Shown here: positions 1 through 64,000 of the stretch, one piece after another
How the letters are laid out: every line of letters begins with the position of its first letter
Numbering within the stretch: the first letter of the stretch is position 1
Origin: Escherichia coli
GTDB lineage: Bacteria > Pseudomonadota > Gammaproteobacteria > Enterobacterales > Enterobacteriaceae
NCBI RefSeq assembly: GCF_024223415.1
Contig: NZ_CP100500.1
DNA length: 64,000 bases
Strand: one strand, 5' to 3'
Translations under genes and position numbers: made by a program
The notes under the pieces: model-generated
Told to the model about the DNA's origin: nothing
What the model saw: the letters and a program-made list of their open reading frames with translations, nothing else
Databases searched by the model: none

Positions 1-1235
<1,235 letters not shown>

Positions 1236-1260
1236 GTCTGACTTTATCTGATTTAAAAAT

Positions 1261-1286
1261 GCCAGCCTTCGGGCTGGCGTTTTTTA
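1261..1286. terminator. Rho-independent terminator hairpin between convergent eno and TPM gene (gccagcc-ttcg-ggctggc followed by T-run; A-run on the other side)
   Basis: Perfect 7-bp stem GCCAGCC/GGCTGGC with 4-nt loop, then GTTTTTT; flanked by AAAAAT upstream so it can act on both strands. Confidence 0.8.
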
Positions 1287-1294
1287 TGGTTGAG

Positions 1295-2200
1295 TTACCA
1301 GCGACCGGACGCGCCGCCACCTCCAGAAGAACCGCCACCGCCGCTAAACCCGCCGCCTGAGCCTCCGCCACTTGAGCCGCCACCGGAAGAGGATGAAGAA
1401 GAACCTTTTCTTGAAGCTCTTTCTTTACTGAGTTTTTTGTATTTGGCGCGTAGCTTTTTATTGACGATAAGCCAAAAAATAACCAGTGGTACGATCGCAA
1501 AAGGCGTTAACATACCGCAGGCAACGATTAAATTGGTCCATGGTCCTGGCTCGGCAACATAGAGGAATACCATCCCGTAAATGGCGCCAGTGAGAGTGAT
1601 CCAGGGTAAATTCGACGGATCGGTAAAAACAATAAAATATGAAAGTACCGCCAGCAATATAATTACAGCAAGCGATAATGGAATAGGGGGATTGATACTG
1701 TAATAATCCCCCCTGTCTTCCGGTAATTCACCATTCAACAGAAGCGCGCCGATATTTTCGCTTGCCAGTGTTAATCCACCCATCAGGTCATCACTTTTGA
1801 AGGCAGGGATCAATATATCCCTGATAATCTTCGCCGCTTGCAGGTCGGTAACCACCCCTTCCAGCCCGTAGCCAACCTCAATACGAACAGCATGATCCTC
1901 CCAGGCAACCAGAAGTAAAATACCATCGTTTCTCTGCTTATCTCCCAGTTTCCAGCTATCAAAAACCCTTGTAGCATATTGTTCAATGGAATCGTCTCCG
2001 GTAGACGGCACTACTAATACAGCGACCTGCGCCCGTGTTTTATGTGTAATATCCTGCAGTTGCTGTGTCAGTGATTGTTGTTCAGAAGTGCTTAACGTAC
2101 CAGTAATATCGGTCACCTGTTGGCGCAGTTCCGGCACAGCAATTTGCTGGGCAAGCCCAGGAAGACACCACAAAGTGAATAGAATAAAGATTAAGCGCAT
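1295..2200 (-). CDS. ygcG: TPM-domain (TLP18.3/Psb32/MOLO-1 family) membrane protein, paralog 1; signal peptide, TPM domain, hydrophobic segments, Gly/Ser-rich C-terminal tail ending SGRW
   Basis: ORF 1295-2212; likely ATG at 2200 (MRLIFILF... signal-like N-terminus); TPM-like core (VAVLVVPSTGDDSIEQYATRVFDSWKLG...GILLLVAWEDHAVRIEVGYGLEG); symbol assigned by position next to eno and is uncertain because three paralogs are present. Confidence 0.8.
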   Translation of the reverse strand: MRLIFILFTLWCLPGLAQQIAVPELRQQVTDITGTLSTSEQQSLTQQLQDITHKTRAQVAVLVVPSTGDDSIEQYATRVFDSWKLGDKQRNDGILLLVAWEDHAVRIEVGYGLEGVVTDLQAAKIIRDILIPAFKSDDLMGGLTLASENIGALLLNGELPEDRGDYYSINPPIPLSLAVIILLAVLSYFIVFTDPSNLPWITLTGAIYGMVFLYVAEPGPWTNLIVACGMLTPFAIVPLVIFWLIVNKKLRAKYKKLSKERASRKGSSSSSSGGGSSGGGSGGGFSGGGGSSGGGGASGRW

Positions 2201-2205
2201 TACGA

Positions 2206-3354
2206 TCACCAACGGCCGGATGAACCGCCGCCTCCTGAAGAACCGCCACCACCGCGGAAAGAATTTCTCGACGAAGAGCGAGAGTGAGCATTACGATTCC
2301 CCGTTTTCCTGTTGCTTTTTTCTCCTGATCCCAGCTTAAGATTGCCAGTAAATTTGGCCACAATGATCAGCAGAACGATGCCAGCAATGGTTATTGGACC
2401 GATAAAATGATCAATTAACCCAATAATTGTTGAGATGAATGCAATATCTTTATTACTGGCGAACACTAGGCACCATCCCACAATAATTATCAGCATCACG
2501 ACAAACAATGAATTTCGTCCTGATTCACGAACCTGCGGAGTCTTCTTTTGTTTTTTCACTTTAGCGTTTTTATTTTTTGGGGTCAGCATCATAGGAAATA
2601 CGCGGCACATATTAAAAACTACCGCGAGACGCTGCTTGCAGGTTGTTGCTAACAATAAACTAAAACAAACGACCGATACCCGCCGAATGATGACATCGTC
2701 CTGAAAGGAGAAAAACCAGACCATAGGGGTAATCATCGATATCATCCATATGCCACGCCGTGGGCGGCTGGCAAATCGCCAGAGGACAACGATGGCAACG
2801 ATCATCAGCAGTGTCCAGGCAAGACATGGCAGCGAACGTTGCGGATTAGCAAACAGATGATTGGCTAAAGCATCCAAAGGGCTAATGTTCGCTTTGATAT
2901 GGGTAAACTGTGCGATGCTTTCAATTCCGCCCGTTAATCCAGCAAAGAGATTGTTTTTTTCGAATTCTGGCTGCATATGGTAACGAACAATTTGCGCAGC
3001 TTGTTCCGGCGGCAACATCTGTTCCAGTCCATGTCCAATCTTCATTGACGCCAGCCCTTCCGGCCATACGACGAGAATTAAGATACCTTCGCCATATCGC
3101 TTCTCTCCAACGGGTTTCCAGTGATATACCCCGTATCTCTGCGAGGCTGCAAGTTTAATGTTTTTGCCCCCTGTGGTCGGCGTAACCAACACGGCCACCT
3201 GGAAGTGGTTTTGCTGCTCGAGAGTCTGTAATTGTTGAGTTAAAGCAGTTTGTTCTTCTGTCGTTAATGTCCCGGTTAAGTCAGTTACTGAAGGCCATTG
3301 TTCAGCGAATACCTGAAAACCGCATAGCATCAGAAGTAAGAGAAAAATACGCAT
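2206..3354 (-). CDS. TPM-domain membrane protein, paralog 2 (382 aa), with extra Lys-rich linker and additional hydrophobic segments; C-terminal GGGGSSGGGGSSGRW
   Basis: ORF with ATG at 3354; N-terminal signal-like MRIFLLLLMLCGFQVFA; TPM-like core (VAVLVTPTTGG...GILILVVWPEGLASMKIGHGLE); stop 5 nt upstream of paralog 1 start. Confidence 0.8.
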   Translation of the reverse strand: MRIFLLLLMLCGFQVFAEQWPSVTDLTGTLTTEEQTALTQQLQTLEQQNHFQVAVLVTPTTGGKNIKLAASQRYGVYHWKPVGEKRYGEGILILVVWPEGLASMKIGHGLEQMLPPEQAAQIVRYHMQPEFEKNNLFAGLTGGIESIAQFTHIKANISPLDALANHLFANPQRSLPCLAWTLLMIVAIVVLWRFASRPRRGIWMISMITPMVWFFSFQDDVIIRRVSVVCFSLLLATTCKQRLAVVFNMCRVFPMMLTPKNKNAKVKKQKKTPQVRESGRNSLFVVMLIIIVGWCLVFASNKDIAFISTIIGLIDHFIGPITIAGIVLLIIVAKFTGNLKLGSGEKSNRKTGNRNAHSRSSSRNSFRGGGGSSGGGGSSGRW

Positions 3355-3368
3355 ATCAATTCCTTTTG

Positions 3369-4262
3369 TTACCAGCGCCCGGAAGCGCCACCGCCACCAG
3401 ATGAACCGCCACCACCGCTGAAATTGTCATTGTTGAATGAAGAGGATGACGATGATGAATAGTGGGAGGAAGAATTGCTTCTTGTATGGCGTGATGGCTG
3501 GTTGACATCACGCATCAAATCCCGAACTTTTTTGCCGAAGGGGGTAAAAGCGATGGCGACAGCCAGGAACGGTGTGGCGAAGCAGAGTAATGTTGCGAGT
3601 ACTCCCCAGCTTCCGCTGAAGCCTGCTATAGGTAAAACAAAGGCCAGTACAATAGCTGCGAAGCAAATTACTCCCAGCGTTTTGATATATCCTCTGGCAG
3701 AAATAAACGTCAGTACTATCGCCCAGACTAACAATGCCCACCAACCGCTAAAGGGCAAAGGGTGATCGGTCGGTGTTATCGTTGCTAAATTATTCCCCGT
3801 AAGACGACTTTCAATATCGCTGATCCCCTTTTGTAAACCGCCAGCTAGGTCGCCTTTTTTAAATGCAGGAATAATACTGTTGCGAATAATTTTCCTGGAC
3901 TGTGCATCCGTAATAATACCTTCCAGCCCGTAACCGATTTCAATACGCACGGTATGATCCTGCCAGGCGACTAACAGTAGAACGCCATCATCACGGTCTT
4001 TATCACCCGGTTTCCAGCTATCGAATACCCGCGTTGCGTACTGCTCGATGGTTTCATCGCCTGTTGTTTCAACCACTAACACGACCAGTTGTGCGTGGCT
4101 TTTTTGCGTCAGGGCTTTAATCTGGTTGGTCAGGGTGTTTACTTCGCTGTTTGTTAATGTGCCCGTTAAGTCATTCACATACTTGGGTGATTCAGGTACT
4201 GGAATTTGTGTGGCAAACACAGATGAACAGAAGAAAGCCATAAGGAAGATAAAATTTCGCAT
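3369..4262 (-). CDS. TPM-domain membrane protein, paralog 3; C-terminal GGGGSSGGGGASGRW
   Basis: ORF 3369-4292; preferred ATG at 4262 (MRNFIFLMAFFCSSVFA signal-like, GGGGAAG RBS upstream); TPM core nearly identical to paralog 1 (YATRVFDSWKPGDKDRDDGVLLLVAWQDHTVRIEIGYGLEG). Confidence 0.8.
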   Translation of the reverse strand: MRNFIFLMAFFCSSVFATQIPVPESPKYVNDLTGTLTNSEVNTLTNQIKALTQKSHAQLVVLVVETTGDETIEQYATRVFDSWKPGDKDRDDGVLLLVAWQDHTVRIEIGYGLEGIITDAQSRKIIRNSIIPAFKKGDLAGGLQKGISDIESRLTGNNLATITPTDHPLPFSGWWALLVWAIVLTFISARGYIKTLGVICFAAIVLAFVLPIAGFSGSWGVLATLLCFATPFLAVAIAFTPFGKKVRDLMRDVNQPSRHTRSNSSSHYSSSSSSSFNNDNFSGGGGSSGGGGASGRW

Positions 4263-4275
4263 AGAACTTCCCCGC

Positions 4276-4878
4276 TTAATGAGCATTAGCATTCTGGCTA
4301 AAATCTATTGTTGGGGCTTTACTTACTGCGGCGACATCATCCGGCAAATAATTTTTCTTTGGTGTGTAATCCATGACCTTTGCGGTTAACACAGCGGGGA
4401 ATTTGCGGATAGTGACATTATATTGTTCAATGGCTTTAATATATCTTCCTCGCGCAACGGCAATCCGATTTTCACTTCCTTCAAGCTGTACCATTAAATT
4501 TTGATAGAGTTCCTGAGATTTTAACTCAGGGTAACGCTCACTAATTATCGTTAACTGACCGAGAGTGCGAGTCACCTGCGCTTGAGCCTGTTGCCAGGCT
4601 TGTAATTTTTGTTCATCTCCCGGAGTTTGCTGAAGATCGCTACTGGCGCGATTAGCCTGGCTACGAGCCAATGTTACGGCTTCCAGTACATCTCGTTCAT
4701 GGCTGGAATAACCTTTAATGCTGGCGACAAGATTAGGAATAAGATCGGCGCGACGTTGATATTGATTCAATACCTCAGACCAGGAGGCGTTAACCTGCTC
4801 ATCATAGGTTTGAATATCGTTATATCCACAGCCTGATAAATTGAAAATAAATATAATTACGATGAATATTCTGAGCAT
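4276..4878 (-). CDS. lemA: LemA-family lipoprotein (lipobox LSGC near N-terminus)
   Basis: 200-aa ORF with LemA-like motifs (NASWSEVLNQYQRRADLIPNLV, ERYPELK); first gene of the lemA-TPM-TPM-TPM co-directional cluster. Confidence 0.8.
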   Translation of the reverse strand: MLRIFIVIIFIFNLSGCGYNDIQTYDEQVNASWSEVLNQYQRRADLIPNLVASIKGYSSHERDVLEAVTLARSQANRASSDLQQTPGDEQKLQAWQQAQAQVTRTLGQLTIISERYPELKSQELYQNLMVQLEGSENRIAVARGRYIKAIEQYNVTIRKFPAVLTAKVMDYTPKKNYLPDDVAAVSKAPTIDFSQNANAH

Positions 4879-5050
4879 GTTTAAATCCCTTTTAATTAAT
4901 TCCTTAAAACATAATACTCTGCTTCATTTTATTCTTTATGATCTAATCCACTTTTTGCCATAAACCTGCCTGTAACAGAATGTTAATAAGACATGATTGT
5001 TGTGGCAGGATCTGCAATAATTAACAATTATCCACTTCACAGAGAATGCT

Positions 5051-5722
5051 ATGCAGTACCCGATTAACGAGATGTTCCAGACCCTGCAAGGTGAGGGTTA
5101 CTTTACCGGCGTCCCCGCCATTTTTATTCGTTTACAGGGATGCCCGGTTGGCTGTGCCTGGTGCGACACCAAACACACCTGGGAAAAGCTTGAGGATCGG
5201 GAAGTCTCCCTTTTCAGCATTCTGGCGAAGACCAAAGAGAGTGATAAGTGGGGGGCGGCGAGCAGTGAAGATTTGCTGGCTGTCATTGGTCGCCAGGGAT
5301 ACACCGCGCGGCATGTGGTGATTACGGGTGGTGAGCCTTGCATTCATGATTTGCTACCACTGACAGATCTGCTCGAAAAGAACGGTTTTAGCTGCCAGAT
5401 CGAAACCAGTGGTACTCATGAGGTACGCTGCACACCGAATACCTGGGTTACCGTATCACCAAAGCTGAACATGCGCGGCGGCTATGAAGTGTTGTCACAG
5501 GCACTGGAGCGAGCCAACGAAATCAAGCATCCAGTGGGACGCGTACGTGATATTGAAGCACTGGATGAACTTTTGGCGACGCTGACCGATGATAAACCGC
5601 GAGTCATTGCACTGCAGCCGATTAGCCAAAAGGATGATGCCACACGTTTGTGCATTGAAACCTGCATTGCGCGTAATTGGCGTTTGTCGATGCAAACCCA
5701 TAAATATTTAAATATTGCCTGA
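5051..5722 (+). CDS. queE: 7-carboxy-7-deazaguanine synthase (radical SAM, queuosine biosynthesis)
   Basis: 223-aa ORF; CxxxCxxC-type cluster motif (GCPVGCAWCDT) and overall match to QueE/YgcF. Confidence 0.93.
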   Translation: MQYPINEMFQTLQGEGYFTGVPAIFIRLQGCPVGCAWCDTKHTWEKLEDREVSLFSILAKTKESDKWGAASSEDLLAVIGRQGYTARHVVITGGEPCIHDLLPLTDLLEKNGFSCQIETSGTHEVRCTPNTWVTVSPKLNMRGGYEVLSQALERANEIKHPVGRVRDIEALDELLATLTDDKPRVIALQPISQKDDATRLCIETCIARNWRLSMQTHKYLNIA

Positions 5723-5899
5723 TTAAACATTTATAAGCGTTATAAATGGGTGGAAACTGTAAAGACTTCTACTCATTTATATTCTTTGTCGTCTCTGAAA
5801 AACCTCCATTTTGCCCATCCTGAACTAATCATTATCATTCTCTACAAATTCTGTGGCGTTAATTTTTCGCTGGAGTGAAAACTATTGCGGTAAAGTTTG

Positions 5900-6059
5900 G
5901 TAGATTTTAGTTTGTATAGAGTTATTTTAAATATTTACCTTTTTAATCAATGGGTTAAGTGCTCTTTAACATGATGGATGTGTTGTTTGTGTGATACTGT
6001 AAAGTTGGTAGATTGTGACTGGCTTAAAAAATCATTAATTAATAATAGGTTATGTTTAG
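5900..6059 (+). promoter_or_regulatory. CRISPR leader (AT-rich) for array at 6060-6759
   Basis: AT-rich sequence ending ...taggttatgtttaga immediately 5' of first repeat; resembles the E. coli I-E leader as I recall it; boundaries approximate. Confidence 0.7.
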
Positions 6060-6759
6060 AGAGTTCCCCGCGCTAGCGGGGATAAACCGGCTGGATACCG
6101 ATCAATTCAATATCGTTTTACGAGTTCCCCGCGCTAGCGGGGATAAACCGGAATACCGATTCATAACGGCGGAAATGTGGATGAGTTCCCCGCGCTAGCG
6201 GGGATAAACCGGTTAATGATGTCAGTGGCGGTTTTCGTATCGCGAGTTCCCCGCGCTAGCGGGGATAAACCGAGTGAGGCAATCAAATGACCCGCCCGCA
6301 ATTAGAGTTCCCCGCGCCAGCGGGGATAAACCGTAAATCCCTCGCGCATCGAGTCAAATGTCGGAGAGTTCCCCGCGCCAGCGGGGATAAACCGGTCGCT
6401 GGAACGGGGCGAATAAAGAGGGGCTCGAGTTCCCCGCGCCAGCGGGGATAAACCGACAGCTCTTTCCCGTCGTTATCCAGTTGGTAAGAGTTCCCCGCGC
6501 CAGCGGGGATAAACCATATGATTCACGAATTACAGGAAACCAGCCGCCGAGTTCCCCGCGTCAGCGGGGGTAAACCGCTATCGGGGTGATTCTGCCAATG
6601 CTCAGAGTGGTGTTCCCCGCGCCAGCGGGGATAAACCGAGCGTTTGCTCCGGGTGGAATAACCCTGGCGGGTGTTCCCCGCTCCAGCGGGGATAAACCGT
6701 TTGCTGGAACCCAAAACTCAGCGCACAGGTTGTGTTCCCCGCGCCAGCGGGGATAAACC
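6060..6759 (+). CRISPR. Type I-E CRISPR array, 12 repeats of 29 bp with 11 spacers of 32 bp (61-bp period)
   Basis: Repeats GAGTTCCCCGCGC[T/C]AGCGGGGATAAACCG at 6060, 6121, 6182, 6243, 6304, 6365, 6426, 6487, 6548, 6609, 6670, 6731; distal repeats degenerate (GTG..., last base A). Confidence 0.98.
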
Positions 6760-7214
6760 ACCATATAACCCGTTATCTCTTTCTCAAGTTTTTATATTAG
6801 CTGTACTTGTAATAAGCAACATATCCACGTAACACCTCATGTTCAAAATAGTTCCCCATGCCAGATAAGTTCACAATTATCGATACAAAAAATTAAATTT
6901 AATCAAAGTGTTATTTGTATAATTCTTAAGCCGTTAAGAAATTTTAATCTATTATTTTTTTAATATTAATTAATGCCTGTTAATTTTTTCTTTAGTATAA
7001 CAGTGTATTTTTTAAGCTTGTTATTCATTGATTAAGTAATAAATCTGGAAATTTGTCTTTGTTTTGAGGCTAATGAGTGGTTTTACATAACCGCCTCTAT
7101 ACGCTGTTGATGAATAGTTCTTATGAATAAAGATATCCAGTTCATACTTTAAGTGAAAATTGATAAAGTGCGATTCGTATTGTCTTTTATTCTAAAGACA
7201 TCGAGTGTAGTTAA

Positions 7215-7352
7215 TATTCCTTGTAAAAACAGGGATAAACCGAACTAGTTAAAGTTTTTATTATGTTCCCTGCATCAGCGGGGATAAACCGGACTTGTTA
7301 TCATTTTTTAAGTTGTCGAACTTATGTTCCCCGCGCCAGCGGGGATAACCAT
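7215..7352 (+). CRISPR. Degenerate CRISPR remnant (2-3 decayed repeats, one 32-bp spacer) preceded by AT-rich leader-like region
   Basis: Repeat-like atgttccctgcatcagcggggataaaccg at 7263-7291 and atgttccccgcgccagcggggataacc at 7324-7350; partial cagggataaaccg at 7231-7243. Confidence 0.75.
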
Positions 7353-7397
7353 TCAGGTATGTTCAGGCCGGGCAGTTTCCCGCCCGGTCTTCCTCAC

Positions 7398-8876
7398 TTA
7401 CGCATTCGACCAGCTCTGGATCGAATCCGCATTCCCCAATTCCCCATGCATCACTTCATACGATTTTTTCAGGATCACATCAGTATGTTTGGTTAGGTCT
7501 TTGAAAATGCCTTTATTCATCGCGTCGTAGCGTTTGGCATTGCTCTCAATCGGTATAAAGATATCTTTCACGCGAACCATTTTATCGACAGCCGTTGCGT
7601 AATCCGGGTATAGCCCCAGACCTACCGCTGTATTAATCGCTGCCCCCAGGCTTGCACAACCGTTAATGGCGTTACGGCGTGCCGGAAGGTTGAACACGTC
7701 GGCAAAAATCTGCATAAACAGATCGCTGTTCGAACCGCCGCCAGTAATGATCACATGCTTTGCAAAGTGATTCATTTCATTACACATATTGTCGTAATTG
7801 TTCTTCAGCGTCAGCGCCACGCTTTCCAGTATAGAACGATATATCCATGCGTAATCCATGCTGGAATCAAAGCCGATCATAATCCCACGTTTGTAGGGTT
7901 CCCACGGGTTGGTCAGCCAGTCCAGCACCGTCATCAGACCATTACAGCCAGGCGGCACACAAGAAGCTTTTTTGTTGAGCAAATCTTCCGGTGAAAGATC
8001 CTGTGCTTTGGCATCCTGAATTAACGACTCGCCTAGCATGTCGCGCAGCCAGCTCACCGTCCACATGCCTTTACGGATACCGTAACCTTCATACAGCAAT
8101 GTTTGCGGAATAGAAGACATAATCGGCCAGTACGCCACCGGATCTTTCGGCAGTGCTTTGCCGTTCATCATCAATGCGATGTAAGTGCCAAGAGAAATTA
8201 CCGCCGTTTCATCATCCAGTAATCCGGCCCCCAGAGCTTCTACCGGTTTATCACTGGTGGTACAAACAACCGGCAGTCCTGCCGGGAAATGTGTCGCCAG
8301 TGCGGCTTGTGGTGTGATATGTCCGAGGACGGTGCCAGGCATTTGCACATCAAACAGCATATGACGGGGGATATTAAACTTATCCATTACCGCAGCATCT
8401 TCACTCCATGCCCAGCTCTTATAATCCACCGGCCACTGACCAAAATAGTTGGAGATATTGTCTTTAAACTCGCCGGTTAAGCGATGCGTCAGATAACCCG
8501 AAAAAGAGGTGACATAGGCCACGTCAGGATTAGTGTGTTCGTAGGGACGCGTTACGCGTGCATCCTGCCAGCTAATCAATGGCGCAGCTGGCGTGCCATC
8601 GGCTTTCAATAACGCACGGCAGCAACGGATGGATCCCAGACCAATACCGACAATATCTTCTTTATTCCCGGCAAACTGACTCATCAAATCGTGACCGGCA
8701 AAACATAATGATGCCCATAAATCGTCGTCAGGATGTTCTGCGGTATCGGCATCTGGCGTGTGCATCGGCTGCAATAAGCCTTTACCTTCGCAAACCACAT
8801 TACCTTCCAGATCGTACATCACCACTTTTGTGCTCTGACTTCCGCCATCAATCCCTATGATGTATTTTTTCGACAT
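7398..8876 (-). CDS. ygcE: FGGY-family carbohydrate kinase
   Basis: 492-aa ORF; FGGY kinase N-terminus (YIIGIDGGSQSTKVVMYD) and position next to CRISPR array as in K-12. Confidence 0.9.
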   Translation of the reverse strand: MSKKYIIGIDGGSQSTKVVMYDLEGNVVCEGKGLLQPMHTPDADTAEHPDDDLWASLCFAGHDLMSQFAGNKEDIVGIGLGSIRCCRALLKADGTPAAPLISWQDARVTRPYEHTNPDVAYVTSFSGYLTHRLTGEFKDNISNYFGQWPVDYKSWAWSEDAAVMDKFNIPRHMLFDVQMPGTVLGHITPQAALATHFPAGLPVVCTTSDKPVEALGAGLLDDETAVISLGTYIALMMNGKALPKDPVAYWPIMSSIPQTLLYEGYGIRKGMWTVSWLRDMLGESLIQDAKAQDLSPEDLLNKKASCVPPGCNGLMTVLDWLTNPWEPYKRGIMIGFDSSMDYAWIYRSILESVALTLKNNYDNMCNEMNHFAKHVIITGGGSNSDLFMQIFADVFNLPARRNAINGCASLGAAINTAVGLGLYPDYATAVDKMVRVKDIFIPIESNAKRYDAMNKGIFKDLTKHTDVILKKSYEVMHGELGNADSIQSWSNA

Positions 8877-8902
8877 GATTTTTCTCCTGTAATTTTCCTG
8901 GC

Positions 8903-10180
8903 TTACTTGCTGCTAGCTATTGCGGGGGCGCTATCAGCAGTACGAATTTTTTGGAACAGCAAAAAGGTAAAGACAATCACCATGGCAAGCGCCGCCATGC
9001 CCATCAGCCACATATTGCGGTAGGCTTCTGCTGCGGGCAGGGTGTCTTGCCAGTGGCCGATAATGGGGTAAACGAAGACATCCGGCAGGAATCCAATCAC
9101 CGAACAAATACCTACCGTGGTGCCCATAATGTAAGACGGTGTTCTCGCTTCGCCAGGGCAGGCCCAGTACAGCCCGCGTGAGGCGTAACAGGTGAATCCC
9201 AGCAGTAAAATCAGGCCAATCCCCATCGCGACCGATTGCGGGTTAGAGTTCGTGACGAGCAGGGCAGTCAGTGCCAGCAGGCCGATGATGGAAAGGATTT
9301 GAATCACGCGGGTAGGGGATTTCACTTTGCTGTAGGTGGTGATTATGCCGCCAAGTGGGCCGCACAGCGCGCGGAATATTTTGTTGATCACAATCCCCAT
9401 GTAGCTCGCCGCCACCAGCGACATGCCGTACATTTCGGTCAGATAGTTGGTGGAGTAACTCAGAATGGCGTAGATGGTGAAGACACCAAAAATCACCATG
9501 CTGCAATACCAGGTGGTGCTGATGCGCAAAACGGCCAGGATGTCGCTAAGCTGGAATGATTGTTTTTCTTCGTTATTGGCACTGCGCAGGTTGTTGTTAT
9601 CGCTAACAAAAAACCAGCACAGAATCCCCAACAAGATGTAAACCACACTGTAGATGATAATGACCGTTTTCAGGCTGGCGCTGTCATCCGGTGCAAAGCG
9701 AGAAAAAACCCACATGGTAAACACTGCCAGCGACATTACACCGACGCCGCGCAGCCCTTCCATCCAGCCCATAATTTTCCCTTGCTCGCTATGATCGCCA
9801 AGCAACGATGCGGCTTTAATCGACACCGACCACAGCATTAAAATCGTTGTTATCGCAAAGGCGACCTGAATACAGAGCATTACCCACAGCGGTGGATACG
9901 TTGCCATTAACAGACCCAGTAATCCGGTAATGATCATCGCGGAAGTAATCATTTTGCGGTGTGAAAATTTATCGGCAATAACGCCGCTGGGGGCATAAAG
10001 AATAATAGCCGCAATACCAAAGGTACTCATTATTAAACCTATCTCGGTATTGCTGAATCCCATAAATTTCGCCATGGGAATTTGATAAATATAACGTAAA
10101 TAAGCCAGGTCGAAACTAACGCCGCCGCTAAAACTAATTATCGCGAGGGTTATCCAACGGCGATATGAGTTGTGTTGCAT
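8903..10180 (-). CDS. yqcE: MFS-family transporter
   Basis: 425-aa ORF with ~12 hydrophobic segments; gene order matches K-12 yqcE. Confidence 0.85.
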   Translation of the reverse strand: MQHNSYRRWITLAIISFSGGVSFDLAYLRYIYQIPMAKFMGFSNTEIGLIMSTFGIAAIILYAPSGVIADKFSHRKMITSAMIITGLLGLLMATYPPLWVMLCIQVAFAITTILMLWSVSIKAASLLGDHSEQGKIMGWMEGLRGVGVMSLAVFTMWVFSRFAPDDSASLKTVIIIYSVVYILLGILCWFFVSDNNNLRSANNEEKQSFQLSDILAVLRISTTWYCSMVIFGVFTIYAILSYSTNYLTEMYGMSLVAASYMGIVINKIFRALCGPLGGIITTYSKVKSPTRVIQILSIIGLLALTALLVTNSNPQSVAMGIGLILLLGFTCYASRGLYWACPGEARTPSYIMGTTVGICSVIGFLPDVFVYPIIGHWQDTLPAAEAYRNMWLMGMAALAMVIVFTFLLFQKIRTADSAPAIASSK

Positions 10181-10358
10181 ATCGTATTCCCATTTGTAAT
10201 AGACAAAAAAAAGAGAAAAGTAAGCCGCCCTTTCAGGTGGATTACTTTTCTCAGGTCTCTAGTAATTGAAATAATAAATAACATGGAAAGCAGAGGTGTT
10301 GTGTGAGAGTAATCACGCTTCTGCTTTTTAAAACTATTTGATAATACGAATATCACAC

Positions 10359-10374
10359 TGTGATTACGATCACA
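10359..10374. promoter_or_regulatory. Predicted CRP-binding site (TGTGA-N6-TCACA, perfect half-sites) in yqcE-ygcW divergent intergenic region
   Basis: tgtgattacgatcaca read directly in sequence; embedded in longer palindrome atcacactgtgattacgatcacat. Confidence 0.6.
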
Positions 10375-10427
10375 TTAGCAGTTATGTCCTTATGCTAAAA
10401 ATTATCTCCAGTTACCAGAGATAATGA

Positions 10428-10474
10428 GAAAGGTAACTTCCCTCTCGCGGGGGAAGTTACCTTTCTTTTTTTTT
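10428..10474 (+). terminator. Strong intrinsic terminator/attenuator hairpin in the 5' leader of ygcW (15-bp perfect stem, 8-nt loop, 9-T run)
   Basis: gaaaggtaacttccc (10428-10442) pairs with gggaagttacctttc (10451-10465), followed by TTTTTTTTT 10466-10474; ends 24 nt before ygcW ATG. Confidence 0.75.
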
Positions 10475-10498
10475 GCCTTACGGAAATTGGAGCTAACT

Positions 10499-11284
10499 AT
10501 GTCAATCGAATCTCTCAATGCGTTCTCAATGGATTTTTTTTCCCTGAAAGGTAAAACCGCAATTGTTACCGGCGGGAATAGCGGTTTAGGCCAGGCATTT
10601 GCCATGGCGTTGGCCAAAGCAGGCGCAAATGTCTTTATTCCAAGTTTTGTCAAAGATAACGGCGAAACAAAGGAAATGATTGAAAATCAGGGTGTTGAGG
10701 TGGACTTCATGCAGGTGGATATCACCGCAGAAGGCGCGCCGCAGAAGATTATCGCTGCCTGCTGTGAGCGTTTCGGTACAGTTGATATTCTGGTTAACAA
10801 TGCCGGTATTTGTAAGCTGAATAAGGTGCTGGACTTCGGTCGTGCCGACTGGGACCCGATGATTGATGTGAACCTGACCGCCGCATTCGAGTTAAGCTAC
10901 GAAGCGGCAAAAATTATGATCCCGCAGAAAAGCGGTAAAATCATTAATATCTGTTCATTGTTCTCTTACTTAGGTGGACAATGGTCACCTGCATATTCTG
11001 CTACTAAACATGCTCTTGCCGGATTCACCAAAGCTTATTGTGATGAACTAGGTCAATATAATATTCAGGTAAATGGTATCGCCCCTGGCTATTATGCAAC
11101 AGATATTACGCTGGCGACACGCAGTAATCCAGAAACCAATCAGCGCGTTCTTGATCATATTCCGGCAAACCGTTGGGGCGATACTCAAGATTTAATGGGC
11201 GCAGCCGTATTCCTCGCAAGTCAGGCATCGAATTATGTCAACGGGCATTTATTAGTGGTCGATGGCGGTTATTTAGTGCGCTAA
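10499..11284 (+). CDS. ygcW: Short-chain dehydrogenase/reductase (SDR)
   Basis: ORF 10424-11284; preferred ATG 10499 (GGAG RBS 6 nt upstream), giving 261 aa; TGGNSGLG Rossmann motif and YxxxK. Confidence 0.9.
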   Translation: MSIESLNAFSMDFFSLKGKTAIVTGGNSGLGQAFAMALAKAGANVFIPSFVKDNGETKEMIENQGVEVDFMQVDITAEGAPQKIIAACCERFGTVDILVNNAGICKLNKVLDFGRADWDPMIDVNLTAAFELSYEAAKIMIPQKSGKIINICSLFSYLGGQWSPAYSATKHALAGFTKAYCDELGQYNIQVNGIAPGYYATDITLATRSNPETNQRVLDHIPANRWGDTQDLMGAAVFLASQASNYVNGHLLVVDGGYLVR

Positions 11285-11353
11285 CCCATAACGGTGGTTT
11301 CTGTTTTCTCTTATTAATGATTATTCCATTTTTATTATCAGGAAGGAATTACT

Positions 11354-12808
11354 ATGTCTTTATCTCGCGCAGCGATTGTCGACCAGCTAAAGGAAATTGT
11401 TGGTGCAGATCGCGTAATTACCGATGAAACAGTATTAAAGAAGAACAGTATTGACCGTTTTCGTAAATTTCCGGATATTCATGGTATTTATACTTTGCCG
11501 ATTCCGGCTGCGGTCGTAAAACTCGGTTCCACAGAACAAGTCTCCCGTGTGCTGAATTTTATGAATGCGCACAAAATTAACGGTGTGCCGCGTACCGGTG
11601 CTTCCGCCACCGAAGGTGGGCTGGAAACTGTTGTAGAAAACTCGGTGGTGCTCGACGGCTCCGCCATGAATCAAATCATTAATATTGATATTGAGAATAT
11701 GCAGGCGACGGCGCAATGTGGCGTTCCCCTGGAAGTGCTGGAAAACGCGTTGCGTGAAAAAGGTTACACCACGGGGCACTCTCCGCAGTCAAAGCCGCTG
11801 GCGCAGATGGGCGGCCTGGTAGCAACCCGCAGTATCGGGCAGTTCTCCACACTCTACGGTGCAATCGAAGATATGGTCGTTGGTCTGGAAGCAGTATTGG
11901 CTGATGGCACCGTCACACGCATTAAAAACGTGCCACGCCGCGCGGCTGGCCCGGACATTCGTCACATCATCATCGGCAACGAAGGTGCATTGTGCTATAT
12001 CACTGAAGTAACAGTGAAAATCTTTAAATTCACCCCGGAAAACAACCTCTTCTACGGCTATATCCTGGAAGACATGAAAACCGGCTTCAACATCCTGCGT
12101 GAAATCATGGTGGAAGGGTATCGTCCGTCGATCGCTCGTTTGTATGACGCTGAAGATGGCACCCAACACTTCACCCATTTTGCCGACGGAAAATGTGTGC
12201 TGATCTTTATGGCTGAAGGTAACCCTCGCATTGCGAAGGCGACGGGCGAAGGGATTGCGGAAATCGTTGCCCGCTACCCGCAATGCCAACGCGTGGACAG
12301 CAAGCTGATCGAAACCTGGTTTAACAACCTGAACTGGGGACCGGATAAAGTGGCTGCCGAACGTGTGCAGATCCTCAAAACCGGCAACATGGGCTTTACT
12401 ACCGAAGTGTCCGGCTGCTGGAGCTGCATCCACGAAATCTACGAAAGCGTTATTAACCGTATTCGTACCGAGTTCCCGCACGCCGACGACATCACTATGC
12501 TGGGCGGTCACTCCTCTCATAGCTATCAGAACGGCACCAACATGTACTTCGTCTACGACTACAACGTTGTCAACTGTAAGCCGGAAGAGGAAATCGACAA
12601 GTACCACAATCCGCTCAACAAAATCATCTGCGAAGAAACCATTCGCCTCGGCGGTTCGATGGTGCACCACCACGGTATCGGTAAACATCGCGTTCACTGG
12701 AGCAAACTGGAACACGGCAGCGCGTGGGCGTTGCTGGAAGGGCTGAAAAAGCAGTTCGATCCTAATGGCATTATGAATACGGGTACTATCTATCCGATTG
12801 AAAAATAA
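11354..12808 (+). CDS. ygcU: FAD-linked oxidoreductase (GlcD/alkyl-DHAP-synthase-like FAD-binding PCMH family)
   Basis: 484-aa ORF; FAD-binding domain-like N-terminal region; order matches K-12. Confidence 0.88.
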   Translation: MSLSRAAIVDQLKEIVGADRVITDETVLKKNSIDRFRKFPDIHGIYTLPIPAAVVKLGSTEQVSRVLNFMNAHKINGVPRTGASATEGGLETVVENSVVLDGSAMNQIINIDIENMQATAQCGVPLEVLENALREKGYTTGHSPQSKPLAQMGGLVATRSIGQFSTLYGAIEDMVVGLEAVLADGTVTRIKNVPRRAAGPDIRHIIIGNEGALCYITEVTVKIFKFTPENNLFYGYILEDMKTGFNILREIMVEGYRPSIARLYDAEDGTQHFTHFADGKCVLIFMAEGNPRIAKATGEGIAEIVARYPQCQRVDSKLIETWFNNLNWGPDKVAAERVQILKTGNMGFTTEVSGCWSCIHEIYESVINRIRTEFPHADDITMLGGHSSHSYQNGTNMYFVYDYNVVNCKPEEEIDKYHNPLNKIICEETIRLGGSMVHHHGIGKHRVHWSKLEHGSAWALLEGLKKQFDPNGIMNTGTIYPIEK

Positions 12809-12901
12809 TGTGTCAGGCAGCGTTCCGCGATGACGGGGCGTTGCCTTTTCGGCTTCTCAGGCGAGAAGCCGTTCTTATTACCGGACAATGAAGGGGTAAA
12901 G

Positions 12902-14239
12902 ATGAACACTTCACCGGTGCGAATGGATGATTTACCGCTTAACCGTTTTCACTGCCGCATTGCTGCGCTCACTTTCGGCGCACACCTGACCGACGGTTAT
13001 GTTCTCGGCGTCATTGGTTACGCCATTATTCAGCTTACGCCCGCCATGCAACTGACGCCGTTTATGGCGGGAATGATCGGCGGCTCGGCGCTCCTTGGTT
13101 TGTTTCTTGGCAGCCTGGTTCTTGGGTGGATCTCCGACCATATTGGTCGGCAAAAAATCTTCACCTTCAGCTTTTTGCTGATTACGCTCGCTTCGTTCTT
13201 GCAATTTTTTGCCACCACGCCAGAGCATCTTATTGGGCTGCGCATTTTGATCGGCATTGGTCTGGGAGGCGATTACTCAGTAGGTCACACCTTGCTGGCT
13301 GAATTTTCCCCGCGCCGCCATCGCGGTATTTTGCTGGGCGCATTCAGCGTGGTGTGGACCGTAGGCTATGTGTTGGCAAGTATTGCCGGACATCACTTTA
13401 TTAGCGAAAGCCCGGAGGCCTGGCGCTGGCTGCTGGCATCGGCAGCTCTGCCCGCGTTGTTGATTACGTTATTACGCTGGGGAACGCCAGAATCGCCACG
13501 CTGGCTACTGCGCCAGGGGCGTTTTGCAGAAGCTCACGCTATCGTGCATCGCTATTTTGGTCCCCATGTTTTACTGGGCGATGAAGTGGCAACGGCGACC
13601 CATAAACACATCAAAACCTTGTTCTCTTCGCGCTACTGGCGGCGCACGGCGTTTAACAGCGTCTTCTTTGTCTGCCTCGTAATCCCATGGTTTGTGATTT
13701 ATACCTGGCTGCCAACTATCGCCCAGACTATTGGACTGGAAGATGCGCTGACTGCCAGCCTGATGCTTAATGCGTTGTTAATTGTGGGCGCGCTGCTGGG
13801 ATTAGTTCTGACGCACCTGCTGGCACATCGCAAGTTTTTGCTGGGAAGTTTTTTGCTGCTGGCGGCAACGCTGGTAGTGATGGCCTGTTTGCCTTCCGGC
13901 AGTTCATTAACGCTACTGCTTTTTGTTCTCTTCAGCACCACCATTTCGGCAGTCAGTAATCTGGTGGGCATTTTGCCTGCGGAAAGTTTTCCTACTGACA
14001 TTCGCTCGCTGGGCGTCGGTTTTGCCACCGCCATGAGTCGGTTGGGGGCGGCGGTAAGTACTGGCCTGCTGCCGTGGGTGCTGGCGCAGTGGGGAATGCA
14101 AGTCACCTTATTGCTCCTGGCGGCAGTGTTGTTGGTTGGTTTTGTTGTGACCTGGCTATGGGCACCAGAAACCAAAGCCCTCCCGCTGGTGGCGGCGGGA
14201 AATGTAGGAGGTGCGAATGAACATTCTGTTAGCGTTTAA
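12902..14239 (+). CDS. ygcS: MFS-family transporter
   Basis: ORF 12830-14239; preferred ATG 12902 giving 445 aa; multiple hydrophobic segments and MFS-like GxxxDxxGRR-type motif (ISDHIGRQK). Confidence 0.85.
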   Translation: MNTSPVRMDDLPLNRFHCRIAALTFGAHLTDGYVLGVIGYAIIQLTPAMQLTPFMAGMIGGSALLGLFLGSLVLGWISDHIGRQKIFTFSFLLITLASFLQFFATTPEHLIGLRILIGIGLGGDYSVGHTLLAEFSPRRHRGILLGAFSVVWTVGYVLASIAGHHFISESPEAWRWLLASAALPALLITLLRWGTPESPRWLLRQGRFAEAHAIVHRYFGPHVLLGDEVATATHKHIKTLFSSRYWRRTAFNSVFFVCLVIPWFVIYTWLPTIAQTIGLEDALTASLMLNALLIVGALLGLVLTHLLAHRKFLLGSFLLLAATLVVMACLPSGSSLTLLLFVLFSTTISAVSNLVGILPAESFPTDIRSLGVGFATAMSRLGAAVSTGLLPWVLAQWGMQVTLLLLAAVLLVGFVVTWLWAPETKALPLVAAGNVGGANEHSVSV

Positions 14240-14996
14240 AGCCGAACCGGATGCCGGAATGCTGGCGGAAAAAGAGTGGCAGGCGGCGGCTCAGGGTAAT
14301 AGCGGACCGGATGTTTCGCTACTGCGAAGTTTACTCGGTGCTGATGAACAGGCTGCCGCCGCGCTGCTGTTGGCGCAGAGAAAAAACGGTACGCCGATGT
14401 CTTTAACCGCGTTGAGCATGGGGGATGAACGGGCGTTACACTGGCTGCGCTATCTCATGGCTCTTGGGTTTGAGGAAGCTGTATTGCTGGAGACGGCGGC
14501 AGATCTGCGCTTTGCGTCGGAATTTGTCGCTCGCCATATTGCCGAATGGCAGCGTCAGAATCCGCTGGATCTGATAATTACCGGCTGCCAAAGCAGCGAA
14601 GGGCAGAATGGGCAAACGCCATTTTTGCTGGCGGAAATGCTGGGCTGGCCCTGCTTCACCCAGGTGGAGCGTTTCACTCTCGACGCGCTGTTTATCACCC
14701 TCGAACAGCGTACTGAACATGGGCTGCGCTGTTGCCGGGTTCGCTTGCCTGCGGTGATTGCCGTGCGTCAGTGCGGTGAAGTGGCCTTGCCAGTACCGGG
14801 AATGCGCCAGCGAATGGCTGCGGGGAAAGCGGAAATTATCCGTAAAACTGTTGCTGCCGAATTGCCAGCGATGCAGTGTCTGCAACTGGCAAGAGCAGAG
14901 CAACGACGCGGAGCGACGCTGATTGATGGGCAAACGGTAGCAGAAAAAGCGCAAAAGCTATGGCAGAACTATTTACGCCAAAGGATGCAGCCATGA
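14217..14996 (+). CDS. ygcR: Electron-transfer flavoprotein beta-subunit-like protein
   Basis: ORF 14211-14996 (start ~14217); ETF-beta-like; overlaps ygcS end and ygcQ start. Confidence 0.8.
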   Translation: MNILLAFKAEPDAGMLAEKEWQAAAQGNSGPDVSLLRSLLGADEQAAAALLLAQRKNGTPMSLTALSMGDERALHWLRYLMALGFEEAVLLETAADLRFASEFVARHIAEWQRQNPLDLIITGCQSSEGQNGQTPFLLAEMLGWPCFTQVERFTLDALFITLEQRTEHGLRCCRVRLPAVIAVRQCGEVALPVPGMRQRMAAGKAEIIRKTVAAELPAMQCLQLARAEQRRGATLIDGQTVAEKAQKLWQNYLRQRMQP

Positions 14997-15853
14997 ATAT
15001 CGCAATTGTGACAATAAATCAGGAGAATGCCGCAATAGCAAGCTGGCTGGCGGCACAGGATTTCAGCGGTTGTACCCTGGCGCACTGGCAGATTGAACCT
15101 CAGCCTGTAGTGGCGGAACAGGTGCTGGATGCGTTGGTGGAACAGTGGCAGCGAACGCCTGCGGACGTTGTTCTCTTTCCGCCGGGAACGTTTGGCGATG
15201 AACTGTCGACCCGGCTGGCCTGGCGTTTACATGGTGCAAGCATCTGCCAGGTGACTTCGTTAGAGATTCCAATCGTAAGCGTGCGCAAATCCCACTGGGG
15301 AAATGCGCTAACGGCGACGCTGCAAACAGAAAAACGCCCGCTATGTCTTTCCCTGGCGCGCCAGGCGGGAGCAGATAAAAATGCCACGTTGCCCTCTGGT
15401 ATTCAGCAACTGAACATAGTCCCAGGTGCGCTTCCGGACTGGCTGGTTAGCATAGAGAACCTGAAAAATGTTAGCCGCGACCCATTAGCTGAGGCCAGAC
15501 GGGTGTTGGTGGTAGGGCAGGGCGGAGAGGCAGATAACCAGGAAATCGCTATGCTGGCAGAAAAGCTGGGAGCCGAAGTGGGCTACAGTCGGGCGCGAGT
15601 GATGAACGGTGGCGTTGATGCTGAAAAAGTGATTGGTATTTCCGGACATCTGCTGGCACCTGAGGTGTGTATTGTTGTTGGCGCTTCTGGCGCAGCAGCG
15701 TTAATGGCGGGCGTGCGCAATAGCAAGTTTGTGGTGGCGATTAATCATGACGCCAGCGCTGCGGTATTTTCACAGGCAGATGTTGGCGTGGTTGATGACT
15801 GGAAAGTGGTGCTGGAGGCACTGGTGACAAACATTCACGCAGATTGCCAATAA
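14993..15853 (+). CDS. ygcQ: Electron-transfer flavoprotein alpha-subunit-like protein
   Basis: ORF 14960-15853; preferred ATG 14993 giving 286 aa; ETF-alpha-like C-terminal FAD-binding region. Confidence 0.82.
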   Translation: MNIAIVTINQENAAIASWLAAQDFSGCTLAHWQIEPQPVVAEQVLDALVEQWQRTPADVVLFPPGTFGDELSTRLAWRLHGASICQVTSLEIPIVSVRKSHWGNALTATLQTEKRPLCLSLARQAGADKNATLPSGIQQLNIVPGALPDWLVSIENLKNVSRDPLAEARRVLVVGQGGEADNQEIAMLAEKLGAEVGYSRARVMNGGVDAEKVIGISGHLLAPEVCIVVGASGAAALMAGVRNSKFVVAINHDASAAVFSQADVGVVDDWKVVLEALVTNIHADCQ

Positions 15854-15874
15854 CGTGTTGCCGGATGATCCTGC

Positions 15875-15955
15875 CTACGGTTCTGGCCTGGGGACTTGTA
15901 GGCCTGATAAGACGCGTCAAGCGTCGCATCAGGTGCTGAATGTCGGATGTGGCGT
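15875..15955. repeat. REP/BIME-type extragenic palindromic element(s)
   Basis: gtaggcctgataagacgcgtcaagcgtcgcatcaggtg and adjacent gatgtggcgtgtagcctac; characteristic E. coli REP sequence; boundaries approximate. Confidence 0.8.
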
Positions 15956-15999
15956 GTAGCCTACAAATCACACAAATTCAATTCGTTACGAATATCCCG

Positions 16000-16575
16000 T
16001 CAAAGCAATTTTTTCGCTAATGTCCAGACCCCGGTATTCGTGGTGGAAAGCGCCACGACACCCGCGTTAATCGCATTACGCGCATCTTCTTCATCGCAAA
16101 CCAGCCCACCGGCAATCAGCGGTTGGCGGATTTTCTCCGTCACCCAGCCCAGTACTTTGGGCATGCAGCCTGGCAGGATCTCAATACAATCCGGATTCGA
16201 TTGCGCAACTTGCTTATCAATGTTGTGAAACGAAATCGAATCAACAATAAACAGGCGATGAATACAGAAAAAACCTTCCGCTCTTGCCGCTTTTAGCATC
16301 GATGCTTTGGTGCTGATAATGCCGTCCGCCTCGGTCACCAGTTTCAAAAACTGAATCACGACTTCTTTATTTGACGCGCCTTCCAGCAAATCAACATGAA
16401 TAAAAGCATATTTCCCGGCGTTCTTAATCTTTTTAACGATATTACTGATGGTGCAGATATTGCCGTACAACACGGAAATAAACTGGCATTCAGAGTCGAT
16501 TGCCAGTTGCAGGCTGGCATTATCTTTTACGGCAGCAATCACCGGATTCTGGCGGAGCAGGTGTAAGAGGGGCAT
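16000..16575 (-). CDS. ygcP: GlpP-like glycerol-3-phosphate-responsive antiterminator family protein
   Basis: 191-aa ORF; family assignment from K-12 synteny and recall. Confidence 0.8.
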   Translation of the reverse strand: MPLLHLLRQNPVIAAVKDNASLQLAIDSECQFISVLYGNICTISNIVKKIKNAGKYAFIHVDLLEGASNKEVVIQFLKLVTEADGIISTKASMLKAARAEGFFCIHRLFIVDSISFHNIDKQVAQSNPDCIEILPGCMPKVLGWVTEKIRQPLIAGGLVCDEEDARNAINAGVVALSTTNTGVWTLAKKLL

Positions 16576-16591
16576 AAATTATCCTTATTAT

Positions 16592-16852
16592 TTATCCAAA
16601 GCGGTAGGTGATGCCGAATCCGGAAGGTGGATAGCGCCACTGTTGTAGTGTTGATTCGTCGCACAGCAAACGGCAGGTGCCACACTCCAGGCAACTGCGA
16701 TAGTCAATACGTAAGTCACCTTCCGGTGTGAGCGAAAAAAGACCTGCCGGACAGGCGTTAATCAACCGTTCTGCCGTCTGGCGCTCAACGGAGTCAGCCG
16801 GAACAATGTGCGGCGCATCAGCAACGCGCCAGAGATTACGGGCTACAGACAT
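16592..16852 (-). CDS. ygcO: FixX-like ferredoxin-type protein
   Basis: ORF 16592-16888; preferred start 16852 giving 86 aa; Cys-rich (CLECGTCRLLCDES); overlaps ygcN stop. Confidence 0.8.
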   Translation of the reverse strand: MSVARNLWRVADAPHIVPADSVERQTAERLINACPAGLFSLTPEGDLRIDYRSCLECGTCRLLCDESTLQQWRYPPSGFGITYRFG

Positions 16853-18114
16853 CGCAGACTCCTGATAACATCGCCCGCCAGATGCCACAGGCCGTGACGA
16901 CGTAAATGACGCCAGAATAACTGGCGCAGCGGTGGAACAGGTTTATCACCCTGATCCCATAAATCGCGGGAAATATCCTGCATTAACGCAGGCCACGCCC
17001 GATACCAGCCAGGGCGTTGCAAAAGCGCCGGAACATGCTGATAACGTTGTAGAACATCCCACAGCAGGCTGCGCTCTACGTTGTGATGATAAAGCGGAAA
17101 CAGATTTTGCGGCTCGCGGTGCTGGCAGGCGCTTATCAGTGTTTGTGCCGCCGCCTGCGCGCCAGTTAGCGCCGTATCCATGCCGCGCACGGAAATTCCG
17201 GTATTGACGCAACTGCGCAACGCATCGCCTACCAGCAGCCAGCCGTTACCGGCGTATTGCACTGGCATACTGTGCAAGCCACCTTCTGGCACCAGATGCG
17301 CACCATACTCCAGTGATTCCGTGTTTTTGATAAGTGGGCGCACTGCCGGATGCGCTTTAAAGCGAGTCAGCAGCTCGCTTGCCGGAACACGACTTTGCGT
17401 AAGTGAAGAGAGCGGGCAAACAATCCCTAACGAGAGCGTTTGTTGATTAGTATAAAGAAATGCGCCGCCGGGAAAGTCATCACAGATTCCGCCGCTGAAC
17501 AGCAACGCTGCGCCTTCGTTATTCTCCAGATGAAAACGTTCTTCAATAGCGGATGTTTCCAGCGACAGCACTTCTTTGATCCCCAACGCCATCGCTTCGC
17601 CAGCAGGACGAGTCACTAATCCGTGACGCTCAGCCAGGACGCTGTTGGCACCTTCTGCCAGCACCACATAACGGGCGCGGAGAATATCGTCACCACAAAT
17701 GACACCACACACCCTGCCGTCTTCTTCATACAGAGCATCCACCGTCGCACCAGGGATGCACTCGACACCTTCTTTTTCGGCTTCGGCAACCAGCCACGGA
17801 TCGAACCGTGCACGTAATACACTCCAGGATTCACCGCCGGGCTGTAAGCTGGAAAACGTCGTTGCGCCATCCGGCGTTAACAGGGAAAGGCTTTCGTGAG
17901 TGATGAGTCGTTCAAGAGGCGCGGTCAGATGAAATTGCGGGAGGAGTTCCGCGAGTGCATGGGTATATAACCGCCCGCCGGAAAGATTTTTGCTGCCGGG
18001 GATTTCAGCGCGTTCCAGTAACAAAACGGATAAACCCGCTCGCGCGCAGCGTAACGCGCAAGCGGTGCCTGCAATACCGGCACCAATAATAATAATGTCG
18101 CAGTCGTCTTCCAT
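16843..18114 (-). CDS. ygcN: FixC-like FAD-dependent oxidoreductase (ETF-quinone oxidoreductase family)
   Basis: ORF 16843-18144; preferred ATG 18114 giving 423 aa; N-terminal dinucleotide-binding motif DIIIIGAGIAGTACA. Confidence 0.88.
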   Translation of the reverse strand: MEDDCDIIIIGAGIAGTACALRCARAGLSVLLLERAEIPGSKNLSGGRLYTHALAELLPQFHLTAPLERLITHESLSLLTPDGATTFSSLQPGGESWSVLRARFDPWLVAEAEKEGVECIPGATVDALYEEDGRVCGVICGDDILRARYVVLAEGANSVLAERHGLVTRPAGEAMALGIKEVLSLETSAIEERFHLENNEGAALLFSGGICDDFPGGAFLYTNQQTLSLGIVCPLSSLTQSRVPASELLTRFKAHPAVRPLIKNTESLEYGAHLVPEGGLHSMPVQYAGNGWLLVGDALRSCVNTGISVRGMDTALTGAQAAAQTLISACQHREPQNLFPLYHHNVERSLLWDVLQRYQHVPALLQRPGWYRAWPALMQDISRDLWDQGDKPVPPLRQLFWRHLRRHGLWHLAGDVIRSLRCL

Positions 18115-18191
18115 GTCATGCCCCAGATATCCTGAACACAACACCCTAACATAGCGTTACTTAAGGGAAATTGACCGCCGACACACTCTTA

Positions 18192-18557
18192 TCATTCGCC
18201 GCGATAGATACAACCAGCGGTGCAGGTTTCTTTTACCATCACCGCACTTAACAGCGGCACAACGGGTTTAACCTGATCCCAAATCCATTTTGCTAAAACT
18301 TCGCTGGTCGGGTTTTCCAGACCTGGAATATCATTGAGATAATGGTGATCGAGGCGGTCATAAGTTGGCTTAAACGCCGCTTTCAGTTCAGCGAAATCGA
18401 TAATCCAGCCCGTATGCGGATCGACTTCCCCGGTAATTTCCAGTCGCACCATAAAGGAATGCCCGTGCAGGCGACCACATTTATGCCCTTCCGGGACGTG
18501 TGGTAAGCGGTGAGCGGCTTCGAAGGTGAAATCTTTAAATAACGTGGTGGACATCAT
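18192..18557 (-). CDS. queD: 6-carboxy-5,6,7,8-tetrahydropterin synthase (queuosine biosynthesis)
   Basis: ORF 18192-18641; preferred start 18557 ([20 protein letters not shown]...) giving 121 aa; PTPS-family HxH motif. Confidence 0.9.
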
Positions 18558-18872
18558 AATTTCTCTACAGGACGATAAAACCGCCGTAGAGTACCGGAAA
18601 GGCTGTTTTTTCGCATTATCTAAAACGACTTTGTTGCGCAAAATCGCTGATTTATCTTAATGATTGGCTAAATTCATTTGTTTTTCATTAGGTTGGTTAA
18701 TCTATTTTGTTGTTAAAGACTATTGCTAAAACAGGTTAGTCGATTTGGTTATTAGTTATCGCTATCCCGTCTTTAATCCACACCGTTCACCCCGTTAACC
18801 TTACCTTCTCTTCTGTTTTATGGGCGCTGACAGGGCGCAGAAACAGCTTTGCTTACTGGAACATAACGACGC

Positions 18873-20672
18873 ATGACGACACAGGTCCCACCTTCCGCGT
18901 TGCTTCCGTTGAACCCGGAGCAACTGGCACGCCTTCAGGCGGCCACGACCGATTTAACTCCCACCCAGCTTGCCTGGGTTTCTGGCTATTTCTGGGGCGT
19001 GCTCAATCAGCAGCCTGCTGCGCTTGCAGCAACGCCAGCGCCAGCCGCAGAAATGCCGGGTATAACTATTATCTCCGCCTCGCAAACCGGCAATGCGCGC
19101 CGGGTTGCTGAAGCATTACGCGATGATTTATTGACGGCAAAACTGAACGTTAAGCTGGTGAGCGCGGGCGACTATAAATTCAAACAAATCGCCAGCGAAA
19201 AACTGCTTATCGTGGTGACGTCAACGCAAGGGGAAGGGGAACCGCCGGAAGAAGCCGTCGCGCTGCATAAGTTCCTGTTCTCCAAAAAAGCGCCGAAGCT
19301 GGAAAATACCGCTTTTGCCGTGTTTAGCCTCGGCGATAGTTCTTATGAATTTTTCTGCCAGTCCGGGAAAGATTTCGACAGCAAGCTGGCGGAACTGGGC
19401 GGTGAACGCCTGCTCGACCGTGTCGACGCCGACGTTGAATACCAGGCTGCTGCCAGCGAGTGGCGCACCCGCGTGGTTGATGCGCTTAAATCGCGTGCGC
19501 CTGTCGCGGCACCTTCGCAATCCGTCGCTACTGGCGCGGTAAATGAAATCCACACCAGCCCGTACAGCAAAGACGCGCCGCTGGTGGCTAGCCTCTCTGT
19601 TAACCAGAAAATTACCGGGCGTAACTCTGAAAAAGACGTTCGCCATATCGAAATTGACTTAGGTGACTCGGGCCTGCGCTATCAGCCGGGCGACGCGCTG
19701 GGCGTGTGGTATCAGAACGATCCGGCACTGGTGAAAGAACTTGTCGAACTGCTGTGGCTGAAAGGCGATGAAACTGTCACCGTTGACGGCAAAACGCTGA
19801 CCCTGCGCGAAGCGCTACAGTGGCACTTCGAACTGACGGTTAACACCGCCAATATCGTTGAGAACTATGCCACGCTTACCCGCAGTGAAACGCTGCTGCC
19901 GCTGGTGGGCGATAAAGCGAAGTTGCAGCATTACGCCGCGACCACGCCGATTGTCGATATGGTGCGTTTCTCTCCGGCACAGCTTGATGCTGAAGCGCTG
20001 ATTAACCTGCTGCGCCCGCTGACGCCGCGTCTCTATTCCATCGCCTCCTCGCAGGCGGAAGTCGAGAACGAAGTACACGTCACCGTTGGTGTGGTGCGTT
20101 ACGACGTGGAAGGCCGCGCCCGTGCCGGTGGTGCCTCCAGCTTCCTCGCTGACCGCGTGGAAGAAGAGGGCGAAGTCCGCGTATTTATCGAACATAACGA
20201 TAACTTTCGCCTGCCCGCTAACCCGGAAACCCCGGTGATTATGATAGGCCCAGGCACCGGTATTGCGCCGTTCCGCGCCTTTATGCAGCAACGCGCCGCT
20301 GACGAAGCGCCAGGTAAAAACTGGCTGTTCTTTGGCAATCCGCATTTTACGGAAGACTTCCTGTATCAGGTGGAGTGGCAGCGCTACGTCAAAGAGGGGG
20401 TGCTGACGCGGATCGATCTCGCCTGGTCGCGCGATCAAAAAGAAAAAGTTTACGTACAAGACAAACTGCGCGAACAGGGCGCGGAGCTGTGGCGCTGGAT
20501 CAATGACGGTGCCCACATTTATGTCTGCGGCGACGCTAATCGCATGGCGAAAGACGTTGAGCAGGCACTTCTGGAAGTGATTGCCGAATTTGGTGGCATG
20601 GACACCGAAGCGGCGGATGAATTTTTAAGTGAGCTGCGCGTAGAGCGCCGTTATCAGCGAGATGTCTACTAA
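18873..20672 (+). CDS. cysJ: Sulfite reductase [NADPH] flavoprotein alpha subunit
   Basis: 599-aa ORF; flavodoxin + FAD/NADPH-binding domains; ends ...ERRYQRDVY. Confidence 0.97.
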
Positions 20673-22384
20673 TGAGCGAAAAACATCCAGGGCCTTTAGT
20701 GGTCGAAGGAAAACTGACAGACGCCGAGCGCATGAAGCTTGAAAGCAACTACCTGCGCGGCACCATTGCGGAAGATTTAAACGACGGTCTGACCGGCGGC
20801 TTTAAGGGCGACAACTTCCTGCTGATCCGCTTCCACGGCATGTATCAGCAGGATGACCGCGACATCCGCGCCGAACGTGCTGAACAGAAGCTGGAGCCGC
20901 GCCACGCGATGCTGTTGCGCTGTCGTCTGCCGGGTGGGGTGATTACCACTAAACAGTGGCAGGCGATCGACAAATTTGCCGGTGAAAACACCATCTATGG
21001 CAGCATTCGCCTGACCAACCGCCAGACGTTTCAGTTCCACGGCATTCTGAAAAAGAACGTCAAACCGGTGCACCAGATGCTGCACTCGGTCGGTCTTGAT
21101 GCGCTGGCGACCGCTAACGACATGAACCGTAACGTACTCTGCACCTCGAACCCTTACGAGTCGCAGCTACACGCGGAAGCGTATGAATGGGCGAAGAAAA
21201 TCTCTGAACATCTGCTGCCGCGTACCCGCGCGTATGCGGAGATCTGGCTCGATCAGGAAAAAGTCGCCACCACCGATGAAGAACCGATCCTCGGTCAGAC
21301 TTATTTGCCGCGTAAATTCAAAACCACGGTAGTGATCCCGCCGCAGAACGATATCGATCTGCATGCCAACGACATGAACTTCGTGGCAATCGCCGAAAAC
21401 GGCAAGCTGGTAGGCTTTAACCTGCTGGTGGGCGGCGGGCTTTCCATCGAACACGGTAATAAGAAAACCTACGCCCGCACGGCGAGCGAGTTTGGTTATC
21501 TGCCGCTGGAGCATACCCTGGCGGTGGCGGAAGCCGTCGTGACGACTCAGCGCGATTGGGGTAACCGTACCGATCGTAAAAATGCCAAAACCAAATACAC
21601 GCTGGAGCGCGTGGGTGTTGAGACATTTAAAGCGGAAGTGGAACGTCGCGCGGGGATCAAATTCGAGCCGATTCGCCCGTATGAGTTTACCGGACGCGGA
21701 GATCGTATTGGCTGGGTTAAGGGCATTGATGATAACTGGCACCTGACGCTGTTTATCGAAAATGGTCGCATCCTTGATTATCCGGGGCGTCCGCTGAAAA
21801 CCGGCCTGCTGGAGATCGCGAAGATCCACAAAGGTGATTTCCGCATTACGGCGAACCAGAATCTGATCATCGCCGGTGTGCCGGAAAGCGAGAAAGCGAA
21901 GATCGAGAAGATCGCCAAAGAGAGCGGGTTAATGAATGCCGTCACGCCGCAGCGTGAAAACTCAATGGCCTGCGTCTCGTTCCCGACTTGCCCGCTGGCG
22001 ATGGCGGAAGCGGAGCGTTTCCTGCCGTCTTTTATCGACAACATCGATAATTTAATGGCGAAACATGGTGTCAGCGATGAGCATATCGTGATGCGTGTAA
22101 CAGGCTGCCCGAACGGTTGTGGTCGCGCGATGCTGGCGGAAGTGGGTCTGGTGGGTAAAGCGCCGGGTCGCTACAACCTGCATCTTGGCGGCAACCGTAT
22201 TGGGACACGTATCCCACGAATGTATAAAGAAAACATCACCGAGCCGGAAATCCTGGCGTCGCTTGATGAACTGATAGGGCGCTGGGCGAAAGAGCGCGAA
22301 GCGGGTGAAGGCTTCGGCGACTTTACGGTGCGTGCAGGCATCATTCGCCCGGTGCTCGATCCGGCGCGCGATTTGTGGGATTAA
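20672..22384 (+). CDS. cysI: Sulfite reductase [NADPH] hemoprotein beta subunit
   Basis: 570-aa ORF, start overlaps cysJ stop; siroheme/4Fe-4S Cys motifs ([18 protein letters not shown]). Confidence 0.97.
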
Positions 22385-22387
22385 CCA

Positions 22388-22440
22388 TCAGCCCGGTCTT
22401 GTAGGCCTGATAAGACGCGTGAGCGTCGCATCAGGCAAGG
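22388..22440. repeat. REP element between cysI and cysH
   Basis: cttgtaggcctgataagacgcgtgagcgtcgcatcaggc, same REP family as at 15875-15955. Confidence 0.8.
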
Positions 22441-22457
22441 CAAACAGTGAGGAATCT

Positions 22458-23192
22458 ATGTCCAAACTCGATCTAAACGCCCTGAACGAACTGCCGAAGG
22501 TAGATCGCATTCTGGCGCTGGCGGAAACTAACGCCCAACTGGAAAAACTGGACGCTGAAGGCCGCGTAGCCTGGGCGCTGGATAATCTGCCCGGTGAATA
22601 TGTGCTTTCTTCCAGCTTCGGCATTCAGGCGGCGGTGAGCCTGCATCTGGTGAATCAGATTCGCCCGGATATTCCAGTGATCCTCACCGATACGGGTTAT
22701 TTGTTCCCGGAAACCTACCGCTTTATTGACGAGTTAACGGACAAACTCAAGCTCAACCTGAAAGTGTACCGTGCTACCGAAAGCGCAGCCTGGCAGGAAG
22801 CACGCTACGGAAAACTGTGGGAACAGGGCGTTGAAGGCATTGAAAAGTACAATGACATCAACAAAGTCGAACCGATGAACCGGGCGCTGAAAGAACTTAA
22901 CGCGCAAACGTGGTTTGCTGGTCTGCGCCGTGAACAATCCGGCAGCCGCGCCAATTTACCGGTGCTGGCAATTCAGCGTGGCGTATTTAAAGTGCTGCCG
23001 ATTATCGACTGGGATAACCGAACGATATATCAGTATCTACAAAAGCATGGCCTGAAATATCATCCATTATGGGACGAAGGATATTTATCGGTGGGCGATA
23101 CCCATACAACCCGTAAATGGGAACCCGGCATGGCGGAAGAAGAAACGCGTTTCTTTGGCTTAAAAAGGGAATGTGGGTTACACGAAGGGTAA
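22458..23192 (+). CDS. cysH: Phosphoadenosine phosphosulfate (PAPS) reductase
   Basis: ORF-track call 22305-23192 is a 5' over-extension through the REP; preferred ATG 22458 ([14 protein letters not shown]...) giving 244 aa. Confidence 0.95.
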
Positions 23193-23456
23193 ATATTGCC
23201 GGATAAATTAAACGCCTCTGTCAGAAATGATGGGTGCGTTTTTATTTTGCGAGCAGCATTCCTGATTTTAAACGTGAACGCCGCTGGAAGAATTATCAGG
23301 TATAGAATGGCGTCGGGTGCTTGAGGCTGTCTGGCGTTAAGCATTCGCGAGGTTCCAGATGGACAAAAGCCCCAGGCGATATTTCTATCAACCTGAGGCC
23401 AGCGTTCGAACCTAAGCAATTCGGATGTTAGTCTCTTCTTTGCAGGGAGGCAAGAC

Positions 23457-23609
23457 ATGCTAACAAAATATGCCCTTGTGGCAATCATAGTACTGTGTTG
23501 TACAGTACTGGGATTCACGCTCATGGTAGGCGACTCGTTGTGTGAGTTGAGTATCAGAGAACGTGGTATGGAGTTTAAGGCTGTTCTCGCTTACGAATCG
23601 AAGAAGTAG
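23457..23609 (+). CDS. hokX: Hok-family type I toxin peptide (50 aa, single TM helix, conserved Cys and C-terminal AYESKK-like tail)
   Basis: Own translation: [50 protein letters not shown]; AGGGAGG RBS 8 nt upstream; below the ORF-track size cutoff; symbol by position between cysH and cas3 (recall of K-12 hokX/sokX). Confidence 0.75.
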
Positions 23610-23614
23610 CCACC

Positions 23615-23636
23615 ACGCGGGGGTAAAACCCCGCGT
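23615..23636 (+). other. Stable stem-loop immediately 3' of hok-like ORF (8-bp GC-rich stem acgcgggg/ccccgcgt, 6-nt loop), no T-run
   Basis: Read directly; position consistent with the 3' fold-back hairpin typical of hok mRNAs. Confidence 0.55.
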
Positions 23637-23649
23637 ATTGAATTGTGAT

Positions 23650-23801
23650 GGTTTGGTCTCCTGCACCCTTTTTTAAATTTATATTTTTTATGTGAATATA
23701 TTGTCTCTATTTATTATTATGAATTTCAAATGAAAATCATAAATTTATTCACAATATAAATGTTTTATTGGCTGATATATATCACAGATAATTTTTAAAA
23801 T
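23650..23801 (+). promoter_or_regulatory. Extremely AT-rich cas3 upstream region (candidate H-NS-silenced promoter region)
   Basis: ~85% A+T tract directly 5' of cas3 start; H-NS repression of E. coli cas promoters is established, but no site is mapped here. Confidence 0.5.
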
Positions 23802-26501
23802 ATGCGTAAATATCCTTTAAGTTTACTGAAGGATAAAAATATTGTGACTTTCTTTGATTTCTGGGGAAAAACCCGACGCGACGAGAAAGAAGGGGGTGAC
23901 GACTATCACCTTCTTTGCTGGCATTCGCTGGATGTGGCCGCGATGGGCTATTTAATGGTTAAAAGAAATTGCTTCGGGCTGGCTGATTATTTCCGTCAAT
24001 TAGGGATTTCTGACAAGGAACAGGCGGCTCAATTTTTCGCCTGGTTGTTGTGCTGGCACGATATTGGAAAATTTGCCCGCTCATTTCAGCAACTTTACCT
24101 GCACCCACAACTCAAGGTTCCGGAAGGCGCAAGAAAGAATTACGAAAAGATCTCTCATTCAACGCTGGGCTACTGGCTGTGGCATCATTATTTAAGTGAA
24201 TGCGAAGAATTGCTTCCTGCCTCTTCACTCTCTACTCGCAAACTTAAACGTGTAATAGCGATGTGGATGCCCATGACTACCGGGCATCATGGTCGCCCGC
24301 CTGACCGTATTGATGAACTGGATAATTTTCTGCCTGAAGACAAAGCTGCCGCGCGAGATTTTCTCCTTGAAATCAAGCCACTGTTTCCGCAGCTAGAGAT
24401 CCCCGCATTCTGGGATGATGACGAGGGCGTTGAACTTATAAAACAACTTTCCTGGTATATCTCTGCAACCGTCGTACTTGCAGACTGGACAGGATCGTCA
24501 ACGCGATTTTTTCCACGCGTCGCACAGACAATGGATATTGAAGATTACTGGCAAAAGGCTTTAGTTCAGGCTCAAAACGCATTAACCGTCTTTCCTCCAA
24601 AAGCAGAAACCGCGCCTTTCACCGGAATTAATACGCTGTTTCCTTTTATTGAGAATCCGAAACCGTTACAGCAAAAGGTGCTGGATCTGGATATCAGCCA
24701 GCCAGGACCGCAGTTATTTATTCTGGAGGATGTAACCGGCGCAGGTAAAACAGAAGCGGCGCTTATCCTGGCACACAGGTTGATGGCTGCGGGTAAAGCT
24801 CAGGGTTTGTTTTTTGGCCTGCCAACAATGGCAACGGCCAATGCCATGTACGATCGGCTGGTCAAAACCTGGCTTTCTTTCTATTCGCCAGAATCCCGCC
24901 CCAGCCTGGTGCTGGCACACAGTGCCCGCACATTAATGGACCGCTTTAATGAATCACTCTGGTCCGGTGATTTAGTCGGGTCAGAAGAACCGGATGAACA
25001 AACGTTCAGTCAGGGATGTGCGGCCTGGTTTGCCGACAGTAACAAGAAGGCGTTGCTGGCTGAAATTGGCGTCGGCAAGCTGGATCAGGCGATGATGGCA
25101 GTGATGCCGTTTAAACATAATAATCTGCGGCTTCTGGGGTTGAGTAACAAAATCCTGCTGGCTGATGAGATCCACGCCTGTGACGCTTACATGTCGTACA
25201 TTCTTGAAGGGTTGATTGAGCGACAGGTGCGTGGCGGAAACAGCGTCATTTTGCTTTCTGCTACGTTATCTCAACAGCAGCGCGACAAACTTGTCGCCGC
25301 CTTTGCGCGTGGCACAGAGGGCCAGCAAGAAGCTCCGTTCCTGGAAAAGGATGATTACCCCTGGCTGACGCATGTCACGAAATCCGATGTGCATTCGCAC
25401 CGGGTAGCGACGCGCAAAGACGTTGAGCGTAGCGTGAGCGTGGGTTGGCTTCATAGCGAACAAGAATGTATTGCGCGTATCGAATCAGCGGTAAGTCAGG
25501 GGAAATGCATCGCCTGGATCCGGAATTCTGTCGATGACGCTATTAAGGTTTATCGTCAGTTACTTGCCCGCGGCGTCATTCCTGCTTCCAGCCTTTCACT
25601 TTTTCATAGCCGCTTTGCTTTTAGCGATCGCCAGCGAATTGAAACGGAAACGCTGGCACGCTTTGGTAAAAATTGTAGTTTAAAAAGATCATCTCAAGTC
25701 ATTGTTTGTACACAAGTAATTGAGCAAAGTGTGGATATTGACCTGGACGAAATGATCTCCGACCTGGCCCCCATTGATTTGCTGATCCAGCGAGCGGGGC
25801 GATTACAACGGCATATTCGCGATATTAATGGTCAGTTAAAGCGTGATGGAAAAGACGAGCGTTCCCCTCCTGAATTGCTGATTCTGGCCCCCGTCTGGGA
25901 CGACGCTCCTGGTGACGAATGGTTCGGCAGTGCCATGCGTAACAGTGCATATGTCTACCCGGATCATGGGCGAATCTGGCTGACCCAGCGTGTGCTGCGT
26001 GAGCAAGGCGTTATTCAGATGCCACACTCAGCCCGCCTTCTTATTGAATCAGTCTACGGTGAGGACGTGGTAATGCCGGACGGATTTGCCCGCAGCGAGC
26101 AGGAGCAAGTGGGCAAATATTACTGCGATCGCTCAATGGCTAAAAAGTTTGTGCTGAACTTCAGGCCCGGCTATGCCGCCAATATCAACGATTACCTTCC
26201 GGAAAAGCTGTCGACACGTCTGGCTGAGGAATCTGTTTCCCTGTGGCTGGCTAGCTGTATTAACGGCGTGGTGAAGCCTTATGCCAGCGGTGCTCACGCA
26301 TGGGAAATGAGCGTTGTCAGAGTGCGCCGAAGCTGGTGGAAAAAACATCGGGATGAGTTTTCTTTACTGGAAGGGGAAGTGTTAAGGCAGTGGTGCATTG
26401 AACAGCGGCAAGATCCGGAGATGGCAAACGTGATTTTAGTCACCGATGACGAAAGTTGCGGGTATTCGGCTACGGAAGGATTGATTGGCAAGGTTGATTG
26501 A
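23802..26501 (+). CDS. cas3: Cas3 helicase-nuclease (HD domain + SF2 helicase), type I-E
   Basis: 899-aa ORF; HD motif region (HSLDVAAMG...WHDIGK), Walker A (GAGKT) and DEAD-like (ADEIH) motifs; start ambiguous (ATG 23802 vs in-frame GTG 23844). Confidence 0.93.
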   Translation: MRKYPLSLLKDKNIVTFFDFWGKTRRDEKEGGDDYHLLCWHSLDVAAMGYLMVKRNCFGLADYFRQLGISDKEQAAQFFAWLLCWHDIGKFARSFQQLYLHPQLKVPEGARKNYEKISHSTLGYWLWHHYLSECEELLPASSLSTRKLKRVIAMWMPMTTGHHGRPPDRIDELDNFLPEDKAAARDFLLEIKPLFPQLEIPAFWDDDEGVELIKQLSWYISATVVLADWTGSSTRFFPRVAQTMDIEDYWQKALVQAQNALTVFPPKAETAPFTGINTLFPFIENPKPLQQKVLDLDISQPGPQLFILEDVTGAGKTEAALILAHRLMAAGKAQGLFFGLPTMATANAMYDRLVKTWLSFYSPESRPSLVLAHSARTLMDRFNESLWSGDLVGSEEPDEQTFSQGCAAWFADSNKKALLAEIGVGKLDQAMMAVMPFKHNNLRLLGLSNKILLADEIHACDAYMSYILEGLIERQVRGGNSVILLSATLSQQQRDKLVAAFARGTEGQQEAPFLEKDDYPWLTHVTKSDVHSHRVATRKDVERSVSVGWLHSEQECIARIESAVSQGKCIAWIRNSVDDAIKVYRQLLARGVIPASSLSLFHSRFAFSDRQRIETETLARFGKNCSLKRSSQVIVCTQVIEQSVDIDLDEMISDLAPIDLLIQRAGRLQRHIRDINGQLKRDGKDERSPPELLILAPVWDDAPGDEWFGSAMRNSAYVYPDHGRIWLTQRVLREQGVIQMPHSARLLIESVYGEDVVMPDGFARSEQEQVGKYYCDRSMAKKFVLNFRPGYAANINDYLPEKLSTRLAEESVSLWLASCINGVVKPYASGAHAWEMSVVRVRRSWWKKHRDEFSLLEGEVLRQWCIEQRQDPEMANVILVTDDESCGYSATEGLIGKVD

Positions 26502-26598
26502 GATGTCTGCGACAGGACTCTCTGAATAGTTGATATACAGAAAAGGATGGAAAGATGGACAACCGACCTGGGATGGTCTTTTTTACGAGAGGATGCGT

Positions 26599-28161
26599 AT
26601 GAACTCGTTTTCACTTCTGACAACCTCGTGGTTGCCCGTTCGTTTTAAAGACGGAACGACAGGCAAACTGGCACCAGTCGATCTGGCTGATGAAAATGTT
26701 GTCGATATCGCTGCGCCGCGGGCAGATCTCCAGGGTGCGGCATGGCAGTTTTTGCTGGGGCTACTACAAACCAGCTTCGCGCCAAAAGATCATCGTCGTT
26801 GGGATGATATCTGGGAAGACGGACTGGAATCTGAAAAGCTACGGGAAGCATTGCTGTCATTAGAACACGCTTTCCAGTTTGGGCCAGATTCCCCTTCATT
26901 TATGCAGGATTTCGAGGCGCTCACGGGAGATAAAGTTCAGATCGCTTCGTTACTGCCTGAGATTCCCGGCGCTCAAACAACGAAGTTTAATAAAGACCAT
27001 TTTATCAAGCGTGGTGTAACGGAATACCTGTGTCCTCATTGTTCAGCGTTAGCCCTGTTCTCCCTACAGTTAAATGCACCGTCAGGCGGCAAAGGCTATC
27101 GCACCGGTTTACGCGGCGGTGGGCCGATGACCACTCTTATTGAATTACAGGAATATCAGGGCAATCAACAAACACCCTTATGGCGCAAACTGTGGCTCAA
27201 TGTGATGCCGCAGGATGAAGCCGACTTACCGCTACCCAAAAAATTTGACGATCTGATTTTCCCCTGGCTTGGCCCGACGCGTACCAGCGAACTGGCCGGT
27301 GCGGTGGTAACCGATGATCAGGTTAATAAACTCCAGGCGTACTGGGGAATGCCACGGCGTATTCGTATTGATTTTAATACCACGACAGTCGGCAACTGCG
27401 ATATTTGCGGCGAGCAGAACGACGCGCTCCTGAACCTGATGACGACCAAAAATTACGGCGCTAACTATGCCATGTGGCAGCATCCCTTAACGCCTTACCG
27501 TATACCACTTAAAGAGGGTGGCGAGTTTTACTCCGTTAAACCACAACCGGGCGGTTTAATCTGGCGCGACTGGTTAGGCCTTATCGAAACGGGTAAATCA
27601 GAAAACAATACGGAACTTCCCGCGCTGGTGGTGAAACTCTTTAATGCCAGCAGTCTGAAACAGGCAAAAGTGGGCCTATGGGGATTTGGTTATGATTTCG
27701 ACAATATGAAAGCGCGCTGTTGGTACGAACACCATTTCCCGCTGCTGCTCAATAAAAAAGAAGGCCAGATACCGAAACTGCGGCTGGCTGCGCAAACGGC
27801 TTCACGGATTCTGAGTCTGTTACGGAGTGCATTGAAAGAAGCGTGGTTCTCCGATCCAAAAGGTGCACGGGGTGATTTCAGTTTTGTGGATATCGACTTC
27901 TGGAACAAAACTCAGCATCGCTTCCTGAGGTTAGTGCGCCAAATTGAAGAAGGTCAGGATCCAGATGAATTACTCGGCAAATGGCAAAAGGAAATTTGGT
28001 TATTTGCGCGTCAGGATTTTGACGAGCGTGTATTCACCAATCCTTATGAGCCCGTTGATTTGAAACGCGTCATGACCGCACGCAAGAAATATTTTACAAC
28101 ATCGGCGGAGAAGCAAAATGCTAAAGCCGCCAGGGAGAAAAAGCAGGAGGCTGCTGAATGA
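26599..28161 (+). CDS. casA: Cascade large subunit Cse1/CasA (Cas8e)
   Basis: ORF 26530-28161; preferred ATG 26599 (GAGAGG RBS); position after cas3 and size ~520 aa; sequence differs from K-12 CasA as I recall it. Confidence 0.85.
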   Translation: MNSFSLLTTSWLPVRFKDGTTGKLAPVDLADENVVDIAAPRADLQGAAWQFLLGLLQTSFAPKDHRRWDDIWEDGLESEKLREALLSLEHAFQFGPDSPSFMQDFEALTGDKVQIASLLPEIPGAQTTKFNKDHFIKRGVTEYLCPHCSALALFSLQLNAPSGGKGYRTGLRGGGPMTTLIELQEYQGNQQTPLWRKLWLNVMPQDEADLPLPKKFDDLIFPWLGPTRTSELAGAVVTDDQVNKLQAYWGMPRRIRIDFNTTTVGNCDICGEQNDALLNLMTTKNYGANYAMWQHPLTPYRIPLKEGGEFYSVKPQPGGLIWRDWLGLIETGKSENNTELPALVVKLFNASSLKQAKVGLWGFGYDFDNMKARCWYEHHFPLLLNKKEGQIPKLRLAAQTASRILSLLRSALKEAWFSDPKGARGDFSFVDIDFWNKTQHRFLRLVRQIEEGQDPDELLGKWQKEIWLFARQDFDERVFTNPYEPVDLKRVMTARKKYFTTSAEKQNAKAAREKKQEAAE

Positions 28162-28694
28162 GTATTGTAAAAGAGGAGCACAAAGCCACGCTGCGTAAAT
28201 GGCACGAAGAGTTGCAGGCTAAACGCGGCAATCGTGCCAGTCTGCGGCGTAGCACAACGGTTAATGATGTTTGCTTGTCAGAAGGGTTTCGTTCTCTGCT
28301 GATGCAGACCCACACTTTGTGGAAAATTGAAGCACAAGAGTGGCGTTTTACCGCACTGGCGCTGGTCGCCGCAGTTAGCGCCAATGTAAAAGCCATTGAT
28401 GAACGGCAGCCTTTTGCCGCGCAGCTGGCGGCGGTAATGTCGGAGGGGCGTTTTACTCGCCTGTCGGCAGTAAAAACGCCGGATGATTTACTGCGTCAGT
28501 TACGTCGCGCGGTCAAATTATTAAACGGTTCCGTCAATCTTATCTCTTTGGCAGAAGATATTTTCCGCTGGTGTCAGGAGAGCGACGACCTGCTCAATCA
28601 TCACCGCCGCCAGCAGCGGCCAACCGAATTTATCCGTATCCGCTGGGCACTGGAATATTACCAGGCTGGCGACGCCGATAACGAACAAAATTAA
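28158..28694 (+). CDS. casB: Cascade small subunit Cse2/CasB
   Basis: 178-aa ORF overlapping casA stop by 4 nt; operon position. Confidence 0.85.
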   Translation: MSIVKEEHKATLRKWHEELQAKRGNRASLRRSTTVNDVCLSEGFRSLLMQTHTLWKIEAQEWRFTALALVAAVSANVKAIDERQPFAAQLAAVMSEGRFTRLSAVKTPDDLLRQLRRAVKLLNGSVNLISLAEDIFRWCQESDDLLNHHRRQQRPTEFIRIRWALEYYQAGDADNEQN

Positions 28695-28708
28695 TAAAGG
28701 ACTATCTC

Positions 28709-29764
28709 ATGACAACATTTATTCAGCTTCATTTGTTAACCGCTTACCCTGCTGCCAACCTTAACCGTGATGATACTGGTGCGCCAAAAACTGTGGTACT
28801 GGGTGGTGCAACGCGTCTGCGCGTTTCCTCACAAAGTCTGAAACGTGCGTGGCGCACTTCTGCACTTTTTGAACAGGCACTGGCGGGCCATATTGGTATT
28901 CGCAGTGGGCGAATTGCGCGTGAGGCGGCAACTATCCTGATTGAGAAAGGAATCGAAGAGAAAAAAGCCATCGAATGGGCGGCAAAAATTGCGGATTATC
29001 TTGGGAAAGCTAAAAACGACAAAAAACCAAAAGATCCGCTCACTAACGCCGAAACTGAACAATTAGTTCATATCAGCCCGGCAGAATTTGACGCCGTAAA
29101 AGCGCTGGCCCATCAACTGGCAGAAGAAAAGCGCGCGCCAATAGAGGAAGATCTCGCGTTGTTACGTAAAGACCGTATAGCGGTAGATATCGCTATGTTT
29201 GGTCGTATGCTGGCGAATAAACCTGAGTTTAATGTTGAAGCCGCCTGCCAGGTCGCGCATGCGTTTGGTGTCAGTGAAACGATTGTCGAAGATGATTTTT
29301 TCACCGCCGTTGATGATTTGCGCCAGGCCTCTGAAGATGCCGGTGCCGGGCATCTCGGAGAAACCGGATTCGGTTCAGCACTTTTCTACACCTATATCTG
29401 CATTGATAAAGATCTGCTGGTAGAAAACCTCGGCGGTGACGAAGCGTTAGCTAATCAGACCATACGCGCTTTTACGGAAGCCGCACTTAAAGTCTCCCCA
29501 ACCGGCAAACAGAACAGCTTTGCCAGCCGTGCCTACGCCTCCTGGGCGCTGGCAGAAAAAGGCACCGAACAACCGCGTTCTCTGGCGGCGGCTTTCTATG
29601 AACCCATTAATGGCACCCGGCAGTTAGATGTGGCGGTGCAGCGTATTACAACGCTTCGCGAAAACATGAATACGGTCTACGAACAGAAGACCGAATGCGT
29701 AAGTTTTGACGTGATGAACAAACAGGGAAGCATGAAGGACGTGCTGGACTTTATCTGCGCGTAA
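28709..29764 (+). CDS. casC: Cascade backbone subunit Cas7e/CasC
   Basis: 351-aa ORF; N-terminus MTTFIQLHLLTAYPAANLNRDDTGAPK typical of Cas7e. Confidence 0.9.
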   Translation: MTTFIQLHLLTAYPAANLNRDDTGAPKTVVLGGATRLRVSSQSLKRAWRTSALFEQALAGHIGIRSGRIAREAATILIEKGIEEKKAIEWAAKIADYLGKAKNDKKPKDPLTNAETEQLVHISPAEFDAVKALAHQLAEEKRAPIEEDLALLRKDRIAVDIAMFGRMLANKPEFNVEAACQVAHAFGVSETIVEDDFFTAVDDLRQASEDAGAGHLGETGFGSALFYTYICIDKDLLVENLGGDEALANQTIRAFTEAALKVSPTGKQNSFASRAYASWALAEKGTEQPRSLAAAFYEPINGTRQLDVAVQRITTLRENMNTVYEQKTECVSFDVMNKQGSMKDVLDFICA

Positions 29765-29774
29765 GGGGCGGCTT

Positions 29775-30521
29775 ATGAGCCAATATCTGATTTTTCAGCT
29801 TCATGGGCCGATGGCATCCTGGGGCGTCGATGCTCCCGGCGAAGTGCGTCATACCCATGAACTGCCTTCGCGCTCAGCATTGCTGGGGTTACTGGCTGCC
29901 GGGGTAGGGATTCGGCGTGATGATACCGAACGATTAAACGCGTTTAACCGCCACTATTCACTGGTGGTTTGCGCCAGCCGTAACCCGCGCTGGGCACGGG
30001 ATTATCACACGGTCCAGATGCCAAAAGAGGTGCGTAAATCGCGTTATTTCAGCCGTCGCGAAGAGTTGAGCGATCCTGATCTTCTGAGCGCAATTATCTC
30101 CCGGCGCGACTACTACACCGATGCCTGGTGGATGGTGGCGGTGGCAACAACCCCCGATGCGCCTTACAGCCTTGAACAGTTGCAGGAAGGTTTACGTCAT
30201 CCGGTTTTTCCGCTTTATCTGGGGCGAAAAAGTCATCCGCTGGCATTACCACTCGCGCCGTTACTGATCGAAGGCAACGCGTCTGATGCCTTATGTAACG
30301 CATACCAACAGTATCAGGATAGTTTCCGCGAACTGAAAGTCTCACTCCCGAAACTTCAGGATGAATGCTGGTGGGAAGGGAAACACGACGGCCTGGTCGC
30401 GAGCAAAATATTACGTCGCCGGGATGTTCCTTTGAATCGTCAGCAGTGGCTGTTTGGGGAACGCACCGTCAATCAGGGGCCGTGGCTCAGCAAGGAGGAA
30501 CCATGTACCTCTCAAGAATAA
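29775..30521 (+). CDS. casD: Cascade subunit Cas5e/CasD
   Basis: 248-aa ORF; N-terminus MSQYLIFQLHGPMASWG typical of Cas5e; 3' end overlaps casE start by 19 nt. Confidence 0.88.
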   Translation: MSQYLIFQLHGPMASWGVDAPGEVRHTHELPSRSALLGLLAAGVGIRRDDTERLNAFNRHYSLVVCASRNPRWARDYHTVQMPKEVRKSRYFSRREELSDPDLLSAIISRRDYYTDAWWMVAVATTPDAPYSLEQLQEGLRHPVFPLYLGRKSHPLALPLAPLLIEGNASDALCNAYQQYQDSFRELKVSLPKLQDECWWEGKHDGLVASKILRRRDVPLNRQQWLFGERTVNQGPWLSKEEPCTSQE

Positions 30522-31149
30522 CCTTACATACCGGCCAGCTTTCGCCTGCGCAGTTGTTGCATCTGGTGGATCGCGGTGAATATGTGATGCATCAGTGGCT
30601 GTGGGATCTCTTCCCAGGCGGCAAAGAAAGGCAATTTCTTTATCGTCGGGAAGAACTCCAGGGCGCGTTTCGCTTTTTTGTCCTGTCGCAGGAACGCCCG
30701 GCGGAAAGTGAAATGTTCACCATCGAATGCCGACCATTTGCGTCGGAGTTGCGTACCGGACAATCGCTTTGTTTCAACCTGCGGGCGAATCCAACAATCT
30801 GTAAAGCGGGCAAGCGCCACGATCTGCTGATGGAAGCGAAACGGCAGGTGAGGGGGCAGGCGGAAGGAAGTGATGTCTGGTTGCATCAACAACAGGCAGC
30901 GCTGGACTGGCTGGCAGCGCAGGGGGAGAGAAGCGGTTTTACACTGCTGGATACCTCGGTTGATGCCTACCGACAACAGCAACTCCGGCGGGAAAACTCC
31001 CGACAACTGATCCAGTTCAGTAGCGTGGATTATACGGGGATGCTTACGGTCACCGATCCTGGGTTATTTCTGCAACGTCTGAGCCAGGGGTATGGCAAAA
31101 GCCGCGCGTTCGGCTGTGGTCTGATGCTGATCAAACCCGGAGCAGAGGC

Positions 31150-31153
<4 letters not shown>
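30503..31153 (+). CDS. casE: Cas6e/CasE crRNA endoribonuclease
   Basis: ORF-track call starts 30365; preferred ATG 30503 (MYLSRITLHTG..., AAGGAGG RBS), ~216 aa; C-terminal G-rich loop GYGKSRAFGCGLM. Confidence 0.9.
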
Positions 31154-32363
<1,210 letters not shown>

Positions 32364-32459
32364 GTTATGTGTTCTTTAAAAATAAGGAAATGTTTGAATT
32401 TAGTTGGTAGATTGTTGATGTGGAATAAATTTGTTTAAAAACAGATATGTATGCTTAGT
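32364..32459 (+). promoter_or_regulatory. CRISPR leader for cas-adjacent array
   Basis: AT-rich 96 bp between cas2 stop and first repeat; shares ...ttagttggtagattgt... with the other leader. Confidence 0.7.
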
Positions 32460-33342
32460 GTGTTCCCCGCGCCAGCGGGGATAAACCGGTCAAATCGGTT
32501 ACCTTAACCTGTTGAATGTGGTGTTCCCCGCGCCAGCGGGGATAAACCGAACGGCTACGGCACCGAGGTGACAAACCAGATGTGTTCCCCGCGCCAGCGG
32601 GGATAAACCGAACTCCAGGATATTGCAAACCGCATAGTGGATGTGTTCCCCGCGCCAGCGGGGATAAACCGCCGTTGCGCTGGCATCGGGTGTACCTGTT
32701 GTGGTGTTCCCCGCGCCAGCGGGGATAAACCGCCGTTGCGCTGGCATCGGGTGTACCTGTTGTGGTGTTCCCCGCGCCAGCGGGGATAAACCGGGCTTAC
32801 ACGCCACCATGGCATCAAGAACGATGTGTTCCCCGCGCCAGCGGGGATAAACCGATTACGACTTCCGCACGCACCCACCGTTTGTAGTGTTCCCCGCGCC
32901 AGCGGGGATAAACCGTTGGGCTAGGAGGAAGAGCATCATTAACATGGGTGTTCCCCGCGCCAGCGGGGATAAACCTGAGGCGGCTAAACCGTCGCGCACA
33001 CGAGCGACGTGTTCCCCGCGCCAGCGGGGATAAACCGCGTACTGCTTACTCCGTCATCGATGTATGAGTGTGTTCCCCGCGCCAGCGGGGATAAACCGTA
33101 CGTGTCGCCGTTACAGATTTCAGTCTGTTAGTGTTCCCCGCGCCAGCGGGGATAAACCGGGCGTCCAGTGATGCTTTCTGGTGCTCGAATAGTGTTCCCC
33201 GCGCCAGCGGGGATAAACCGCACGATTTTATGTGCCGCGTTGAGGCGTGGGCGTGTTCCCCGCGCCAGCGGGGATAAACCGGGCGCACTGGATGCGATGA
33301 TGGATATCACTTAGAATTCCCCGCCCCTGCGGTAGAACACCC
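32460..33342 (+). CRISPR. Type I-E CRISPR array, 14 repeats of 29 bp plus degenerate terminal repeat; 14 spacers of 32 bp
   Basis: GTGTTCCCCGCGCCAGCGGGGATAAACCG every 61 bp from 32460 to 33253; degenerate repeat gaattccccgcccctgcggtagaacac at 33314-33342. Confidence 0.98.
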
Positions 33343-33362
33343 AGCTCCCATTTTCCAACCCA

Positions 33363-34400
33363 TCAAGACGCCTTCGCCAGCTCCTTCACCAACGGTAGCA
33401 TTATCCGCATAACATCACGGCAGCGACGTTCTATTCTTCCAGGAAGTGCCTTATCAATATGCTGTTGATTATCCAGTCTTACGTCATGCCAGCTATTTCC
33501 CGCAGGGAATGCGGCTGTTTTTGCGCGTTGCTGATAACCATCCTTATTCCCAAGATTCCAGTTAGTCGCTTCCACCGAAAGTACAGCAATGCCCGCTTTG
33601 TCGAATATTTCTGCGTCATTACAACACCCAGTGCCTTTCGGATAATTTTTATTCAAACCCGGATTGGTCGTTGCGGCTATTCCGTGACTGCGCGCAATTG
33701 CCAGCGCCCTGTCGCGCGTTAATTTCCTTACTGCCTCAGGGGTTTTTACACCGCTGTTGAAATACAATTTATCGCCAACAATTAAGTTATCGAGATTAAT
33801 CACCAGCAGCGTATTTTTCTTTTCGGTGTCACTCATCCGCTTGAGTAAATTCTCAGCGCCTAATTTCCCTTCCTCTTCGCCGCTGGTCGCCACAAATCGA
33901 ATACCATACTCGGTAGGCGTATTTTTCAGGCGTTCTGCCAGTTCCAGCATGACACCTAAACCTGCGGCGTTATCATCCATTCCTTGTAACGTCAGCCCGC
34001 CGAGATTGGCATCGGCGTCAGCATCGCTCAGCGGGGCGTAAGTATCCAGATGCGCCATAATGATGATCTGCTGCGGCGCTTTGCCTTCATGAGCGGCAAT
34101 CACCGTACTTCCCGTCACGTTATGCCAGCTCTTACGATTATCGCGGGCGGTATAAATATACCGACTATTAAATGTCCGAATATCACTGCGATAACCCATT
34201 TGCTGAAACTGTTGGCGAATATAATCGGCAGATAACATTTCTGCAGGAGTTCCGGTCATGCGTCCCGGAAAGAAAGTAGCAATATGTCGTGCCTGAGTAT
34301 TAGCAAAATCGCCAGGTTTAGGTGACGAGGCGTGTACGGGGAGAATAAAGCATACGCCGAGCGCCAGGGCAGCGGTACGGTGGCGCAATGCGGAAAACAT
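33363..34400 (-). CDS. iap: Alkaline phosphatase isozyme conversion aminopeptidase
   Basis: 345-aa ORF with signal peptide; M28-family peptidase-like; position adjacent to CRISPR array as in K-12. Confidence 0.9.
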   Translation of the reverse strand: MFSALRHRTAALALGVCFILPVHASSPKPGDFANTQARHIATFFPGRMTGTPAEMLSADYIRQQFQQMGYRSDIRTFNSRYIYTARDNRKSWHNVTGSTVIAAHEGKAPQQIIIMAHLDTYAPLSDADADANLGGLTLQGMDDNAAGLGVMLELAERLKNTPTEYGIRFVATSGEEEGKLGAENLLKRMSDTEKKNTLLVINLDNLIVGDKLYFNSGVKTPEAVRKLTRDRALAIARSHGIAATTNPGLNKNYPKGTGCCNDAEIFDKAGIAVLSVEATNWNLGNKDGYQQRAKTAAFPAGNSWHDVRLDNQQHIDKALPGRIERRCRDVMRIMLPLVKELAKAS

Positions 34401-34651
34401 AGTGAGTCCTTAAATACCATGCAAATTTTTTTACCGCCATAGTATGAAACTGCCGCTGCGCTAAAACAATTTCAAATCTTCCTAAACGCCCGAAATCCGG
34501 TGCCTTAAGCACTTTTTGATATTAGCTTTGCCAAATCGTTATTCCGTTAAGGAACTACTCATTCTAATTGGTAATTTCATTCGTTCTCTTACGCTCCCTA
34601 TAGTCGAAACATCTGATGGCAAGAAAATAGCGGTATTGCAAAGGAACGGTT

Positions 34652-35560
34652 ATGGATCAAAAACGACTTACCCACCTACGACAGCTGGAGGCGGAAAGCA
34701 TCCACATCATTCGCGAGGTGGCGGCAGAATTCTCAAATCCGGTGATGCTCTACTCTATCGGTAAAGATTCCAGCGTCATGCTGCATCTGGCGCGCAAGGC
34801 GTTTTATCCAGGTACGCTGCCTTTCCCGTTGCTGCATGTCGATACCGGCTGGAAATTCCGCGAGATGTATGAGTTCCGCGATCGTACGGCGAAAGCCTAC
34901 GGCTGCGAGCTGCTGGTGCATAAAAACCCGGAAGGCGTGGCGATGGGGATTAATCCATTCGTGCACGGCAGCGCGAAACATACCGATATTATGAAGACCG
35001 AAGGCCTGAAGCAGGCGCTGAATAAATACGGTTTTGATGCCGCCTTCGGTGGTGCGCGCCGCGACGAAGAGAAATCCCGTGCTAAAGAGCGAATCTATTC
35101 TTTCCGTGATCGCTTCCATCGCTGGGATCCGAAAAATCAGCGCCCGGAGCTGTGGCACAACTACAACGGGCAAATTAATAAAGGCGAAAGCATCCGCGTC
35201 TTCCCGCTCTCTAACTGGACCGAGCAGGATATCTGGCAATACATCTGGCTGGAAAATATCGACATTGTGCCGCTGTATCTCGCTGCGGAACGTCCGGTTC
35301 TGGAACGCGACGGTATGTTGATGATGATTGATGACAACCGTATCGACCTGCAACAGGGCGAAGTGATTAAAAAACGGATGGTGCGTTTCCGTACGCTGGG
35401 CTGCTGGCCGCTGACCGGTGCGGTGGAGTCAAATGCACAAACACTGCCGGAGATCATCGAAGAGATGCTGGTTTCCACCACCAGTGAACGTCAGGGCCGC
35501 GTGATTGACCGCGACCAGGCGGGATCCATGGAGCTGAAAAAACGTCAGGGGTATTTTTAA
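34652..35560 (+). CDS. cysD: Sulfate adenylyltransferase subunit 2
   Basis: 302-aa ORF; PAPS-reductase-like fold motif ([13 protein letters not shown]). Confidence 0.97.
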
Positions 35561-35561
35561 G

Positions 35562-36989
35562 ATGAACACCGCACTTGCACAACAAATCGCCAATGAAGGC
35601 GGCGTCGAAGCCTGGATGATTGCGCAACAACATAAAAGCCTGCTGCGTTTTCTGACCTGTGGTAGCGTCGATGACGGCAAAAGTACCCTGATTGGTCGTC
35701 TGCTGCACGATACCCGCCAAATCTATGAAGATCAGCTCTCATCGCTGCATAACGACAGTAAGCGTCACGGCACCCAGGGCGAAAAGCTGGATCTGGCTCT
35801 GCTGGTGGACGGCCTGCAAGCTGAGCGTGAACAGGGCATCACCATTGACGTGGCCTACCGCTATTTCTCTACCGAGAAGCGTAAATTTATTATCGCCGAC
35901 ACTCCAGGGCACGAGCAGTACACCCGCAATATGGCGACTGGCGCATCGACATGTGAACTGGCGATCTTACTGATCGATGCCCGTAAAGGCGTGTTCGATC
36001 AAACCCGTCGTCACAGTTTTATCTCCACACTGTTGGGGATCAAACATCTGGTCGTGGCGATCAACAAAATGGATCTGGTGGATTACAGTGAAGAGACGTT
36101 CACCCGTATTCGTGAAGATTATTTGACCTTTGCCGGGCAGCTGCCGGGTAATCTGGATATCCGCTTTGTGCCGCTCTCTGCACTGGAAGGCGACAACGTG
36201 GCTTCGCAAAGTGAAAGTATGCCGTGGTACAGCGGTCCGACACTGCTCGAAGTGCTGGAAACCGTGGAGATTCAGCGAGTGGTGGATGCCCAGCCAATGC
36301 GCTTCCCGGTGCAGTACGTTAACCGCCCAAATCTCGATTTTCGTGGCTACGCCGGAACGCTGGCATCCGGTCGCGTGGAAGTCGGGCAACGTGTAAAAGT
36401 GCTGCCCTCTGGTGTGGAATCAAACGTCGCGCGGATCGTGACTTTTGATGGTGATCGCGAAGAAGCCTTTGCCGGAGAAGCGATCACCCTGGTGCTGACG
36501 GATGAGATCGACATCAGCCGTGGCGATCTGCTGCTGGCGGCAGACGAAGCGTTACCAGCTGTGCAGAGCGCGTCGGTGGATGTGGTATGGATGGCGGAAC
36601 AGCCGCTTTCCCCGGGCCAGAGTTATGACATCAAAATTGCCGGTAAGAAGACGCGTGCTCGTGTTGATGGCATTCGTTATCAGGTTGATATTAATAACCT
36701 TACCCAACGCGAAGTTGAAAACCTGCCGCTGAACGGCATCGGCCTGGTGGATCTCACTTTTGACGAGCCACTGGTGTTAGATCGTTATCAGCAAAACCCG
36801 GTTACCGGTGGGCTGATTTTTATCGATCGCCTGAGCAATGTGACCGTAGGTGCCGGTATGGTGCATGAGCCAGTTAGCCAGGCAACTGCTGCGCCATCTG
36901 AATTTAGTGCATTCGAACTGGAATTGAATGCCCTGGTTCGCCGCCACTTTCCACACTGGGGCGCGCGCGATTTGCTGGGGGATAAATAA
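35562..36989 (+). CDS. cysN: Sulfate adenylyltransferase subunit 1 (GTPase)
   Basis: 475-aa ORF; GTPase motifs ([21 protein letters not shown]). Confidence 0.97.
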
Positions 36990-37594
36990 TGGCGCTGCAT
37001 GACGAAAACGTCGTCTGGCATAGCCATCCGGTCACTGTGCAACAACGCGAGCTACACCACGGTCATCGTGGTGTAGTGCTGTGGTTTACCGGCCTCTCCG
37101 GGTCCGGTAAATCAACGGTCGCCGGGGCGCTGGAGGAGGCGTTACATAAACTCGGCGTCAGTACGTATCTGCTGGATGGCGACAATGTTCGCCACGGATT
37201 ATGTAGCGATCTCGGTTTTAGCGATGCCGATCGTAAAGAGAATATCCGTCGCGTCGGTGAAGTGGCGAATTTGATGGTTGAGGCCGGACTGGTGGTGCTG
37301 ACCGCATTTATCTCGCCACACCGCGCCGAACGCCAGATGGTTCGTGAACGCGTAGGAGAAGGGCGCTTTATCGAAGTGTTTGTCGATACGCCGCTGGCGA
37401 TTTGCGAAGCCCGCGATCCAAAAGGCTTATATAAGAAAGCGCGTGCCGGTGAACTGGGCAACTTTACGGGAATAGATTCCGTTTACGAAGCGCCTGAATC
37501 GGCAGAAATTCATCTCAATGGTGAACAATTAGTAACAAATTTGGTACAGCAATTATTAGATCTGTTGAGACAGAACGATATTATCAGATCCTGA
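36989..37594 (+). CDS. cysC: Adenylyl-sulfate (APS) kinase
   Basis: 201-aa ORF; P-loop GLSGSGKST. Confidence 0.97.
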
Positions 37595-37643
37595 GACACC
37601 ACCGGGTTTCCATGCCCGGTTCGTCAAAGTAACAGGATCAAAT

Positions 37644-37967
37644 ATGCGTAATAGCCATAACATTACACTAACAAATAACGACAGCCTTACTGAGGATGAA
37701 GAAACCACATGGTCACTGCCTGGTGCCGTGGTCGGTTTTATCTCCTGGTTATTTGCGCTGGCGATGCCGATGTTGATTTATGGCTCTAACACGCTGTTCT
37801 TCTTTATCTACACCTGGCCTTTCTTTCTGGCGCTGATGCCCGTTGCGGTAGTGGTGGGGATTGCGCTGCATTCATTGATGGACGGAAAGCTACGCTACAG
37901 TATTGTTTTCACCCTGGTGACAGTAGGCATTATGTTTGGCGCACTGTTTATGTGGCTGCTGGGCTAA
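37644..37967 (+). CDS. ygbE: Small inner-membrane protein YgbE (DUF3561-like)
   Basis: 107-aa ORF with three hydrophobic segments; synteny. Confidence 0.85.
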   Translation: MRNSHNITLTNNDSLTEDEETTWSLPGAVVGFISWLFALAMPMLIYGSNTLFFFIYTWPFFLALMPVAVVVGIALHSLMDGKLRYSIVFTLVTVGIMFGALFMWLLG

Positions 37968-38160
37968 TTTGTACTTTCCCGTCTCCTCTGTTCATAATTC
38001 AAACCGTAACTAATAATGAGATTATGTTCTGCACGCCCTGGGTATACGTAACAATGGACAAATGTGGTACATTTGCCCGCGTTGTCGCGGTATCCCCAAC
38101 AGAGGATGTAGAGTCGTCTTCGGATGCATGGGATGATGATGCCGTTTTTCAGGGGGCAGG

Positions 38161-38472
38161 ATGGGTAAACTAACGCTGCTGTTGCTGGCTATTCTGGTCT
38201 GGCTACAGTATTCGCTGTGGTTCGGTAAGAACGGTATACATGACTATACCCGCGTCAATGATGATGTGGCGGCACAGCAAGCTACAAACGCGAAACTTAA
38301 AGCGCGAAACGATCAACTTTTTGCCGAAATTGACGATCTCAATGGCGGCCAGGAGGCGCTCGAAGAGCGTGCGCGTAATGAACTCAGCATGACCAGGCCG
38401 GGCGAAACTTTTTATCGTCTGGTGCCTGACGCGTCGAAGCGCGCACAGTCTGCGGGGCAAAACAATCGATAA
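38161..38472 (+). CDS. ftsB: Cell division protein FtsB
   Basis: 103-aa ORF; N-terminal TM segment followed by coiled-coil region. Confidence 0.93.
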
Positions 38473-38490
38473 ATCAGCCCGGGAATTAAC

Positions 38491-39201
38491 ATGGCAACCA
38501 CTCATTTGGATGTTTGCGCCGTGGTTCCGGCGGCCGGATTTGGCCGTCGAATGCAAACGGAATGTCCTAAGCAATATCTCTCAATCGGTAATCAAACCAT
38601 TCTTGAACACTCGGTGCATGCGCTGCTGGCACATCCCCGGGTGACACGTGTCGTCATTGCCATAAGTCCTGGCGATAGCCGTTTTGCACAACTTCCTCTG
38701 GCGAATCATCCGCAAATCACCGTTGTAGATGGCGGTGATGAGCGTGCCGATTCCGTGCTGGCAGGTCTGAAAGCCGCTGGCGACGCGCAGTGGGTATTGG
38801 TGCATGACGCCGCTCGTCCTTGTCTGCATCAGGATGACCTCGCGCGATTGTTGGCGTTGAGCGAAACCAGCCGCACGGGAGGGATCCTCGCCGCACCAGT
38901 GCGCGATACTATGAAACGTGCCGAACCGGGCAAAAATGCCATTGCTCATACCGTTGATCGCAACGGCTTATGGCACGCGCTGACGCCGCAATTTTTCCCT
39001 CGAGAGCTGTTACATGACTGTCTGACGCGCGCTCTAAATGAAGGCGCGACTATTACCGACGAAGCCTCGGCGCTGGAATATTGCGGATTTCATCCGCAGT
39101 TGGTCGAAGGCCGCGCGGATAACATTAAAGTCACGCGCCCGGAAGATTTGGCACTGGCCGAGTTTTACCTCACCCGAACCATCCATCAGGAGAATACATA
39201 A
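38491..39201 (+). CDS. ispD: 2-C-methyl-D-erythritol 4-phosphate cytidylyltransferase
   Basis: 236-aa ORF; [10 protein letters not shown] motif. Confidence 0.96.
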
Positions 39202-39680
39202 TGCGAATTGGACACGGTTTTGACGTACACGCCTTTGGCGGTGAAGGCCCAATTATCATTGGTGGCGTACGCATTCCTTACGAAAAAGGATTGCTGGCGC
39301 ATTCTGATGGCGACGTGGCGCTCCATGCGTTGACCGATGCATTGCTTGGCGCGGCGGCGCTGGGGGATATCGGCAAGCTGTTCCCGGATACCGATCCGGC
39401 ATTTAAAGGTGCCGACAGCCGCGAGCTGCTACGCGAAGCCTGGCGTCGTATTCAGGCGAAGGGTTATACCCTTGGTAACGTCGATGTCACTATCATCGCT
39501 CAGGCACCGAAGATGTTGCCGCACATTCCACAAATGCGCGTGTTTATTGCCGAAGATCTCGGCTGCCATATGGATGATGTTAACGTGAAAGCCACTACTA
39601 CGGAAAAACTTGGATTTACCGGACGTGGGGAAGGGATTGCCTGTGAAGCGGTGGCGCTACTCATTAAGGCAACAAAATGA
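39201..39680 (+). CDS. ispF: 2-C-methyl-D-erythritol 2,4-cyclodiphosphate synthase
   Basis: 159-aa ORF; [12 protein letters not shown]...SDGDV motif. Confidence 0.97.
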
Positions 39681-40706
39681 TTGAGTTTGATAATCTCACT
39701 TACCTCCACGGTAAACCGCAAGGCACCGGGCTGCTGAAAGCCAATCCGGAAGACTTTGTGGTGGTGGAAGATTTGGGCTTTGAGCCTGATGGTGAAGGTG
39801 AGCATATTCTGGTTAGAATCCTCAAAAACGGCTGCAATACCCGTTTTGTGGCGGATGCACTGGCGAAATTCCTGAAAATTCATGCCCGTGAAGTCAGCTT
39901 CGCTGGGCAAAAAGATAAACATGCTGTTACGGAACAGTGGTTATGCGCTCGCGTGCCGGGCAAAGAGATGCCCGATCTGAGTGCCTTTCAACTGGAAGGC
40001 TGCCAGGTGCTGGAGTATGCGCGGCACAAGCGCAAGCTGCGTTTAGGGGCGCTGAAAGGTAACGCCTTTACCCTGGTACTACGCGAAGTGAGCAATCGCG
40101 ATGACGTTGAACAACGTCTGATCGATATTTGCGTAAAAGGTGTACCGAACTACTTCGGTGCCCAACGTTTTGGGATTGGCGGTAGCAACTTGCAGGGCGC
40201 GCTGCGCTGGGCGCAAACCAATACTCCGGTGCGCGATCGCAATAAACGGAGTTTTTGGTTGTCGGCAGCCCGCAGTGCGTTGTTTAATCAGATTGTTGCT
40301 GAGCGCCTCAAAAAAGCAGACGTTAATCAAGTTGTTGACGGCGATGCGCTACAATTAGCCGGACGTGGTAGCTGGTTTGTAGCAACCACCGAAGAACTGG
40401 CGGAATTACAGCGTCGCGTCAACGATAAAGAGCTGATGATAACCGCCGCATTGCCGGGCAGTGGCGAATGGGGAACTCAGCGTGAAGCGCTGGCATTCGA
40501 ACAAGCAGCTGTCGCCGCAGAAACTGAATTACAAGCCTTACTGGTGCGCGAAAAAGTTGAAGCCGCGCGCAGAGCGATGCTGCTGTATCCGCAACAATTA
40601 AGCTGGAACTGGTGGGACGACGTCACTGTCGAAATCCGTTTCTGGCTTCCGGCAGGAAGCTTTGCGACCAGCGTTGTCAGGGAACTTATCAACACAACAG
40701 GTGATT

Positions 40707-40726
<20 letters not shown>
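39677..40726 (+). CDS. truD: tRNA pseudouridine(13) synthase
   Basis: 349-aa ORF overlapping ispF stop; TruD family. Confidence 0.95.
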
Positions 40727-42088
<1,362 letters not shown>

Positions 42089-42227
42089 AACGTGAGGAAA
42101 TACCTGGATTTTTCCTGGTTATTTTGCCGCAGGTCAGCGTATCGTGAACATCTTTTCCAGTGTTCAGTATGGTGCCTTGCACGGTAATTATGTCACTGGT
42201 TATTAACCAATTTTTCCTGGGGGATAA

Positions 42228-43367
42228 ATGAGCGCGGGAAGCCCAAAATTCACCGTTCGCCGCATTGCGGCTTTGTCACTGGTTTCGCTATGGCTGGCAG
42301 GCTGTTCTGACACTTCAAATCCACCGGCACCGGTCAGCTCCGTTAATGGCAATGCGCCTGCAAATACCAATTCTGGTATGTTGATTACGCCGCCGCCGAA
42401 AATGGGGACGACGTCTACAGCGCAGCAACCGCAAATTCAGCCGGTACAGCAGCCACAAATTCAGGCCACTCAACAACCGCAAATCCAGCCAGTGCAGCCA
42501 GTAGCTCAGCAGCCGGTACAGATGGAAAACGGACGCATCGTCTATAACCGTCAGTATGGGAACATTCCGAAAGGCAGTTATAGCGGCAGTACCTATACCG
42601 TGAAAAAAGGCGACACGCTTTTCTATATCGCCTGGATTACTGGCAACGATTTCCGTGACCTTGCTCAGCGCAACAATATTCAGGCACCATACGCGCTGAA
42701 CGTCGGTCAGACCTTACAGGTGGGGAATGCTTCCGGTACGCCAATCACTGGCGGAAATGCCATTACCCAGGCCGACGCAGCAGAGCAAGGAGTTGTGATC
42801 AAGCCTGCACAAAATTCCACCGTTGCTGTTGCGTCGCAACCGACAATTACGTATTCTGAGTCTTCGGGTGAACAGAGTGCTAACAAAATGTTGCCGAACA
42901 ACAAGCCAACTGCGACCACGGTCACAGCGCCTGTAACGGTACCAACAGCAAGCACAACCGAGCCGACTGTCAGCAGTACATCAACCAGTACGCCTATCTC
43001 CACCTGGCGCTGGCCGACTGAGGGCAAAGTGATCGAAACCTTTGGCGCTTCTGAGGGGGGCAACAAGGGGATTGATATCGCAGGCAGCAAAGGACAGGCA
43101 ATTATCGCGACCGCAGATGGCCGCGTTGTTTATGCCGGTAACGCGCTGCGCGGCTACGGTAATCTGATTATCATCAAACATAATGATGATTACCTGAGTG
43201 CCTACGCCCATAACGACACAATGCTGGTCCGGGAACAACAAGAAGTGAAGGCGGGGCAAAAAATAGCAACCATGGGTAGCACCGGAACCAGTTCAACACG
43301 CTTGCATTTTGAAATTCGTTACAAGGGGAAATCCGTAAACCCGCTGCGTTATTTGCCGCAGCGATAA
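42228..43367 (+). CDS. nlpD: Murein hydrolase activator lipoprotein NlpD (LysM + M23 peptidase-like domain)
   Basis: 379-aa ORF; lipobox LAGC, Gln/Pro-rich repeats, LysM ([13 protein letters not shown]), C-terminal M23-like domain. Confidence 0.96.
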
Positions 43368-43429
43368 ATCGGCGGAACCAGGCTTTTGCTTGAATGTTCC
43401 GTCAAGGGATCACGGGTAGGAGCCACCTT

Positions 43430-44422
43430 ATGAGTCAGAATACGCTGAAAGTTCATGATTTAAATGAAGATGCGGAATTTGATGAGAACGGAGTTGAGGT
43501 TTTTGACGAAAAGGCCTTAGTAGAAGAGGAACCCAGTGATAACGATTTGGCCGAAGAGGAACTGTTATCGCAGGGAGCCACACAGCGTGTGTTGGACGCG
43601 ACTCAGCTTTACCTTGGTGAGATTGGTTATTCACCACTGTTAACGGCCGAAGAAGAAGTTTATTTTGCGCGTCGCGCACTGCGTGGAGATGTCGCCTCTC
43701 GCCGCCGGATGATCGAGAGTAACTTGCGTCTGGTGGTAAAAATTGCCCGCCGTTATGGCAATCGTGGTCTGGCGTTGCTGGACCTTATCGAAGAGGGCAA
43801 CCTGGGGCTGATCCGCGCGGTAGAGAAGTTTGACCCGGAACGTGGTTTCCGCTTCTCAACATACGCAACCTGGTGGATTCGCCAGACGATTGAACGGGCG
43901 ATTATGAACCAAACCCGTACTATTCGTTTGCCGATTCACATCGTAAAGGAGCTGAACGTTTACCTGCGAACCGCACGTGAGTTGTCCCATAAGCTGGACC
44001 ATGAACCAAGTGCGGAAGAGATCGCAGAGCAACTGGATAAGCCAGTTGATGACGTCAGCCGTATGCTTCGTCTTAACGAGCGCATTACCTCGGTAGACAC
44101 CCCGCTGGGTGGTGATTCCGAAAAAGCGTTGCTGGACATCCTGGCCGATGAAAAAGAGAACGGTCCGGAAGATACCACGCAAGATGACGATATGAAGCAG
44201 AGCATCGTCAAATGGCTGTTCGAGCTGAACGCCAAACAGCGTGAAGTACTGGCACGTCGATTCGGTTTGCTGGGGTACGAAGCGGCAACACTGGAAGATG
44301 TAGGTCGTGAAATTGGCCTCACCCGTGAACGTGTTCGCCAGATTCAGGTTGAAGGCCTGCGCCGTTTGCGCGAAATCCTGCAAACGCAGGGGCTGAATAT
44401 CGAAGCGCTGTTCCGCGAATAA
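43430..44422 (+). CDS. rpoS: RNA polymerase sigma factor sigma-S
   Basis: ORF-track start 43394; preferred ATG 43430 ([17 protein letters not shown]...) giving 330 aa; full length, no internal stop. Confidence 0.98.
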
Positions 44423-44438
44423 GTAAGCATCTGTCAGA

Positions 44439-44475
44439 AAGGCCAGTCTCAAGCGAGGCTGGCCTTTTTCTTTTG
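44439..44475 (+). terminator. rpoS intrinsic terminator (GC stem ggccag...ctggcc followed by tttttctttt)
   Basis: Read directly 17 nt after rpoS stop. Confidence 0.7.
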
Positions 44476-44541
44476 TTTGGGAAGCTTGTGTTTTTGTCGC
44501 CTGGATAAGACACGTCAGCGTCCTACCCGGCAATTTGCATC

Positions 44542-44949
44542 CTATGTGTTCATCATCTTGCGCACCAGCTGCACAAACAGCTCCTGCTCTTCTGCACTCA
44601 AACGCCCCAAAAATTCCTCATCCACGCTGTCACCAATCGGTATCGCCGCAGCAAGTATCTTTTCTCCTTCGGCAGTCAGCCAGACAAAGCGACGCCGCTT
44701 GTCAGCGGCATCATGTTCACGTCTGACTAAGCCACGATTCTCCATTCTTGCCAACATTTCTGCCAACGTTGCTTTGGTGCTGACTGCTGCTTCTATCAGT
44801 GCCACCTGTTCGATACCAGGCTTATCAGCAATGGCGCGCATCACCGCATACTGTGGTTTGGTCAGGTCAGGTAACTCGTGCTGCCAGCGAGCCGTGTGCT
44901 GCTGAAAAAGCTGTCGTAACTGATGGAACGCTTTATTTCGTAACGCCAT
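44542..44949 (-). CDS. MarR/SlyA-family transcriptional regulator
   Basis: ORF 44542-44982; preferred ATG 44949 (GGAG RBS), ~135 aa; divergent from decarboxylase operon. Confidence 0.82.
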   Translation of the reverse strand: MALRNKAFHQLRQLFQQHTARWQHELPDLTKPQYAVMRAIADKPGIEQVALIEAAVSTKATLAEMLARMENRGLVRREHDAADKRRRFVWLTAEGEKILAAAIPIGDSVDEEFLGRLSAEEQELFVQLVRKMMNT

Positions 44950-45063
44950 GTAAACTCCGGGCAAACTATCTGCCGCTATCATAGCGGTTTTTCAGTGACG
45001 AAGGGGATGTTGTTACTTTTCAGTGCTTGCCGCAATGAGAACAGAGGCGTATTTTAATAATAA

Positions 45064-45079
45064 TGTTCGTATACGAACA
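45064..45079. promoter_or_regulatory. Perfect 16-bp palindrome tgttcgtatacgaaca in MarR-decarboxylase divergent intergenic region (candidate operator)
   Basis: Self-complementary sequence read directly; 17 nt upstream of the UbiX-like start. Confidence 0.55.
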
Positions 45080-45095
45080 ATTAAGAGAGTAAGCA

Positions 45096-45689
45096 ATGAA
45101 ACTGATCGTCGGGATGACAGGGGCTACCGGTGCGCCTCTTGGTGTGGCATTACTGCAAGCGCTGCGGGAGATGCCGAATGTCGAGACTCATCTGGTGATG
45201 TCGAAGTGGGCGAAAACCACCATTGAACTGGAAACGCCTTACAGCGCCCGCGATGTTGCTGCCCTCGCTGACTTCAGCCATAACCCGGCGGATCAGGCGG
45301 CGACCATCTCCTCAGGTTCCTTTCGTACCGACGGCATGATCGTTATTCCGTGCAGTATGAAAACGCTCGCCGGTATCCGCGCTGGTTACGCTGATGGCCT
45401 GGTAGGGCGCGCGGCGGACGTCGTGCTCAAAGAAGGCCGCAAACTGGTGCTGGTGCCGCGTGAAATGCCGCTTAGCACCATCCATCTCGAAAATATGCTC
45501 GCACTTTCACGCATGGGCGTGGCGATGGTGCCGCCGATGCCTGCCTTTTATAACCATCCCGAAACGGTAGATGACATTGTCCACCACGTGGTAGCCCGCG
45601 TGCTGGATCAATTTGGCCTTGAACATCCCTACGCCAGGCGCTGGCAAGGATTGCCGCAGGCCCGGAATTTTTCTCAGGAGAATGAATAA
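45096..45689 (+). CDS. UbiX-like flavin prenyltransferase (phenolic acid decarboxylase subunit B)
   Basis: 197-aa ORF; MKLIVGMTGATGAPLGVALLQAL flavoprotein N-terminus typical of UbiX/Pad1. Confidence 0.88.
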   Translation: MKLIVGMTGATGAPLGVALLQALREMPNVETHLVMSKWAKTTIELETPYSARDVAALADFSHNPADQAATISSGSFRTDGMIVIPCSMKTLAGIRAGYADGLVGRAADVVLKEGRKLVLVPREMPLSTIHLENMLALSRMGVAMVPPMPAFYNHPETVDDIVHHVVARVLDQFGLEHPYARRWQGLPQARNFSQENE

Positions 45690-47116
45690 TGGCATTTGAT
45701 GATTTACGCAGCTTTTTACAGGCGCTTGATGACCACGGCCAGTTACTGAAAATCAGCGAAGAGGTGAACGCGGAACCGGATCTGGCTGCCGCTGCCAACG
45801 CCACCGGGCGTATCGGCGATGGTGCACCGGCGCTGTGGTTTGATAATATTCGCGGTTTTACCGATGCCCGCGTGGCGATGAATACCATCGGTTCCTGGCA
45901 GAACCACGCGATTTCCTTGGGCCTGCCGCCAAACACCCCGGTTAAAAAACAGATTGATGAGTTTATCCGCCGCTGGGATAACTTCCCGATCGCCCCGGAG
46001 CGCCGCGCCAATCCAGCCTGGGCGCAGAACACCGTCGATGGTGACGAGATTAATCTGTTCGATATCCTGCCGCTGTTTCGTTTAAACGACGGTGATGGCG
46101 GTTTCTATCTCGACAAAGCGTGCGTGGTTTCCCGCGATCCGCTCGACCCGGATAACTTCGGCAAGCAGAACGTCGGCATCTACCGCATGGAAGTGAAGGG
46201 CAAGCGTAAGCTCGGCCTGCAACCGGTGCCGATGCACGATATCGCCCTGCATCTGCATAAAGCAGAAGAGCGCGGTGAAGATCTACCGATTGCGATCACG
46301 CTCGGTAACGATCCGATCATCACGCTGATGGGCGCAACGCCACTGAAATACGATCAATCTGAGTACGAAATGGCAGGCGCGCTGCGTGAAAGCTCGTACC
46401 CGATCGCCACCGCCCCGCTGACCGGTTTTGATGTGCCGTGGGGTTCAGAAGTGATCCTCGAAGGGGTCATCGAAAGCCGTAAACGCGAAATCGAAGGGCC
46501 GTTCGGTGAGTTTACCGGACACTACTCCGGCGGGCGTAACATGACCGTGGTGCGCATCGATAAAGTCTCTTACCGCACCAGGCCGATTTTCGAATCGCTG
46601 TACCTCGGCATGCCGTGGACCGAAATCGACTACCTGATGGGGCCAGCCACCTGTGTGCCGCTGTATCAGCAACTGAAAGCCGAGTTCCCGGAAGTGCAGG
46701 CGGTAAACGCCATGTACACCCACGGCCTGCTGGCGATTATCTCCACCAAAAAACGCTACGGCGGCTTTGCCCGCGCGGTGGGCCTGCGTGCGATGACCAC
46801 GCCGCACGGTCTGGGCTACGTAAAGATGGTGATTATGGTCGATGAAGACGTTGACCCGTTCAACCTGCCGCAGGTGATGTGGGCGCTCTCCTCGAAAGTA
46901 AATCCGGCAGGGGATTTGGTGCAGTTGCCGAATATGTCCGTGCTGGAACTCGACCCTGGCTCAAGCCCGGCGGGGATCACCGACAAGCTGATTATCGACG
47001 CCACCACGCCTGTCGCCCCGGACAACTGTGGTCACTACAGCCAGCCGGTGGTGGATTTGCCGGAAACCAAAGCCTGGGCTGAAAAACTGACCGCTATGCT
47101 GGCTGCACGTAAATAA
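45689..47116 (+). CDS. UbiD-family (prenylated-FMN-dependent) aromatic acid decarboxylase, subunit C
   Basis: 475-aa ORF overlapping upstream stop; UbiD-family size and motifs. Confidence 0.85.
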   Translation: MAFDDLRSFLQALDDHGQLLKISEEVNAEPDLAAAANATGRIGDGAPALWFDNIRGFTDARVAMNTIGSWQNHAISLGLPPNTPVKKQIDEFIRRWDNFPIAPERRANPAWAQNTVDGDEINLFDILPLFRLNDGDGGFYLDKACVVSRDPLDPDNFGKQNVGIYRMEVKGKRKLGLQPVPMHDIALHLHKAEERGEDLPIAITLGNDPIITLMGATPLKYDQSEYEMAGALRESSYPIATAPLTGFDVPWGSEVILEGVIESRKREIEGPFGEFTGHYSGGRNMTVVRIDKVSYRTRPIFESLYLGMPWTEIDYLMGPATCVPLYQQLKAEFPEVQAVNAMYTHGLLAIISTKKRYGGFARAVGLRAMTTPHGLGYVKMVIMVDEDVDPFNLPQVMWALSSKVNPAGDLVQLPNMSVLELDPGSSPAGITDKLIIDATTPVAPDNCGHYSQPVVDLPETKAWAEKLTAMLAARK

Positions 47117-47126
47117 GGAGAACAAG

Positions 47127-47363
47127 ATGATTTGTCCACGTTGTGCCGATGAACAGATTGAAGTGATGGCGAAATCGCCGGTGAAAGATGTCTGGACGGT
47201 ATATCAGTGCCAGCATTGCCTTTATACCTGGCGCGATACCGAACCGCTGCGCCGTACCAGCCGCGAACATTACCCTGAAGCGTTCCGCATGACGCAGAAA
47301 GATATTGATGACGCGCCAATGGTGCCGAGCATCCCGCCGCTGCTGGCGGCAGATAAGCGCTAA
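47127..47363 (+). CDS. Small zinc-ribbon decarboxylase subunit D (BsdD/VdcD-like)
   Basis: 78-aa ORF with CPRC...CQHC four-Cys motif, immediately after the UbiD-like gene. Confidence 0.8.
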   Translation: MICPRCADEQIEVMAKSPVKDVWTVYQCQHCLYTWRDTEPLRRTSREHYPEAFRMTQKDIDDAPMVPSIPPLLAADKR

Positions 47364-47371
47364 TAAAAAGT

Positions 47372-47400
47372 GCCGGGTAGTGGCTTTGCTTTACCCGGCC
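47372..47400. terminator. Hairpin between convergent decarboxylase operon and pphB (gccgggta...tacccggc)
   Basis: 8-bp stem with 12-nt loop, flanked by A/T-rich sequence on both sides. Confidence 0.55.
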
Positions 47401-47403
47401 TCA

Positions 47404-48060
47404 TTACTTTATTTTATAAAATGACAGCCGCCCGCTTTTCGGCGATCCGGTATCAATATAAATCTGGTTAGCGAACGTCTGAATGTTATCAAACATCATA
47501 TGTCCAAATATAAAATAATCAGCGCCGTTTATTTGTTGTAACTCGCCATTAAGCGATTTCTGCACACGATCAACAGGCCAGAGTAATTCGCTCTCCGCTA
47601 TTTCTTTACCAAAGAGATATTCACTCCCCGGATAATCTGCATGTGCGATGACATATTTTATATTGTCGTTAGTGATTTCAATAATATGTGGAAGGTGATG
47701 GAATTTCAGCAACAGATCTGTAGCTTCTTTTTGCTCTGAATCATTTAAATCGAAAAACCAGTCACCACCGCTGGCAAGCCACATATTTCCATCGCCAGTT
47801 TCGAATGCATCAAGCGCCATCGCTTCGTGGTTGCCTTTAACGGAGATAAACCAGGGCTGGTTTAGCAGGCGCAGGACGTTAAGACTCTCCGGCCCACGAT
47901 CAATATTATCGCCGACAGAAATAAGTAAGTCGGTTTCGGGGAAAAAAGAGAGTTGATGTAAGCGGGATTGTAATAACTGATATTCACCATGAATATCACC
48001 AACGACCCATATATGGCGATAGTGATGGGCATTGATTTTTTGATAGCGTGTAGATGGCAT
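47404..48060 (-). CDS. pphB: Serine/threonine protein phosphatase 2
   Basis: 218-aa ORF; metallophosphatase motifs GDIHG, GDNIDRG, GNHE. Confidence 0.93.
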   Translation of the reverse strand: MPSTRYQKINAHHYRHIWVVGDIHGEYQLLQSRLHQLSFFPETDLLISVGDNIDRGPESLNVLRLLNQPWFISVKGNHEAMALDAFETGDGNMWLASGGDWFFDLNDSEQKEATDLLLKFHHLPHIIEITNDNIKYVIAHADYPGSEYLFGKEIAESELLWPVDRVQKSLNGELQQINGADYFIFGHMMFDNIQTFANQIYIDTGSPKSGRLSFYKIK

Positions 48061-48165
48061 GGTTTTACCCTGTAAAATAAGCTTTCCTATTATACAGGGT
48101 ATTTTTATTTGATTCGTCAGTTATCGTTAATATTCCCGATAGCAAAAGACTATCGGGAATTATTA

Positions 48166-50727
48166 TTACACCAGACTCTTCAGGCGATAAATCCATTCCA
48201 GCGCCTGACGCGGGGTGAGTGAATCTGGATCGAGGTTTTCCAGTGCCTCGACCGCAGGCGAGGTTTCTTCCGGTACGGACAGCAAAGACATTTGTGTACC
48301 ATCCACTTGCGTAGCGGCGGCGTTCGGTGAAATGCTTTCCAGCTCACGCAGTTTCTGCCGCGCGCGTTTGATCACCTCTTTTGGCACGCCGGCCAGAGCT
48401 GCAACCGCCAGGCCGTAGCTTTTGCTCGCCGCGCCATCCTGCACGCTATGCATAAAGGCAATGGTGTCGCCGTGCTCCAGTGCATCGAGATGCACGTTGG
48501 CGACGCCTTCCATTTTCTCCGGTAACTGGGTCAGCTCGAAATAGTGGGTAGCAAACAGCGTCAATGCCTTAATCTTATTCGCCAGATTTTCCGCGCACGC
48601 CCATGCCAGTGACAGACCATCGTAAGTGGACGTTCCACGCCCGATCTCATCCATTAACACCAGACTGTATTCGGTGGCGTTATGTAAAATATTGGCGGTT
48701 TCAGTCATCTCCACCATAAAGGTTGAGCGCCCGGAAGCCAGGTCATCTGCCGCGCCTACGCGGGTAAAGATGCGATCGATAGGTCCAATCTCGACTTTTT
48801 GTGCCGGTACATAGCTGCCGATGTAGGCCATCAGCGCAATCAGTGCGGTCTGGCGCATATAGGTACTTTTACCGCCCATGTTCGGGCCGGTAATAATCAA
48901 CATCCGGCGCTGCGGTGACAGATTCAGCGGGTTGGCGATAAATGGCTCGTTCAGCACCTGTTCAACCACCGGATGGCGGCCTTCGGTAATGCGAATGCCC
49001 GGTTTATCAATAAAGGTCGGGCAGGTGTAGTTCAGGGTATAGGCCCGTTCCGCCAGGTTCACCAGCACGTCGAGTTCCGCCAGCGCGCTCGCGCTCTGTT
49101 GCAACGCTTCCAGATGCGGCAACAGCAGGTCGAACAACTCTTCATAAAGCTGTTTTTCCAGTGCCAGTGCTTTGCCTTTTGAAGTGAGGACTTTATCTTC
49201 GTACTCTTTTAGCTCTGGAATGATGTAGCGCTCGGCGTTTTTCAGCGTCTGGCGACGCATATAGTTGATAGGTGCCAGATGGCTTTGCCCACGGCTGATT
49301 TGAATGTAGTAGCCGTGCACCGCATTAAAGCCAACTTTTAGCGTGTCCAGGCCGGTACGTTCACGCTCGCGGACTTCCAGACGCTCCAGATAATCGGTCG
49401 CGCCGTCAGCCAGCGCGCGCCACTCATCCAGCTCTTCGTTATAGCCTGATGCGATAACACCACCGTCGCGTACCAGCACCGGCGGTGTGTCGATGATTGC
49501 TCGCTCCAGCAGATCGCGCAGCTCGGCAAACTCGCCCATCTTCTCACGTAGCGCCTGTACTGGTGCACTATCAACAGTTTCTAACTGCGCACGCAGCTCC
49601 GGCAGTTGCTGGAAAGCGTGACGCATACGGGCCAGATCGCGTGGGCGAGCGGTACGCAACGCCAGACGCGCCAGAATACGTTCCAGGTCGCCGACCTGAC
49701 GTAGTACCGGCTGCAACTCGGCGGTGAAATCCTGCAATGCGCCAATAGTTTGCTGGCGCTCAAGCAACACGCGGGTATCGCGCACTGGCATATGCAGCCA
49801 GCGTTTCAGCATACGGCTGCCCATCGGCGTGACGGTGCAGTCGAGCACAGAAGCCAGCGTATTTTCCGCACCACCCGCCAGATTCTGGGTGATTTCCAGA
49901 TTACGACGCGTCGCGGCATCCATAATGATGCTGTCCTGCTCACGTTCCATGGTGATGGAACGAATATGCGGCAGAGTCGTACGTTGGGTATCTTTCGCAT
50001 ACTGCAACAGACAACCGGCAGCACAAAGTCCGCGCGGCGCGTTCTCGACGCCAAAACCGACCAGATCGCGAGTGCCAAATTGCAGATTCAACTGCTGGCG
50101 CGCGGTGTCGATTTCAAACTCCCACAGCGGGCGACGGCGCAGGCCGCGACGGCCTTCAATTAACGACATTTCAGCAAAATCTTCTGCATACAGCAGTTCC
50201 GCAGGATTAGTGCGTTGCAGTTCTGCCGCCATCGTTTCCCGGTCAGCCGGTTCGCTCAGGCGAAAACGACCGGAACTGATATCCAGCGTCGCGTAGCCGA
50301 AACCTTTGCTGTCCTGCCAGATAGCCGCCAGCAGGTTGTCCTGACGCTCCTGCAACAGGGCTTCATCGCTGATGGTGCCTGGCGTAACGATACGCACAAC
50401 TTTGCGCTCAACCGGACCTTTGCTGGTCGCCGGATCGCCAATTTGTTCGCAGATGGCAACGGACTCGCCCTGATTCACCAGTTTGGCGAGGTAGTTTTCC
50501 ACCGCATGATAGGGGATCCCCGCCATCGGGATCGGCTCTCCCGCTGAAGCACCGCGTTTGGTCAGTGAAATATCCAGCAGTTGCGATGCGCGTTTTGCGT
50601 CGTCATAAAACAGTTCATAAAAATCACCCATCCGGTAAAACAGCAGGATCTCGGGATGCTGGGCTTTCAGCTTGAGATACTGCTGCATCATGGGCGTATG
50701 GGCGTCGAAATTTTCTATTGCACTCAT
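48166..50727 (-). CDS. mutS: DNA mismatch repair protein MutS
   Basis: 853-aa ORF; Walker [10 protein letters not shown]; full length. Confidence 0.98.
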
Positions 50728-51013
50728 GGGGTTATGTCCGGTTCCCTGATATTAAATGGGGTGTGATGGTTTTTATTTTCGTTGTAATCACATAAGGCGC
50801 ACATGATACCGGAGTTAATCATTTCAGGGGAAGAAGCGAACGGCGAGTTCTTGATGCTGGTTCCGGGAAAGATGCTGTTTTGCAGCTTTTGCGTGATGCT
50901 TATGAAGCAAGTACGCAAAATTGCGTCGGTTGAATAAACCTCCTCCTTCAGAGCCATAGTCCCCTTTGAAATTAAGTTGTAGTATAAATACACCTTAAGA
51001 GTATGGAGGCAGC

Positions 51014-51358
51014 ATGTCCGGCAAGCGTATCTCTCGTGAAAAACTGACGATTAAAAAAATGATCGATCTTTATCAAGCGAAATGCCCGCAGGCGTCAGCG
51101 GAGCCGGAGCATTACGACGCGCTGTTTGCCTACGCGCAAAAGCGGCTGGATAAATGTGTGTTCGGCGAAGAGAAACCAGCCTGTAAGCAGTGTCCGGTGC
51201 ACTGTTACCAGCCTGCAAAGCGTGAAGAGATGAAACAGATTATGCGTTGGGCCGGGCCGAGAATGCTGTGGCGTCATCCGATCTTAACCGTGCGTCATCT
51301 CATCGATGACAAGCGTCCGGTGCCGGAGTTGCCAGAAAAATATCGTCCAAAGAAATAA
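51014..51358 (+). CDS. ygbA: Nitrous-oxide-stimulated-promoter family protein YgbA (Cys-rich)
   Basis: 114-aa ORF; synteny next to mutS. Confidence 0.85.
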   Translation: MSGKRISREKLTIKKMIDLYQAKCPQASAEPEHYDALFAYAQKRLDKCVFGEEKPACKQCPVHCYQPAKREEMKQIMRWAGPRMLWRHPILTVRHLIDDKRPVPELPEKYRPKK

Positions 51359-51362
51359 ATCT

Positions 51363-51385
51363 GCCGGAGAGCCATACTCTCCGGC
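51363..51385. terminator. Hairpin between convergent ygbA and TOBE gene (gccggagag-ccata-ctctccggc)
   Basis: Perfect 9-bp stem, 5-nt loop; read directly. Confidence 0.6.
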
Positions 51386-51396
51386 AAATAAGGCGT

Positions 51397-51825
51397 TTAC
51401 GCTTTGGTGGCAATCAGGATGGCTGATGCTTTGATCAATGCAATAACGCGTGAGCCAGTGGTGAGTTTCATTTCATCCTGACTTTCATTTGTTACCACTG
51501 CCACAATTTCAAAACCCGCATCCGTTTTGATATGGACAGTGGCGTTCACTGCGCCTTCGGTGATTGTCGACACGCTGCCAGCAAACTGGTTGCGAGCAGA
51601 GAATTTCAGTCCACAGTCTTCCGTTGCCAGCGTTACCCACGGGGCTTTAATCAGGGCAATCGCTTCTTTCCCTTTCGCCAGACCCAGAGCCTGCTGGCTG
51701 CTGTGAGTCACAATTGCCACCAGCTTTGCACCACCTGCCAGCGTCAGTTCTAATTCGTCATTCACCGCGCCCATTGCTACTGCGCTAACTGTTCCGGTTA
51801 ATTGATTTCTTGCTGAAACTGCCAT
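51397..51825 (-). CDS. Tandem TOBE-domain (Mop/ModG-like) molybdate/tungstate-binding protein
   Basis: ORF 51397-51864; preferred ATG 51825 (AAAGGAGG RBS), ~142 aa; two ~70-aa repeats each starting SARNQ.(T/A)G.VS. Confidence 0.8.
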   Translation of the reverse strand: MAVSARNQLTGTVSAVAMGAVNDELELTLAGGAKLVAIVTHSSQQALGLAKGKEAIALIKAPWVTLATEDCGLKFSARNQFAGSVSTITEGAVNATVHIKTDAGFEIVAVVTNESQDEMKLTTGSRVIALIKASAILIATKA

Positions 51826-51869
51826 ACTGCCTCCTTTCATTGAATGTTGATCGAGTATAACCACATCTG

Positions 51870-53948
51870 TTAAATCAATGCCGATTTATCAATTCCCAGT
51901 CGCTTCATCCGTGACAGCAGGGTCGTGCGTTTCAGCCCCAGACGTTGCGCAGCGCCTTTAGGCCCGGCAACCACGCCGTTAGTTTCTTTCAGCACGCGAA
52001 CAATCAACTGATATTCATCTTCGCCCTCCTGAGCGACAACCGTTGCGGCAGGCGGCGTTTCAGGCTCCGGTAAAGCAATATCTGGCAATGACAGCTGCAG
52101 CACGTTGCCGCGTGTTAGCAATACCGCGCGCTCAATGACGTTTTCCAGTTCGCGTACGTTACCCGGCCACTCCATATTGCTCAAGGTGCGCAACGTCTCG
52201 GCAGGAATGCTGTCGATATTGCGCCCCAGACGACGGGCAATTTTGAAGGTAAAGGCTTTCGCCAGCAGCGGAATATCTTCCGGACGCTCGCGTAGTGGCG
52301 GAAGGTGAATCGGGAATACGTTCAGGCGGTAATAGAGATCGCTACGGAACTCACGGTCGGCGACCATTTTTTTCAGATCGCGGTTAGTCGCGGCGATTAG
52401 ACGCACGTCCGTCTGAATGATTTTGTTGCTGCCGAGGCGTTCAAACTCCTGTTCCTGCAATACACGCAGCAACTTCGGCTGTAACTCCAGTGGCATATCG
52501 CCCACTTCGTCGAGGAACAGGGAGCTTTTATCCGCCAGTTCAAAACGACCAATGCGCTGGGCGCTGGCACCAGTAAAAGCCCCACGTTCATGACCAAACA
52601 GATCGCTCTCCAGCAATCCGGCAGGCATCGCCGCGCAGTTCATTTTGACCATGCGGCGATTATTACGCCCACTGAGATTATGGATAGCACGGGCAATCAG
52701 CTCTTTACCCGTGCCAGTTTCACCGAGGATCAGCACGGTACTGTCACTTTGCGCCACCATTTCAACTTGTTTAAGCACGCTGTACATGGCTTCGCTGCGG
52801 CCAATAATCTCGCCAAATTCACTATCAACATTGTTGAGCTGCTCGGTCAGGGCGAGGTTTTCATCAACCAGCCGTTCTTTCAGACGATGGATTTCCTGAT
52901 AGGCGAGGGCGTTATCGACAGCGATTGCCACACGTTCGGCAATCTGGCGCAGTAAATTCAGATTGGTAGTGGTAAACACTTTCTCTTCACATTGCGCCAG
53001 TTTCAGCACGCCCAGCATGGTGTCGCCAGACATCAGCGGTAACAGGCACAAGGTTTGAATCTGGTTGCCCCAGGTGTCGAACAACATGCGTTCGTAGGGG
53101 GCTAAATTATCTCGTTCGTGGAGATTGATCAGCAGCATCTCTTTACTTTTGAACACGCGTTCGGTGAGGGTTCCGGCTTCATCGACTTCGCTCTGTTCGT
53201 GGGCGGGATGTTGTTTATCAAGATAGTGAGTGGAGTAGATGTTGAGTTTGTTTTTACGGTGGCTGCGTAAGACAATGCTGATATCGTCAATGTCGAAATA
53301 GTAATGGATTTCTTTGGCGACTTCGCTGACCAGTTCGTCCATATCCAGGCGGGAAAGCACCGCGTTGGTGATGGCGACCAGGATGCGGAAGTTATCGCGT
53401 TCCCGGCATAACAACTCATAGTCGACATTGTTAACGACGCGACTCTGGATTTGTTCGGTGACGACAGAAACGATCTGCGTAAATGTTTGCAGACGATTGA
53501 ACTCTTTTTCGCTCCAGGGGCGATCGTCATAACGAATAAATTCACAGCCACCAAAAATATGCCCTTCCGCCGCCAGTGGCATCAGGCAATAGTGACCAAA
53601 TTTGGGGTATAGCCCACCTGCGGCCAGCTGCGGCCAGGTTTCACAAAATTCTTCGTAACTGCAATGCAGCGTATCAGGGCGCGACAAAATGCTGCGTACC
53701 GGACCGTGTGCCAGAACAGTTTCGTCTTCATATTTAATGGGGGTGTCTTTTTCACGCGATGCGTAATAAGACGCACGTTGAGTCTGCGCTTGCCACAACA
53801 CAATAGCCGCGTTGTCGGCGAGCGCAGAACGCTTTACCAGTTGCGAAAGAGCCTCACACAGCGAGGCCAGATCGGGCTGCTGCAATAGTGTCCGAGTGAT
53901 GTCGAACAACCCTTGCTGTCCGAGATCACTCATCGGTGTATATGACAT
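51870..53948 (-). CDS. fhlA: Formate hydrogenlyase transcriptional activator (sigma-54-dependent)
   Basis: ORF-track start 53984; preferred ATG 53948 (MSYTPMSDLGQQ...) giving 692 aa; AAA+ sigma-54 activator motifs (GETGTGKE, GAFTGA). Confidence 0.96.
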   Translation of the reverse strand: MSYTPMSDLGQQGLFDITRTLLQQPDLASLCEALSQLVKRSALADNAAIVLWQAQTQRASYYASREKDTPIKYEDETVLAHGPVRSILSRPDTLHCSYEEFCETWPQLAAGGLYPKFGHYCLMPLAAEGHIFGGCEFIRYDDRPWSEKEFNRLQTFTQIVSVVTEQIQSRVVNNVDYELLCRERDNFRILVAITNAVLSRLDMDELVSEVAKEIHYYFDIDDISIVLRSHRKNKLNIYSTHYLDKQHPAHEQSEVDEAGTLTERVFKSKEMLLINLHERDNLAPYERMLFDTWGNQIQTLCLLPLMSGDTMLGVLKLAQCEEKVFTTTNLNLLRQIAERVAIAVDNALAYQEIHRLKERLVDENLALTEQLNNVDSEFGEIIGRSEAMYSVLKQVEMVAQSDSTVLILGETGTGKELIARAIHNLSGRNNRRMVKMNCAAMPAGLLESDLFGHERGAFTGASAQRIGRFELADKSSLFLDEVGDMPLELQPKLLRVLQEQEFERLGSNKIIQTDVRLIAATNRDLKKMVADREFRSDLYYRLNVFPIHLPPLRERPEDIPLLAKAFTFKIARRLGRNIDSIPAETLRTLSNMEWPGNVRELENVIERAVLLTRGNVLQLSLPDIALPEPETPPAATVVAQEGEDEYQLIVRVLKETNGVVAGPKGAAQRLGLKRTTLLSRMKRLGIDKSALI

Positions 53949-54021
53949 TTTGTTCTTCCAGGAAAGCACCGCAAAGCGGTGCAAAAGGTCATTGACTAAC
54001 TATAGGAGATTTAGAATTTTA

Positions 54022-55032
54022 TTAGCATATACGCGGAAGCGGTTCGGCGTGTGGTAAATCGAGGGTTCGTTTCACGCCATACAGACCGGCAAGACGAACA
54101 CCTTTACGTTCCACCACTTCACCAATCAGCGCCGCGTCTTTCCCCAGTGGATGGGAATGTAACGCTACCAGCACTTGCTCTGCCGCGTTGCGTTCAACGG
54201 CGATCACCAGTTTGCCTTCGTTGGCAAAGTTCAGGGCGTCCAGTCCCAGCAGTTCGCAAACGCCGCGCACGGCAGGTTTAACCGGCAGCGCTGATTCAGA
54301 AATTTCAATACCGCAACCGCAGGCTGCCGCGAACTCATGAACCACCGCGTTTACACCACCACGGGTGGCATCACGCAGCGCTTTCACGCCGGGAATGTCA
54401 CGCAGCGTCTGAATAAGCGGCGTCAGCACCGCGCAGTCGCTGACCAGTTCGCCATCCAGCCCCAGCTGCTCACGCAGGTTAAGGATAGTCGCCCCGTGGT
54501 CGCCGAGTGTACCGCTAACCAGCAATACATCGCCTGCGGTTAGCGTCTGTGCGCCCCAGTGAATATTCGCCGGAATTGCGCCCATGCCCGCGGTGTTGAT
54601 AAACAGTTTATCTGCCGCGCCGCGCTGCACCACTTTAGTATCGCCAGTAACGATGGCAATGCCTGCCGTGCGGGCGGTTTCTGCCATGCTGGTCACTACG
54701 GCTTTCAGTGTCTCCATCGGCAATCCTTCTTCGAGGATAAAGCCACAGGAGAGATAGCGCGGAATAGCGCCACTGACCGCAACGTCATTGGCGGTGCCGC
54801 AAATCGCCAGCTTGCCGATATTACCGCCAGGGAAGAACAGCGGGTCAATAACGTAACTGTCGGTGGAGAACGCCAGACGGTCGCCTTCCGCTACCAGTTG
54901 CGCCAGATCAAGACGTGCCTGATCTTCCTGCTCTGCCAGCCACGGGTTGGCAAAGGCTTCCATAAACAGGCTGTTGATTAATTGCTGCATCGCCTGGCCG
55001 CCGCTGCCGTGGGCGAGTTGGATATTATTCAC
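54022..55032 (-). CDS. hypE: Hydrogenase maturation carbamoyl dehydratase HypE
   Basis: 336-aa ORF; AIR-synthase-like fold; C-terminal ...PRIC. Confidence 0.95.
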   Translation of the reverse strand: MNNIQLAHGSGGQAMQQLINSLFMEAFANPWLAEQEDQARLDLAQLVAEGDRLAFSTDSYVIDPLFFPGGNIGKLAICGTANDVAVSGAIPRYLSCGFILEEGLPMETLKAVVTSMAETARTAGIAIVTGDTKVVQRGAADKLFINTAGMGAIPANIHWGAQTLTAGDVLLVSGTLGDHGATILNLREQLGLDGELVSDCAVLTPLIQTLRDIPGVKALRDATRGGVNAVVHEFAAACGCGIEISESALPVKPAVRGVCELLGLDALNFANEGKLVIAVERNAAEQVLVALHSHPLGKDAALIGEVVERKGVRLAGLYGVKRTLDLPHAEPLPRIC

Positions 55033-56150
55033 GCTTCACTCTCCTGCTGACGATACTGATACCACGCGGCGCACGCTCCTTCGGAGGAAACCATCAGCGC
55101 ACCAAACGCGGTTTGAGGATTACAGGTGTTACCAAACAGCGGGCATTGATGCGGCTTACATTTGCCCGTCAAGACTTCGCCACAACGCGCGCGCGGGTCA
55201 TCGCAGACCTGCTGCGGTGCCGGGCGGAAATGTGCTTCGGCATCGAATCGTTGATAATCCGGCGTCAGGTGCACGCCAGAAGATTCAATCACGCCTAAGC
55301 CGCGCCATTCGCTGTCGCCGTTGACACAGAACACATCGGCAATCGCCTGTTGCGCCAGCAGGTTACCGGCATCCGGTACCACCCGACGATACTGATTCTC
55401 TACCTTGCTGTGGGCCGCTATTTTCTGCTCCACCAGCATCACCACGCCTTGCAGTAGATCAAGGGGTTCGAAACCAGCGACCACCAGCGGACGATGAAAA
55501 TCGCTGGCGATAAAATTATAGGCATCAGTGCCGATAACCATACTAACGTGGCCCGGCGCGAGGAACGCGTCGATACCGTTATCCGGCTGTTCCAGCAAAC
55601 TGCGCAGCGTCGGGATAAGCGTAATGTGCTGGCAGAAGAAGTAAAAATTCTGCACATCACGCGCTTTCGCCTGTTGCAGAGTGATGGCGGTGGTCGGCAT
55701 GGTGGTTTCAAAACCTAAGCCGAAGAACACCACTTTGCGGGTTGGATTCTCCTGCGCCAGTTTCAACGCATCCATCGGCGAATAGACGATGCGCACATCG
55801 GCACCGCGTGCTTTTGCCTGCAACAGCGATCCCTGTTTCCCCGGCACGCGCATGGCGTCGCCAAAGGTACAGAAGATGACTTCCGGATGGCTGGCAATCT
55901 CCACGCAGGTGTCGATTCTGCCCATCGGCAGTACGCACACCGGGCAACCCGGACCGTGGATAAACTCAACGTTTTCAGGCAGTAACTGGTCGAGGCCGAA
56001 TTTAAAAATGGCGTGGGTATGACCACCGCACACTTCCATAATCCGCAGAGGGCGTTCGGCGGTGTAAGAGAGATGTGAAGCACGTTCGCGCAGATGCTCA
56101 ATTAACTGCATCACCTGTTCCGGCGCGCGATATTCATCAACAAAACGCAT
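55029..56150 (-). CDS. hypD: Hydrogenase maturation factor HypD
   Basis: 373-aa ORF; Cys motifs (CGGH, GPGCPVC). Confidence 0.95.
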   Translation of the reverse strand: MRFVDEYRAPEQVMQLIEHLRERASHLSYTAERPLRIMEVCGGHTHAIFKFGLDQLLPENVEFIHGPGCPVCVLPMGRIDTCVEIASHPEVIFCTFGDAMRVPGKQGSLLQAKARGADVRIVYSPMDALKLAQENPTRKVVFFGLGFETTMPTTAITLQQAKARDVQNFYFFCQHITLIPTLRSLLEQPDNGIDAFLAPGHVSMVIGTDAYNFIASDFHRPLVVAGFEPLDLLQGVVMLVEQKIAAHSKVENQYRRVVPDAGNLLAQQAIADVFCVNGDSEWRGLGVIESSGVHLTPDYQRFDAEAHFRPAPQQVCDDPRARCGEVLTGKCKPHQCPLFGNTCNPQTAFGALMVSSEGACAAWYQYRQQESEA

Positions 56151-56422
56151 TATTTTTCCTCGCCATACAACAGCGCGCCGACATCCGGCTCAACGTCAAA
56201 CATGTTTTGTAAGGCGTCGAGAGTGTCGCGTGCTTCGGCTTCATTAATTACGCTCATGGCAAAGCCAACGTGTACCAGTACCCACTGGCCCACGCGCGGC
56301 TGACCGTTTTCATCGCAGCTGCCGACTAACGTTAAATCGACATCGCGCTGAATGCCGCAGATGTCGACTTTCGCCTGGTTGCCGTCAATGGTGCGGATCT
56401 GGCCGGGAACGCCTATGCACAT
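56150..56422 (-). CDS. hypC: Hydrogenase maturation chaperone HypC
   Basis: ORF-track start 56449; preferred ATG 56422 ([12 protein letters not shown]) giving 90 aa. Confidence 0.93.
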
Positions 56423-57285
56423 CGCTGTGTCTCCAGCCAGTTCAGCCACTGGTCCATCCCTTCGCCGCTGGTGGCGGAAATAAGGATGATTTCAATTTCT
56501 GGATTGACTTCGCGGGCGCAGGCGATGCACTTCTCAACGTCAAAGTTAAGATACGGCAGCAGGTCAACTTTGTTGAGCAGCATTAGCGAGGCGGCGGCAA
56601 ACATATGCGGATATTTCAGCGGTTTGTCTTCACCTTCGGTAACGGAAAGCACCGCCACTTTGTGTTTTTCACCGAGATCGAAGCTGGCCGGGCATACGAG
56701 GTTGCCAACGTTTTCGATAAACAGAATACCGTTATCGTCCAGTGGCAGGCGCGGTGCGGCGTCGGCAATCATCTGTGCGTCAAGATGGCAGCCTTTACCG
56801 GTATTCACCTGAATCGCTGGTGTGCCGGTAGCGCGAATGCGTGCGGCATCGTTCACGGTTTGCTGATCGCCTTCAATAACCGCGCACGGAACGCTGTCTT
56901 TCAGGCGCATTAAGGTTTCCGTCAGCAGGGTGGTTTTACCGGAACCTGGGCTGGAAACCAGGTTGAGCACCAGTTGCTTGCGGGCAGCAAAGCGCGCGCG
57001 GTTGCGTTCAGCCAGACGGTTATTTTTGTCCAGCACGTCAATTTCGACTTCCAGCATCCGACGCTGGCTCATGCCCGGTGCGTGAGTGCCCGCTTCGCCA
57101 TGACCGTAATGCAGGTCGCCTTCTTCAGTCTGGCTGGGGGTAAATTCAGGCGCTTTAATTCCGGTGATTTTCATCTTCGGGCGTGCCGCCGGGGCAAATG
57201 GCGCGCTACGAAACGCGGAATGAGGGTTATGTTCATCACCCTCGATATACAGGTTGCCTTCACCGCAACCGCATGTTGTACACAT
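56413..57285 (-). CDS. hypB: Hydrogenase nickel-incorporation GTPase HypB
   Basis: 290-aa ORF; [11 protein letters not shown]-terminus, His-rich stretch, P-loop GSGKTT. Confidence 0.96.
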
Positions 57286-57288
57286 CGC

Positions 57289-57639
57289 TCACTCCTGGTC
57301 TATTTCTATCCGCCGAATCTGTAAACCGTCGTCTGCCACAATCTGTAGCATGTCACCATGACACTGTGGACAGCGGCGGACGCGCTGGGTCAGTAGCGTC
57401 ACATACTGTTGGCATGTTTCACACCAGCATTCGGCCTCTTGTTCTTCGAGGTGCAGTTTACAACCTTCCGCCACGCTGCCGCGGCAAACCAGATCAAAAC
57501 AAAAGGCAAGAGAGCTGGTTTCGACACAAGAAAATGCGCCAATTTTGAGCCAGACCCCAGTTACGCGTTTTGCGCCGTGTTTTGCGGCCTGCTGTTCGAT
57601 CAATTCCAGTGCCCGTTGGCAGAGGGTTATTTCGTGCAT
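57289..57639 (-). CDS. hypA: Hydrogenase nickel-incorporation protein HypA
   Basis: ORF-track start 57651; preferred ATG 57639 (MHEITLCQRALEL) giving 116 aa; zinc-site CxxC...CxxC. Confidence 0.95.
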   Translation of the reverse strand: MHEITLCQRALELIEQQAAKHGAKRVTGVWLKIGAFSCVETSSLAFCFDLVCRGSVAEGCKLHLEEQEAECWCETCQQYVTLLTQRVRRCPQCHGDMLQIVADDGLQIRRIEIDQE

Positions 57640-57850
57640 ATCGCCTCCCATTAACTATGGCTAGCCACAAGCAATAATTGTGCCAGTATTGATTATCCCT
57701 GCGGTGAATAATGTCGATGATGTCGAAATGACACGTCGACACGGCGACGAAATTCATCTTTAGCTTAAAAATCGTTTTAATAACAATGAATTAAAAGTTG
57801 GCACAGAAAATGCTTAAAGCTGGCATCTCTGTTAAACGGGTAACCTGACA

Positions 57851-58312
57851 ATGACTATTTGGGAAATAAGCGAGAAAGCCGATTACATCGCACAGCGGCA
57901 TCGTCGCCTACAGGACCAGTGGCACAACTACTGCAATTCGCTGGTTCAGGGGATCACGTTATCGAAAGCGCGCCTGCATCACGCCATGAGCTGCGCGCCG
58001 GACAAAGAACTCTGTTTCGTCCTTTTTGAACATTTTCGTATTTACGTCACCCTGGCGGATGGCTTTAACAGCCACACCATCGAGTATTACGTCGAAACAA
58101 AAGAGGGCGAAGACAAACAGCGGATTGCGCAGGCGCAACTGAGCATTGACGGCATGATTGATGGCAAGGTCAACATCCGCGATCGCGAACAGGTTCTGGA
58201 ACACTATCTCGAAAAAATCGCTGGCGTTTACGACAGCTTATACACCGCCATTGAAAACAATGTGCCGGTGAATTTAAGCCAACTGGTAAAGGGACAAAGC
58301 CCGGCAGCATGA
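57851..58312 (+). CDS. hycA: Formate hydrogenlyase regulatory protein HycA
   Basis: 153-aa ORF divergent from hypA; synteny. Confidence 0.9.
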   Translation: MTIWEISEKADYIAQRHRRLQDQWHNYCNSLVQGITLSKARLHHAMSCAPDKELCFVLFEHFRIYVTLADGFNSHTIEYYVETKEGEDKQRIAQAQLSIDGMIDGKVNIRDREQVLEHYLEKIAGVYDSLYTAIENNVPVNLSQLVKGQSPAA

Positions 58313-58436
58313 GCTGAGGCTTTGCCCGTTTTGCAGGCGTTACGCCTGTTTGGGGATGGGCGTGTCGATGAGTGTCGAAAATGACATTTCATCGGCATGT
58401 TTTCGTCAAAAATGACAATCACCTGAGGAATGCCTG

Positions 58437-59048
58437 GTGAATCGTTTTGTAATTGCTGACTCCACGCTCTGTATCGGCTGCCACACTTGTGAGGCCGCCT
58501 GTTCAGAGACGCATCGCCAGCACGGCCTGCAATCAATGCCGCGCCTGAGAGTGATGCTGAATGAAAAAGAATCTGCGCCGCAGCTCTGTCACCACTGTGA
58601 AGATGCACCCTGCGCGGTGGTCTGCCCGGTTAACGCCATCACCCGCGTTGATGGGGCCGTGCAGTTGAATGAAAGCCTGTGCGTAAGCTGCAAGCTGTGC
58701 GGCATCGCCTGCCCGTTTGGCGCAATTGAATTTTCCGGCAGCCGTCCGCTGGATATTCCTGCAAATGCCAATACCCCGAAAGCGCCACCGGCACCGCCTG
58801 CTCCGGCGCGTATCAGTACGCTGCTTGACTGGGTGCCGGGTATTCGCGCGATCGCCGTCAAATGTGACCTTTGCAGTTTTGATGAACAAGGTCCGGCCTG
58901 CGTGCGGATGTGCCCGACTAAAGCCCTGCATCTGGTGGATAACACCGATATCGCCCGCGTCAGCAAACGTAAGCGTGAGCTGACCTTTAATACGGACTTT
59001 GGCGATCTCACCTTGTTTCAGCAGGCTCAAAGTGGAGAGGCTAAATGA
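58437..59048 (+). CDS. hycB: Formate hydrogenlyase subunit 2 (4Fe-4S ferredoxin-type)
   Basis: 203-aa ORF with multiple CxxCxxCxxxCP motifs. Confidence 0.95.
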   Translation: MNRFVIADSTLCIGCHTCEAACSETHRQHGLQSMPRLRVMLNEKESAPQLCHHCEDAPCAVVCPVNAITRVDGAVQLNESLCVSCKLCGIACPFGAIEFSGSRPLDIPANANTPKAPPAPPAPARISTLLDWVPGIRAIAVKCDLCSFDEQGPACVRMCPTKALHLVDNTDIARVSKRKRELTFNTDFGDLTLFQQAQSGEAK

Positions 59049-60871
59049 GCGCAATTTCCCTGATCAATAGCGGCGTGGCGTGGTTTGTCGCCGCCGCTGT
59101 TCTGGCATTTCTCTTTTCTTTTCAAAAGGCGCTAAGCGGCTGGATAGCCGGAATTGGCGGCGCGGTTGGTAGCCTGTATACGGCAGCCGCGGGCTTCACT
59201 GTGCTGACTGGCGCGGTTGGCGTGAGCGGTGCGCTGTCGCTGGTAAGCTACGATGTGCAAATCTCTCCGCTTAACGCGATTTGGCTGATTACGCTCGGTC
59301 TGTGCGGTCTGTTTGTCAGCCTCTACAACATTGACTGGCATCGCCACGCGCAGGTGAAGTGCAACGGCTTGCAGATCAATATGTTGATGGCTGCCGCCGT
59401 CTGCGCCGTCATCGCCAGCAACCTCGGCATGTTCGTGGTAATGGCTGAAGTCATGGCCTTGTGTGCGGTGTTCCTTACCAGCAACAGCAAAGAGGGCAAA
59501 CTGTGGTTTGCGCTGGGGCGTCTTGGCACTCTGCTGCTGGCGATTGCTTGCTGGCTGCTGTGGCAACGTTATGGCACGCTGGATCTGCGCCTGCTGGATA
59601 TGCGTATGCAACAGCTGCCGCTCGGTTCCGATATCTGGCTGCTCGGTGTGATTGGCTTTGGCCTGCTGGCCGGGATTATTCCGCTGCACGGCTGGGTGCC
59701 GCAGGCACATGCTAACGCCTCTGCGCCAGCTGCCGCGTTGTTTTCTACGGTAGTCATGAAAATTGGCCTGCTGGGCATTTTAACCCTGTCGCTGCTGGGT
59801 GGTAACGCGCCGCTGTGGTGGGGGATCGCGCTGCTGGTGCTCGGCATGATCACCGCGTTCGTCGGCGGTCTGTATGCGTTGATGGAACACAATATCCAGC
59901 GTCTACTGGCTTACCACACCCTGGAAAATATCGGCATTATCCTGCTGGGGCTGGGCGCTGGCGTAACGGGTATCGCGCTAGAACAACCGGCGCTGATTGC
60001 TCTTGGCCTGGTCGGTGGTCTGTACCATCTGCTTAACCATAGCCTGTTCAAAAGCGTACTGTTCCTCGGGGCGGGGAGCGTCTGGTTCCGTACCGGTCAT
60101 CGCGATATCGAAAAACTCGGTGGTATTGGCAAGAAAATGCCGGTTATCTCCATCGCCATGTTAGTCGGGCTGATGGCAATGGCTGCGCTGCCGCCGCTGA
60201 ACGGGTTTGCCGGGGAATGGGTTATCTATCAATCCTTTTTCAAACTGAGCAATAGTGGCGCGTTTGTTGCCCGTCTGCTGGGGCCGCTGCTCGCTGTGGG
60301 TCTGGCAATTACCGGTGCGCTGGCGGTGATGTGTATGGCGAAAGTCTATGGCGTCACGTTCCTCGGCGCGCCGCGTACCAAAGAAGCCGAAAACGCCACC
60401 TGTGCACCGCTCCTGATGAGCGTAAGCGTAGTGGCACTGGCGATTTGCTGCGTAATTGGCGGTGTTGCTGCGCCGTGGCTACTGCCGATGCTCTCTGCTG
60501 CTGTACCTCTGCCGCTGGAGCCTGCTAACACCACCGTTTCTCAACCGATGATCACGTTGCTGCTGATTGCCTGCCCGCTGCTGCCATTCATCATTATGGC
60601 GATTTGCAAAGGCGATCGTTTGCCATCGCGTTCCCGCGGCGCGGCCTGGGTGTGCGGCTACGACCACGAAAAATCAATGGTGATTACCGCTCACGGTTTT
60701 GCCATGCCGGTGAAACAGGCGTTTGCGCCGGTGCTGAAACTGCGCAAATGGCTGAATCCGGTGTCGCTGGTGCCGGGCTGGCAGTGCGAAGGCAGTGCGT
60801 TGCTGTTCCGCCGGATGGCGCTGGTTGAACTGGCGGTACTGGTGGTGATTATTGTTTCACGAGGAGCCTGA
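59045..60871 (+). CDS. hycC: Formate hydrogenlyase subunit 3 (membrane, NuoL-like)
   Basis: 608-aa polytopic membrane protein; overlaps hycB stop. Confidence 0.95.
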   Translation: MSAISLINSGVAWFVAAAVLAFLFSFQKALSGWIAGIGGAVGSLYTAAAGFTVLTGAVGVSGALSLVSYDVQISPLNAIWLITLGLCGLFVSLYNIDWHRHAQVKCNGLQINMLMAAAVCAVIASNLGMFVVMAEVMALCAVFLTSNSKEGKLWFALGRLGTLLLAIACWLLWQRYGTLDLRLLDMRMQQLPLGSDIWLLGVIGFGLLAGIIPLHGWVPQAHANASAPAAALFSTVVMKIGLLGILTLSLLGGNAPLWWGIALLVLGMITAFVGGLYALMEHNIQRLLAYHTLENIGIILLGLGAGVTGIALEQPALIALGLVGGLYHLLNHSLFKSVLFLGAGSVWFRTGHRDIEKLGGIGKKMPVISIAMLVGLMAMAALPPLNGFAGEWVIYQSFFKLSNSGAFVARLLGPLLAVGLAITGALAVMCMAKVYGVTFLGAPRTKEAENATCAPLLMSVSVVALAICCVIGGVAAPWLLPMLSAAVPLPLEPANTTVSQPMITLLLIACPLLPFIIMAICKGDRLPSRSRGAAWVCGYDHEKSMVITAHGFAMPVKQAFAPVLKLRKWLNPVSLVPGWQCEGSALLFRRMALVELAVLVVIIVSRGA

Positions 60872-60873
60872 GA

Positions 60874-61797
60874 ATGAGTGTTTTATATCCGTTAATTCAG
60901 GCGCTGGTGTTATTTGCCGTTGCGCCGCTGCTCTCCGGTATTACCCGCGTGGCGCGCGCCCGTCTGCATAACCGTCGTGGGCCGGGTGTGTTGCAGGAGT
61001 ATCGTGACATTTTCAAACTGCTGGGCCGCCAGAGCGTTGGCCCGGATGCCTCCGGCTGGGTGTTCCGCCTGACGCCGTATGTGATGGTGGGCGTCATGCT
61101 GACTATCGCTACTGCGCTGCCGGTGGTGACCGTCGGTTCTCCGCTGCCGCAGCTGGGTGATTTGATCACCTTACTGTATCTCTTTGCCATAGCGCGTTTC
61201 TTCTTTGCCATTTCTGGTCTGGATACCGGTAGCCCGTTTACCGCTATCGGCGCGAGCCGTGAAGCGATGCTGGGTGTGCTAGTCGAGCCGATGTTGTTGC
61301 TTGGTCTGTGGGTTGCCGCGCAGGTTGCTGGTTCCACCAACATCAGCAACATCACCGACACCGTTTATCACTGGCCGCTGAGCCAGAGTATCCCGCTGGT
61401 GCTGGCGCTTTGTGCCTGTGCGTTCGCCACTTTTATCGAAATGGGCAAACTGCCGTTCGACCTGGCGGAAGCCGAGCAGGAGTTGCAGGAAGGTCCGCTC
61501 TCTGAGTACAGCGGCAGCGGCTTTGGCGTCATGAAATGGGGTATCAGCCTGAAACAGTTGGTGGTGCTGCAGATGTTCGTCGGGGTGTTTATTCCGTGGG
61601 GACAAATGGAAACCTTCACCGTCGGTGGGCTGCTGCTGGCGTTGGTGATTGCCATCGTCAAACTGGTGGTCGGCGTCCTGGTTATCGCGCTGTTCGAAAA
61701 CAGCATGGCCCGTCTGCGTCTTGATATTACTCCGCGCATTACCTGGGCTGGGTTTGGCTTTGCATTTTTAGCGTTCGTCTCCTTGCTGGCGGCGTGA
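60874..61797 (+). CDS. hycD: Formate hydrogenlyase subunit 4 (membrane, NuoH-like)
   Basis: 307-aa membrane protein. Confidence 0.95.
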   Translation: MSVLYPLIQALVLFAVAPLLSGITRVARARLHNRRGPGVLQEYRDIFKLLGRQSVGPDASGWVFRLTPYVMVGVMLTIATALPVVTVGSPLPQLGDLITLLYLFAIARFFFAISGLDTGSPFTAIGASREAMLGVLVEPMLLLGLWVAAQVAGSTNISNITDTVYHWPLSQSIPLVLALCACAFATFIEMGKLPFDLAEAEQELQEGPLSEYSGSGFGVMKWGISLKQLVVLQMFVGVFIPWGQMETFTVGGLLLALVIAIVKLVVGVLVIALFENSMARLRLDITPRITWAGFGFAFLAFVSLLAA

Positions 61798-61814
61798 TTA
61801 AAGAGAGTTTGAGC

Positions 61815-63524
61815 ATGTCTGAAGAAAAATTAGGTCAACATTATCTCGCCGCGCTGAATGAGGCATTTCCGGGCGTCGTGCTGGACCACGCCTGGCAGAC
61901 CAAAGATCAGCTGACTGTCACCGTAAAGGTGAACTACCTGCCGGAAGTGGTGGAGTTTCTTTACTACAAACAGGGTGGCTGGCTGTCGGTGCTGTTTGGT
62001 AACGACGAACGCAAACTGAATGGTCATTACGCCGTTTATTACGTGCTGTCGATGGAGAAGGGCACCAAGTGTTGGGTAACGGTTCGCGTCGAAGTTGATG
62101 CCAACAAACCGGAGTATCCGTCCGTGACGCCGCGCGTTCCGGCGGCGGTGTGGGGCGAGCGCGAAGTGCGCGATATGTACGGTTTGATTCCGGTAGGGCT
62201 GCCGGATGAACGCCGTCTGGTGCTGCCGGATGACTGGCCGGATGAACTTTATCCGCTGCGTAAAGACAGCATGGATTATCGTCAACGTCCGGCACCGACC
62301 ACCGATGCTGAAACCTACGAGTTCATCAACGAACTGGGCGACAAGAAAAACAACGTCGTGCCGATTGGTCCGCTGCACGTTACTTCTGACGAACCGGGTC
62401 ACTTCCGTCTGTTCGTCGATGGCGAAAACATTATCGACGCCGACTACCGTCTGTTCTACGTCCATCGCGGCATGGAAAAACTGGCGGAAACCCGTATGGG
62501 TTACAACGAAGTGACCTTCCTCTCTGACCGTGTGTGCGGGATCTGCGGCTTCGCCCACAGCACCGCCTACACCACGTCGGTGGAAAACGCGATGGGTATT
62601 CAGGTGCCAGAACGTGCGCAGATGATCCGCGCCATTCTGCTGGAGGTGGAACGCCTGCACTCGCATCTGCTCAACCTCGGCCTGGCCTGTCACTTTACCG
62701 GCTTTGACTCCGGCTTTATGCAGTTCTTCCGCGTGCGTGAAACCTCCATGAAAATGGCAGAGATCCTTACCGGTGCGCGTAAAACCTACGGCCTGAACTT
62801 GATCGGCGGGATTCGTCGCGATCTGCTGAAAGACGACATGAACCAGACCCGCCAGCTGGCACAACAGATGCGTCGTGAAGTGCAGGAGCTGGTGGATGTG
62901 CTGTTGAGTACGCCGAACATGGAACAGCGCACTGTCGGCATTGGTCGTCTGGACCCGGAAATCGCCCGCGACTTCAGTAACGTCGGCCCGATGGTCCGCG
63001 CCAGCGGTCACGCCCGCGATACCCGTGCCGATCACCCGTTTGTCGGTTATGGCCTGCTGCCGATGGAAGTGCACAGCGAGCAGGGCTGCGACGTTATTTC
63101 CCGTCTGAAAGTGCGTATCAATGAAGTCTATACCGCGCTGAACATGATCGACTACGGTCTGGATAACCTGCCGGGCGGTCCGCTGATGGTGGAAGGCTTT
63201 ACCTACATTCCGCACCGCTTTGCGCTGGGCTTTGCCGAAGCGCCGCGCGGCGATGATATTCACTGGAGCATGACCGGCGACAACCAGAAGCTGTTCCGCT
63301 GGCGCTGCCGTGCCGCGACCTACGCGAACTGGCCGACCCTGCGCTACATGCTGCGCGGCAACACCGTTTCCGATGCGCCGCTGATTATCGGTAGCCTGGA
63401 CCCTTGCTACTCCTGTACCGACCGCATGACCGTGGTCGATGTGCGTAAGAAGAAGAGCAAAGTGGTGCCGTACAAAGAACTCGAGCGTTACAGCATTGAG
63501 CGTAAAAACTCGCCGCTGAAATAA
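61815..63524 (+). CDS. hycE: Formate hydrogenlyase large subunit (hydrogenase 3, [NiFe])
   Basis: ORF-track start 61794; preferred ATG 61815 (MSEEKLGQHY) giving 569 aa; NiFe ligand motifs RVCGICG and DPCYSCTDR. Confidence 0.96.
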   Translation: MSEEKLGQHYLAALNEAFPGVVLDHAWQTKDQLTVTVKVNYLPEVVEFLYYKQGGWLSVLFGNDERKLNGHYAVYYVLSMEKGTKCWVTVRVEVDANKPEYPSVTPRVPAAVWGEREVRDMYGLIPVGLPDERRLVLPDDWPDELYPLRKDSMDYRQRPAPTTDAETYEFINELGDKKNNVVPIGPLHVTSDEPGHFRLFVDGENIIDADYRLFYVHRGMEKLAETRMGYNEVTFLSDRVCGICGFAHSTAYTTSVENAMGIQVPERAQMIRAILLEVERLHSHLLNLGLACHFTGFDSGFMQFFRVRETSMKMAEILTGARKTYGLNLIGGIRRDLLKDDMNQTRQLAQQMRREVQELVDVLLSTPNMEQRTVGIGRLDPEIARDFSNVGPMVRASGHARDTRADHPFVGYGLLPMEVHSEQGCDVISRLKVRINEVYTALNMIDYGLDNLPGGPLMVEGFTYIPHRFALGFAEAPRGDDIHWSMTGDNQKLFRWRCRAATYANWPTLRYMLRGNTVSDAPLIIGSLDPCYSCTDRMTVVDVRKKKSKVVPYKELERYSIERKNSPLK

Positions 63525-63533
63525 GGAATCGCC

Positions 63534-64000
63534 ATGTTTACCTTTATCAAAAAAGTCATCAAAACCGGCACGGCGACCTCGTCTTATCCGCTGGAGCCGA
63601 TTGCGGTTGATAAAAACTTCCGTGGTAAGCCAGAGCAGAACCCGCAGCAGTGCATCGGCTGCGCGGCCTGCGTCAATGCCTGCCCGTCAAACGCCTTAAC
63701 GGTTGAAACTGACCTCGCCACAGGAGAGCTGGCCTGGGAGTTTAATCTCGGGCGCTGCATCTTCTGTGGACGCTGCGAAGAAGTTTGCCCGACGGCGGCA
63801 ATCAAACTGTCGCAAGAGTACGAACTGGCGGTGTGGAAGAAAGAAGACTTCCTGCAACAGTCCCGCTTCGCGCTGTGCAACTGTCGCGTCTGCAATCGTC
63901 CTTTCGCCGTCCAGAAAGAGATCGACTACGCCATTGCTCTGCTTAAGCACAATGGTGACAGCCGCGCGGAAAACCACCGCGAAAGCTTTGAGACTTGCCC
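63534..64000 (+). CDS. hycF: Formate hydrogenlyase subunit 6 (4Fe-4S), 3'-truncated at window edge
   Basis: ATG at 63534 after hycE stop; MFTFIKKVIKTG... with CIGCAACVNACP and CIFCGRCEEVCP ferredoxin motifs; not in ORF track because no stop lies within the window. Confidence 0.9.
   Translation, partial: MFTFIKKVIKTGTATSSYPLEPIAVDKNFRGKPEQNPQQCIGCAACVNACPSNALTVETDLATGELAWEFNLGRCIFCGRCEEVCPTAAIKLSQEYELAVWKKEDFLQQSRFALCNCRVCNRPFAVQKEIDYAIALLKHNGDSRAENHRESFETC

Follow-up and report, generated by a model that had tools for sequence, protein, structure and literature searches.

What occupies the interval between eno and queE in this Escherichia coli chromosome (GCF_024223415.1, NZ_CP100500.1), and how does it relate to the single TPM gene, ygcG, that K-12 carries there beside only the 46-codon yqcG? 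Within the window, the 64,000-nucleotide stretch of DNA analysed here, the region between the two flanking genes is a real four-gene operon, whose products are one LemA lipoprotein and a set of three paralogous membrane proteins with TPM domains. A first-pass annotation had given K-12 its single TPM gene correctly and had described four co-directional minus-strand genes with gaps of 5-14 nt; the measured gaps between lemA, TPM1, TPM2 and TPM3 are 13, 14 and 5 nt. The identity and anatomy of the operon, taken together with a putative LemA/TPM envelope scaffold or chaperone mechanism, form the best overall explanation of the locus, to which we lend somewhat less than even credence. The features are listed below in window coordinates.

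4879-5050, divergent queE/lemA intergenic region, 172 nt; presumed operon promoter and lemA ribosome-binding site
4276-4878, minus strand, lemA; ATG at 4878, TAA at 4278-4276, 200 aa; LemA-family lipoprotein (ORF listing and minus-strand reading)
3369-4262, minus strand, TPM1 (class 1); ATG at 4262, TAA at 3371-3369, 297 aa
3368-3422, minus strand, tail-coding direct repeat, copy 1, at the TPM1 3' end
2206-3354, minus strand, TPM2 (class 2); ATG at 3354, TGA at 2208-2206, 382 aa
2205-2259, minus strand, tail-coding direct repeat, copy 2, at the TPM2 3' end
1295-2200, minus strand, TPM3 (class 3); ATG at 2200, TAA at 1297-1295, 301 aa
1294-1348, minus strand, tail-coding direct repeat, copy 3, at the TPM3 3' end
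1261-1278, both strands, bidirectional intrinsic terminator; GC-rich hairpin common to the operon and eno

The ORF listing gives longer versions (307 and 305 aa) that start at upstream in-frame codons overlapping the preceding gene. The hairpin that ends the operon, GCCAGCC-CGAA-GGCTGGC at 1278-1261, has a 7-bp stem with 6 GC pairs and is followed on the minus strand by the T-run ATTTTTAAAT; on the plus strand the same hairpin is followed by GTTTTTTATGG, again a T-run. With the stop of TPM3 (1295) on one side and that of eno (1235) on the other, it serves both as a bidirectional terminator; the sharing with eno had been noted at first pass.

Architecture of the four proteins

Pfam and PDB searches agree with the LemA and TPM family calls for all four proteins. 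LemA covers model positions 1-149 of 149 in PF04011 (E = 5.6e-48) and matches PDB 2ETD ('lemA protein', TM0961) at E = 7.7e-32. Its signal peptide carries a lipobox (NLSG/C), and the motif L-[ST]-G-C-G-Y-N is kept in all full-length orthologues fetched, bar a few single substitutions, in keeping with the original lipoprotein call. AF2 folds the mature protein, at a pLDDT of about 80, into long helices that span 3-68, 73-99 and 104-142. LemA is predicted from these features to be an exported, lipid-anchored helical bundle presented in the periplasm. It has this helical-bundle domain in common with TM0961 and with MamQ, a protein of magnetosome membrane biogenesis; unlike MamQ, it is a lipoprotein with TPM-gene partners and no magnetosome context. 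The MamQ equivalog (NF040966) was rejected for LemA, which scores 89.9 bits against a curated cut-off of 250.

The TPM proteins match PF04536 (TPM_phosphatase) with E-values of 8.7e-41 (TPM1), 3.7e-21 (TPM2) and 4e-38 (TPM3), and PDB matches of the domain include 7TBR, 5ANP and 2KW7 at 1e-19 to 1e-21; for TPM1 the values are 3.1e-21 with 7TBR and 1.1e-20 with BA41 (5ANP). For the TPM1 domain, AF2 predicts an alpha/beta fold at a pLDDT of about 90. Hydropathy and charge analysis gives TPM1 a signal peptide, a periplasmic TPM domain, three TM helices and a Ser/Gly tail that lies in the cytoplasm and ends in GGGGSSGGGGASGRW, and gives TPM3 the same plan with a long Gly/Ser tail, likewise ending in GGGGSSGGGGASGRW. 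TPM2 has a signal peptide, a divergent TPM domain, five TM helices, a basic loop at 240-277 and a tail ending in GGGGSSGGGGSSGRW. All three fit the anatomy first described for them: signal peptide, TPM domain, hydrophobic segments and Gly/Ser tail. Their topology, as predicted, is that of inner-membrane proteins with the TPM domain in the periplasm and the basic Ser/Gly tail in the cytoplasm. The tails are conserved, as had been noted: each protein ends in GGGGSSGGGG(A/S)SGRW. The Psb32 equivalog (NF047379) was rejected, with TPM1 at 35.7 and TPM3 at 31 bits against a cut-off of 160 and TPM2 giving no match.

A derivative of the lemA/TPM operon

The usual form of this operon, in a survey of 80 species-level proteobacterial loci, is lemA, a BA41-like membrane TPM (TPM-A) and a BA42-like cytoplasmic TPM (TPM-B), with TPM-A after lemA in 65 of the loci. 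TPM-B is about 170 aa long and cytoplasmic, ends in NELPDRPxxL and matches BA42 (PDB 4OA3/2MPB) at 2.1e-15. The array described here resembles the canonical operon in that lemA comes first and a tail-bearing TPM next, on one strand and tightly packed, with the LemA lipobox and the tail motif kept in both. It differs in that TPM-B is missing, no such ORF being found at the locus or in the whole 64-kb window, and its place is taken by two further TPM-A paralogues. TPM1, TPM2 and TPM3 all carry the BA41-like or YgcG-type (TPM-A) features, namely a signal peptide, a TPM domain, TM helices and a Gly-rich tail ending in G-x-W, and all three score far higher against the A profile than against the B profile (TPM2: 79.6 bits and nothing, respectively).

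BA41 of Bizionia argentinensis (5ANP) and the 'YgcG family' (COG1512-type) show the same order of signal peptide, TPM domain, membrane segment and Gly-rich tail. The BA41 tail, ...GGGGASGGW, a stretch that HMMER prints without a significant score, compares with ...GGGG(A/S)SGRW here. In contrast to BA41, the array has three tandem paralogues rather than one, and TPM2 departs further, with two additional TM helices and a TPM domain that has degenerated. It is near certain that the array is a chromosomal, strain-variable, Escherichia-specific derivative of the widespread lemA / membrane-TPM / cytoplasmic-TPM operon. The tail-bearing TPM triplet occurs in E. coli and E. albertii only among the 80 loci, and full-length TPM2 homologues were found only in Escherichia. 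The three-paralog array had been taken to be undescribed; it is indeed unusual, but RefSeq already labels it as 'LemA family protein' and three copies of 'TPM domain-containing protein' in more than 1,000 genomes. Elsewhere in the proteobacteria, the operon is surrounded by the housekeeping genes tsaB, rimI and udg, and no conserved neighbour beyond the lemA/TPM trio that would point to a client complex was seen in those loci.

The locus varies among strains. In 5,426 complete E. coli genomes, lemA is present in 1,451 (absent from about 73%), TPM2 in 1,102 (absent from about 80%) and the K-12-type ygcG in 3,933; at least 80% of the region is present in 1,102, and about a fifth have all four genes. 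The direction of change is indicated by K-12 yqcG, which aligns to the lemA promoter and the first ~30 lemA codons with a 1-nt deletion, and by the queE-eno site itself, where lemA and TPM genes are also found in E. albertii, Klebsiella spallanzanii and Entomohabitans. This alignment and the same-site arrays in three other taxa argue that K-12 has decayed, not that the array has expanded: judged from the sequences, the K-12 locus is a reduced, decayed form and not the ancestral one, and yqcG is a fossil of the lemA 5' end. The 'strain-variable expansion' of the first-pass annotation is accordingly half right, since variability stands while expansion relative to K-12, a decayed derivative, does not. 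K-12 shares with the array its site between queE and eno, a homologous promoter region and, in YgcG, a class-4 TPM-A paralogue with a tail identical to those here. It differs in having no lemA, TPM1 or TPM2, and YgcG is 37-41% identical to TPM1 and TPM3, the latter being its nearest paralogue (41% overall).

Purifying selection acts on each of the four genes. Their ORFs are intact in the comparison of E. coli with E. albertii, which gives dN/dS of 0.03-0.26 at dS of 0.39-0.76, and the ranges by gene are 0.03-0.09 for lemA, 0.16-0.19 for TPM1, 0.26-0.40 for TPM2 and 0.11-0.15 for TPM3. Values of 0.03-0.40 and intact ORFs in both species argue that the genes are functional. Within E. coli, lemA alleles are unusually deeply divergent (dS 0.23-0.26). 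The BA41-like TPM has diversified in Escherichia into four paralogue classes, with mosaic genes and arrays across strains, and arrays of one to three TPMs have been shuffled by recombination between the tail-coding repeats. These repeats (family D2) are three 55-nt copies with 78-85% identity, and in O157:H7 RV06, a laboratory O157 mutant, TPM2 was deleted by a crossover inside them.

What the module may do

Literature searches found no experiment on any of the four genes. By analogy, LemA and the TPM proteins could constitute a stress-linked envelope scaffold or chaperone module, a reading that we put forward as possible though short of probable. The TPM paralogues would form a homo- or hetero-oligomeric platform in the inner membrane; on its periplasmic side, this platform and LemA would jointly serve as scaffold or chaperone, stabilising or repairing membrane-protein assemblies, or the envelope itself, under stress. 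The analogy is with the TPM proteins that serve photosystem II, the cbb3 oxidase, the mycobacterial CIII-CIV supercomplex and PspA systems (PMC11237479; PMC8267372); a LemA-like domain has been proposed as a membrane scaffold (bioRxiv 10.64898/2026.07.15.738315). In Psb32/TLP18.3 (photosystem II repair), CcoZ (Cj1484) and the mycobacterial supercomplex TPM, the TPM fold is likewise extracytoplasmic and borne on an energy-transducing membrane, but the sequences are distantly related and none of these proteins has a LemA partner or a Gly-rich tail. A fusion of LemA, a linker and the TPM1 domain, modelled from a 38-row paired alignment without PAE, gave confident domains with a pTM of only 0.54, which does not speak for a contact between LemA and TPM.

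Within such a platform, TPM2 may be a structural, non-catalytic subunit. The conserved TPM-A core comprises 29 positions, each at least 90% conserved in 65 orthologues, of which TPM1 keeps 25, TPM3 26 and TPM2 only 18, and it is this loss that suggests the structural role. The module would also be dispensable, given the loss of lemA from so many complete genomes. Expression is probably linked to stress (PhoPQ, sigma-S or envelope damage), as the promoter region appears to be the one that K-12 keeps upstream of stress-induced yqcG, for which the RefSeq name is 'cell envelope stress response protein'. The queE/lemA intergenic region is homologous to the K-12 queE-yqcG intergenic region, with 83-84% identity over 207 nt (alignment, blastn), and the K-12 sequence is bound by PhoP in its phosphorylated state (PMC4974570) as well as by the sigma-S form of RNA polymerase (PMC4447067). 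A simple sigma-70 scan of the intergenic region gave nothing convincing, and a 1-mismatch PhoP-box scan did not retrieve the candidate TGTTAC-N5-GGTTTA, one half-site of which is mismatched at two positions. Membrane stress in a Flavobacterium sppA mutant is accompanied by joint induction of lemA and a TPM gene (PMC13236525).

An enzymatic role is the best surviving alternative, although we consider it unlikely. The TPM domains would then be metal-dependent phosphatases or nucleotidases that differ in substrate from paralogue to paralogue, with LemA as an accessory. Activities reported for TPM domains are weak. BA42 and TLP18.3 are described in the literature as phosphatases or metal binders, and an ATPase/ADPase activity is reported for BA41. 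The high retention of conserved positions in TPM1 and TPM3 includes the acidic DDG and LEG..D motifs and would suit catalysis; TPM2, in contrast, has lost D72, D82, R86, G95 and D99, yet purifying selection on it persists. Conservation of the cytoplasmic tail and the LemA partner are left unexplained by an enzyme model, and a PSP survey sets generic phosphatase and complex repair or assembly side by side as competing hypotheses for the domain (PMC11237479).

It is less likely still that the locus is a decaying, largely redundant relic, near-neutral and under loss, in which the triple array does no more than a single TPM. The absence of lemA and TPM2 from most complete genomes, the fossil that is all K-12 keeps of lemA and the deletion of TPM2 in the O157 mutant agree with such decay, as do the relaxed constraint on TPM2 and the fate of TPM1, which O157:H7 carries in truncated form and LF82 and 536 as a pseudogene. 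Frequent loss and these TPM1 lesions indicate that the parts are not individually needed. Against general decay stand the four ORFs, intact and held by purifying selection in the E. coli/E. albertii comparison, the tight translational spacing, the operon's own terminator and a tail motif kept in every paralogue.

A more elaborate mechanism, to which we give similarly little weight, would make LemA and the membrane TPMs a trans-periplasmic device. In LemA the lipidated Cys (CGYN) is not followed by a Lol-avoidance residue, so that the lipoprotein would be sorted to the outer membrane; from there it could reach the TPM domains that the inner-membrane paralogues expose to the periplasm. The cytoplasmic tail (GGGG-A/S-S-G-x-W) would dock a cytoplasmic partner, in most proteobacteria the BA42-like TPM. 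In Escherichia the device would have been rewired through loss of this partner and the formation of heteromeric TPM-A complexes by paralogues that recombine. K-12 YqcG, a small protein induced by envelope stress, would be a fossil LemA signal peptide that is still expressed, from what was once the promoter of the operon.

Compared with the scaffold or chaperone reading, a part in conflict, whether anti-phage, anti-colicin or anti-CDI defence or a diversifying inner-membrane receptor, is improbable: strain variability, four paralogue classes with mosaic genes, the deep divergence of lemA, LemA homologues in some Gram-positive phages and the adjoining CRISPR2 array might suggest it, but PADLOC-DB 2.0 gave no family with E <= 0.01 for any of the four proteins, dN/dS is well below 1 for every gene, the operon keeps one syntenic chromosomal position from genus to genus, and the surroundings in other proteobacteria are housekeeping ones. 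The CRISPR flank first reported is real and of type I-E, with twelve repeats at a 61-nt period (6061-6759) and degenerate copies at 7214-7350. Its adjacency had been read as a setting common for accessory and stress-related modules; it is fixed chromosomal synteny and, with the PADLOC result and the lack of plasmid or phage copies in E. coli, lends no support to a defence role. Every copy in the E. coli genome set is chromosomal and none lies on a plasmid, no E. coli phage has one, and the single E. coli record with a match in the plasmid collection is 4.9 Mb, the size of a chromosome. A mobile or accessory island was rejected on this absence of E. coli plasmid and phage carriage and on the constant queE-eno position of the locus in four taxa.

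Organization of the operon and anatomy of its proteins

The first-pass annotation described four packed, co-directional genes on the minus strand and assigned them to the LemA and TPM families. The ORF listing and the minus-strand sequence bear out this arrangement, with spacers of 13, 14 and 5 nt within lemA-TPM1-TPM2-TPM3 and a 3' hairpin ahead of the eno stop codon. An Rfam scan of window positions 1-9000 found no RNA families.

Genes and signals of the lemA-TPM locus (window coordinates)
5051-5722, divergent from lemA: queE, separated from lemA by a 172-nt intergenic region
4878-4276, minus strand: lemA, 200 aa
4262-3369, minus strand: TPM1, 297 aa
3354-2206, minus strand: TPM2, 382 aa
2200-1295, minus strand: TPM3, 301 aa
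1278-1261, T-runs on both strands: GC-rich hairpin that separates the stop codon of TPM3 from that of eno (1235)

Domain searches agree with the family calls. LemA matches its Pfam family at 5.6e-48 and TM0961 (2ETD) in a PDB sequence search; the TPM domain is matched by TPM1 (8.7e-41), TPM2 (3.7e-21) and TPM3 (4e-38), and the PDB sequence matches of TPM1 are 7TBR, BA41 (5ANP) and 2KW7. Judged by sequence, the proteins clearly belong to the LemA and TPM families, the latter to a BA41-like membrane subtype, and RefSeq already labels the array genes 'LemA family protein' and 'TPM domain-containing protein'. LemA is not an equivalog of MamQ, nor are the TPM proteins equivalogs of Psb32, their scores lying far below the curated cut-offs.

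The LemA N-terminus is a lipoprotein signal peptide whose L-[ST]-G-C-G-Y-N motif is kept, with few single substitutions, in all full-length orthologues collected; its mature part is predicted to form long helices in an AF2 model. Hydropathy and charge give TPM1, TPM3 and K-12 YgcG the same layout: a cleavable signal peptide is followed by ~145 aa of periplasmic domain, then by three membrane helices, and the chain closes with a basic tail rich in Ser and Gly, which the positive-inside rule would place in the cytoplasm. TPM2 has two additional helices and a basic loop (residues 240-277, 11 Lys/Arg), so that its tail is predicted to be cytoplasmic too. All three window proteins end in GGGGSSGGGG(A/S)SGRW, and the tail-coding DNA is a 55-nt direct repeat that closes each TPM gene in copies 78-85% identical. 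These features establish a predicted compartment and topology for each protein, together with the conserved lipobox and tail.

All four genes are under purifying selection. From comparisons with E. albertii and with further alleles of E. coli, dN/dS is 0.03-0.09 for lemA, 0.11-0.15 for TPM3 and 0.16-0.19 for TPM1. TPM2 stands apart: it is the least constrained and fastest-evolving at 0.26-0.40, and of 29 residues with at least 90% conservation across 65 TPM-A orthologues it retains only 18, where TPM1 retains 25 and TPM3 26. The full-length relatives found for it are confined to Escherichia. Synonymous divergence between lemA alleles of E. coli (window 4276-4878 against comparison loci L006 and L088) reaches 0.23-0.26, well above the level common in E. 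coli core genes, which suggests long-standing allelic lineages, or else import and recombination from divergent Escherichia.

Array types in E. coli and the K-12 locus

Carriage was counted in 5,426 complete E. coli genomes, in which every copy of the operon is chromosomal.

Carriage among 5,426 complete E. coli genomes
At least 80% of the 3.9-kb region: 1,102
lemA: 1,451
TPM1 membrane segment: 1,451
TPM2: 1,102
Class-3 (TPM3) membrane segment: 782
K-12-type ygcG: 3,933

Comparison of annotated examples sorts the membrane TPM paralogues into four classes, which have been shuffled into several array types.

Array types
1-2-3: the window, MS20658, E. albertii, O157:H7
1 (pseudogene)-2-(3/4 mosaic): LF82 and 536
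1-3-4: the GTDB representative (L006)
lemA, truncated TPM1 and an unrelated ORF: Z142-3
K-12 form: yqcG and class 4

The arrays are eroded in several strains. In O157:H7 a premature stop shortens TPM1 to 224 aa (strain Z869, L090:2589-3263), and in LF82 (L086:2659-3330) and 536 (L087:2674-3345) TPM1 is annotated as a pseudogene without its C-terminus. The laboratory O157:H7 'culture mutant' RV06, whose TPM1 ORF encodes the same protein as that of Z869 and stops early in the third membrane helix, lacks TPM2 (L003:2440-2580 against window 2170-2280 and 3340-3440). Across its junction, TPM1-type sequence gives way to TPM2-type sequence within the common GGTGGTGGCGGTTC of the tail-coding repeat, which indicates deletion by unequal recombination; as the crossover falls inside this repeat, the repeats do drive changes in copy number. 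Z142-3 represents a third locus type: downstream of lemA and the truncated TPM1, a hypothetical membrane ORF of 120 aa, dissimilar to the TPM genes (L001:1592-1954), stands in place of TPM2 and TPM3. In EC2001 (L004:5096-6611), an ISKpn26 (IS5-like) insertion and a deletion beside it have eliminated queE together with the CRISPR region and the 5' portion of ygcG.

The window's array had been read as a strain-variable expansion of the single TPM gene of K-12. The genome counts uphold the variability; the direction does not stand, since on sequence comparison the K-12 locus is the derived form. The first 206 nt of its queE-eno interval are 83-84% identical to the lemA promoter region and lemA start, and the alignment continues at lower identity over ~30 lemA codons. 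Directly after the lemA ATG, K-12 has a 1-nt deletion, and the 46-codon yqcG, starting further upstream, therefore runs through the former signal-peptide sequence; IIFIF...ND...D..VN is common to LemA and YqcG. From position 468 to 1222, the interval shares 94% identity with the gene that closes the 536 and L006 arrays, and positions 207-467 have no match among the arrays compared. The unmatched segment rules out that one simple deletion produced the locus from an observed array, and the three-part interval is therefore best described as a mosaic remnant. This supplies an origin for the small protein YqcG (46 aa; L002:2482-2622 against window 4790-5050), built on a degraded lemA 5' end with a common promoter region.

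The canonical operon in other bacteria

A scan of one genome per species, annotated with subfamily HMMs, yielded 80 loci, mostly from beta- and gammaproteobacteria. Most commonly the operon consists of three genes, with lemA joined by a single TPM-A and a single TPM-B. TPM-A (280-310 aa) has the architecture of the E. coli TPM proteins and the tail GGGGxFGGGGASG[RSDN]W; its counterpart of solved structure is BA41 (5ANP) of Bizionia (Bacteroidetes). TPM-B (~170 aa) has neither signal peptide nor membrane helix and carries a conserved C-terminal NELPDRPxxL (L010-L085, for example L023:8414-8923). Its solved counterpart, Bizionia BA42 (4OA3/2MPB), matches at E = 2.1e-15, NELPDRPxxL included. TPM-B is a possible cytoplasmic partner for the tail of TPM-A.

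Among the 80 loci, three tail-bearing TPM-A genes occur only in E. coli and E. albertii, and Entomohabitans has two. TPM-B is absent from the Escherichia and Entomohabitans arrays and from the rest of the 64-kb window, so the Escherichia locus departs from the canonical operon in one defining feature, the cytoplasmic TPM-B. Descent of TPM2 from TPM-B was considered, as a neighbour-joining tree placed TPM2 beside the B clade. The subfamily HMMs contradict it (79.6 bits against A, nothing against B) and assign the tree position to long-branch attraction.

The order queE-lemA-TPM-eno recurs in E. albertii, Klebsiella spallanzanii and Entomohabitans teleogrylli. At the K. spallanzanii queE-eno locus, a 285-aa protein without a TPM domain (L005:6001-6858) resembles TPM2 in its signal peptide, membrane region and tail (29% over 235 aa), and ~1.6 kb without a called gene separates its gene from eno. 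Among the loci surveyed, no gene is consistently linked to the lemA/TPM-A/TPM-B trio; tsaB, rimI, a family-4 uracil-DNA glycosylase gene and lplT, considered as functional hints, reflect only lineage-specific housekeeping synteny.

The locus is thus a variant of a known, functionally uncharacterised operon, and public genomes already carry its annotation. Although widespread among proteobacteria, the lemA-TPM operon has no assigned function, and literature searches found no functional study of it. Carriers include the pathogens O157:H7, CFT073, 536 and LF82; laboratory strains lack the operon, which is why K-12 work missed it. Natural E. coli genotypes hold anything from none to three of the membrane TPM genes and may have or lack lemA, a variety that makes the system genetically tractable. 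Its value is as a clean genetic entry point to a conserved envelope module, and current understanding is not overturned.

Candidate functions and the CRISPR neighbour

LemA and the TPM paralogues may form a periplasm-facing platform on the inner membrane, which under stress would serve membrane assemblies, or the envelope itself, as scaffold or chaperone. This role is proposed tentatively, as the preferred of the explanations considered, by analogy with TPM proteins that assist photosystem II, those of the cbb3 oxidase and a respiratory supercomplex (PMC8267372) and those that accompany PspA (PMC11237479), and with a LemA-like domain for which a membrane scaffold role has been proposed (bioRxiv 10.64898/2026.07.15.738315). 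The link to stress comes from the binding of phosphorylated PhoP (PMC4974570) and sigma-S polymerase (PMC4447067) to the homologous K-12 DNA, from the RefSeq name of yqcG, cell envelope stress response protein, and from a Flavobacterium mutant under membrane stress, in which lemA is induced together with a TPM gene (PMC13236525). The analysis suggests that a larger envelope operon was formerly served by this PhoP- and sigma-S-bound DNA upstream of queE. A consensus scan of the queE-lemA intergenic region allowing one mismatch found no PhoP box; in a candidate picked by hand, one half-site departs from the consensus at two positions, and no site is claimed. When the soluble domains of LemA and TPM1 were fused through a (GGGGS)5 linker and modelled by AF2 with a 38-row species-paired alignment, each folded confidently as a separate domain, but the pTM of the fusion was 0.54. 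This weak test, read from pTM alone, lends no support to a LemA-TPM contact.

A periplasmic hydrolase system would fit the activities reported for BA41 and BA42, but it is unlikely, leaving the degenerate site of TPM2, the tail and LemA unexplained. Neutral decay, which would account for the frequent losses and pseudogenes, is at odds with the dN/dS values and appears quite doubtful. A role in conflict or defence, for which mosaicism and a CRISPR neighbour could be cited, is highly improbable given the purifying selection, the fixed synteny and the lack of mobility or any PADLOC match.

The CRISPR flank noted in the first-pass annotation is real, but it lends no weight to a role in defence.

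CRISPR features (window coordinates)
6061-6759: array of 12 type I-E repeats (GAGTTCCCCGCGCCAGCGGGGATAAACCG, 61-nt period)
7214-7350: degenerate repeats, 2-3 copies

The array, annotated by RefSeq, lies downstream of queE, between it and a sugar-kinase gene (7398-8876) that we take to be ygcE; this interval holds no cas genes, and the stretch between the two CRISPR parts is AT-rich (GC 0.28 at 6751-7250). A PADLOC scan of the four proteins returned zero matches, and zero copies of the operon were found on E. coli plasmids or phages. The locus is strain-variable yet neither mobile nor defence-like, and not very surprising. LemA-family genes do occur in phage records of Enterococcus, Listeria, Lactococcus and Lysinibacillus (H95-H106); their products are only 27-43% identical to the window's LemA, and one is labelled a virion structural protein.

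Follow-up and report, generated by a model that had tools for sequence, protein, structure and literature searches.

Gene content and organization of the locus

The window analyzed here is a 64,000 nt stretch of Escherichia coli chromosomal DNA (GCF_024223415.1, NZ_CP100500.1). Between eno and queE it carries a four-gene operon, lemA-tpm1-tpm2-tpm3, which is oriented opposite to both of these genes (Table 1). Bases 1200–5000 of the window are 100% identical to DNA of E. coli SCU-316 (NZ_CP054371). The gene of interest, tpm2, encodes a TPM/YgcG-family protein and has a RefSeq entry at exactly the same coordinates (WP_001217976.1, "TPM domain-containing protein", 382 aa). The original prediction, made from the sequence of the window, held that this protein is about 80 aa longer than its neighbors, and the lengths of the tpm1 (297 aa) and tpm3 (301–304 aa) products bear this out.

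Table 1. Genes and other features at the tpm2 locus, with the predicted parts of the tpm2 protein. Positions are counted from the first base of the window.
Feature	Position (nt)	Strand	Size or residues	Remarks
eno	36-1235	+		
Terminator-like hairpin	1261-1278	-		3' of tpm3, likely operon end
tpm3	1295-2209 (1295-2200 from ATG)	-	301-304 aa	Canonical three-helix paralog, variably present; Pfam 131.1 bits
tpm2	2206-3354	-	382 aa	TPM/YgcG-family protein with predicted five-helix membrane module; ORF, RefSeq CDS, Pfam PF04536
tpm2, cytoplasmic basic Ser/Arg-rich segment and GGGGSSGGGGSSGRW tail (predicted)	2209-2334	-	341-382	AlphaFold2: disordered
tpm2, extra helix pair (predicted)	2335-2508	-	Helix 4 ~280-300, helix 5 ~304/318-335	AlphaFold2, hydropathy
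tpm2, Lys-rich disordered cytoplasmic loop (predicted)	2509-2580	-	259-282	PKNKNAKVKKQKKTPQVRESGRNS
tpm2, pre-membrane short helix, helices 1-3 and amphipathic extension (predicted)	2581-2889	-	Short helix 159-169, extension to 256	AlphaFold2, hydropathy
tpm2, helices 1-3 (predicted)			~171-195, 203-216, 221-243	
tpm2, periplasmic TPM domain (predicted)	2890-3303	-	18-155	Fold kept, sequence divergent
tpm2, signal peptide (predicted)	3304-3354	-	1-17	MRIFLLLLMLCGFQVFA then EQ; hydrophobic N-terminus ending V-F-A; AlphaFold2 helix 2-15; putative cleavage
tpm1	3369-4262	-	297 aa	Canonical three-helix TPM/YgcG paralog; Pfam 139.6 bits
lemA	4276-4878	-		First gene of the operon; Pfam PF04011, 163 bits
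queE	5051-5722	+		
CRISPR array	6063-6758	-		Pattern search
ygcE	7398-8876	-		

The gap between lemA and tpm1 is 13 nt, with both genes on one strand, which is the arrangement of a LemA-TPM cassette. A Shine-Dalgarno-like AAGGA is found 7 nt 5' of the tpm2 ATG, and the TGA of tpm2 overlaps the GTG start of tpm3. An alternative ATG for tpm3 occurs at 2200, 5 nt beyond the GTG, and would give a product that begins MRLIF..., like the paralogs. A 55-nt direct repeat is common to the 3' ends of tpm1, tpm2 and tpm3. Since LemA has a lipoprotein box (L-S-G-C) at its N-terminus, it is probably periplasmic, as the TPM domains are predicted to be. It also shows weak similarity to the magnetosome protein MamQ, with a score under the curated cut-off; MamQ has a role in the magnetosome membrane. 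Although a CRISPR array adjoins the locus, none of the four operon proteins matched a defense model in PADLOC, and Tandem Repeats Finder returned no repeats from the CRISPR region.

Domain organization of the tpm2 protein

A single TPM domain was detected by Pfam (PF04536, residues 23–149, covering profile positions 1–124 of 125), with a score of 76.4 bits against a gathering cut-off of 22.1 bits. It follows the putative signal peptide, as is the order in the YgcG family. Kyte-Doolittle hydropathy located hydrophobic stretches at residues 177–196, 204–220 and 224–240, and a weaker one at 245–258, all before the basic segment, and two more (283–300 and 304–335) after it; the peaks of the last two, helices 4 and 5, reach 2.66 and 2.38. 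By the same measure, tpm1 and tpm3 have three hydrophobic stretches each, which is also the commonest number in the YgcG-family sample, and tpm2 departs from it, with five helices by hydropathy and AlphaFold2. The basic segment at residues 260–281 (KNKNAKVKKQKKTPQVRESGRN) lies inside the loop 259–282, a stretch of 24 residues with nine Lys or Arg and one acidic residue. Its net charge of +8 and the hydropathy profile agree with the succession of hydrophobic, basic and again hydrophobic segments in the original prediction. All three paralogs also have the predicted Gly-rich tail in common (GGGGSSGGGG(A/S)SGRW). The tpm2 protein ends in GGGGSSGRW, and the corresponding family motif, GGG.SG.W, is terminal in 91 of 95 YgcG-family members examined.

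The basic loop has a net charge of +6 to +14 in every tpm2 homologue, while the median charge after the third helix in the YgcG family is +1. However, a basic stretch is not specific to tpm2, because tpm3 carries a strongly basic one after its own helix 3 (KKLRAKYKKLSKERASRK, net charge +8). What is truly extra in tpm2 is the helix pair 4–5, followed by a second basic segment.

Membrane topology

The structure of tpm2 was predicted with AlphaFold2 from a 64-sequence alignment. The model is of medium confidence (pTM 0.41), with pLDDT values of 80–90 in the TPM domain and 55–74 in the membrane region, where helices were placed at residues 159–169, 171–195, 203–216, 221–256, 280–300 and 304–335. 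Residues 257–279 (pLDDT 36–43) and 336–382 were disordered. A model of tpm1 made likewise has membrane helices at 173–189, 193–212 and 218–238. The helix count for tpm2 is thus a reading of hydropathy together with the AlphaFold2 model. A crude hydropathy scan gave six segments in some tpm2 orthologues, and residues 245–258 of tpm2 itself are moderately hydrophobic. A six-span reading would place the +8 loop, the +6 post-membrane segment and the tail outside, whereas the five-span model has about 24 Lys and Arg on the cytoplasmic side against about three on the periplasmic side. In the homologues from Klebsiella, hydropathy indicates five hydrophobic segments and a 60-aa loop whose net charge is +13 to +14, and the equivalent of tpm2 residues 245–258 is not hydrophobic.

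The architecture favored by these predictions, and to which we attach considerable confidence, has the N-terminus outside, five spans, and the Lys-rich loop and tail in the cytoplasm. A Sec signal peptide would export the N-terminal TPM domain, which is placed in the periplasm because of that signal peptide. The chain would then pass through the inner membrane five times, compared with three in tpm1 and tpm3, with a flexible Lys-rich loop in the cytoplasm between helices 3 and 4, and after helix 5 the second basic segment and the Gly-rich ...SGRW tail would lie in the cytoplasm as well. The Lys-rich stretch is best read as this cytoplasmic loop, and the added basic loop proposed earlier is supported by the model, in which it is disordered and set between the helices 221–256 and 280–300. 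The suggestion that the membrane topology itself differs does not hold up in the model: five and three are both odd numbers of spans, and the TPM domain and tail are therefore expected to be located as they are in the neighbors, periplasmic and cytoplasmic, respectively.

A separate membrane module of narrow distribution

Extra length in the membrane region had been ascribed to an insertion. The extra length is real, but it does not appear to be an insertion into a module shared with the neighbors. When the tpm2 module was compared with the three-helix module of tpm1 and tpm3 by hhalign, the probability was 2%, i.e., no detectable homology, and BLASTP between the membrane regions gave weak alignments alone. 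A three-way alignment that suggests gaps in a shared module was rejected as compositional for the same reasons. Internal duplication within tpm2 was also considered and discarded, as BLASTP of residues 156–258 against 259–345 returned nothing significant.

Searching 1.84 billion representative proteins with a profile built from just the module returned 11 matches, all but one of them Escherichia or Klebsiella types or fragments. One weak match to a tandem-repeat sequence (E = 5.9e-06) was judged spurious. When 100,044 species genomes were scanned, three loci were found, namely those of E. whittamii, E. albertii and K. spallanzanii. The order queE, lemA, tpm1, tpm2-type gene, eno was kept at all loci found, with the tpm2-type gene second after lemA. 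There is no family model for the module in Pfam or NCBIfam, and NCBIfam had nothing specific for tpm2 as a whole. Judged by these sequence searches, the membrane module of tpm2 is separate and lineage-restricted.

The homologues in K. spallanzanii (P0029 and P0121) are 265–285 aa in length and have no Pfam domain. Their first 12 residues are unchanged (MRIFLLLLMLCG), and are followed by a remnant of the TPM N-terminus (SDLTSTLAAAEQ) and then by the module (ALADHL...LPC...EDVII), a longer Lys-rich loop, two helices and the tail. The motifs ALA(N/D)HL, LPC and (D/E)DVII are thus found in both tpm2 and the Klebsiella protein. The Klebsiella sequence looks as if about 110 residues had been deleted from within the TPM core. 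Since the module has been kept in both Escherichia and K. spallanzanii, while the TPM domain is degenerate in one and deleted in the other, it appears to be the part of tpm2 that is under selection.

The constant partner of tpm2 is tpm1, which adjoins the tpm2-type gene in E. albertii and in Klebsiella. By comparison, tpm3 has an internal stop in one locus (L004) and is missing from Klebsiella. As E. albertii has lemA-tpm1-tpm2 only, the conserved core consists of LemA, one canonical TPM protein and the five-helix protein, without tpm3.

Divergence of the TPM domain

Across 55 other family members, 36 alignment columns of the TPM domain show a conservation of at least 85%. Each of those members keeps at least 30 of these columns, and tpm1 and tpm3 keep at least 33, compared with 21 in tpm2 and 18–21 among its orthologues. 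The replacements in tpm2 (tpm1 numbering) include E73K, R78Q, D102E, R106S, E108K, G115Q and, at an invariant position, D119P. The Pfam score is correspondingly 76 bits in tpm2 versus 131–140 in the neighbors. The fold appears to be retained: the model of tpm2 has an alpha/beta/alpha sandwich with four strands and flanking helices (pLDDT 80–90), and Foldseek matched it to 5anp (BA41; E = 1e-9, TM-score of 0.81–0.87 normalized to target length) as well as to 7tbr, 3ptj, 8c7i and 9h70. Matches to PDB sequences were also found for the TPM domain, and Foldseek gave no meaningful match for tpm2 beyond this domain.

Because the TPM core has been lost in the Klebsiella version, and only 18–21 of the 36 columns are kept in the E. 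coli version, the TPM domain of tpm2 looks dispensable. Sub-functionalization among the paralogs, as first suggested, gains weight from the loss of about half the conserved TPM residues in one lineage, and of the domain but not the module in the other.

Conservation and selection

A full-length tpm2 (1149 or 1155 bp) is present in 1102 of 5426 complete E. coli genomes at 93–100% identity, and carriers include O157:H7, LF82 and ST95 strains. Across Escherichia, including E. coli, E. whittamii and E. albertii, the orthologues measure 378–384 aa and share 77–100% identity; those of E. albertii and other species outside E. coli are 378–382 aa, with 77–87% identity. The feature that sets tpm2 apart is kept in the Escherichia orthologues, a check that had been proposed with the original prediction. 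In codon alignments all length changes were in-frame, with three codons in the loop of E. albertii and two in the tail of one E. coli gene. The tpm2 sequence was absent from the collection used for an exact-sequence cluster look-up.

Between species, dN/dS (Nei-Gojobori) was 0.21–0.30 for the whole gene, 0.23–0.32 for the membrane module (residues 156–340), 0.17–0.24 for the helices after the loop (4 and 5) and 0.43–0.56 for the loop itself. Thus, tpm2 is a real gene under purifying selection, and since the loop evolves faster than the rest, it may be merely a weakly constrained linker. The operon is missing from about 80% of E. coli, and the paralogs flanking tpm2 are often broken; the system is therefore dispensable.

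Comparison with related proteins

The HMM match, fold, signal peptide and tail all place tpm2 in the TPM/YgcG family, from which its helix number and conserved residues set it apart. Like tpm2, its neighbors tpm1 and tpm3 have a signal peptide, a periplasmic TPM domain, a multi-helix anchor, a basic Ser-rich cytoplasmic segment and the tail, all as predicted features, but they differ in having three helices, higher-scoring TPM domains and membrane modules without detectable homology to that of tpm2. The YgcG of E. coli K-12/B (b2778; WP_001268460.1; 290 aa) belongs to the same family, occupies the same slot between eno and queE, and has the tail. It shares 31% identity with tpm2 over the TPM domain and about 43% identity with tpm1 and tpm3, and its partner is the small yqcG, not lemA. 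On account of the low identity and the pairing with yqcG in place of lemA, the YgcG locus is an alternative cassette and not an allele of tpm2.

The K. spallanzanii protein shares with tpm2 the five-segment module, the Lys-rich loop, the tail and the position after lemA and tpm1. It differs in that the TPM core is absent, leaving a DLT..L..AEQ remnant, and in its longer and more basic loop, and its identity over the module is about 29%. Long TPM proteins of the YgcG family are also found in Burkholderia (P0034, P0041, P0044 and others; 359–565 aa), with five to six hydrophobic segments. Their loops are short and Arg-rich, and they gave no match to the tpm2 module profile, so they represent an independent expansion.

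The alpha/beta/alpha TPM fold is likewise found in BA41 and BA42 of Bizionia, Rhom172_1776, AtTLP18.3, Psb32 and LMTP1. In these solved proteins the domain lies on the non-cytoplasmic side of the membrane, as is predicted for tpm2, but they are soluble or single-pass and have no five-helix module, Lys-rich loop or Gly-rich tail. Structures of TPM domains have been reviewed (10.1101/2024.10.28.620569), and the D..L..E motif near the N-terminus of tpm2 probably corresponds to the metal site that is described there for LMTP1 and Rhom172_1776. The roles proposed for these proteins (photosystem II repair; weak phosphatase or ATPase activity) are not transferable to E. coli. Phosphatase or nucleotidase activity has been claimed for some TPM members, and is disputed (PMC12419801).

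Possible role of tpm2 and alternative explanations

The reading we prefer, with a probability of roughly 0.55, is that tpm2 is a real, conserved and specialized subunit of an accessory four-gene envelope operon, lemA-tpm1-tpm2-tpm3, with the architecture described above and a role of the kind outlined here. In that role it would act from within the membrane as a scaffold or adaptor, with the canonical tpm1 and the lipoprotein LemA as its partners. Its basic loop would set the topology and rest on anionic head groups of inner-leaflet phospholipids, and the complex would serve the maintenance or assembly of the membrane or envelope. Taken by itself, this functional part is tentative and argued by analogy, because published proposals have TPM domains helping membrane complexes to assemble, or acting on them in a chaperone-like way, and not working as phosphatases (PMC11237479, PMC12419801), and because LemA weakly resembles MamQ. 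A literature search on LemA with TPM, and on YgcG, found no functional study of these genes.

A more specific version, which we regard as rather unlikely, would make tpm2 a pseudo-TPM scaffold whose five-helix module, Lys-rich loop and ...SGRW tail form a cytoplasmic docking platform, coupling periplasmic sensing by its canonical TPM and LemA partners to an effector in the cytoplasm or at the inner leaflet. On this view, the ...SGRW tail would serve as a conserved motif for recognition. AlphaFold2 modelled this tail with high confidence in tpm1 and not in tpm2, which is consistent with such a platform.

The extra length of tpm2 could have arisen by a deletion-fusion of two tandem paralogs, with the TPM domain, helices 1–3 and basic segment coming from the front gene, and two helices, a basic segment and the tail from the back of the next one, so that the apparent insert would be a relic of the fusion. 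The layout of tpm2 (basic segment, helices, basic segment, tail) suits such an event, as does the comparable basic stretch after helix 3 of tpm3; the direct repeat at the 3' ends of the three genes could mediate rearrangements, and BLASTP aligned tpm2 282–338 weakly with the first helices of tpm1 and tpm3 (E = 0.003–0.08, in a tiny database). However, hydrophobic segments can be expected to resemble one another by composition alone, the profile comparison gave a probability of 2%, and tpm2 has no internal repeat, which makes this origin improbable. As an origin story it would be compatible with the scaffold explanation.

Equally improbable is that tpm2 is a decaying, redundant paralog under relaxed constraint on its way to becoming a pseudogene, with no distinct function. 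Half of the residues conserved in the family TPM domain are gone, the locus is accessory with neighbor paralogs that are often truncated, and within E. coli dN/dS is 0.68–2.8 for residues 156–258, although this ratio comes from very few changes. Against decay, dN/dS between species is 0.2–0.3 and falls to 0.17–0.24 for helices 4–5, and no disrupted tpm2 ORF was seen among the alleles examined, which go down to 93% DNA identity and include some with a broken tpm1 or tpm3. Moreover, the module has outlived the loss of the TPM domain in Klebsiella, and in E. albertii it is tpm3 and not tpm2 that is missing.

Contact of the basic loop with nucleic acid was also part of the original prediction, and a loop that anchors DNA or RNA at the membrane would fit a charge of +8 in 24 residues (+13 to +14 in Klebsiella) and a disordered, cytoplasmic location. 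We found no evidence for it: Pfam and NCBIfam revealed no recognizable nucleic-acid-binding motif or domain, the charge of the loop is conserved but its sequence is not, and the operon context consists of envelope proteins only. Positive charges are, as a general rule, found next to membrane helices on their cytoplasmic side, and the similar juxtamembrane stretch of tpm3 fits this rule; a nucleic-acid-binding loop is accordingly very improbable.

Finally, a frameshift or assembly artefact, which had been named as grounds for refuting the prediction, or an accidental fusion of two reading frames can be dismissed as highly improbable: some metagenome or read-assembly fragments are frameshifted near the A-rich loop (P0123 and P0124), where the DNA has runs of only six A, short for phase variation, but the same 1149–1155-bp ORF is found in the 1102 complete genomes, its length of 378–384 aa is kept across species, indels are all in-frame with dN/dS below 0.35 to either side of the loop (0.21–0.30 for the gene), and Klebsiella keeps the same order of elements.

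Significance

To our knowledge, there is no agreed function for the TPM/YgcG and LemA proteins, which are widespread in bacteria. As tpm2 is already annotated, though uncharacterized, recognizing it as a five-helix module variant is a modest refinement of annotation that will not surprise specialists. What the operon offers is a natural comparison, in that two canonical three-helix proteins are encoded beside one five-helix protein with a degenerate TPM domain. With the TPM domain fully dispensable in Klebsiella, the membrane module and cytoplasmic tail become the targets for study, over the much-studied soluble TPM domain. A heteromeric complex is predicted. The operon, which is present in about 20% of E. 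coli, might contribute to strain-specific properties of the envelope.

Gene content between eno and queE

The content of the slot between eno and queE (1236-5050) varies among E. coli genomes. In most of them, K-12 and B included (locus L011), it holds yqcG and ygcG, and lemA with the three TPM genes occupies it in 1102 of 5426 genomes. Several E. coli loci carry altered versions of the TPM genes: L003 combines lemA with a truncated tpm1 and a 120-aa hypothetical protein that is unrelated, L004 has a tpm3 with an internal stop, and in L012 tpm1 is truncated and an IS4 insertion adjoins eno. The start codon of tpm3 is ambiguous among three candidates on the minus strand (2198-2212), which are listed in the table together with the repeats described below.

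Repeats and candidate start codons in the window
Feature	Position	Strand	Remarks
55-nt direct repeat, copy at tpm3	1294-1348		
55-nt direct repeat, copy at tpm2	2205-2259		
55-nt direct repeat, copy at tpm1	3368-3422		
tpm3 start candidate ATG	2200	-	would yield MRLIF..., like the paralog N-termini
tpm3 start candidate GTG	2209	-	RefSeq choice; overlaps the tpm2 stop
tpm3 start candidate TTG	2212	-	from the ORF list
CRISPR array beside queE	6063-6758	-	12 repeat copies
CRISPR repeats near ygcE	7265-7350	-	2 copies, degenerate
CRISPR array about 26 kb away	32462-33279	-	14 copies, all perfect

Divergence within tpm2 and the N-termini of tpm2 and LemA

Synonymous divergence of tpm2 (2206-3354) between E. 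coli and E. albertii (L007, 4001-5140) is a mosaic along the gene: the TPM domain has a dS of 1.23, against about 0.30 for the membrane module and tail. The pattern is reversed when the comparison is made with other Escherichia species (L009), where the TPM domain has the lower dS, 0.27, and residues 156-258 give 0.87. Such a mosaic, inverted between the two comparisons, suggests that recombination has occurred inside the gene. The first 12 residues, MRIFLLLLMLCG (3319-3354, minus strand; 6052-6090 in L005), are the same in E. coli tpm2 and its homologue in K. spallanzanii, while the remainder of the two proteins is just ~29% identical; full identity over these residues is unusual for a signal peptide. 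LemA begins with MLRIFIVIIFIFNLSGCGYN (4820-4878, minus strand), and since this includes the lipoprotein box L-S-G-C, the sequence suggests a periplasmic, lipid-anchored protein rather than one held by a membrane helix.

CRISPR arrays

A pattern search showed that the type I-E E. coli repeat GTTTATCCCCGCTGGCGCGGGGAAC recurs at 61-bp spacing in the CRISPR arrays of the window. Between the array beside queE and ygcE lies a very AT-rich stretch (6751-7250, GC 0.28), presumably either intergenic sequence or the leader of the array. In K. spallanzanii, a CRISPR array sits between eno and the tpm2-type gene.

The shared Gly-rich tail

The 3' ends of tpm1, tpm2 and tpm3 carry a 55-nt direct repeat (78-85% identity) coding for the Gly-rich tail. 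This repeat may have served as a substrate for the truncations and deletions observed at the locus. AlphaFold2 models the last ~7 residues of tpm1 (...GASGRW; C-terminus, 3372-3400) at a pLDDT of ~88, with a beta strand at residues 292-296, whereas the tpm2 copy of the ...SGRW motif (C-terminus, 2209-2260) reaches only ~31. If the modelled tpm1 strand pairs with the TPM sheet, this would be at odds with the predicted sidedness.

What the first reader, a model, noticed from the sequence alone, without database searches (positions are those of the whole stretch)
6060..6759. Leader-proximal repeat variant marks a block of more recently acquired spacers in the queE-side array
The four leader-proximal repeats (6060, 6121, 6182, 6243) carry T at repeat position 14 (GCGCTAGC), whereas repeats 5-8 have C. 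Distal repeats 9-12 carry other changes (GTG start, GCGTCAGCGGGGGT, GCTCCAGC, terminal A). Because each acquisition copies the leader-proximal repeat, a variant restricted to the first four repeats indicates that the first three or four spacers were added after that mutation arose, that is, the array has been actively adapting. The leader-distal degeneracy gradient also confirms array polarity.
Basis: partly seen in the sequence, partly recalled or inferred. Interest (0 to 1): 0.35.

Follow-up and report, generated by a model that had tools for sequence, protein, structure and literature searches.

The report
E. coli CRISPR repeat-variant block
The four repeats nearest the leader of this E. 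coli CRISPR array do share a harmless one-letter variant that marks the spacers added after it arose. This is an ordinary, well-understood pattern, and related strains show the array has lately been losing spacers rather than gaining them.

Summary
Window 6061-6760 is the type I-E CRISPR2.3 array of E. coli, between queE and ygcE. It has 12 repeats of 29 nt and 11 spacers of 32 nt. Its coordinates are 1 nt too low.

C14T lies in the hairpin tetraloop and does not change the predicted fold.

Six public genomes are clone-mates (about 100% identical over 24 kb; next best 98.7%). They share S5-S11 and the same T/C boundary after S4. In the five cleanly assembled ones, T repeats are contiguous and leader-proximal, so the relative-age inference holds.

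The fullest relative has seven T repeats in the order S1-S2-S13-S15-S14-S3-S4. The window is therefore a deletion derivative that lost three spacers. At least six spacers, not three, followed the mutation.

No clone-mate has a spacer upstream of S1. Both arrays differ among clone-mates only by deletions and duplications, so "actively adapting" is not supported.

S1 and S2 match one P2-like prophage family. S3 and S4 match nothing searched.

Variant blocks are common. C13T occurs in 1585 of 5426 genomes and C14T in 45, and C14T blocks also occur in E. albertii and Klebsiella.

Verdict: already known, low interest.

The parts
5051..5722 (+). queE (7-carboxy-7-deazaguanine synthase), the upstream flank
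   Evidence: ORF. NCBIfam TIGR04322, E=1e-110. Annotated queE in all related loci.
5723..6060 (+). AT-rich leader of the queE-side array (leader 2.3)
   Evidence: Read directly. Homologous blocks shared with the sequence upstream of the cas-adjacent array (78% column identity; TAATCAAT.GGTTA.GTG.TCTTTAA, AGTTGGTAGATTGT and TATG.TTAG conserved).
6061..6272 (+). T block: repeats R1-R4 (6061-6089, 6122-6150, 6183-6211, 6244-6272), each with C14T, enclosing spacers S1 (6090-6121), S2 (6151-6182) and S3 (6212-6243)
   Evidence: The same repeats form contiguous leader-proximal blocks in clone-mates.
6273..6304 (+). Spacer S4, at the T/C boundary. It was the first spacer when the mutation arose, or was inserted in the same event.
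   Evidence: It has a T repeat upstream and a C repeat downstream in the window and in all clone-mates. GPEC1446 has T-S4-C as its leader-proximal unit.
6305..6577 (+). Middle stratum: repeats R5-R9 (GAG type, C14) with spacers S5-S8. R8 is G29A. R9 is C13T plus A22G.
   Evidence: S5-S11 are identical in the clone-mates; in SCU-316 several carry assembly indels.
6578..6760 (+). Oldest stratum: spacers S9-S11 and repeats R10-R12 (GTG type, A2T). R11 also has G12T. The terminal repeat R12 has G29A.
   Evidence: GTG/GAG is the known two-variant polymorphism of E. coli repeats (PMC3737337; PMC3384332).
7263..7352 (+). CRISPR2.2 remnant: two degenerate repeats and one spacer, 502 bp after the array
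   Evidence: Conserved in every E. coli CRISPR-II locus fetched. It fits the published layout 'CRISPR2.2 and CRISPR2.3 separated by 0.5 kb' (PMC3903273).
7398..8876 (-). ygcE (FGGY-family carbohydrate kinase), the downstream flank
   Evidence: ORF. Annotated ygcE in relatives.
23802..32363 (+). Complete type I-E cas operon (cas3, cse1, cse2, cas7, cas5, cas6e, cas1, cas2), non-K-12 variant
   Evidence: Eight full-length ORFs. NCBIfam type I-E (or Cas3 domain) models pass their cut-offs, while Cas3 and Cse1 score below the NF007248/NF007247 equivalog cut-offs, which I take to be the K-12-type models.
32460..33281 (+). Cas-adjacent array (CRISPR1 / CRISPR2.1): 14 GTG-type repeats, none with C14T
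   Evidence: Compared with three clone-mates.

Best explanation
This is the CRISPR2.3 (queE-ygcE) array of a natural E. coli clone with a complete non-K-12 type I-E system.

A neutral C-to-T transition arose at position 14 in the then-first repeat, either when S4 was the newest spacer or during the insertion of S4. Position 14 is in the tetraloop of the repeat hairpin. Cas1-Cas2 integration duplicates the leader-proximal repeat, so every later insertion inherited T. At least six spacers followed, in the order S3, S14, S15, S13, S2, S1. The two newest came from one family of P2-like temperate phages.

Later, recombination or slippage between identical T repeats removed S13-S15-S14 in the window's lineage. 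Other contiguous blocks were lost in its clone-mates.

The T block is therefore a valid marker of relative age. What it records is an old burst of acquisition followed by decay, not current adaptation.

Shown here: the anatomy, the comparative pattern, the protospacers, and the unchanged fold. Taken from published experiments: the copy-the-first-repeat rule. Inferred: the order of events, the neutrality for Cas6e and Cas1-Cas2, and loss by repeat-repeat recombination.
For: - Anatomy.
- Mechanism: the new repeat is always copied from repeat 1, shown with the GAG/GTG label (PMC3384332).
- Clone: window 36000-60000 is about 100% identical to only six of 5426 genomes, and the next best is 98.7%. 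The array flanks differ by 0-3 nt in 3.1 kb. The same six are the only genomes carrying the S5-S11 block; S11 alone also occurs in a few other arrays.
- Arrays, with the T block ending after S4 and then S5-S11 in each:
  - O78 strain 3: T x7, S1 S2 S13 S15 S14 S3 S4.
  - NCTC9112: T x6, lacking S1.
  - KV7: lacks S15.
  - NCTC10444: lacks S14 and S3.
  - Window: lacks S13, S15 and S14.
  - GPEC1446: T on repeat 1 only, then S4.
  Each is one contiguous deletion away from the fullest array.
- No newer spacer appears in any clone-mate. The cas-adjacent array shares its first spacer in all four arrays compared and differs only by internal deletions and duplications.
- Fold: C14U lies in the GCCA loop and the predicted energy is unchanged at -15.1 kcal/mol.
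- Protospacers:
  - S2 is 32/32 in the replication-endonuclease gene of a P2-like prophage, preceded by ATG.
  - S1 is 31/32 in the same prophage, 20.5 kb away.
  - S1 is 32/32 in an IMG/VR contig that also carries a 32/32 ATG-flanked match to a spacer of the cas-adjacent array.
  - ATG fits the AWG (CWT) acquisition motif of the non-K-12 cas-E variant (PMC3737337).
- Generality: in every cleanly assembled multi-copy array fetched, the T repeats form one contiguous block.
Against: - GPEC1446 (T on repeat 1 only) and NCTC9112 (no S1) can be read either as ancestral states or as leader-end deletions. The sequences cannot tell these apart.
- SCU-316 shows T-S14-C-S3-T-S4, an interleaved pattern. 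That assembly is full of homopolymer indels in this very region, so I do not trust it.
- Unrelated arrays show that the first repeat can switch back. ECNB21-M121 has one C repeat ahead of eight T repeats. The cas-adjacent array of R32_14_1F has 23 C, then 8 T, then 3 C. Blocks are therefore strata, not always the newest layer.
- The S1 protospacer is preceded by GTG, not AWG.
- Neutrality of C14T for Cas6e processing and for integration is inferred from the fold and from the long T blocks. It was not measured.
Confidence: 0.8

Rival explanations
1. One reading: the array is currently active, and the T block reflects recent, ongoing spacer uptake in this strain.
For: - All eight cas genes are intact.
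- S1 and S2 match extant prophages at 31-32 of 32 nt.
- NCTC9112 lacks S1 and GPEC1446 lacks S1-S3. This could mean those spacers were gained within the clone.
Against: - No clone-mate has any spacer upstream of S1.
- Strains from pig, calf, chicken and human hosts in several countries share the same first spacers in both arrays, while differing by only a few SNPs per 24 kb.
- Every difference is explained by a single deletion or duplication.
- The window's own most recent visible event is a loss of three spacers.
- Published surveys report E. coli arrays stable for years to millennia, with diversity driven by deletion (PMC10910852).
Confidence: 0.12
2. The T block, with or without the leader, was imported from another strain by homologous recombination with a crossover inside a repeat. 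On this view S1-S4 were not acquired by this lineage's own Cas1-Cas2.
For: - Recombination between E. coli CRISPR loci has been inferred in the literature (PMC3903273; the title and abstract of PMC4524480).
- Leader-proximal T blocks sit on at least three different distal anchors (S11, S25, S56).
- Seven T-block strains are among the 24 nearest non-clone neighbours for the adjacent 24 kb, against a base rate of 45 in 5426.
Against: - No other sequenced array shares any T-block spacer with this clone's queE-side array. S2 does occur elsewhere, but in the cases whose position could be checked it lies in cas-adjacent arrays.
- Flank divergence from other T-block strains is about 0.8-2% upstream and 2-2.5% downstream, with no near-identical side that would mark a breakpoint.
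- Both S2 and S7, one on each side of the T/C boundary, have ATG upstream of their protospacers. That fits one acquisition machinery.
Confidence: 0.06
3. The four T's arose by separate C-to-T mutations or by gene conversion among repeats. They would then carry no information about the order of acquisition.
For: C14T is recurrent. Single isolated T repeats occur at repeat 2 (O121, O178) and at the penultimate repeat of other arrays. The variant also occurs in at least eight other species of Enterobacterales (Salmonella and Klebsiella tables in PMC9754226 and PMC8847753).
Against: - Four independent hits at the same base in exactly the first four repeats has a placement probability of 1/495, before counting the rarity of the mutation itself.
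- The block boundary is at the same spacer in all clone-mates. Block length follows the number of retained spacers.
- Multi-copy T repeats are contiguous in every reliable array examined.
Confidence: 0.02

Closest known systems
E. coli CRISPR-II locus, array CRISPR2.3 (ygcE-ygcF/queE) of the type I-E system, with the CRISPR2.2 remnant 0.5 kb downstream (Díez-Villaseñor/Almendros/Mojica nomenclature; PMC3903273, PMC3737337)
   Same: - The flanking genes, the leader, the 29-nt type-2 repeat and the 32-nt spacers.
- The 0.5-kb gap to a degenerate second array.
- The distant cas-E operon with its own array next to iap.
- The AWG protospacer motif of the non-K-12 cas-E variant.
   Different: Nothing in kind. 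This clone's spacer set is rare (6 of 5426 complete genomes) and its proximal repeats carry the uncommon C14T variant.
Repeat 'label' inheritance in E. coli adaptation (Yosef, Goren & Qimron 2012, PMC3384332)
   Same: A single-base repeat variant in the first repeat is copied into each newly inserted repeat. This is exactly the logic behind reading the T block as a time marker.
   Different: The published label was position 2 (GAG/GTG) in an engineered two-repeat array with overexpressed Cas1-Cas2. Here the label is a natural loop variant at position 14, and the propagation is inferred from comparative genomics.
Other repeat-variant strata in Enterobacterales type I-E arrays
   Same: - C13T repeats occur in 1585 of 5426 E. 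coli genomes, with up to 35 copies per genome.
- C14T forms leader-proximal blocks in E. albertii (8) and K. grimontii (22), and in other E. coli arrays with 5-12 copies.
- C14T is tabulated as a minor variant in Salmonella and Klebsiella surveys.
   Different: In Pectobacterium, Serratia, K. spallanzanii and Leminorella the T repeats lie at the distal end. In two E. coli arrays the T block is internal or is preceded by a C repeat. The switch therefore happens in both directions.
Deletion-driven array diversification within E. coli clones (O157:H7 and O78 APEC; PMC10910852 introduction; PMC10740950)
   Same: Closely related strains differ by loss of different internal spacers from a fuller hypothetical progenitor, and few or no spacers are gained.
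   Different: That O78 paper's held supplementary text does not contain this clone's spacers.

Membership tests
Type I-E CRISPR array of Escherichia coli (CRISPR2.3) | Direct repeats of 29 nt matching GWGTTCCCCGCGCCAGCGGGGATAAACCG, with 32-nt spacers and a 61-nt period | tested here: met
   There are 12 repeats with 0-2 substitutions each and an exact 61-nt spacing.
Type I-E CRISPR array of Escherichia coli (CRISPR2.3) | Location between queE (ygcF) and ygcE, with a CRISPR2.2 remnant about 0.5 kb downstream | tested here: met
   NCBIfam identifies QueE. RefSeq annotation of matching loci gives queE, CRISPR and ygcE. The remnant lies 502 bp away. The layout is as described in PMC3903273.
Type I-E CRISPR array of Escherichia coli (CRISPR2.3) | AT-rich leader on the 5' side of the GWGTT...CCG repeat orientation | tested here: met
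   5723-6060 is AT-rich and homologous to the region upstream of the cas-adjacent array. Leader function (promoter, IHF site) was not tested. The consensus promoter scan was uninformative.
Type I-E CRISPR array of Escherichia coli (CRISPR2.3) | Repeat RNA forms the 7-bp stem and tetraloop hairpin recognised by Cas6e | tested here: met
   The predicted structure pairs positions 5-11 with 16-22 for the consensus, C14U, R9 and R11 variants, at -13.9 to -15.1 kcal/mol. Cas6e cleavage itself cannot be tested with these tools.
Type I-E CRISPR array of Escherichia coli (CRISPR2.3) | Cognate type I-E cas genes present in the genome | tested here: met
   cas3 through cas2 lie at 23802-32363. All are full length and hit type I-E (or Cas3 domain) NCBIfam models.
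Type I-E CRISPR array of Escherichia coli (CRISPR2.3) | Protospacers flanked by the AWG motif, whose G corresponds to the last base of the upstream repeat | tested here: inconclusive
   S2, S7 and one cas-adjacent-array spacer have ATG upstream. S1 has GTG upstream. Only four protospacers were found.
Rfam CRISPR direct-repeat families | A match to an Rfam covariance model at its gathering score | tested here: not met
   There was no match in 5700-7400. This is uninformative for a 29-nt repeat and does not bear on the assignment above.
Repeat-variant block as a record of ordered acquisition | Variant repeats are contiguous, start at the leader, and have the same distal boundary in related strains | tested here: met
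   This holds in five accurate clone-mate assemblies and the window. The only exception is the error-laden SCU-316 assembly.
Repeat-variant block as a record of ordered acquisition | The new repeat is templated by the first repeat | not testable with these tools
   Taken from the experiment in PMC3384332. That work used BL21-AI with overexpressed Cas1-Cas2 from plasmid pCas1+2, not the non-K-12 variant present here.

The most novel reading that the evidence does not exclude
Spacer S1, and possibly S2 and S3, was acquired within the lifetime of this very tight clone. NCTC9112 starts at S2 and GPEC1446 at S4. S1 came from the same P2-like phage family as the preceding spacer S2. That would be a rare documented case of natural, stepwise adaptation by a wild, non-K-12 E. 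coli I-E system, datable on a clone phylogeny.
Probability: 0.2. Interest if true: 0.45.

Novelty: already known. Interest (0 to 1): 0.14.

Why it matters
It matters little beyond bookkeeping. The case is a clean natural illustration of two textbook rules: new repeats copy the first repeat, and arrays decay by repeat-to-repeat deletion.

It also carries a practical warning. A variant block read in a single genome gives relative order only. It undercounts acquisitions (three seen here, at least six in fact) and says nothing about whether the system is active now.

Two minor uses follow. The C14T block and the S4/S5 boundary are convenient markers for typing this clone. The S1 and S2 hits add to the evidence that E. 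coli spacers mostly target temperate prophages.

Tried and rejected
- All 14 spacers of the lineage against INPHARED phages and PLSDB plasmids (blastn, E up to 1): no match. The N-joined query format was validated on E. coli genomes.
- Exact 24-mers of S2, S3 and S4 against IMG/VR: none.
- S3 and S4 against JGI metagenomes, and S4 against GTDB species genomes: none. S3 and S4 remain without a known target.
- Rfam scan of the array: nothing at gathering score.
- Consensus promoter and terminator scan of leader and array: no more sites than in shuffles.
- The exact C14T repeat sequence in the literature: found only in Salmonella, Klebsiella and Serratia survey papers, not for E. coli.
- Supplementary text of the O78 APEC CRISPR paper: it does not contain these spacers.
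- A special role for C14T: rejected. The neighbouring loop variant C13T is 35 times more widespread, and C14T leaves the fold unchanged.
- Primed acquisition of S1 from S2: considered and not claimed. The two protospacers lie on opposite strands and S1's flank is GTG. Both features are atypical for I-E priming as I recall it from the literature.
- An indel-tolerant regex parse misreported repeat lengths. It was replaced by substitution-only parsing.
- Two paper searches failed on term length, and one 'find' call failed on a term that was too short.

Full report
**What is there.** Window 6061-6760 (+ strand) holds 12 direct repeats of 29 nt at an exact 61-nt period, separated by 11 spacers of 32 nt. 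The consensus is GAGTTCCCCGCGCCAGCGGGGATAAACCG, the type I-E repeat of Escherichia coli. The array lies between queE (5051-5722, +; NCBIfam TIGR04322, E=1e-110) and ygcE (7398-8876, -). Two degenerate repeats follow 502 bp downstream at 7263-7352. That is the published layout of the CRISPR-II locus, with arrays CRISPR2.3 and CRISPR2.2 separated by 0.5 kb (PMC3903273). A complete cas3-cse1-cse2-cas7-cas5-cas6e-cas1-cas2 operon occupies 23802-32363. It is followed by a second array of 14 GTG-type repeats at 32460-33281, next to iap. Cas3 and Cse1 score below the NF007248/NF007247 equivalog cut-offs, which I take to be the K-12-type models. The system is therefore the non-K-12 cas-E variant described by the Mojica laboratory (PMC3737337, PMC3903273).

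**The observation.** It is correct.
- R1-R4 carry C14T, with T at 6074, 6135, 6196 and 6257.
- R5-R7 are consensus.
- R8 is G29A.
- R9 is C13T plus A22G.
- R10 is A2T.
- R11 is A2T plus G12T.
- R12 is A2T plus G29A.

Random placement of four T repeats among twelve would fill exactly the first four positions with probability 1/495.

**Nature of the variant.** The repeat RNA folds into a 7-bp stem (positions 5-11 with 16-22) and a GCCA tetraloop. C14U sits in the loop and leaves the predicted energy at -15.1 kcal/mol. Every other point variant in this array is also benign on this measure:
- in the loop (positions 12 and 13),
- at flank positions 2 or 29, or
- pairing-preserving (A22G gives a U5-G22 pair).

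The distal 'degeneracy' is therefore constrained. The A2T shared by R10-R12 is the well-known GTG/GAG repeat polymorphism, so it forms an older stratum rather than random decay.

**Polarity.** Four lines of evidence put the leader on the queE side.
- The 5723-6060 region is AT-rich and shares conserved blocks with the sequence upstream of the cas-adjacent array.
- Protospacers carry their motif on the side that corresponds to the upstream repeat's last G.
- Within the clone, the queE-side end varies while S5-S11 are constant.
- The last repeat is the degenerate one.

**Relatives.** A 24-kb stretch next to the locus (36000-60000) is about 100% identical to only six of 5426 complete E. coli genomes. 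These are NCTC10444, KV7, SCU-316, GPEC1446, NCTC9112 and O78 strain 3. The next best genome is 98.7% identical. The array flanks differ by 0-3 nt in 3.1 kb. The same six genomes are the only ones that carry the S5-S11 block; S11 alone also occurs in a few other arrays. They are clone-mates of the window's strain.

| Genome | T-type repeats | Spacers in the T block | Difference from the fullest array |
|---|---|---|---|
| O78 strain 3 | 7 | S1 S2 S13 S15 S14 S3 S4 | none in the T block; S6 is duplicated further down |
| NCTC9112 | 6 | S2 S13 S15 S14 S3' S4 | lacks S1 |
| KV7 | 6 | S1 S2' S13 S14 S3 S4 | lacks S15 |
| NCTC10444 | 5 | S1 S2 S13 S15 S4 | lacks S14 and S3 |
| Window | 4 | S1 S2 S3 S4 | lacks S13, S15 and S14 |
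| GPEC1446 | 1 | S4 | lacks S1 through S3 |

(. S13, S14 and S15 are spacers absent from the window.) In all of these the T repeats are contiguous, begin at the leader, and stop at the same place, with a C-type repeat between S4 and S5. Each array is one contiguous deletion away from the O78-strain-3 order. SCU-316 reads T-S14-C-S3-T-S4, but its assembly has many homopolymer indels in this region, so I set it aside.

The premise is experimentally established: the new repeat is always copied from repeat 1 (Yosef et al. 2012, PMC3384332). The relative-age reading therefore stands. S4 was the newest spacer when the mutation arose, or was inserted in the same event, and everything upstream of it is younger.

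Two corrections are needed.
1. At least six spacers followed the mutation, not three. The window has since lost S13-S15-S14, so its S2 and S3 are not consecutive acquisitions.
2. 'Actively adapting' is not supported.
   - No clone-mate has a spacer upstream of S1.
   - In the cas-adjacent array, all four arrays compared share the same first spacer. They differ only by internal deletions and duplications. The window has one duplicated unit and lacks one spacer.
   - The isolates come from pig, calf, chicken and human sources in several countries.
   - This matches published surveys, which report E. coli arrays stable for years to millennia and diversifying by deletion (PMC10910852; PMC10740950).

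NCTC9112 (no S1) and GPEC1446 (no S1-S3) could be ancestral states rather than deletions. Sequence alone cannot decide this. It is the basis of the 'novel case'.

**Spacer origins.** None of the 14 lineage spacers matches INPHARED phages or PLSDB plasmids at E up to 1 (query format validated).

| Spacer | Best match | Bases upstream |
|---|---|---|
| S2 | 32/32 in the replication-endonuclease gene of a P2-like prophage, in six E. coli genomes | ATG |
| S1 | 31/32 in a tail-region gene of the same prophage, 20.5 kb away on the other strand | GTG |
| S1 | 32/32 in IMG/VR contig UViG_3300011584_000016 | GTG |
| Cas-adjacent-array spacer | 32/32 in the same IMG/VR contig | ATG |
| S7 | 32/32 in the tail region of a prophage in two pork isolates | ATG |
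| S3, S4 | no match in any collection searched | n/a |

ATG fits the AWG (CWT) acquisition motif reported for the non-K-12 cas-E variant (PMC3737337). The prophage is P2-like on its annotation: P2-family capsid, GPO scaffold, Ogr/Delta. None of the six clone-mates carries a second copy of these spacers' sequences (one matched place per genome, two only for the split array of O78 strain 3), so there is no sign of self-targeting. S2 also occurs in about 35 unrelated genomes. Where its position can be checked, in three strains, it lies 26-27 kb from the queE-side array and is annotated as CRISPR, which places it in the cas-adjacent array. The same protospacer was evidently captured independently.

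**How ordinary is it?** The exact C14T repeat occurs in 45 of 5426 genomes, with 156 copies and 1-12 per genome.
- Other E. coli queE-side arrays, with unrelated spacers, have leader-proximal T blocks of 5-12 repeats.
- One array has a C repeat ahead of eight T repeats.
- One cas-adjacent array has an internal T stratum (23 C, 8 T, 3 C).
- Several arrays have a lone T repeat.
- As controls, the neighbouring loop variant C13T is in 1585 genomes with up to 35 copies, and A15G is in none.
- Among species-representative genomes, C14T forms leader-proximal blocks in E. albertii (8) and Klebsiella grimontii (22). In Pectobacterium, Serratia, K. spallanzanii and Leminorella it sits at the distal end.
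- It is listed as a minor variant in Salmonella and Klebsiella surveys.

Strata of repeat variants are thus a routine feature of enterobacterial I-E arrays, and the switch goes both ways.

**Rivals.**
- Import of the T block by recombination is possible but has no positive evidence. No other array shares these T-block spacers in the queE-side position, and the flanks show no breakpoint.
- Independent mutation or gene conversion is contradicted by the contiguity of the block and by the shared boundary.
- Ongoing adaptation is contradicted by the clone comparison.

**Verdict.** This is a real feature, correctly described and correctly oriented. The relative-time reading is sound, but the claim of activity is overstated and the count of acquisitions is too low. 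It belongs to a known kind in every respect, and near-identical arrays are already in public genomes. Interest is low.

Noticed in passing
window 32643-32793 (cas-adjacent array, 32460-33281): There is a perfect tandem duplication of one spacer-repeat unit. Spacer CCGTTGCGCTGGCATCGGGTGTACCTGTTGTG occurs at 32672-32703 and again at 32733-32764. The window also lacks a spacer (GCGTTTCTGGCGGGGGTAGGGAACGCCCAGAA) that three clone-mates have. Clone-mates show other internal deletions and duplications but share the same first spacer.
   Followed up: yes
window 6061-6760 compared with L001-L004, L008, L019: All six independent spacer losses seen in the clone's queE-side array fall between identical T-type repeats. 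The distal block with heterogeneous repeats (S5-S11) is intact in every member, and the one duplication (S6) lies between identical C repeats. This suggests that repeat heterogeneity protects old spacers from recombinational loss. The sample is small.
   Followed up: partly
window 6151-6182 (spacer S2): The identical spacer occurs in about 35 unrelated E. coli genomes. In the three strains whose position could be checked it lies in the cas-adjacent array. It targets the replication-endonuclease gene of P2-like prophages. The same protospacer has apparently been captured repeatedly in different arrays and lineages.
   Followed up: partly
L031 11335-11366 and L030 9675-9706 (S1 protospacers): The S1 protospacer is preceded by GTG rather than the AWG motif, both in the six prophages and in the IMG/VR contig. 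This is either a non-consensus acquisition or a PAM-escape mutation in the surviving phages.
   Followed up: no
window 7214-7352: This is the CRISPR2.2 remnant: two degenerate repeats (7263-7291 and 7324-7352) with one spacer, identical in every E. coli locus fetched. A still more degenerate repeat-like unit lies at 7214-7259, 74% identical to 7263-7308.
   Followed up: partly
window 6074, 6135, 6196, 6257: C14T turns GCGCCAGC into GCGCTAGC and so creates CTAG. From memory, CTAG is the sequence context of Vsr very-short-patch repair, which converts T:G mismatches to C:G. That could bias T-to-C reversion in heteroduplexes and might explain arrays where a C repeat precedes a T block. This is an untested idea.
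   Followed up: no
L032, L039-L042, L044, L045 (other Enterobacterales arrays): C14T repeats form leader-proximal blocks in E. albertii NBRC 107761 (8) and K. grimontii 06D021 (22). In Pectobacterium, Serratia, K. spallanzanii and Leminorella they occupy the last one or two positions. The T state is therefore sometimes the older one.
   Followed up: partly
L005/L011/L020, array spacer next to the T/C boundary: A spacer in the C-type part of an unrelated E. coli array is 28/32 identical to S13, a spacer the window has lost. This probably reflects independent captures from homologous sites of related phages.
   Followed up: no

Follow-up and report, generated by a model that had tools for sequence, protein, structure and literature searches.

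A cross-phylum gene cassette and a previously undescribed leader RNA at the ygc locus of Escherichia coli

Introduction

Several described systems resemble parts of the ygc locus of Escherichia coli. Alkyl-DHAP synthase (AGPS) requires oxidised FAD and its catalysis is redox-neutral, whilst KduD and gluconate-5-dehydrogenase oxidise the hydroxyl adjoining a terminal CH2OH. The E. coli paralogues FixABCX feed electrons to crotonobetainyl-CoA reduction, and glycine betaine reductase provides a known case of reductive cleavage beside a carbonyl.

The locus (ygcE-yqcE / ygcWUSRQ / ygcNOP) occupies positions 7398-18114 of the 64,000-nucleotide stretch of E. coli DNA analysed here (the window), which shows 100% identity to E. 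coli KV7 and whose open reading frames agree with the KV7 RefSeq annotation. All ten ygc genes are uninterrupted in the window and also intact in K-12, and every one carries a 'putative' name in the K-12 MG1655 annotation. CRISPR repeats lie on one side (6059-6759 and 7212-7351) and queD, cysJIH and cas3 on the other, which bears out the flanks given in an earlier note on this DNA, and the Pfam and NCBIfam domains found match its gene inventory. None of the ten proteins reached a curated equivalog cut-off in Pfam or NCBIfam, so at the level of annotation the note is right that no substrate is established, and we found no published substrate for the ygc genes in the literature.

Results

At the centre of the locus is YgcU (11354-12808, plus strand; 484 aa), a FAD-linked protein of the PCMH/VAO fold with FAD_binding_4 and FAD-oxidase_C domains that is 64-75% identical across phyla. 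The NAD(P)-dependent SDR YgcW (10499-11284, plus strand; 261 aa) is KduD / gluconate-5-dehydrogenase-like (adh_short, 182 bits; the KduD-like model NF005390, 350 bits against a cut-off of 369), and its orthologues in other phyla (63-81% identity) are always adjacent to YgcU. The FGGY kinase YgcE (7398-8876, minus strand; 492 aa; FGGY_N and FGGY_C) gave XylB, LsrK and GlpK as best NCBIfam matches, all far under cut-off, and has the AI-2 kinase LsrK and glycerol kinases as its closest solved structures; its orthologues (43-58% identity) adjoin YgcU in all sampled phyla. SDR, YgcU and FGGY genes were adjacent in all 80 loci of sufficient length, from at least six phyla and with uncommonly high sequence identity, and the cassette was present in Enterobacterales, Desulfobacterales, Clostridia, halophilic Bacilli, actinomycetes and Photobacterium. 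This cross-phylum enzyme cassette is new here. A GlpP gene accompanies it in most loci, and ETF genes lie 3' of YgcU in anaerobes and most enterics, being found mainly in anaerobes or facultative anaerobes and missing from aerobic halophilic Bacilli, actinomycetes and the Pantoea/Erwinia type. FixCX genes occur with the cassette in enterics only, and no aldolase, isomerase or epimerase recurred near the cluster.

The best PDB relatives of YgcU are AGPS structures (4bby and 2uuu), with which its profile aligns across both the FAD and the cap domain. AGPS residues R419, Y578 and H615-617 align with R262, Y398 and H438-440 of YgcU, which are invariant in the YgcU family, whilst the C-terminal substrate domain gave no alignment with GlcD or LctD; both LctD and the paralogue FAD2 have GEHG at the position aligned to the YgcU HHH. 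To judge from the sequence, the YgcU active site is alkyl-DHAP-synthase-like. The earlier label 'FAD-linked oxidase' is therefore incomplete, the catalytic residues being specifically of the AGPS type.

Two CRP palindromes were read from the sequence, with their geometry set by inferred promoters: a CRP-like palindrome TGTGAGAGTAATCACG (10301-10316) that precedes the inferred start of yqcE transcription by approximately 41 bp, and a perfect palindrome TGTGATTACGATCACA (10359-10374) whose centre precedes the inferred ygcW start (~10408) by approximately 41.5 bp. The latter is a top PhyloScan prediction, coincides with a ChIP-seq peak in ETEC indicating in vivo binding (PMC4287617) and was bound in vitro by Footprint-seq with a Kd of ~1.7 nM (PMC12871828), and yqcE-ygcE is listed among Crp-activated operons (PMC8085971), all of which agrees with the cAMP-CRP control anticipated earlier.

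Both transcripts begin with a terminator/antiterminator leader RNA, and these two elements were missed in the earlier catalogue of the locus, which was otherwise right about the genes. The yqcE leader (10203-10271, minus strand) has an antiterminator strand AAUUACU and a terminator hairpin GAGAAAAGUAAU...UUACUUUUCUC followed by a U8 run, matches our covariance model R1 over its full length (60.2 bits, E = 1e-9) and folds at -23.3 kcal/mol (z = -2.75). The ygcW leader (10406-10477, plus strand; R1 score 80.3 bits) ends ~25 nt upstream of the ygcW ATG and contains a 19-bp intrinsic terminator (10426-10467, terminator scan) followed by a U9 run; its antiterminator strand AGUUACC (10410-10416) is complementary to GGUAACU (10432-10438), a portion of the terminator 5' arm, and the fold reaches -41.8 kcal/mol (z = -5.9). 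The motif GAGAAARGTAA was found three times in the window, with 0.05 occurrences expected. Compensatory changes were seen in 12 of 19 pairs of the terminator helix and in five of seven pairs of the antiterminator helix, which was 98.5% paired (slid controls at most 55%) and, over 69 leaders, 94.3% paired. No Rfam family matched the leader, and judged against Rfam it is previously undescribed.

The two leaders explain the presence of the GlpP-family antiterminator YgcP (16000-16575, minus strand), the last gene of the ygcNOP operon, with a PF04309 (G3P_antiterm) score of 211 bits and a 100-bit match to the Listeria glycerol-uptake antiterminator 3kts. YgcP is presumed to be the trans-factor for both: it is 53-61% identical to its counterparts in leader-bearing Firmicutes and Photobacterium loci, and GlpP and leader are absent together from Desulfobacterales and SAR324 loci.

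Electron-transfer genes make up much of the remainder. The divergent ETF beta gene ygcR (14217-14996, plus strand; PF01012, 60 bits) overlaps ygcS by 23 nt and is itself overlapped by 4 nt by ygcQ (14993-15853, plus strand), a divergent ETF alpha with a FAD-binding domain (PF00766, 64 bits; PF01012, 28 bits); syntenic ETF-beta genes after YgcU in anaerobes encode proteins 26-37% identical to YgcR. The FixX-like ferredoxin YgcO (16592-16852, minus strand; 86 aa; NF011993 FixX, 82 bits) has the cysteines CPAG...CLECGTCRLLC in its translation. The FixC / ETF-quinone-oxidoreductase-like flavoprotein YgcN (16843-18114, minus strand; 423 aa) matches NF007450 (376 bits) and NF007542 FixC (365 bits), both under cut-off, and the ubiquinone-binding domain PF21162 ETFQO_UQ-bd (29.7 bits against a threshold of 27.7). 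Both ygcO and ygcN are confined to Enterobacterales.

The only carriers at the E. coli locus are of the MFS type. YqcE (8903-10180, minus strand; MFS_1, 425 aa), a candidate importer, gave weak subfamily matches to D-galactonate and PgtP transporters; its Photobacterium orthologue (59% identity) shares the upstream leader RNA, as do YqcE-like MFS genes in Prauserella, Saccharopolyspora and rumen Eubacterium. YgcS (12830-14239, plus strand), restricted to Enterobacterales loci, is a sugar-porter-type MFS protein with NiaP/OCT/SV2-like similarity (Sugar_tr, 180 bits; TIGR00898 'cation transport protein', 137 bits), and its overexpression led to faster nicotinamide-to-NMN conversion (PMC8601175). 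It is 469 aa here versus 445 aa in the K-12 annotation, with the K-12 start at ~12902; a GC-rich, terminator-like hairpin from the scan, CGGCUUCUC-AGGC-GAGAAGCCG (12850-12871, plus strand), lies just 3' of ygcU, within the long ygcS call and upstream of the K-12 start.

Outside the Enterobacterales, R1 leaders were found upstream of BCCT genes (loci L002, L064, L066 and L069), Opu-type ABC operons (L074 and L075), YqcE-like MFS genes (L004, L078, L081 and L083) and an MttB-like gene (L075). Of 25 mapped loci from outside the enterics and actinomycetes, ~20 are flanked by BCCT or Opu genes, MttB-like genes lie inside the operon at L072 and L053, and sugar ABC or PTS systems were never tied to cassette or leader in other phyla. 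This linkage to betaine-type transporters and MttB-family methyltransferases suggests a substrate of the quaternary-ammonium or compatible-solute kind and counts against the 'polyol or sugar-acid like' substrate of the earlier note. BCCT, Opu and MttB genes are all missing from the E. coli locus, so the compound used there may not be the one used in other phyla. Some lineages have Fae, aldo-keto reductase, SSADH-like and aspartase-like neighbours.

Purifying selection acts on all ten genes (dN/dS 0.01-0.32) with no stop codons among orthologues from Escherichia, Klebsiella and Citrobacter, and the pseudogenisation named earlier as a refuting finding was not seen. Core genes gave dN/dS of 0.01-0.05 and the remaining genes at most 0.32, the ETF and FixCX genes evolving at 5 to 10 times the core rate; individual values were 0.01-0.03 for ygcW and for ygcU, 0.03 for ygcE, 0.01-0.04 for ygcP, 0.09-0.32 for ygcR and 0.11-0.23 for ygcQ. 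Leaders and CRP sites are likewise conserved. The description of the locus as an 'island' does not fit this strong selection, its carriage by ~93% of 5,426 complete E. coli genomes or the lack of mobility genes at the locus. Its distribution is patchy at genus level only. Within E. coli, most of the locus is absent from ~7% of genomes, and IS insertions occur. The leader was found in 5,063 of the 5,426 genomes, at the ygc locus only.

Discussion

These data support the earlier proposal that a substrate-specific oxidative pathway is linked to an ETF/FixCX chain. The reading we favour, with confidence a little short of even, is inducible catabolism of a small glycerol-like vicinal diol, most probably attached to or releasing a quaternary-ammonium (betaine/choline-type) group. 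Here cAMP-CRP would activate two divergent promoters, and each transcript would end at its leader terminator unless YgcP, loaded with a phosphorylated pathway intermediate by analogy with GlpP and glycerol-3-phosphate, stabilised the rival antiterminator helix. The substrate would enter via YqcE and/or YgcS, its secondary alcohol would be oxidised by YgcW and its primary alcohol phosphorylated by YgcE, giving a 1-substituted dihydroxyacetone-phosphate analogue. The YgcU flavin would then attack C1 and expel the substituent, yielding a C3 phosphate (DHAP or hydroxypyruvaldehyde phosphate), and flavin electrons would pass via the ETF YgcRQ and the FixCX-like YgcN/YgcO to the quinone pool. Several points speak against this reading. 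AGPS chemistry involves no net redox change, so the need for a dedicated ETF chain is not evident, and the ETF and FixCX genes evolve faster than the core. The E. coli locus lacks the BCCT, Opu and MttB genes seen elsewhere, and the lineage-specific neighbours such as Fae are poorly explained. To our knowledge no trimethylammonio-diol has been described from nature, and E. coli already has GlpQ/UgpQ to deal with glycerophosphocholine, which is the most abundant candidate.

Catabolism of a polyol or sugar acid, the suggestion of the earlier note, appears unlikely but deserves a hearing. The substrate would be an ordinary neutral polyol, for instance a tetritol or pentitol, or a sugar acid such as a keto-deoxy acid. 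The SDR would give a ketose for the FGGY kinase to phosphorylate, and YgcU would be a GlcD-type 2-hydroxy-acid or alditol-phosphate dehydrogenase feeding the ETF. SDR and FGGY form a classic polyol pair, the best-scoring models are KduD and gluconate-5-dehydrogenase for YgcW and sugar porters for YgcS, E. coli has only MFS carriers at the locus and GlpP homologues respond to a polyol phosphate; however, the AGPS-type rather than GlcD-type catalytic residues of YgcU, the BCCT/Opu and MttB context in other phyla and the lack of a recurrent aldolase, isomerase or epimerase all argue the other way. It is rather improbable that electrons flow the other way, as has been proposed for FixABCX and carnitine, from quinol or NADH through YgcNO and YgcRQ to YgcU. 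There an alpha-ammonio (or alpha-oxy) ketone phosphate would be reductively cleaved, and the substrate would serve partly as an electron sink under anaerobiosis. The crotonobetainyl-CoA and glycine betaine reductase precedents and the absence of the ETF from strict aerobes would suit such a flow, but the ETF-QO-type ubiquinone-binding domain of YgcN is typical of electron delivery to quinone, and the LctD-like dehydrogenase and ferredoxin-domain ETF of anaerobe loci look oxidative.

We give little credence to YgcU forming DHAP directly, as an AGPS-type lyase or hydrolase without redox chemistry, with the ETF and FixCX as a maintenance circuit keeping the flavin oxidised without O2. The conserved AGPS residues, the redox-neutral AGPS mechanism with its need for oxidised FAD, the aerobic lineages that do without an ETF and the weaker constraint on the ETF and FixCX genes than on the core would all accord with it, but four genes are costly for mere maintenance, and the tight operon coupling of ETF to YgcU across phyla suggests stoichiometric electron transfer. 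Least credible, and already disfavoured by the selection analysis, is a cryptic remnant without current function in E. coli: decades of K-12 work have brought no reported phenotype and part of the species lacks most of the cluster or carries IS insertions, whereas the genes are intact here and in K-12, constrained and free of stops across three genera, and their leaders and CRP sites are conserved.

Amongst known systems, AGPS is the nearest solved structure to YgcU over the FAD and cap domains, with Arg419, Tyr578 and the His615-617 loop kept. In contrast, YgcU lacks the first ~180 AGPS residues, sits in a catabolic operon with kinase, SDR and ETF, and belongs to bacteria that do not make ether lipids by the AGPS route, and the likeness implies no acyl/alkyl exchange. 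The LctBCD lactate dehydrogenase/ETF complex of Acetobacterium woodii (PDB 7qh2) and GlcD-type D-2-hydroxy-acid dehydrogenases also place a PCMH-fold flavoenzyme beside its own EtfB and EtfA, and anaerobe ygc-type clusters carry an extra LctD-like paralogue (FAD2) and a ferredoxin-domain EtfA; the match of LctD to YgcU is, however, confined to the FAD domain (82-93 bits), HHH in YgcU stands against GEHG in LctD and FAD2, and E. coli lacks both FAD2 and the second ETF. Like E. coli caiTABCDE-fixABCX and ydiQRST, ygc has a paralogous FixAB ETF, FixC and FixX serving one catabolic module, and the cai system has a BCCT carrier for a quaternary amine. Unlike them, ygc has a kinase, SDR and AGPS-like enzyme in place of a CoA-transferase or acyl-CoA dehydrogenase, and far more divergent ETF subunits (44-76 bits to any ETF model); carnitine does not fit as substrate because it has no primary hydroxyl for the FGGY kinase. 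As with the glycerol-3-phosphate-responsive GlpP and glp leaders of B. subtilis, YgcP is a full-length PF04309 protein and the ygc operons begin with an intrinsic terminator competing with an upstream antiterminator helix, but glpFK, glpD and glpTQ are not among the genes controlled, and the host is a Gram-negative with glycerol already under the GlpR repressor. Rfam has no family for the ygc leader motif, RTTACY-AGAG-N-GAGAAARGTAAY...U-run, which several phyla share together with the cassette.

Gene content and surroundings of the ygc cluster

The ygc cluster, window 7398-18114, is 100% identical to the equivalent interval of E. coli KV7 by genome comparison, and the RefSeq annotation of the identical stretch gives the gene order ygcE, yqcE (minus strand), ygcW, ygcU, ygcS, ygcR, ygcQ (plus strand) and ygcP, ygcO, ygcN (minus strand). 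None of these ten ORFs is interrupted, and K-12 MG1655 likewise carries ten intact genes, each named ‘putative’. Pfam and NCBIfam reproduced every domain call of the inventory in the earlier note. None of the ten proteins reached a curated NCBIfam equivalog cut-off, so that annotation yields no specific function, and no substrate assignment for the ten genes was found in the full-text literature, the coverage of which is incomplete, in agreement with the earlier statement that no substrate is established. One literature mention of ‘ygcO’ proved to be a misspelling of ycgO.

The FGGY kinase YgcE (FGGY_N, 71 bits; FGGY_C, 79 bits) fell into none of the specificity groups (XylB, GlpK, LsrK, AraB etc.), the best being XylB at 144 bits against a cut-off of 380, with LsrK at 140 bits against 528; its nearest relatives of solved structure are LsrK and glycerol kinases. 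The SDR YgcW lies nearest in NCBIfam to KduD and gluconate-5-dehydrogenase, enzymes that oxidise the hydroxyl adjoining a terminal CH2OH. YgcR (PF01012, 60 bits) and YgcQ (PF00766, 64 bits; PF01012, 28 bits) have the ETF beta and alpha folds, and no NCBIfam ETF model scored near its cut-off against either. YgcN matched FixC (NF007542) at 365 bits, below the cut-off of 610, and the ubiquinone-binding domain PF21162 at 29.7 bits against 27.7, whilst YgcO matched FixX (NF011993) at 82 bits and has the cysteines CPAG...CxxCxxCxxxC. YgcP is covered over its full length by PF04309 (G3P_antiterm; 211 bits) and scores 100 bits to 3kts. Of the two MFS carriers, YqcE has weak organo-anion-type similarity and YgcS is similar to NiaP/OCT-type porters (both NCBIfam); overexpression of YgcS gave faster nicotinamide conversion in whole cells (PMC8601175).

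The flanks are as previously described: to one side the cluster has queE and CRISPR repeats, and beyond its opposite end queD-cysJIH-cas3. A repeat search found a type I-E array at 6059-6759 (12 repeats, 61-bp spacing; Tandem Repeats Finder returned a blank) and a second group of three degenerate repeats at 7212-7351, which stops 47 bp short of the ygcE 3' end. Between eno and queE, at about 1170-4760 of the window (1776-5359 in the coordinates of locus L001), lie three TPM-domain genes and a LemA-family gene where K-12 has just yqcG and ygcG, so that the segment beside the CRISPR array is strain-variable. At about 23460-23610 (L001 24060-24212), in the stretch from cysH to cas3, the annotation has a toxin gene of the Hok/Gef family.

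Conservation and selection

Of 5,426 complete E. coli genomes, 5,060 (about 93%) carry at least 80% of the ygc region, with IS insertions or partial deletions now and then, and no integrase, transposase or tRNA is annotated within it in RefSeq. Such a distribution, together with the lack of annotated mobility genes or tRNA, speaks against the genomic island of the earlier note, and the cluster behaves as near-core within E. coli. Codon-wise comparison with E. albertii, a divergent E. coli, Klebsiella spallanzanii and Citrobacter gave dN/dS values of 0.01-0.05 for ygcW, ygcU, ygcP, ygcE and yqcE, 0.05-0.06 for ygcS and 0.07-0.32 for the ETF and FixCX genes. The orthologues from these genomes contained no stop codons, extending the intactness that the earlier note claimed for the ORFs of this strain. 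Low dN/dS and the absence of stops indicate that the cluster is functional and not decaying, and it is made up of a tightly constrained core and a faster-evolving electron-transfer periphery. The GC content is also uneven, ranging over 42-57%: it is 42-52% up to about 13 kb and then steps to 53-57% between ygcS and ygcN.

Amongst the 80 best genomic matches to YgcU the cluster is patchy by genus, occurring in Citrobacter, single species of Klebsiella, Enterobacter, Serratia, Rahnella, Pantoea and Erwinia, and several minor genera; no Salmonella locus was among these 80. Two public records look like contamination or mis-binning: L005 (JADFMM010000147.1), labelled a Planctomycetota MAG, encodes a YgcU that shows no difference from that of E. 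coli (100% identity), and L028 (CACSKA010000005.1), a ‘Chryseobacterium’ assembly, has a complete ygc locus of enteric type.

A cassette shared across phyla

Protein searches found YgcU to be 71-73% identical in Sporomusa, Alkalihalobacillus, Desulfobacula and Photobacterium. When the 80 best YgcU-orthologue loci (64-100% identity) were each scored for the ten E. coli proteins, YgcU adjoined a YgcW-type SDR (63-97% identity) and a YgcE-type FGGY kinase (43-58% identity outside the close enterics) in all sufficiently long loci, and a GlpP-type protein was present in most of these. Conservation of this core extends across enterics, clostridia, halophilic bacilli and actinomycetes, with 64-80% identity. 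In anaerobes and most Enterobacterales the ETF beta/alpha genes follow YgcU, whereas they are absent from halophilic Bacilli, actinomycetes and Pantoea/Erwinia-type loci; FixC, FixX and YgcS were confined to Enterobacterales among the 80 loci. The contrast between a conserved cassette and lineage-limited genes identifies the E. coli locus as a composite, an ancient SDR-flavoenzyme-kinase-antiterminator cassette joined to lineage-specific transport and electron-transfer modules, in agreement with the GC step and the difference in evolutionary rate. A GC-rich 9-bp hairpin (12850-12871, plus strand) sits where GC content and evolutionary rate shift, directly after ygcU, inside the 469-aa ygcS ORF of KV7 and upstream of the K-12 start (445 aa), and may mark the end of an ancestral ygcW-ygcU operon or act as an internal attenuator.

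Anaerobe and Photobacterium versions of the cluster carry a second, LctD-like FAD dehydrogenase (FAD2). A second ETF pair accompanies it in four loci, L004 (13187-16591) and, downstream of ETFa, L063, L064 and L069. In Photobacterium a ferredoxin domain forms the N-terminus of the additional EtfA, and the Geosporobacter copy is similarly extended.

YgcU has an AGPS-like active site

YgcU combines a PCMH-type FAD-binding domain (PF01565, 124 bits) with an FAD-oxidase C-terminal cap (PF02913, 71 bits). Its nearest solved relatives by sequence are the alkyl-DHAP synthases (AGPS) 4bby and 2uuu (135-142 bits), whilst glycolate oxidase, LctD, D-LDH and D2HGDH score well below AGPS and mostly cover the FAD domain only, the matches to LctD, D-LDH and D2HGDH ending at about residue 225-230 and that to glycolate oxidase at about 265. 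A profile of 14 YgcU orthologues aligned with guinea-pig AGPS (4bby) over residues 179-428 and 523-652, that is, the FAD and cap domains. The AGPS N-terminal domain has no counterpart in YgcU (484 versus 658 aa; the alignment starts at AGPS residue 179), and the lack of these first 180 or so residues accounts for YgcU not being filed as AGPS.

Catalytic positions were located by the single-residue differences between alignments to wild-type 4bby and to 4bc7 and 4bca, which we take to be the R419H and Y578F mutants. AGPS Arg419 corresponds to YgcU R262 (ARLYD), Tyr578 to Y398 (NMYFVY) and the His615-617 loop (SHHHGVGK) to H438-440 (VHHHGIGK), all of which are invariant in the 14 YgcU-family sequences from several phyla. 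The GEHG motif of GlcD/LctD type, found at the aligned position in LctD and in the LctD/D-LDH-like FAD2, is absent from YgcU, which has HHHG instead. By these residues the predicted active site of YgcU is AGPS-like rather than GlcD-like. AGPS binds a 1-substituted dihydroxyacetone phosphate and forms a flavin-N5 adduct at C1, and the likeness suggests that YgcU may bind such a compound and act in the same way. The AlphaFold2 model of YgcU (14-sequence alignment) had a mean pLDDT of 65.8, and <50 around the HHH loop. A role for YgcU as a D-serine deaminase was discarded, since a test by others showed no effect (PMC13012123).

CRP sites and a candidate leader RNA

The 318-bp spacer between yqcE and ygcW holds two CRP palindromes read from the sequence, a CRP-like one at 10301-10316 (TGTGAGAGTAATCACG) and a perfect one at 10359-10374 (TGTGATTACGATCACA). 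The latter is a ChIP-seq site of CRP in ETEC (PMC4287617), and the Kd of CRP for it in vitro is about 1.7 nM (PMC12871828); yqcE-ygcE is listed as Crp-activated (PMC8085971). Judged from a -10-like element and the leader start, the 10359-10374 site would lie at an activating distance of about 41.5 bp.

Downstream of each CRP site is one leader. The ygcW leader (10406-10477, plus strand) contains a 19-bp intrinsic terminator with a tail of nine U, stops some 25 nt short of the start codon and folds at -41.8 kcal/mol (z = -5.9), and its upstream AGUUACC is able to pair with GGUAACU in the 5' arm of the terminator. The yqcE leader (10203-10271, minus strand) has the same architecture, and the leaders preceding the SDR genes in other loci share this design across phyla; upstream of ygcN no leader structure was detected (z = 0.03). 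In 29 aligned leaders the terminator helix was 87.5% paired with compensatory changes in 12 of 19 pairs, and the antiterminator helix 98.5% paired with compensation in five of seven, against at most 55% of cells paired in control registers of the antiterminator slid by one to three columns. Across 69 distinct leaders recovered with R1, a covariance model of the leader, the antiterminator was 94.3% paired, one pair being G-C in 51 and A-U in 16. Within E. coli the leader occurs at the ygc locus only, in 5,063 of 5,426 genomes and mostly in two copies. A search of 7000-19000 returned no matching Rfam family for the leader, which is a candidate for a new cis-regulatory RNA family. The sole Rfam match in that range, a sub-threshold REP-derived naRNA4 (26 bits, E = 0.32), falls in the convergent ygcQ/ygcP spacer (15854-15999), which has REP/BIME-like hairpins.

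The leader and the GlpP-type gene co-occur across loci, and both are absent from Desulfobacterales and SAR324, with sigma-54 activators in their place in several Desulfobacterales loci. A terminator/antiterminator leader explains the presence of YgcP, and the most economical model would be antitermination in the manner of GlpP: loaded with a phosphorylated ligand, YgcP would stabilise the antiterminator. Among Enterobacterales the leader would be the first described target of GlpP-type antitermination, and its ygcW copy offers a ready-made reporter.

Transport and methyltransferase genes point to an N-methylated compound

In other phyla R1 places further leader copies before transporter genes, namely those of BCCT carriers (Sporomusa, Dethiosulfatibacter, two Clostridia MAGs), of Opu-type ABC operons resembling OpuAC/OsmF (two Bacillota MAGs) and of MFS carriers similar to YqcE (Photobacterium, Prauserella, Saccharopolyspora, a rumen Eubacterium). 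In L075 the leader stands directly 5' of an MttB-superfamily methyltransferase, a PanB-like gene and the Opu operon. Of the 25 loci compared that come from neither enterics nor actinomycetes, about 20 have BCCT or Opu systems alongside, and the BCCTs linked to the cassette belong to a single orthologous group (73-80% identity among Geosporobacter, Clostridia MAGs and Halobacillus). Non-pyrrolysine MttB homologues are found within the operon in two loci (L072 and L053), with corrinoid and pterin-binding methyltransferase partners close by in Sporomusa and Desulfobacula, and in Pantoea/Erwinia/Serratia-type loci and SAR324 the cassette is accompanied by a formaldehyde-activating-enzyme (Fae) homologue, an aldo-keto reductase and an SSADH-subfamily aldehyde dehydrogenase. 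The E. coli locus has MFS carriers in place of BCCT or Opu. These BCCT/Opu, MttB and Fae neighbourhoods point to an N-methylated, betaine- or choline-like compound, not a plain polyol, as substrate or product.

Fae homologues above the TIGR03126 cut-off were located at L034 2386-2889, L048 2459-2962 and L050 6890-7390 (relatives of Erwinia, Pantoea and Serratia; SAR324), sharing an operon with a YgcS-type MFS carrier, the aldo-keto reductase and the SSADH-subfamily dehydrogenase. Tetrahydromethanopterin would not be expected in the enteric genera concerned.

Three further ideas were rejected or set aside. Pyrrolysine read-through, which in the MttB-like gene of Desulfopila would imply that TMA is released, was dismissed as the ORF abuts the next gene. 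Carnitine has its attractions as a substrate, given BCCT/OpuC, the SSADH-like dehydrogenase and an analogy between 3-dehydrocarnitine and acyl-DHAP, but the invariant FGGY kinase would find no primary hydroxyl on it and GlpP no phosphorylated ligand. Dihydroxypropanesulfonate (DHPS), reportedly excreted unchanged by E. coli, is an anion to which BCCT, Opu and MttB are ill-suited.

Proposed pathway and alternatives

Our tentative general model, to which we give slightly less than even weight, is that a diol bearing an onium group is catabolised via a substituted DHAP and YgcU. The compound would be imported, oxidised at C2 by YgcW and phosphorylated at the primary hydroxyl by YgcE, in either order, converting X-CH2-CHOH-CH2OH to X-CH2-CO-CH2-OPO3, and the phosphorylated intermediate would induce the regulon through YgcP. 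YgcU would form a flavin adduct at C1 and expel the substituent, whereupon the hydrated adduct might collapse either to DHAP or to hydroxypyruvaldehyde phosphate and reduced flavin; the aldo-keto reductase and aldehyde dehydrogenase of other lineages would fit an aldehyde product. Electrons could then pass from YgcRQ through YgcNO to quinone. The earlier note had likewise seen a resemblance to an oxidative pathway coupled to an ETF/FixCX chain, and of this the ETF and FixCX domains are borne out, whilst the electron flow is something we infer. Candidate substrates would include glycerophosphocholine, glyceryl ethers of betaines (deacylated betaine lipids) and trimethylammonio-propanediol.

A more far-reaching reading, which we consider on balance doubtful, is that the ygc core represents the E. 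coli copy of an unrecognised, horizontally spread catabolic pathway in which an AGPS-like flavoenzyme cleaves a C-N or C-O bond beside the ketone of a phosphorylated, oxidised glycerol derivative of a quaternary amine, under control of a new GlpP-dependent RNA class. Its products would be choline, betaine or trimethylamine and a C3 phosphate, and, if true, gut and marine bacteria would gain a hitherto unknown way of releasing methylamines, and AGPS chemistry a new catalytic use.

Other explanations were weighed against the onium-diol model. The polyol-like substrate of the earlier note sits poorly with the ties of leader and cassette to BCCT, Opu and MttB in other phyla, and we consider a neutral polyol or sugar-acid pathway unlikely. 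The electron chain might instead run in reverse, as a reductive system like that of Fix with carnitine, which we think quite unlikely. It is improbable, in our view, that YgcU is a non-redox enzyme for which the ETF serves as a flavin-maintenance circuit. That the cluster is a cryptic remnant in E. coli is disfavoured by the dN/dS values and the absence of stop codons, and appears highly improbable.

Significance and comparison with known systems

The existence of the ygc gene cluster has long been recognised, and it is annotated as uncharacterised, its ten genes being among the longest-standing orphans of E. coli K-12. Cassette conservation, co-regulation with betaine-type transporters and the AGPS residues together provide a testable hypothesis and a narrow list of candidate substrates. 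Were the substrate a choline- or betaine-bearing glycerol derivative, the locus would be relevant to methylamine/TMA production in the gut, and to osmolyte and lipid head-group turnover in marine and hypersaline systems.

The kinds of parts at the locus are known (a CRP promoter, GlpP-type antitermination, an SDR and an FGGY kinase, a flavoenzyme with its own ETF, and FixCX), whilst their arrangement is one not described before. What appears new is the AGPS-like enzyme in a catabolic operon, the leader without an Rfam family and the cross-phylum link to betaine transport. As in GlpP-type antitermination systems, a PF04309 protein at the ygc locus is accompanied by leaders with competing terminator and antiterminator. 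The second FAD dehydrogenase and ETF set of the anaerobe and Photobacterium loci resembles the bifurcating lactate dehydrogenase/ETF complex, and YgcU itself differs from AGPS in its catabolic-operon context.
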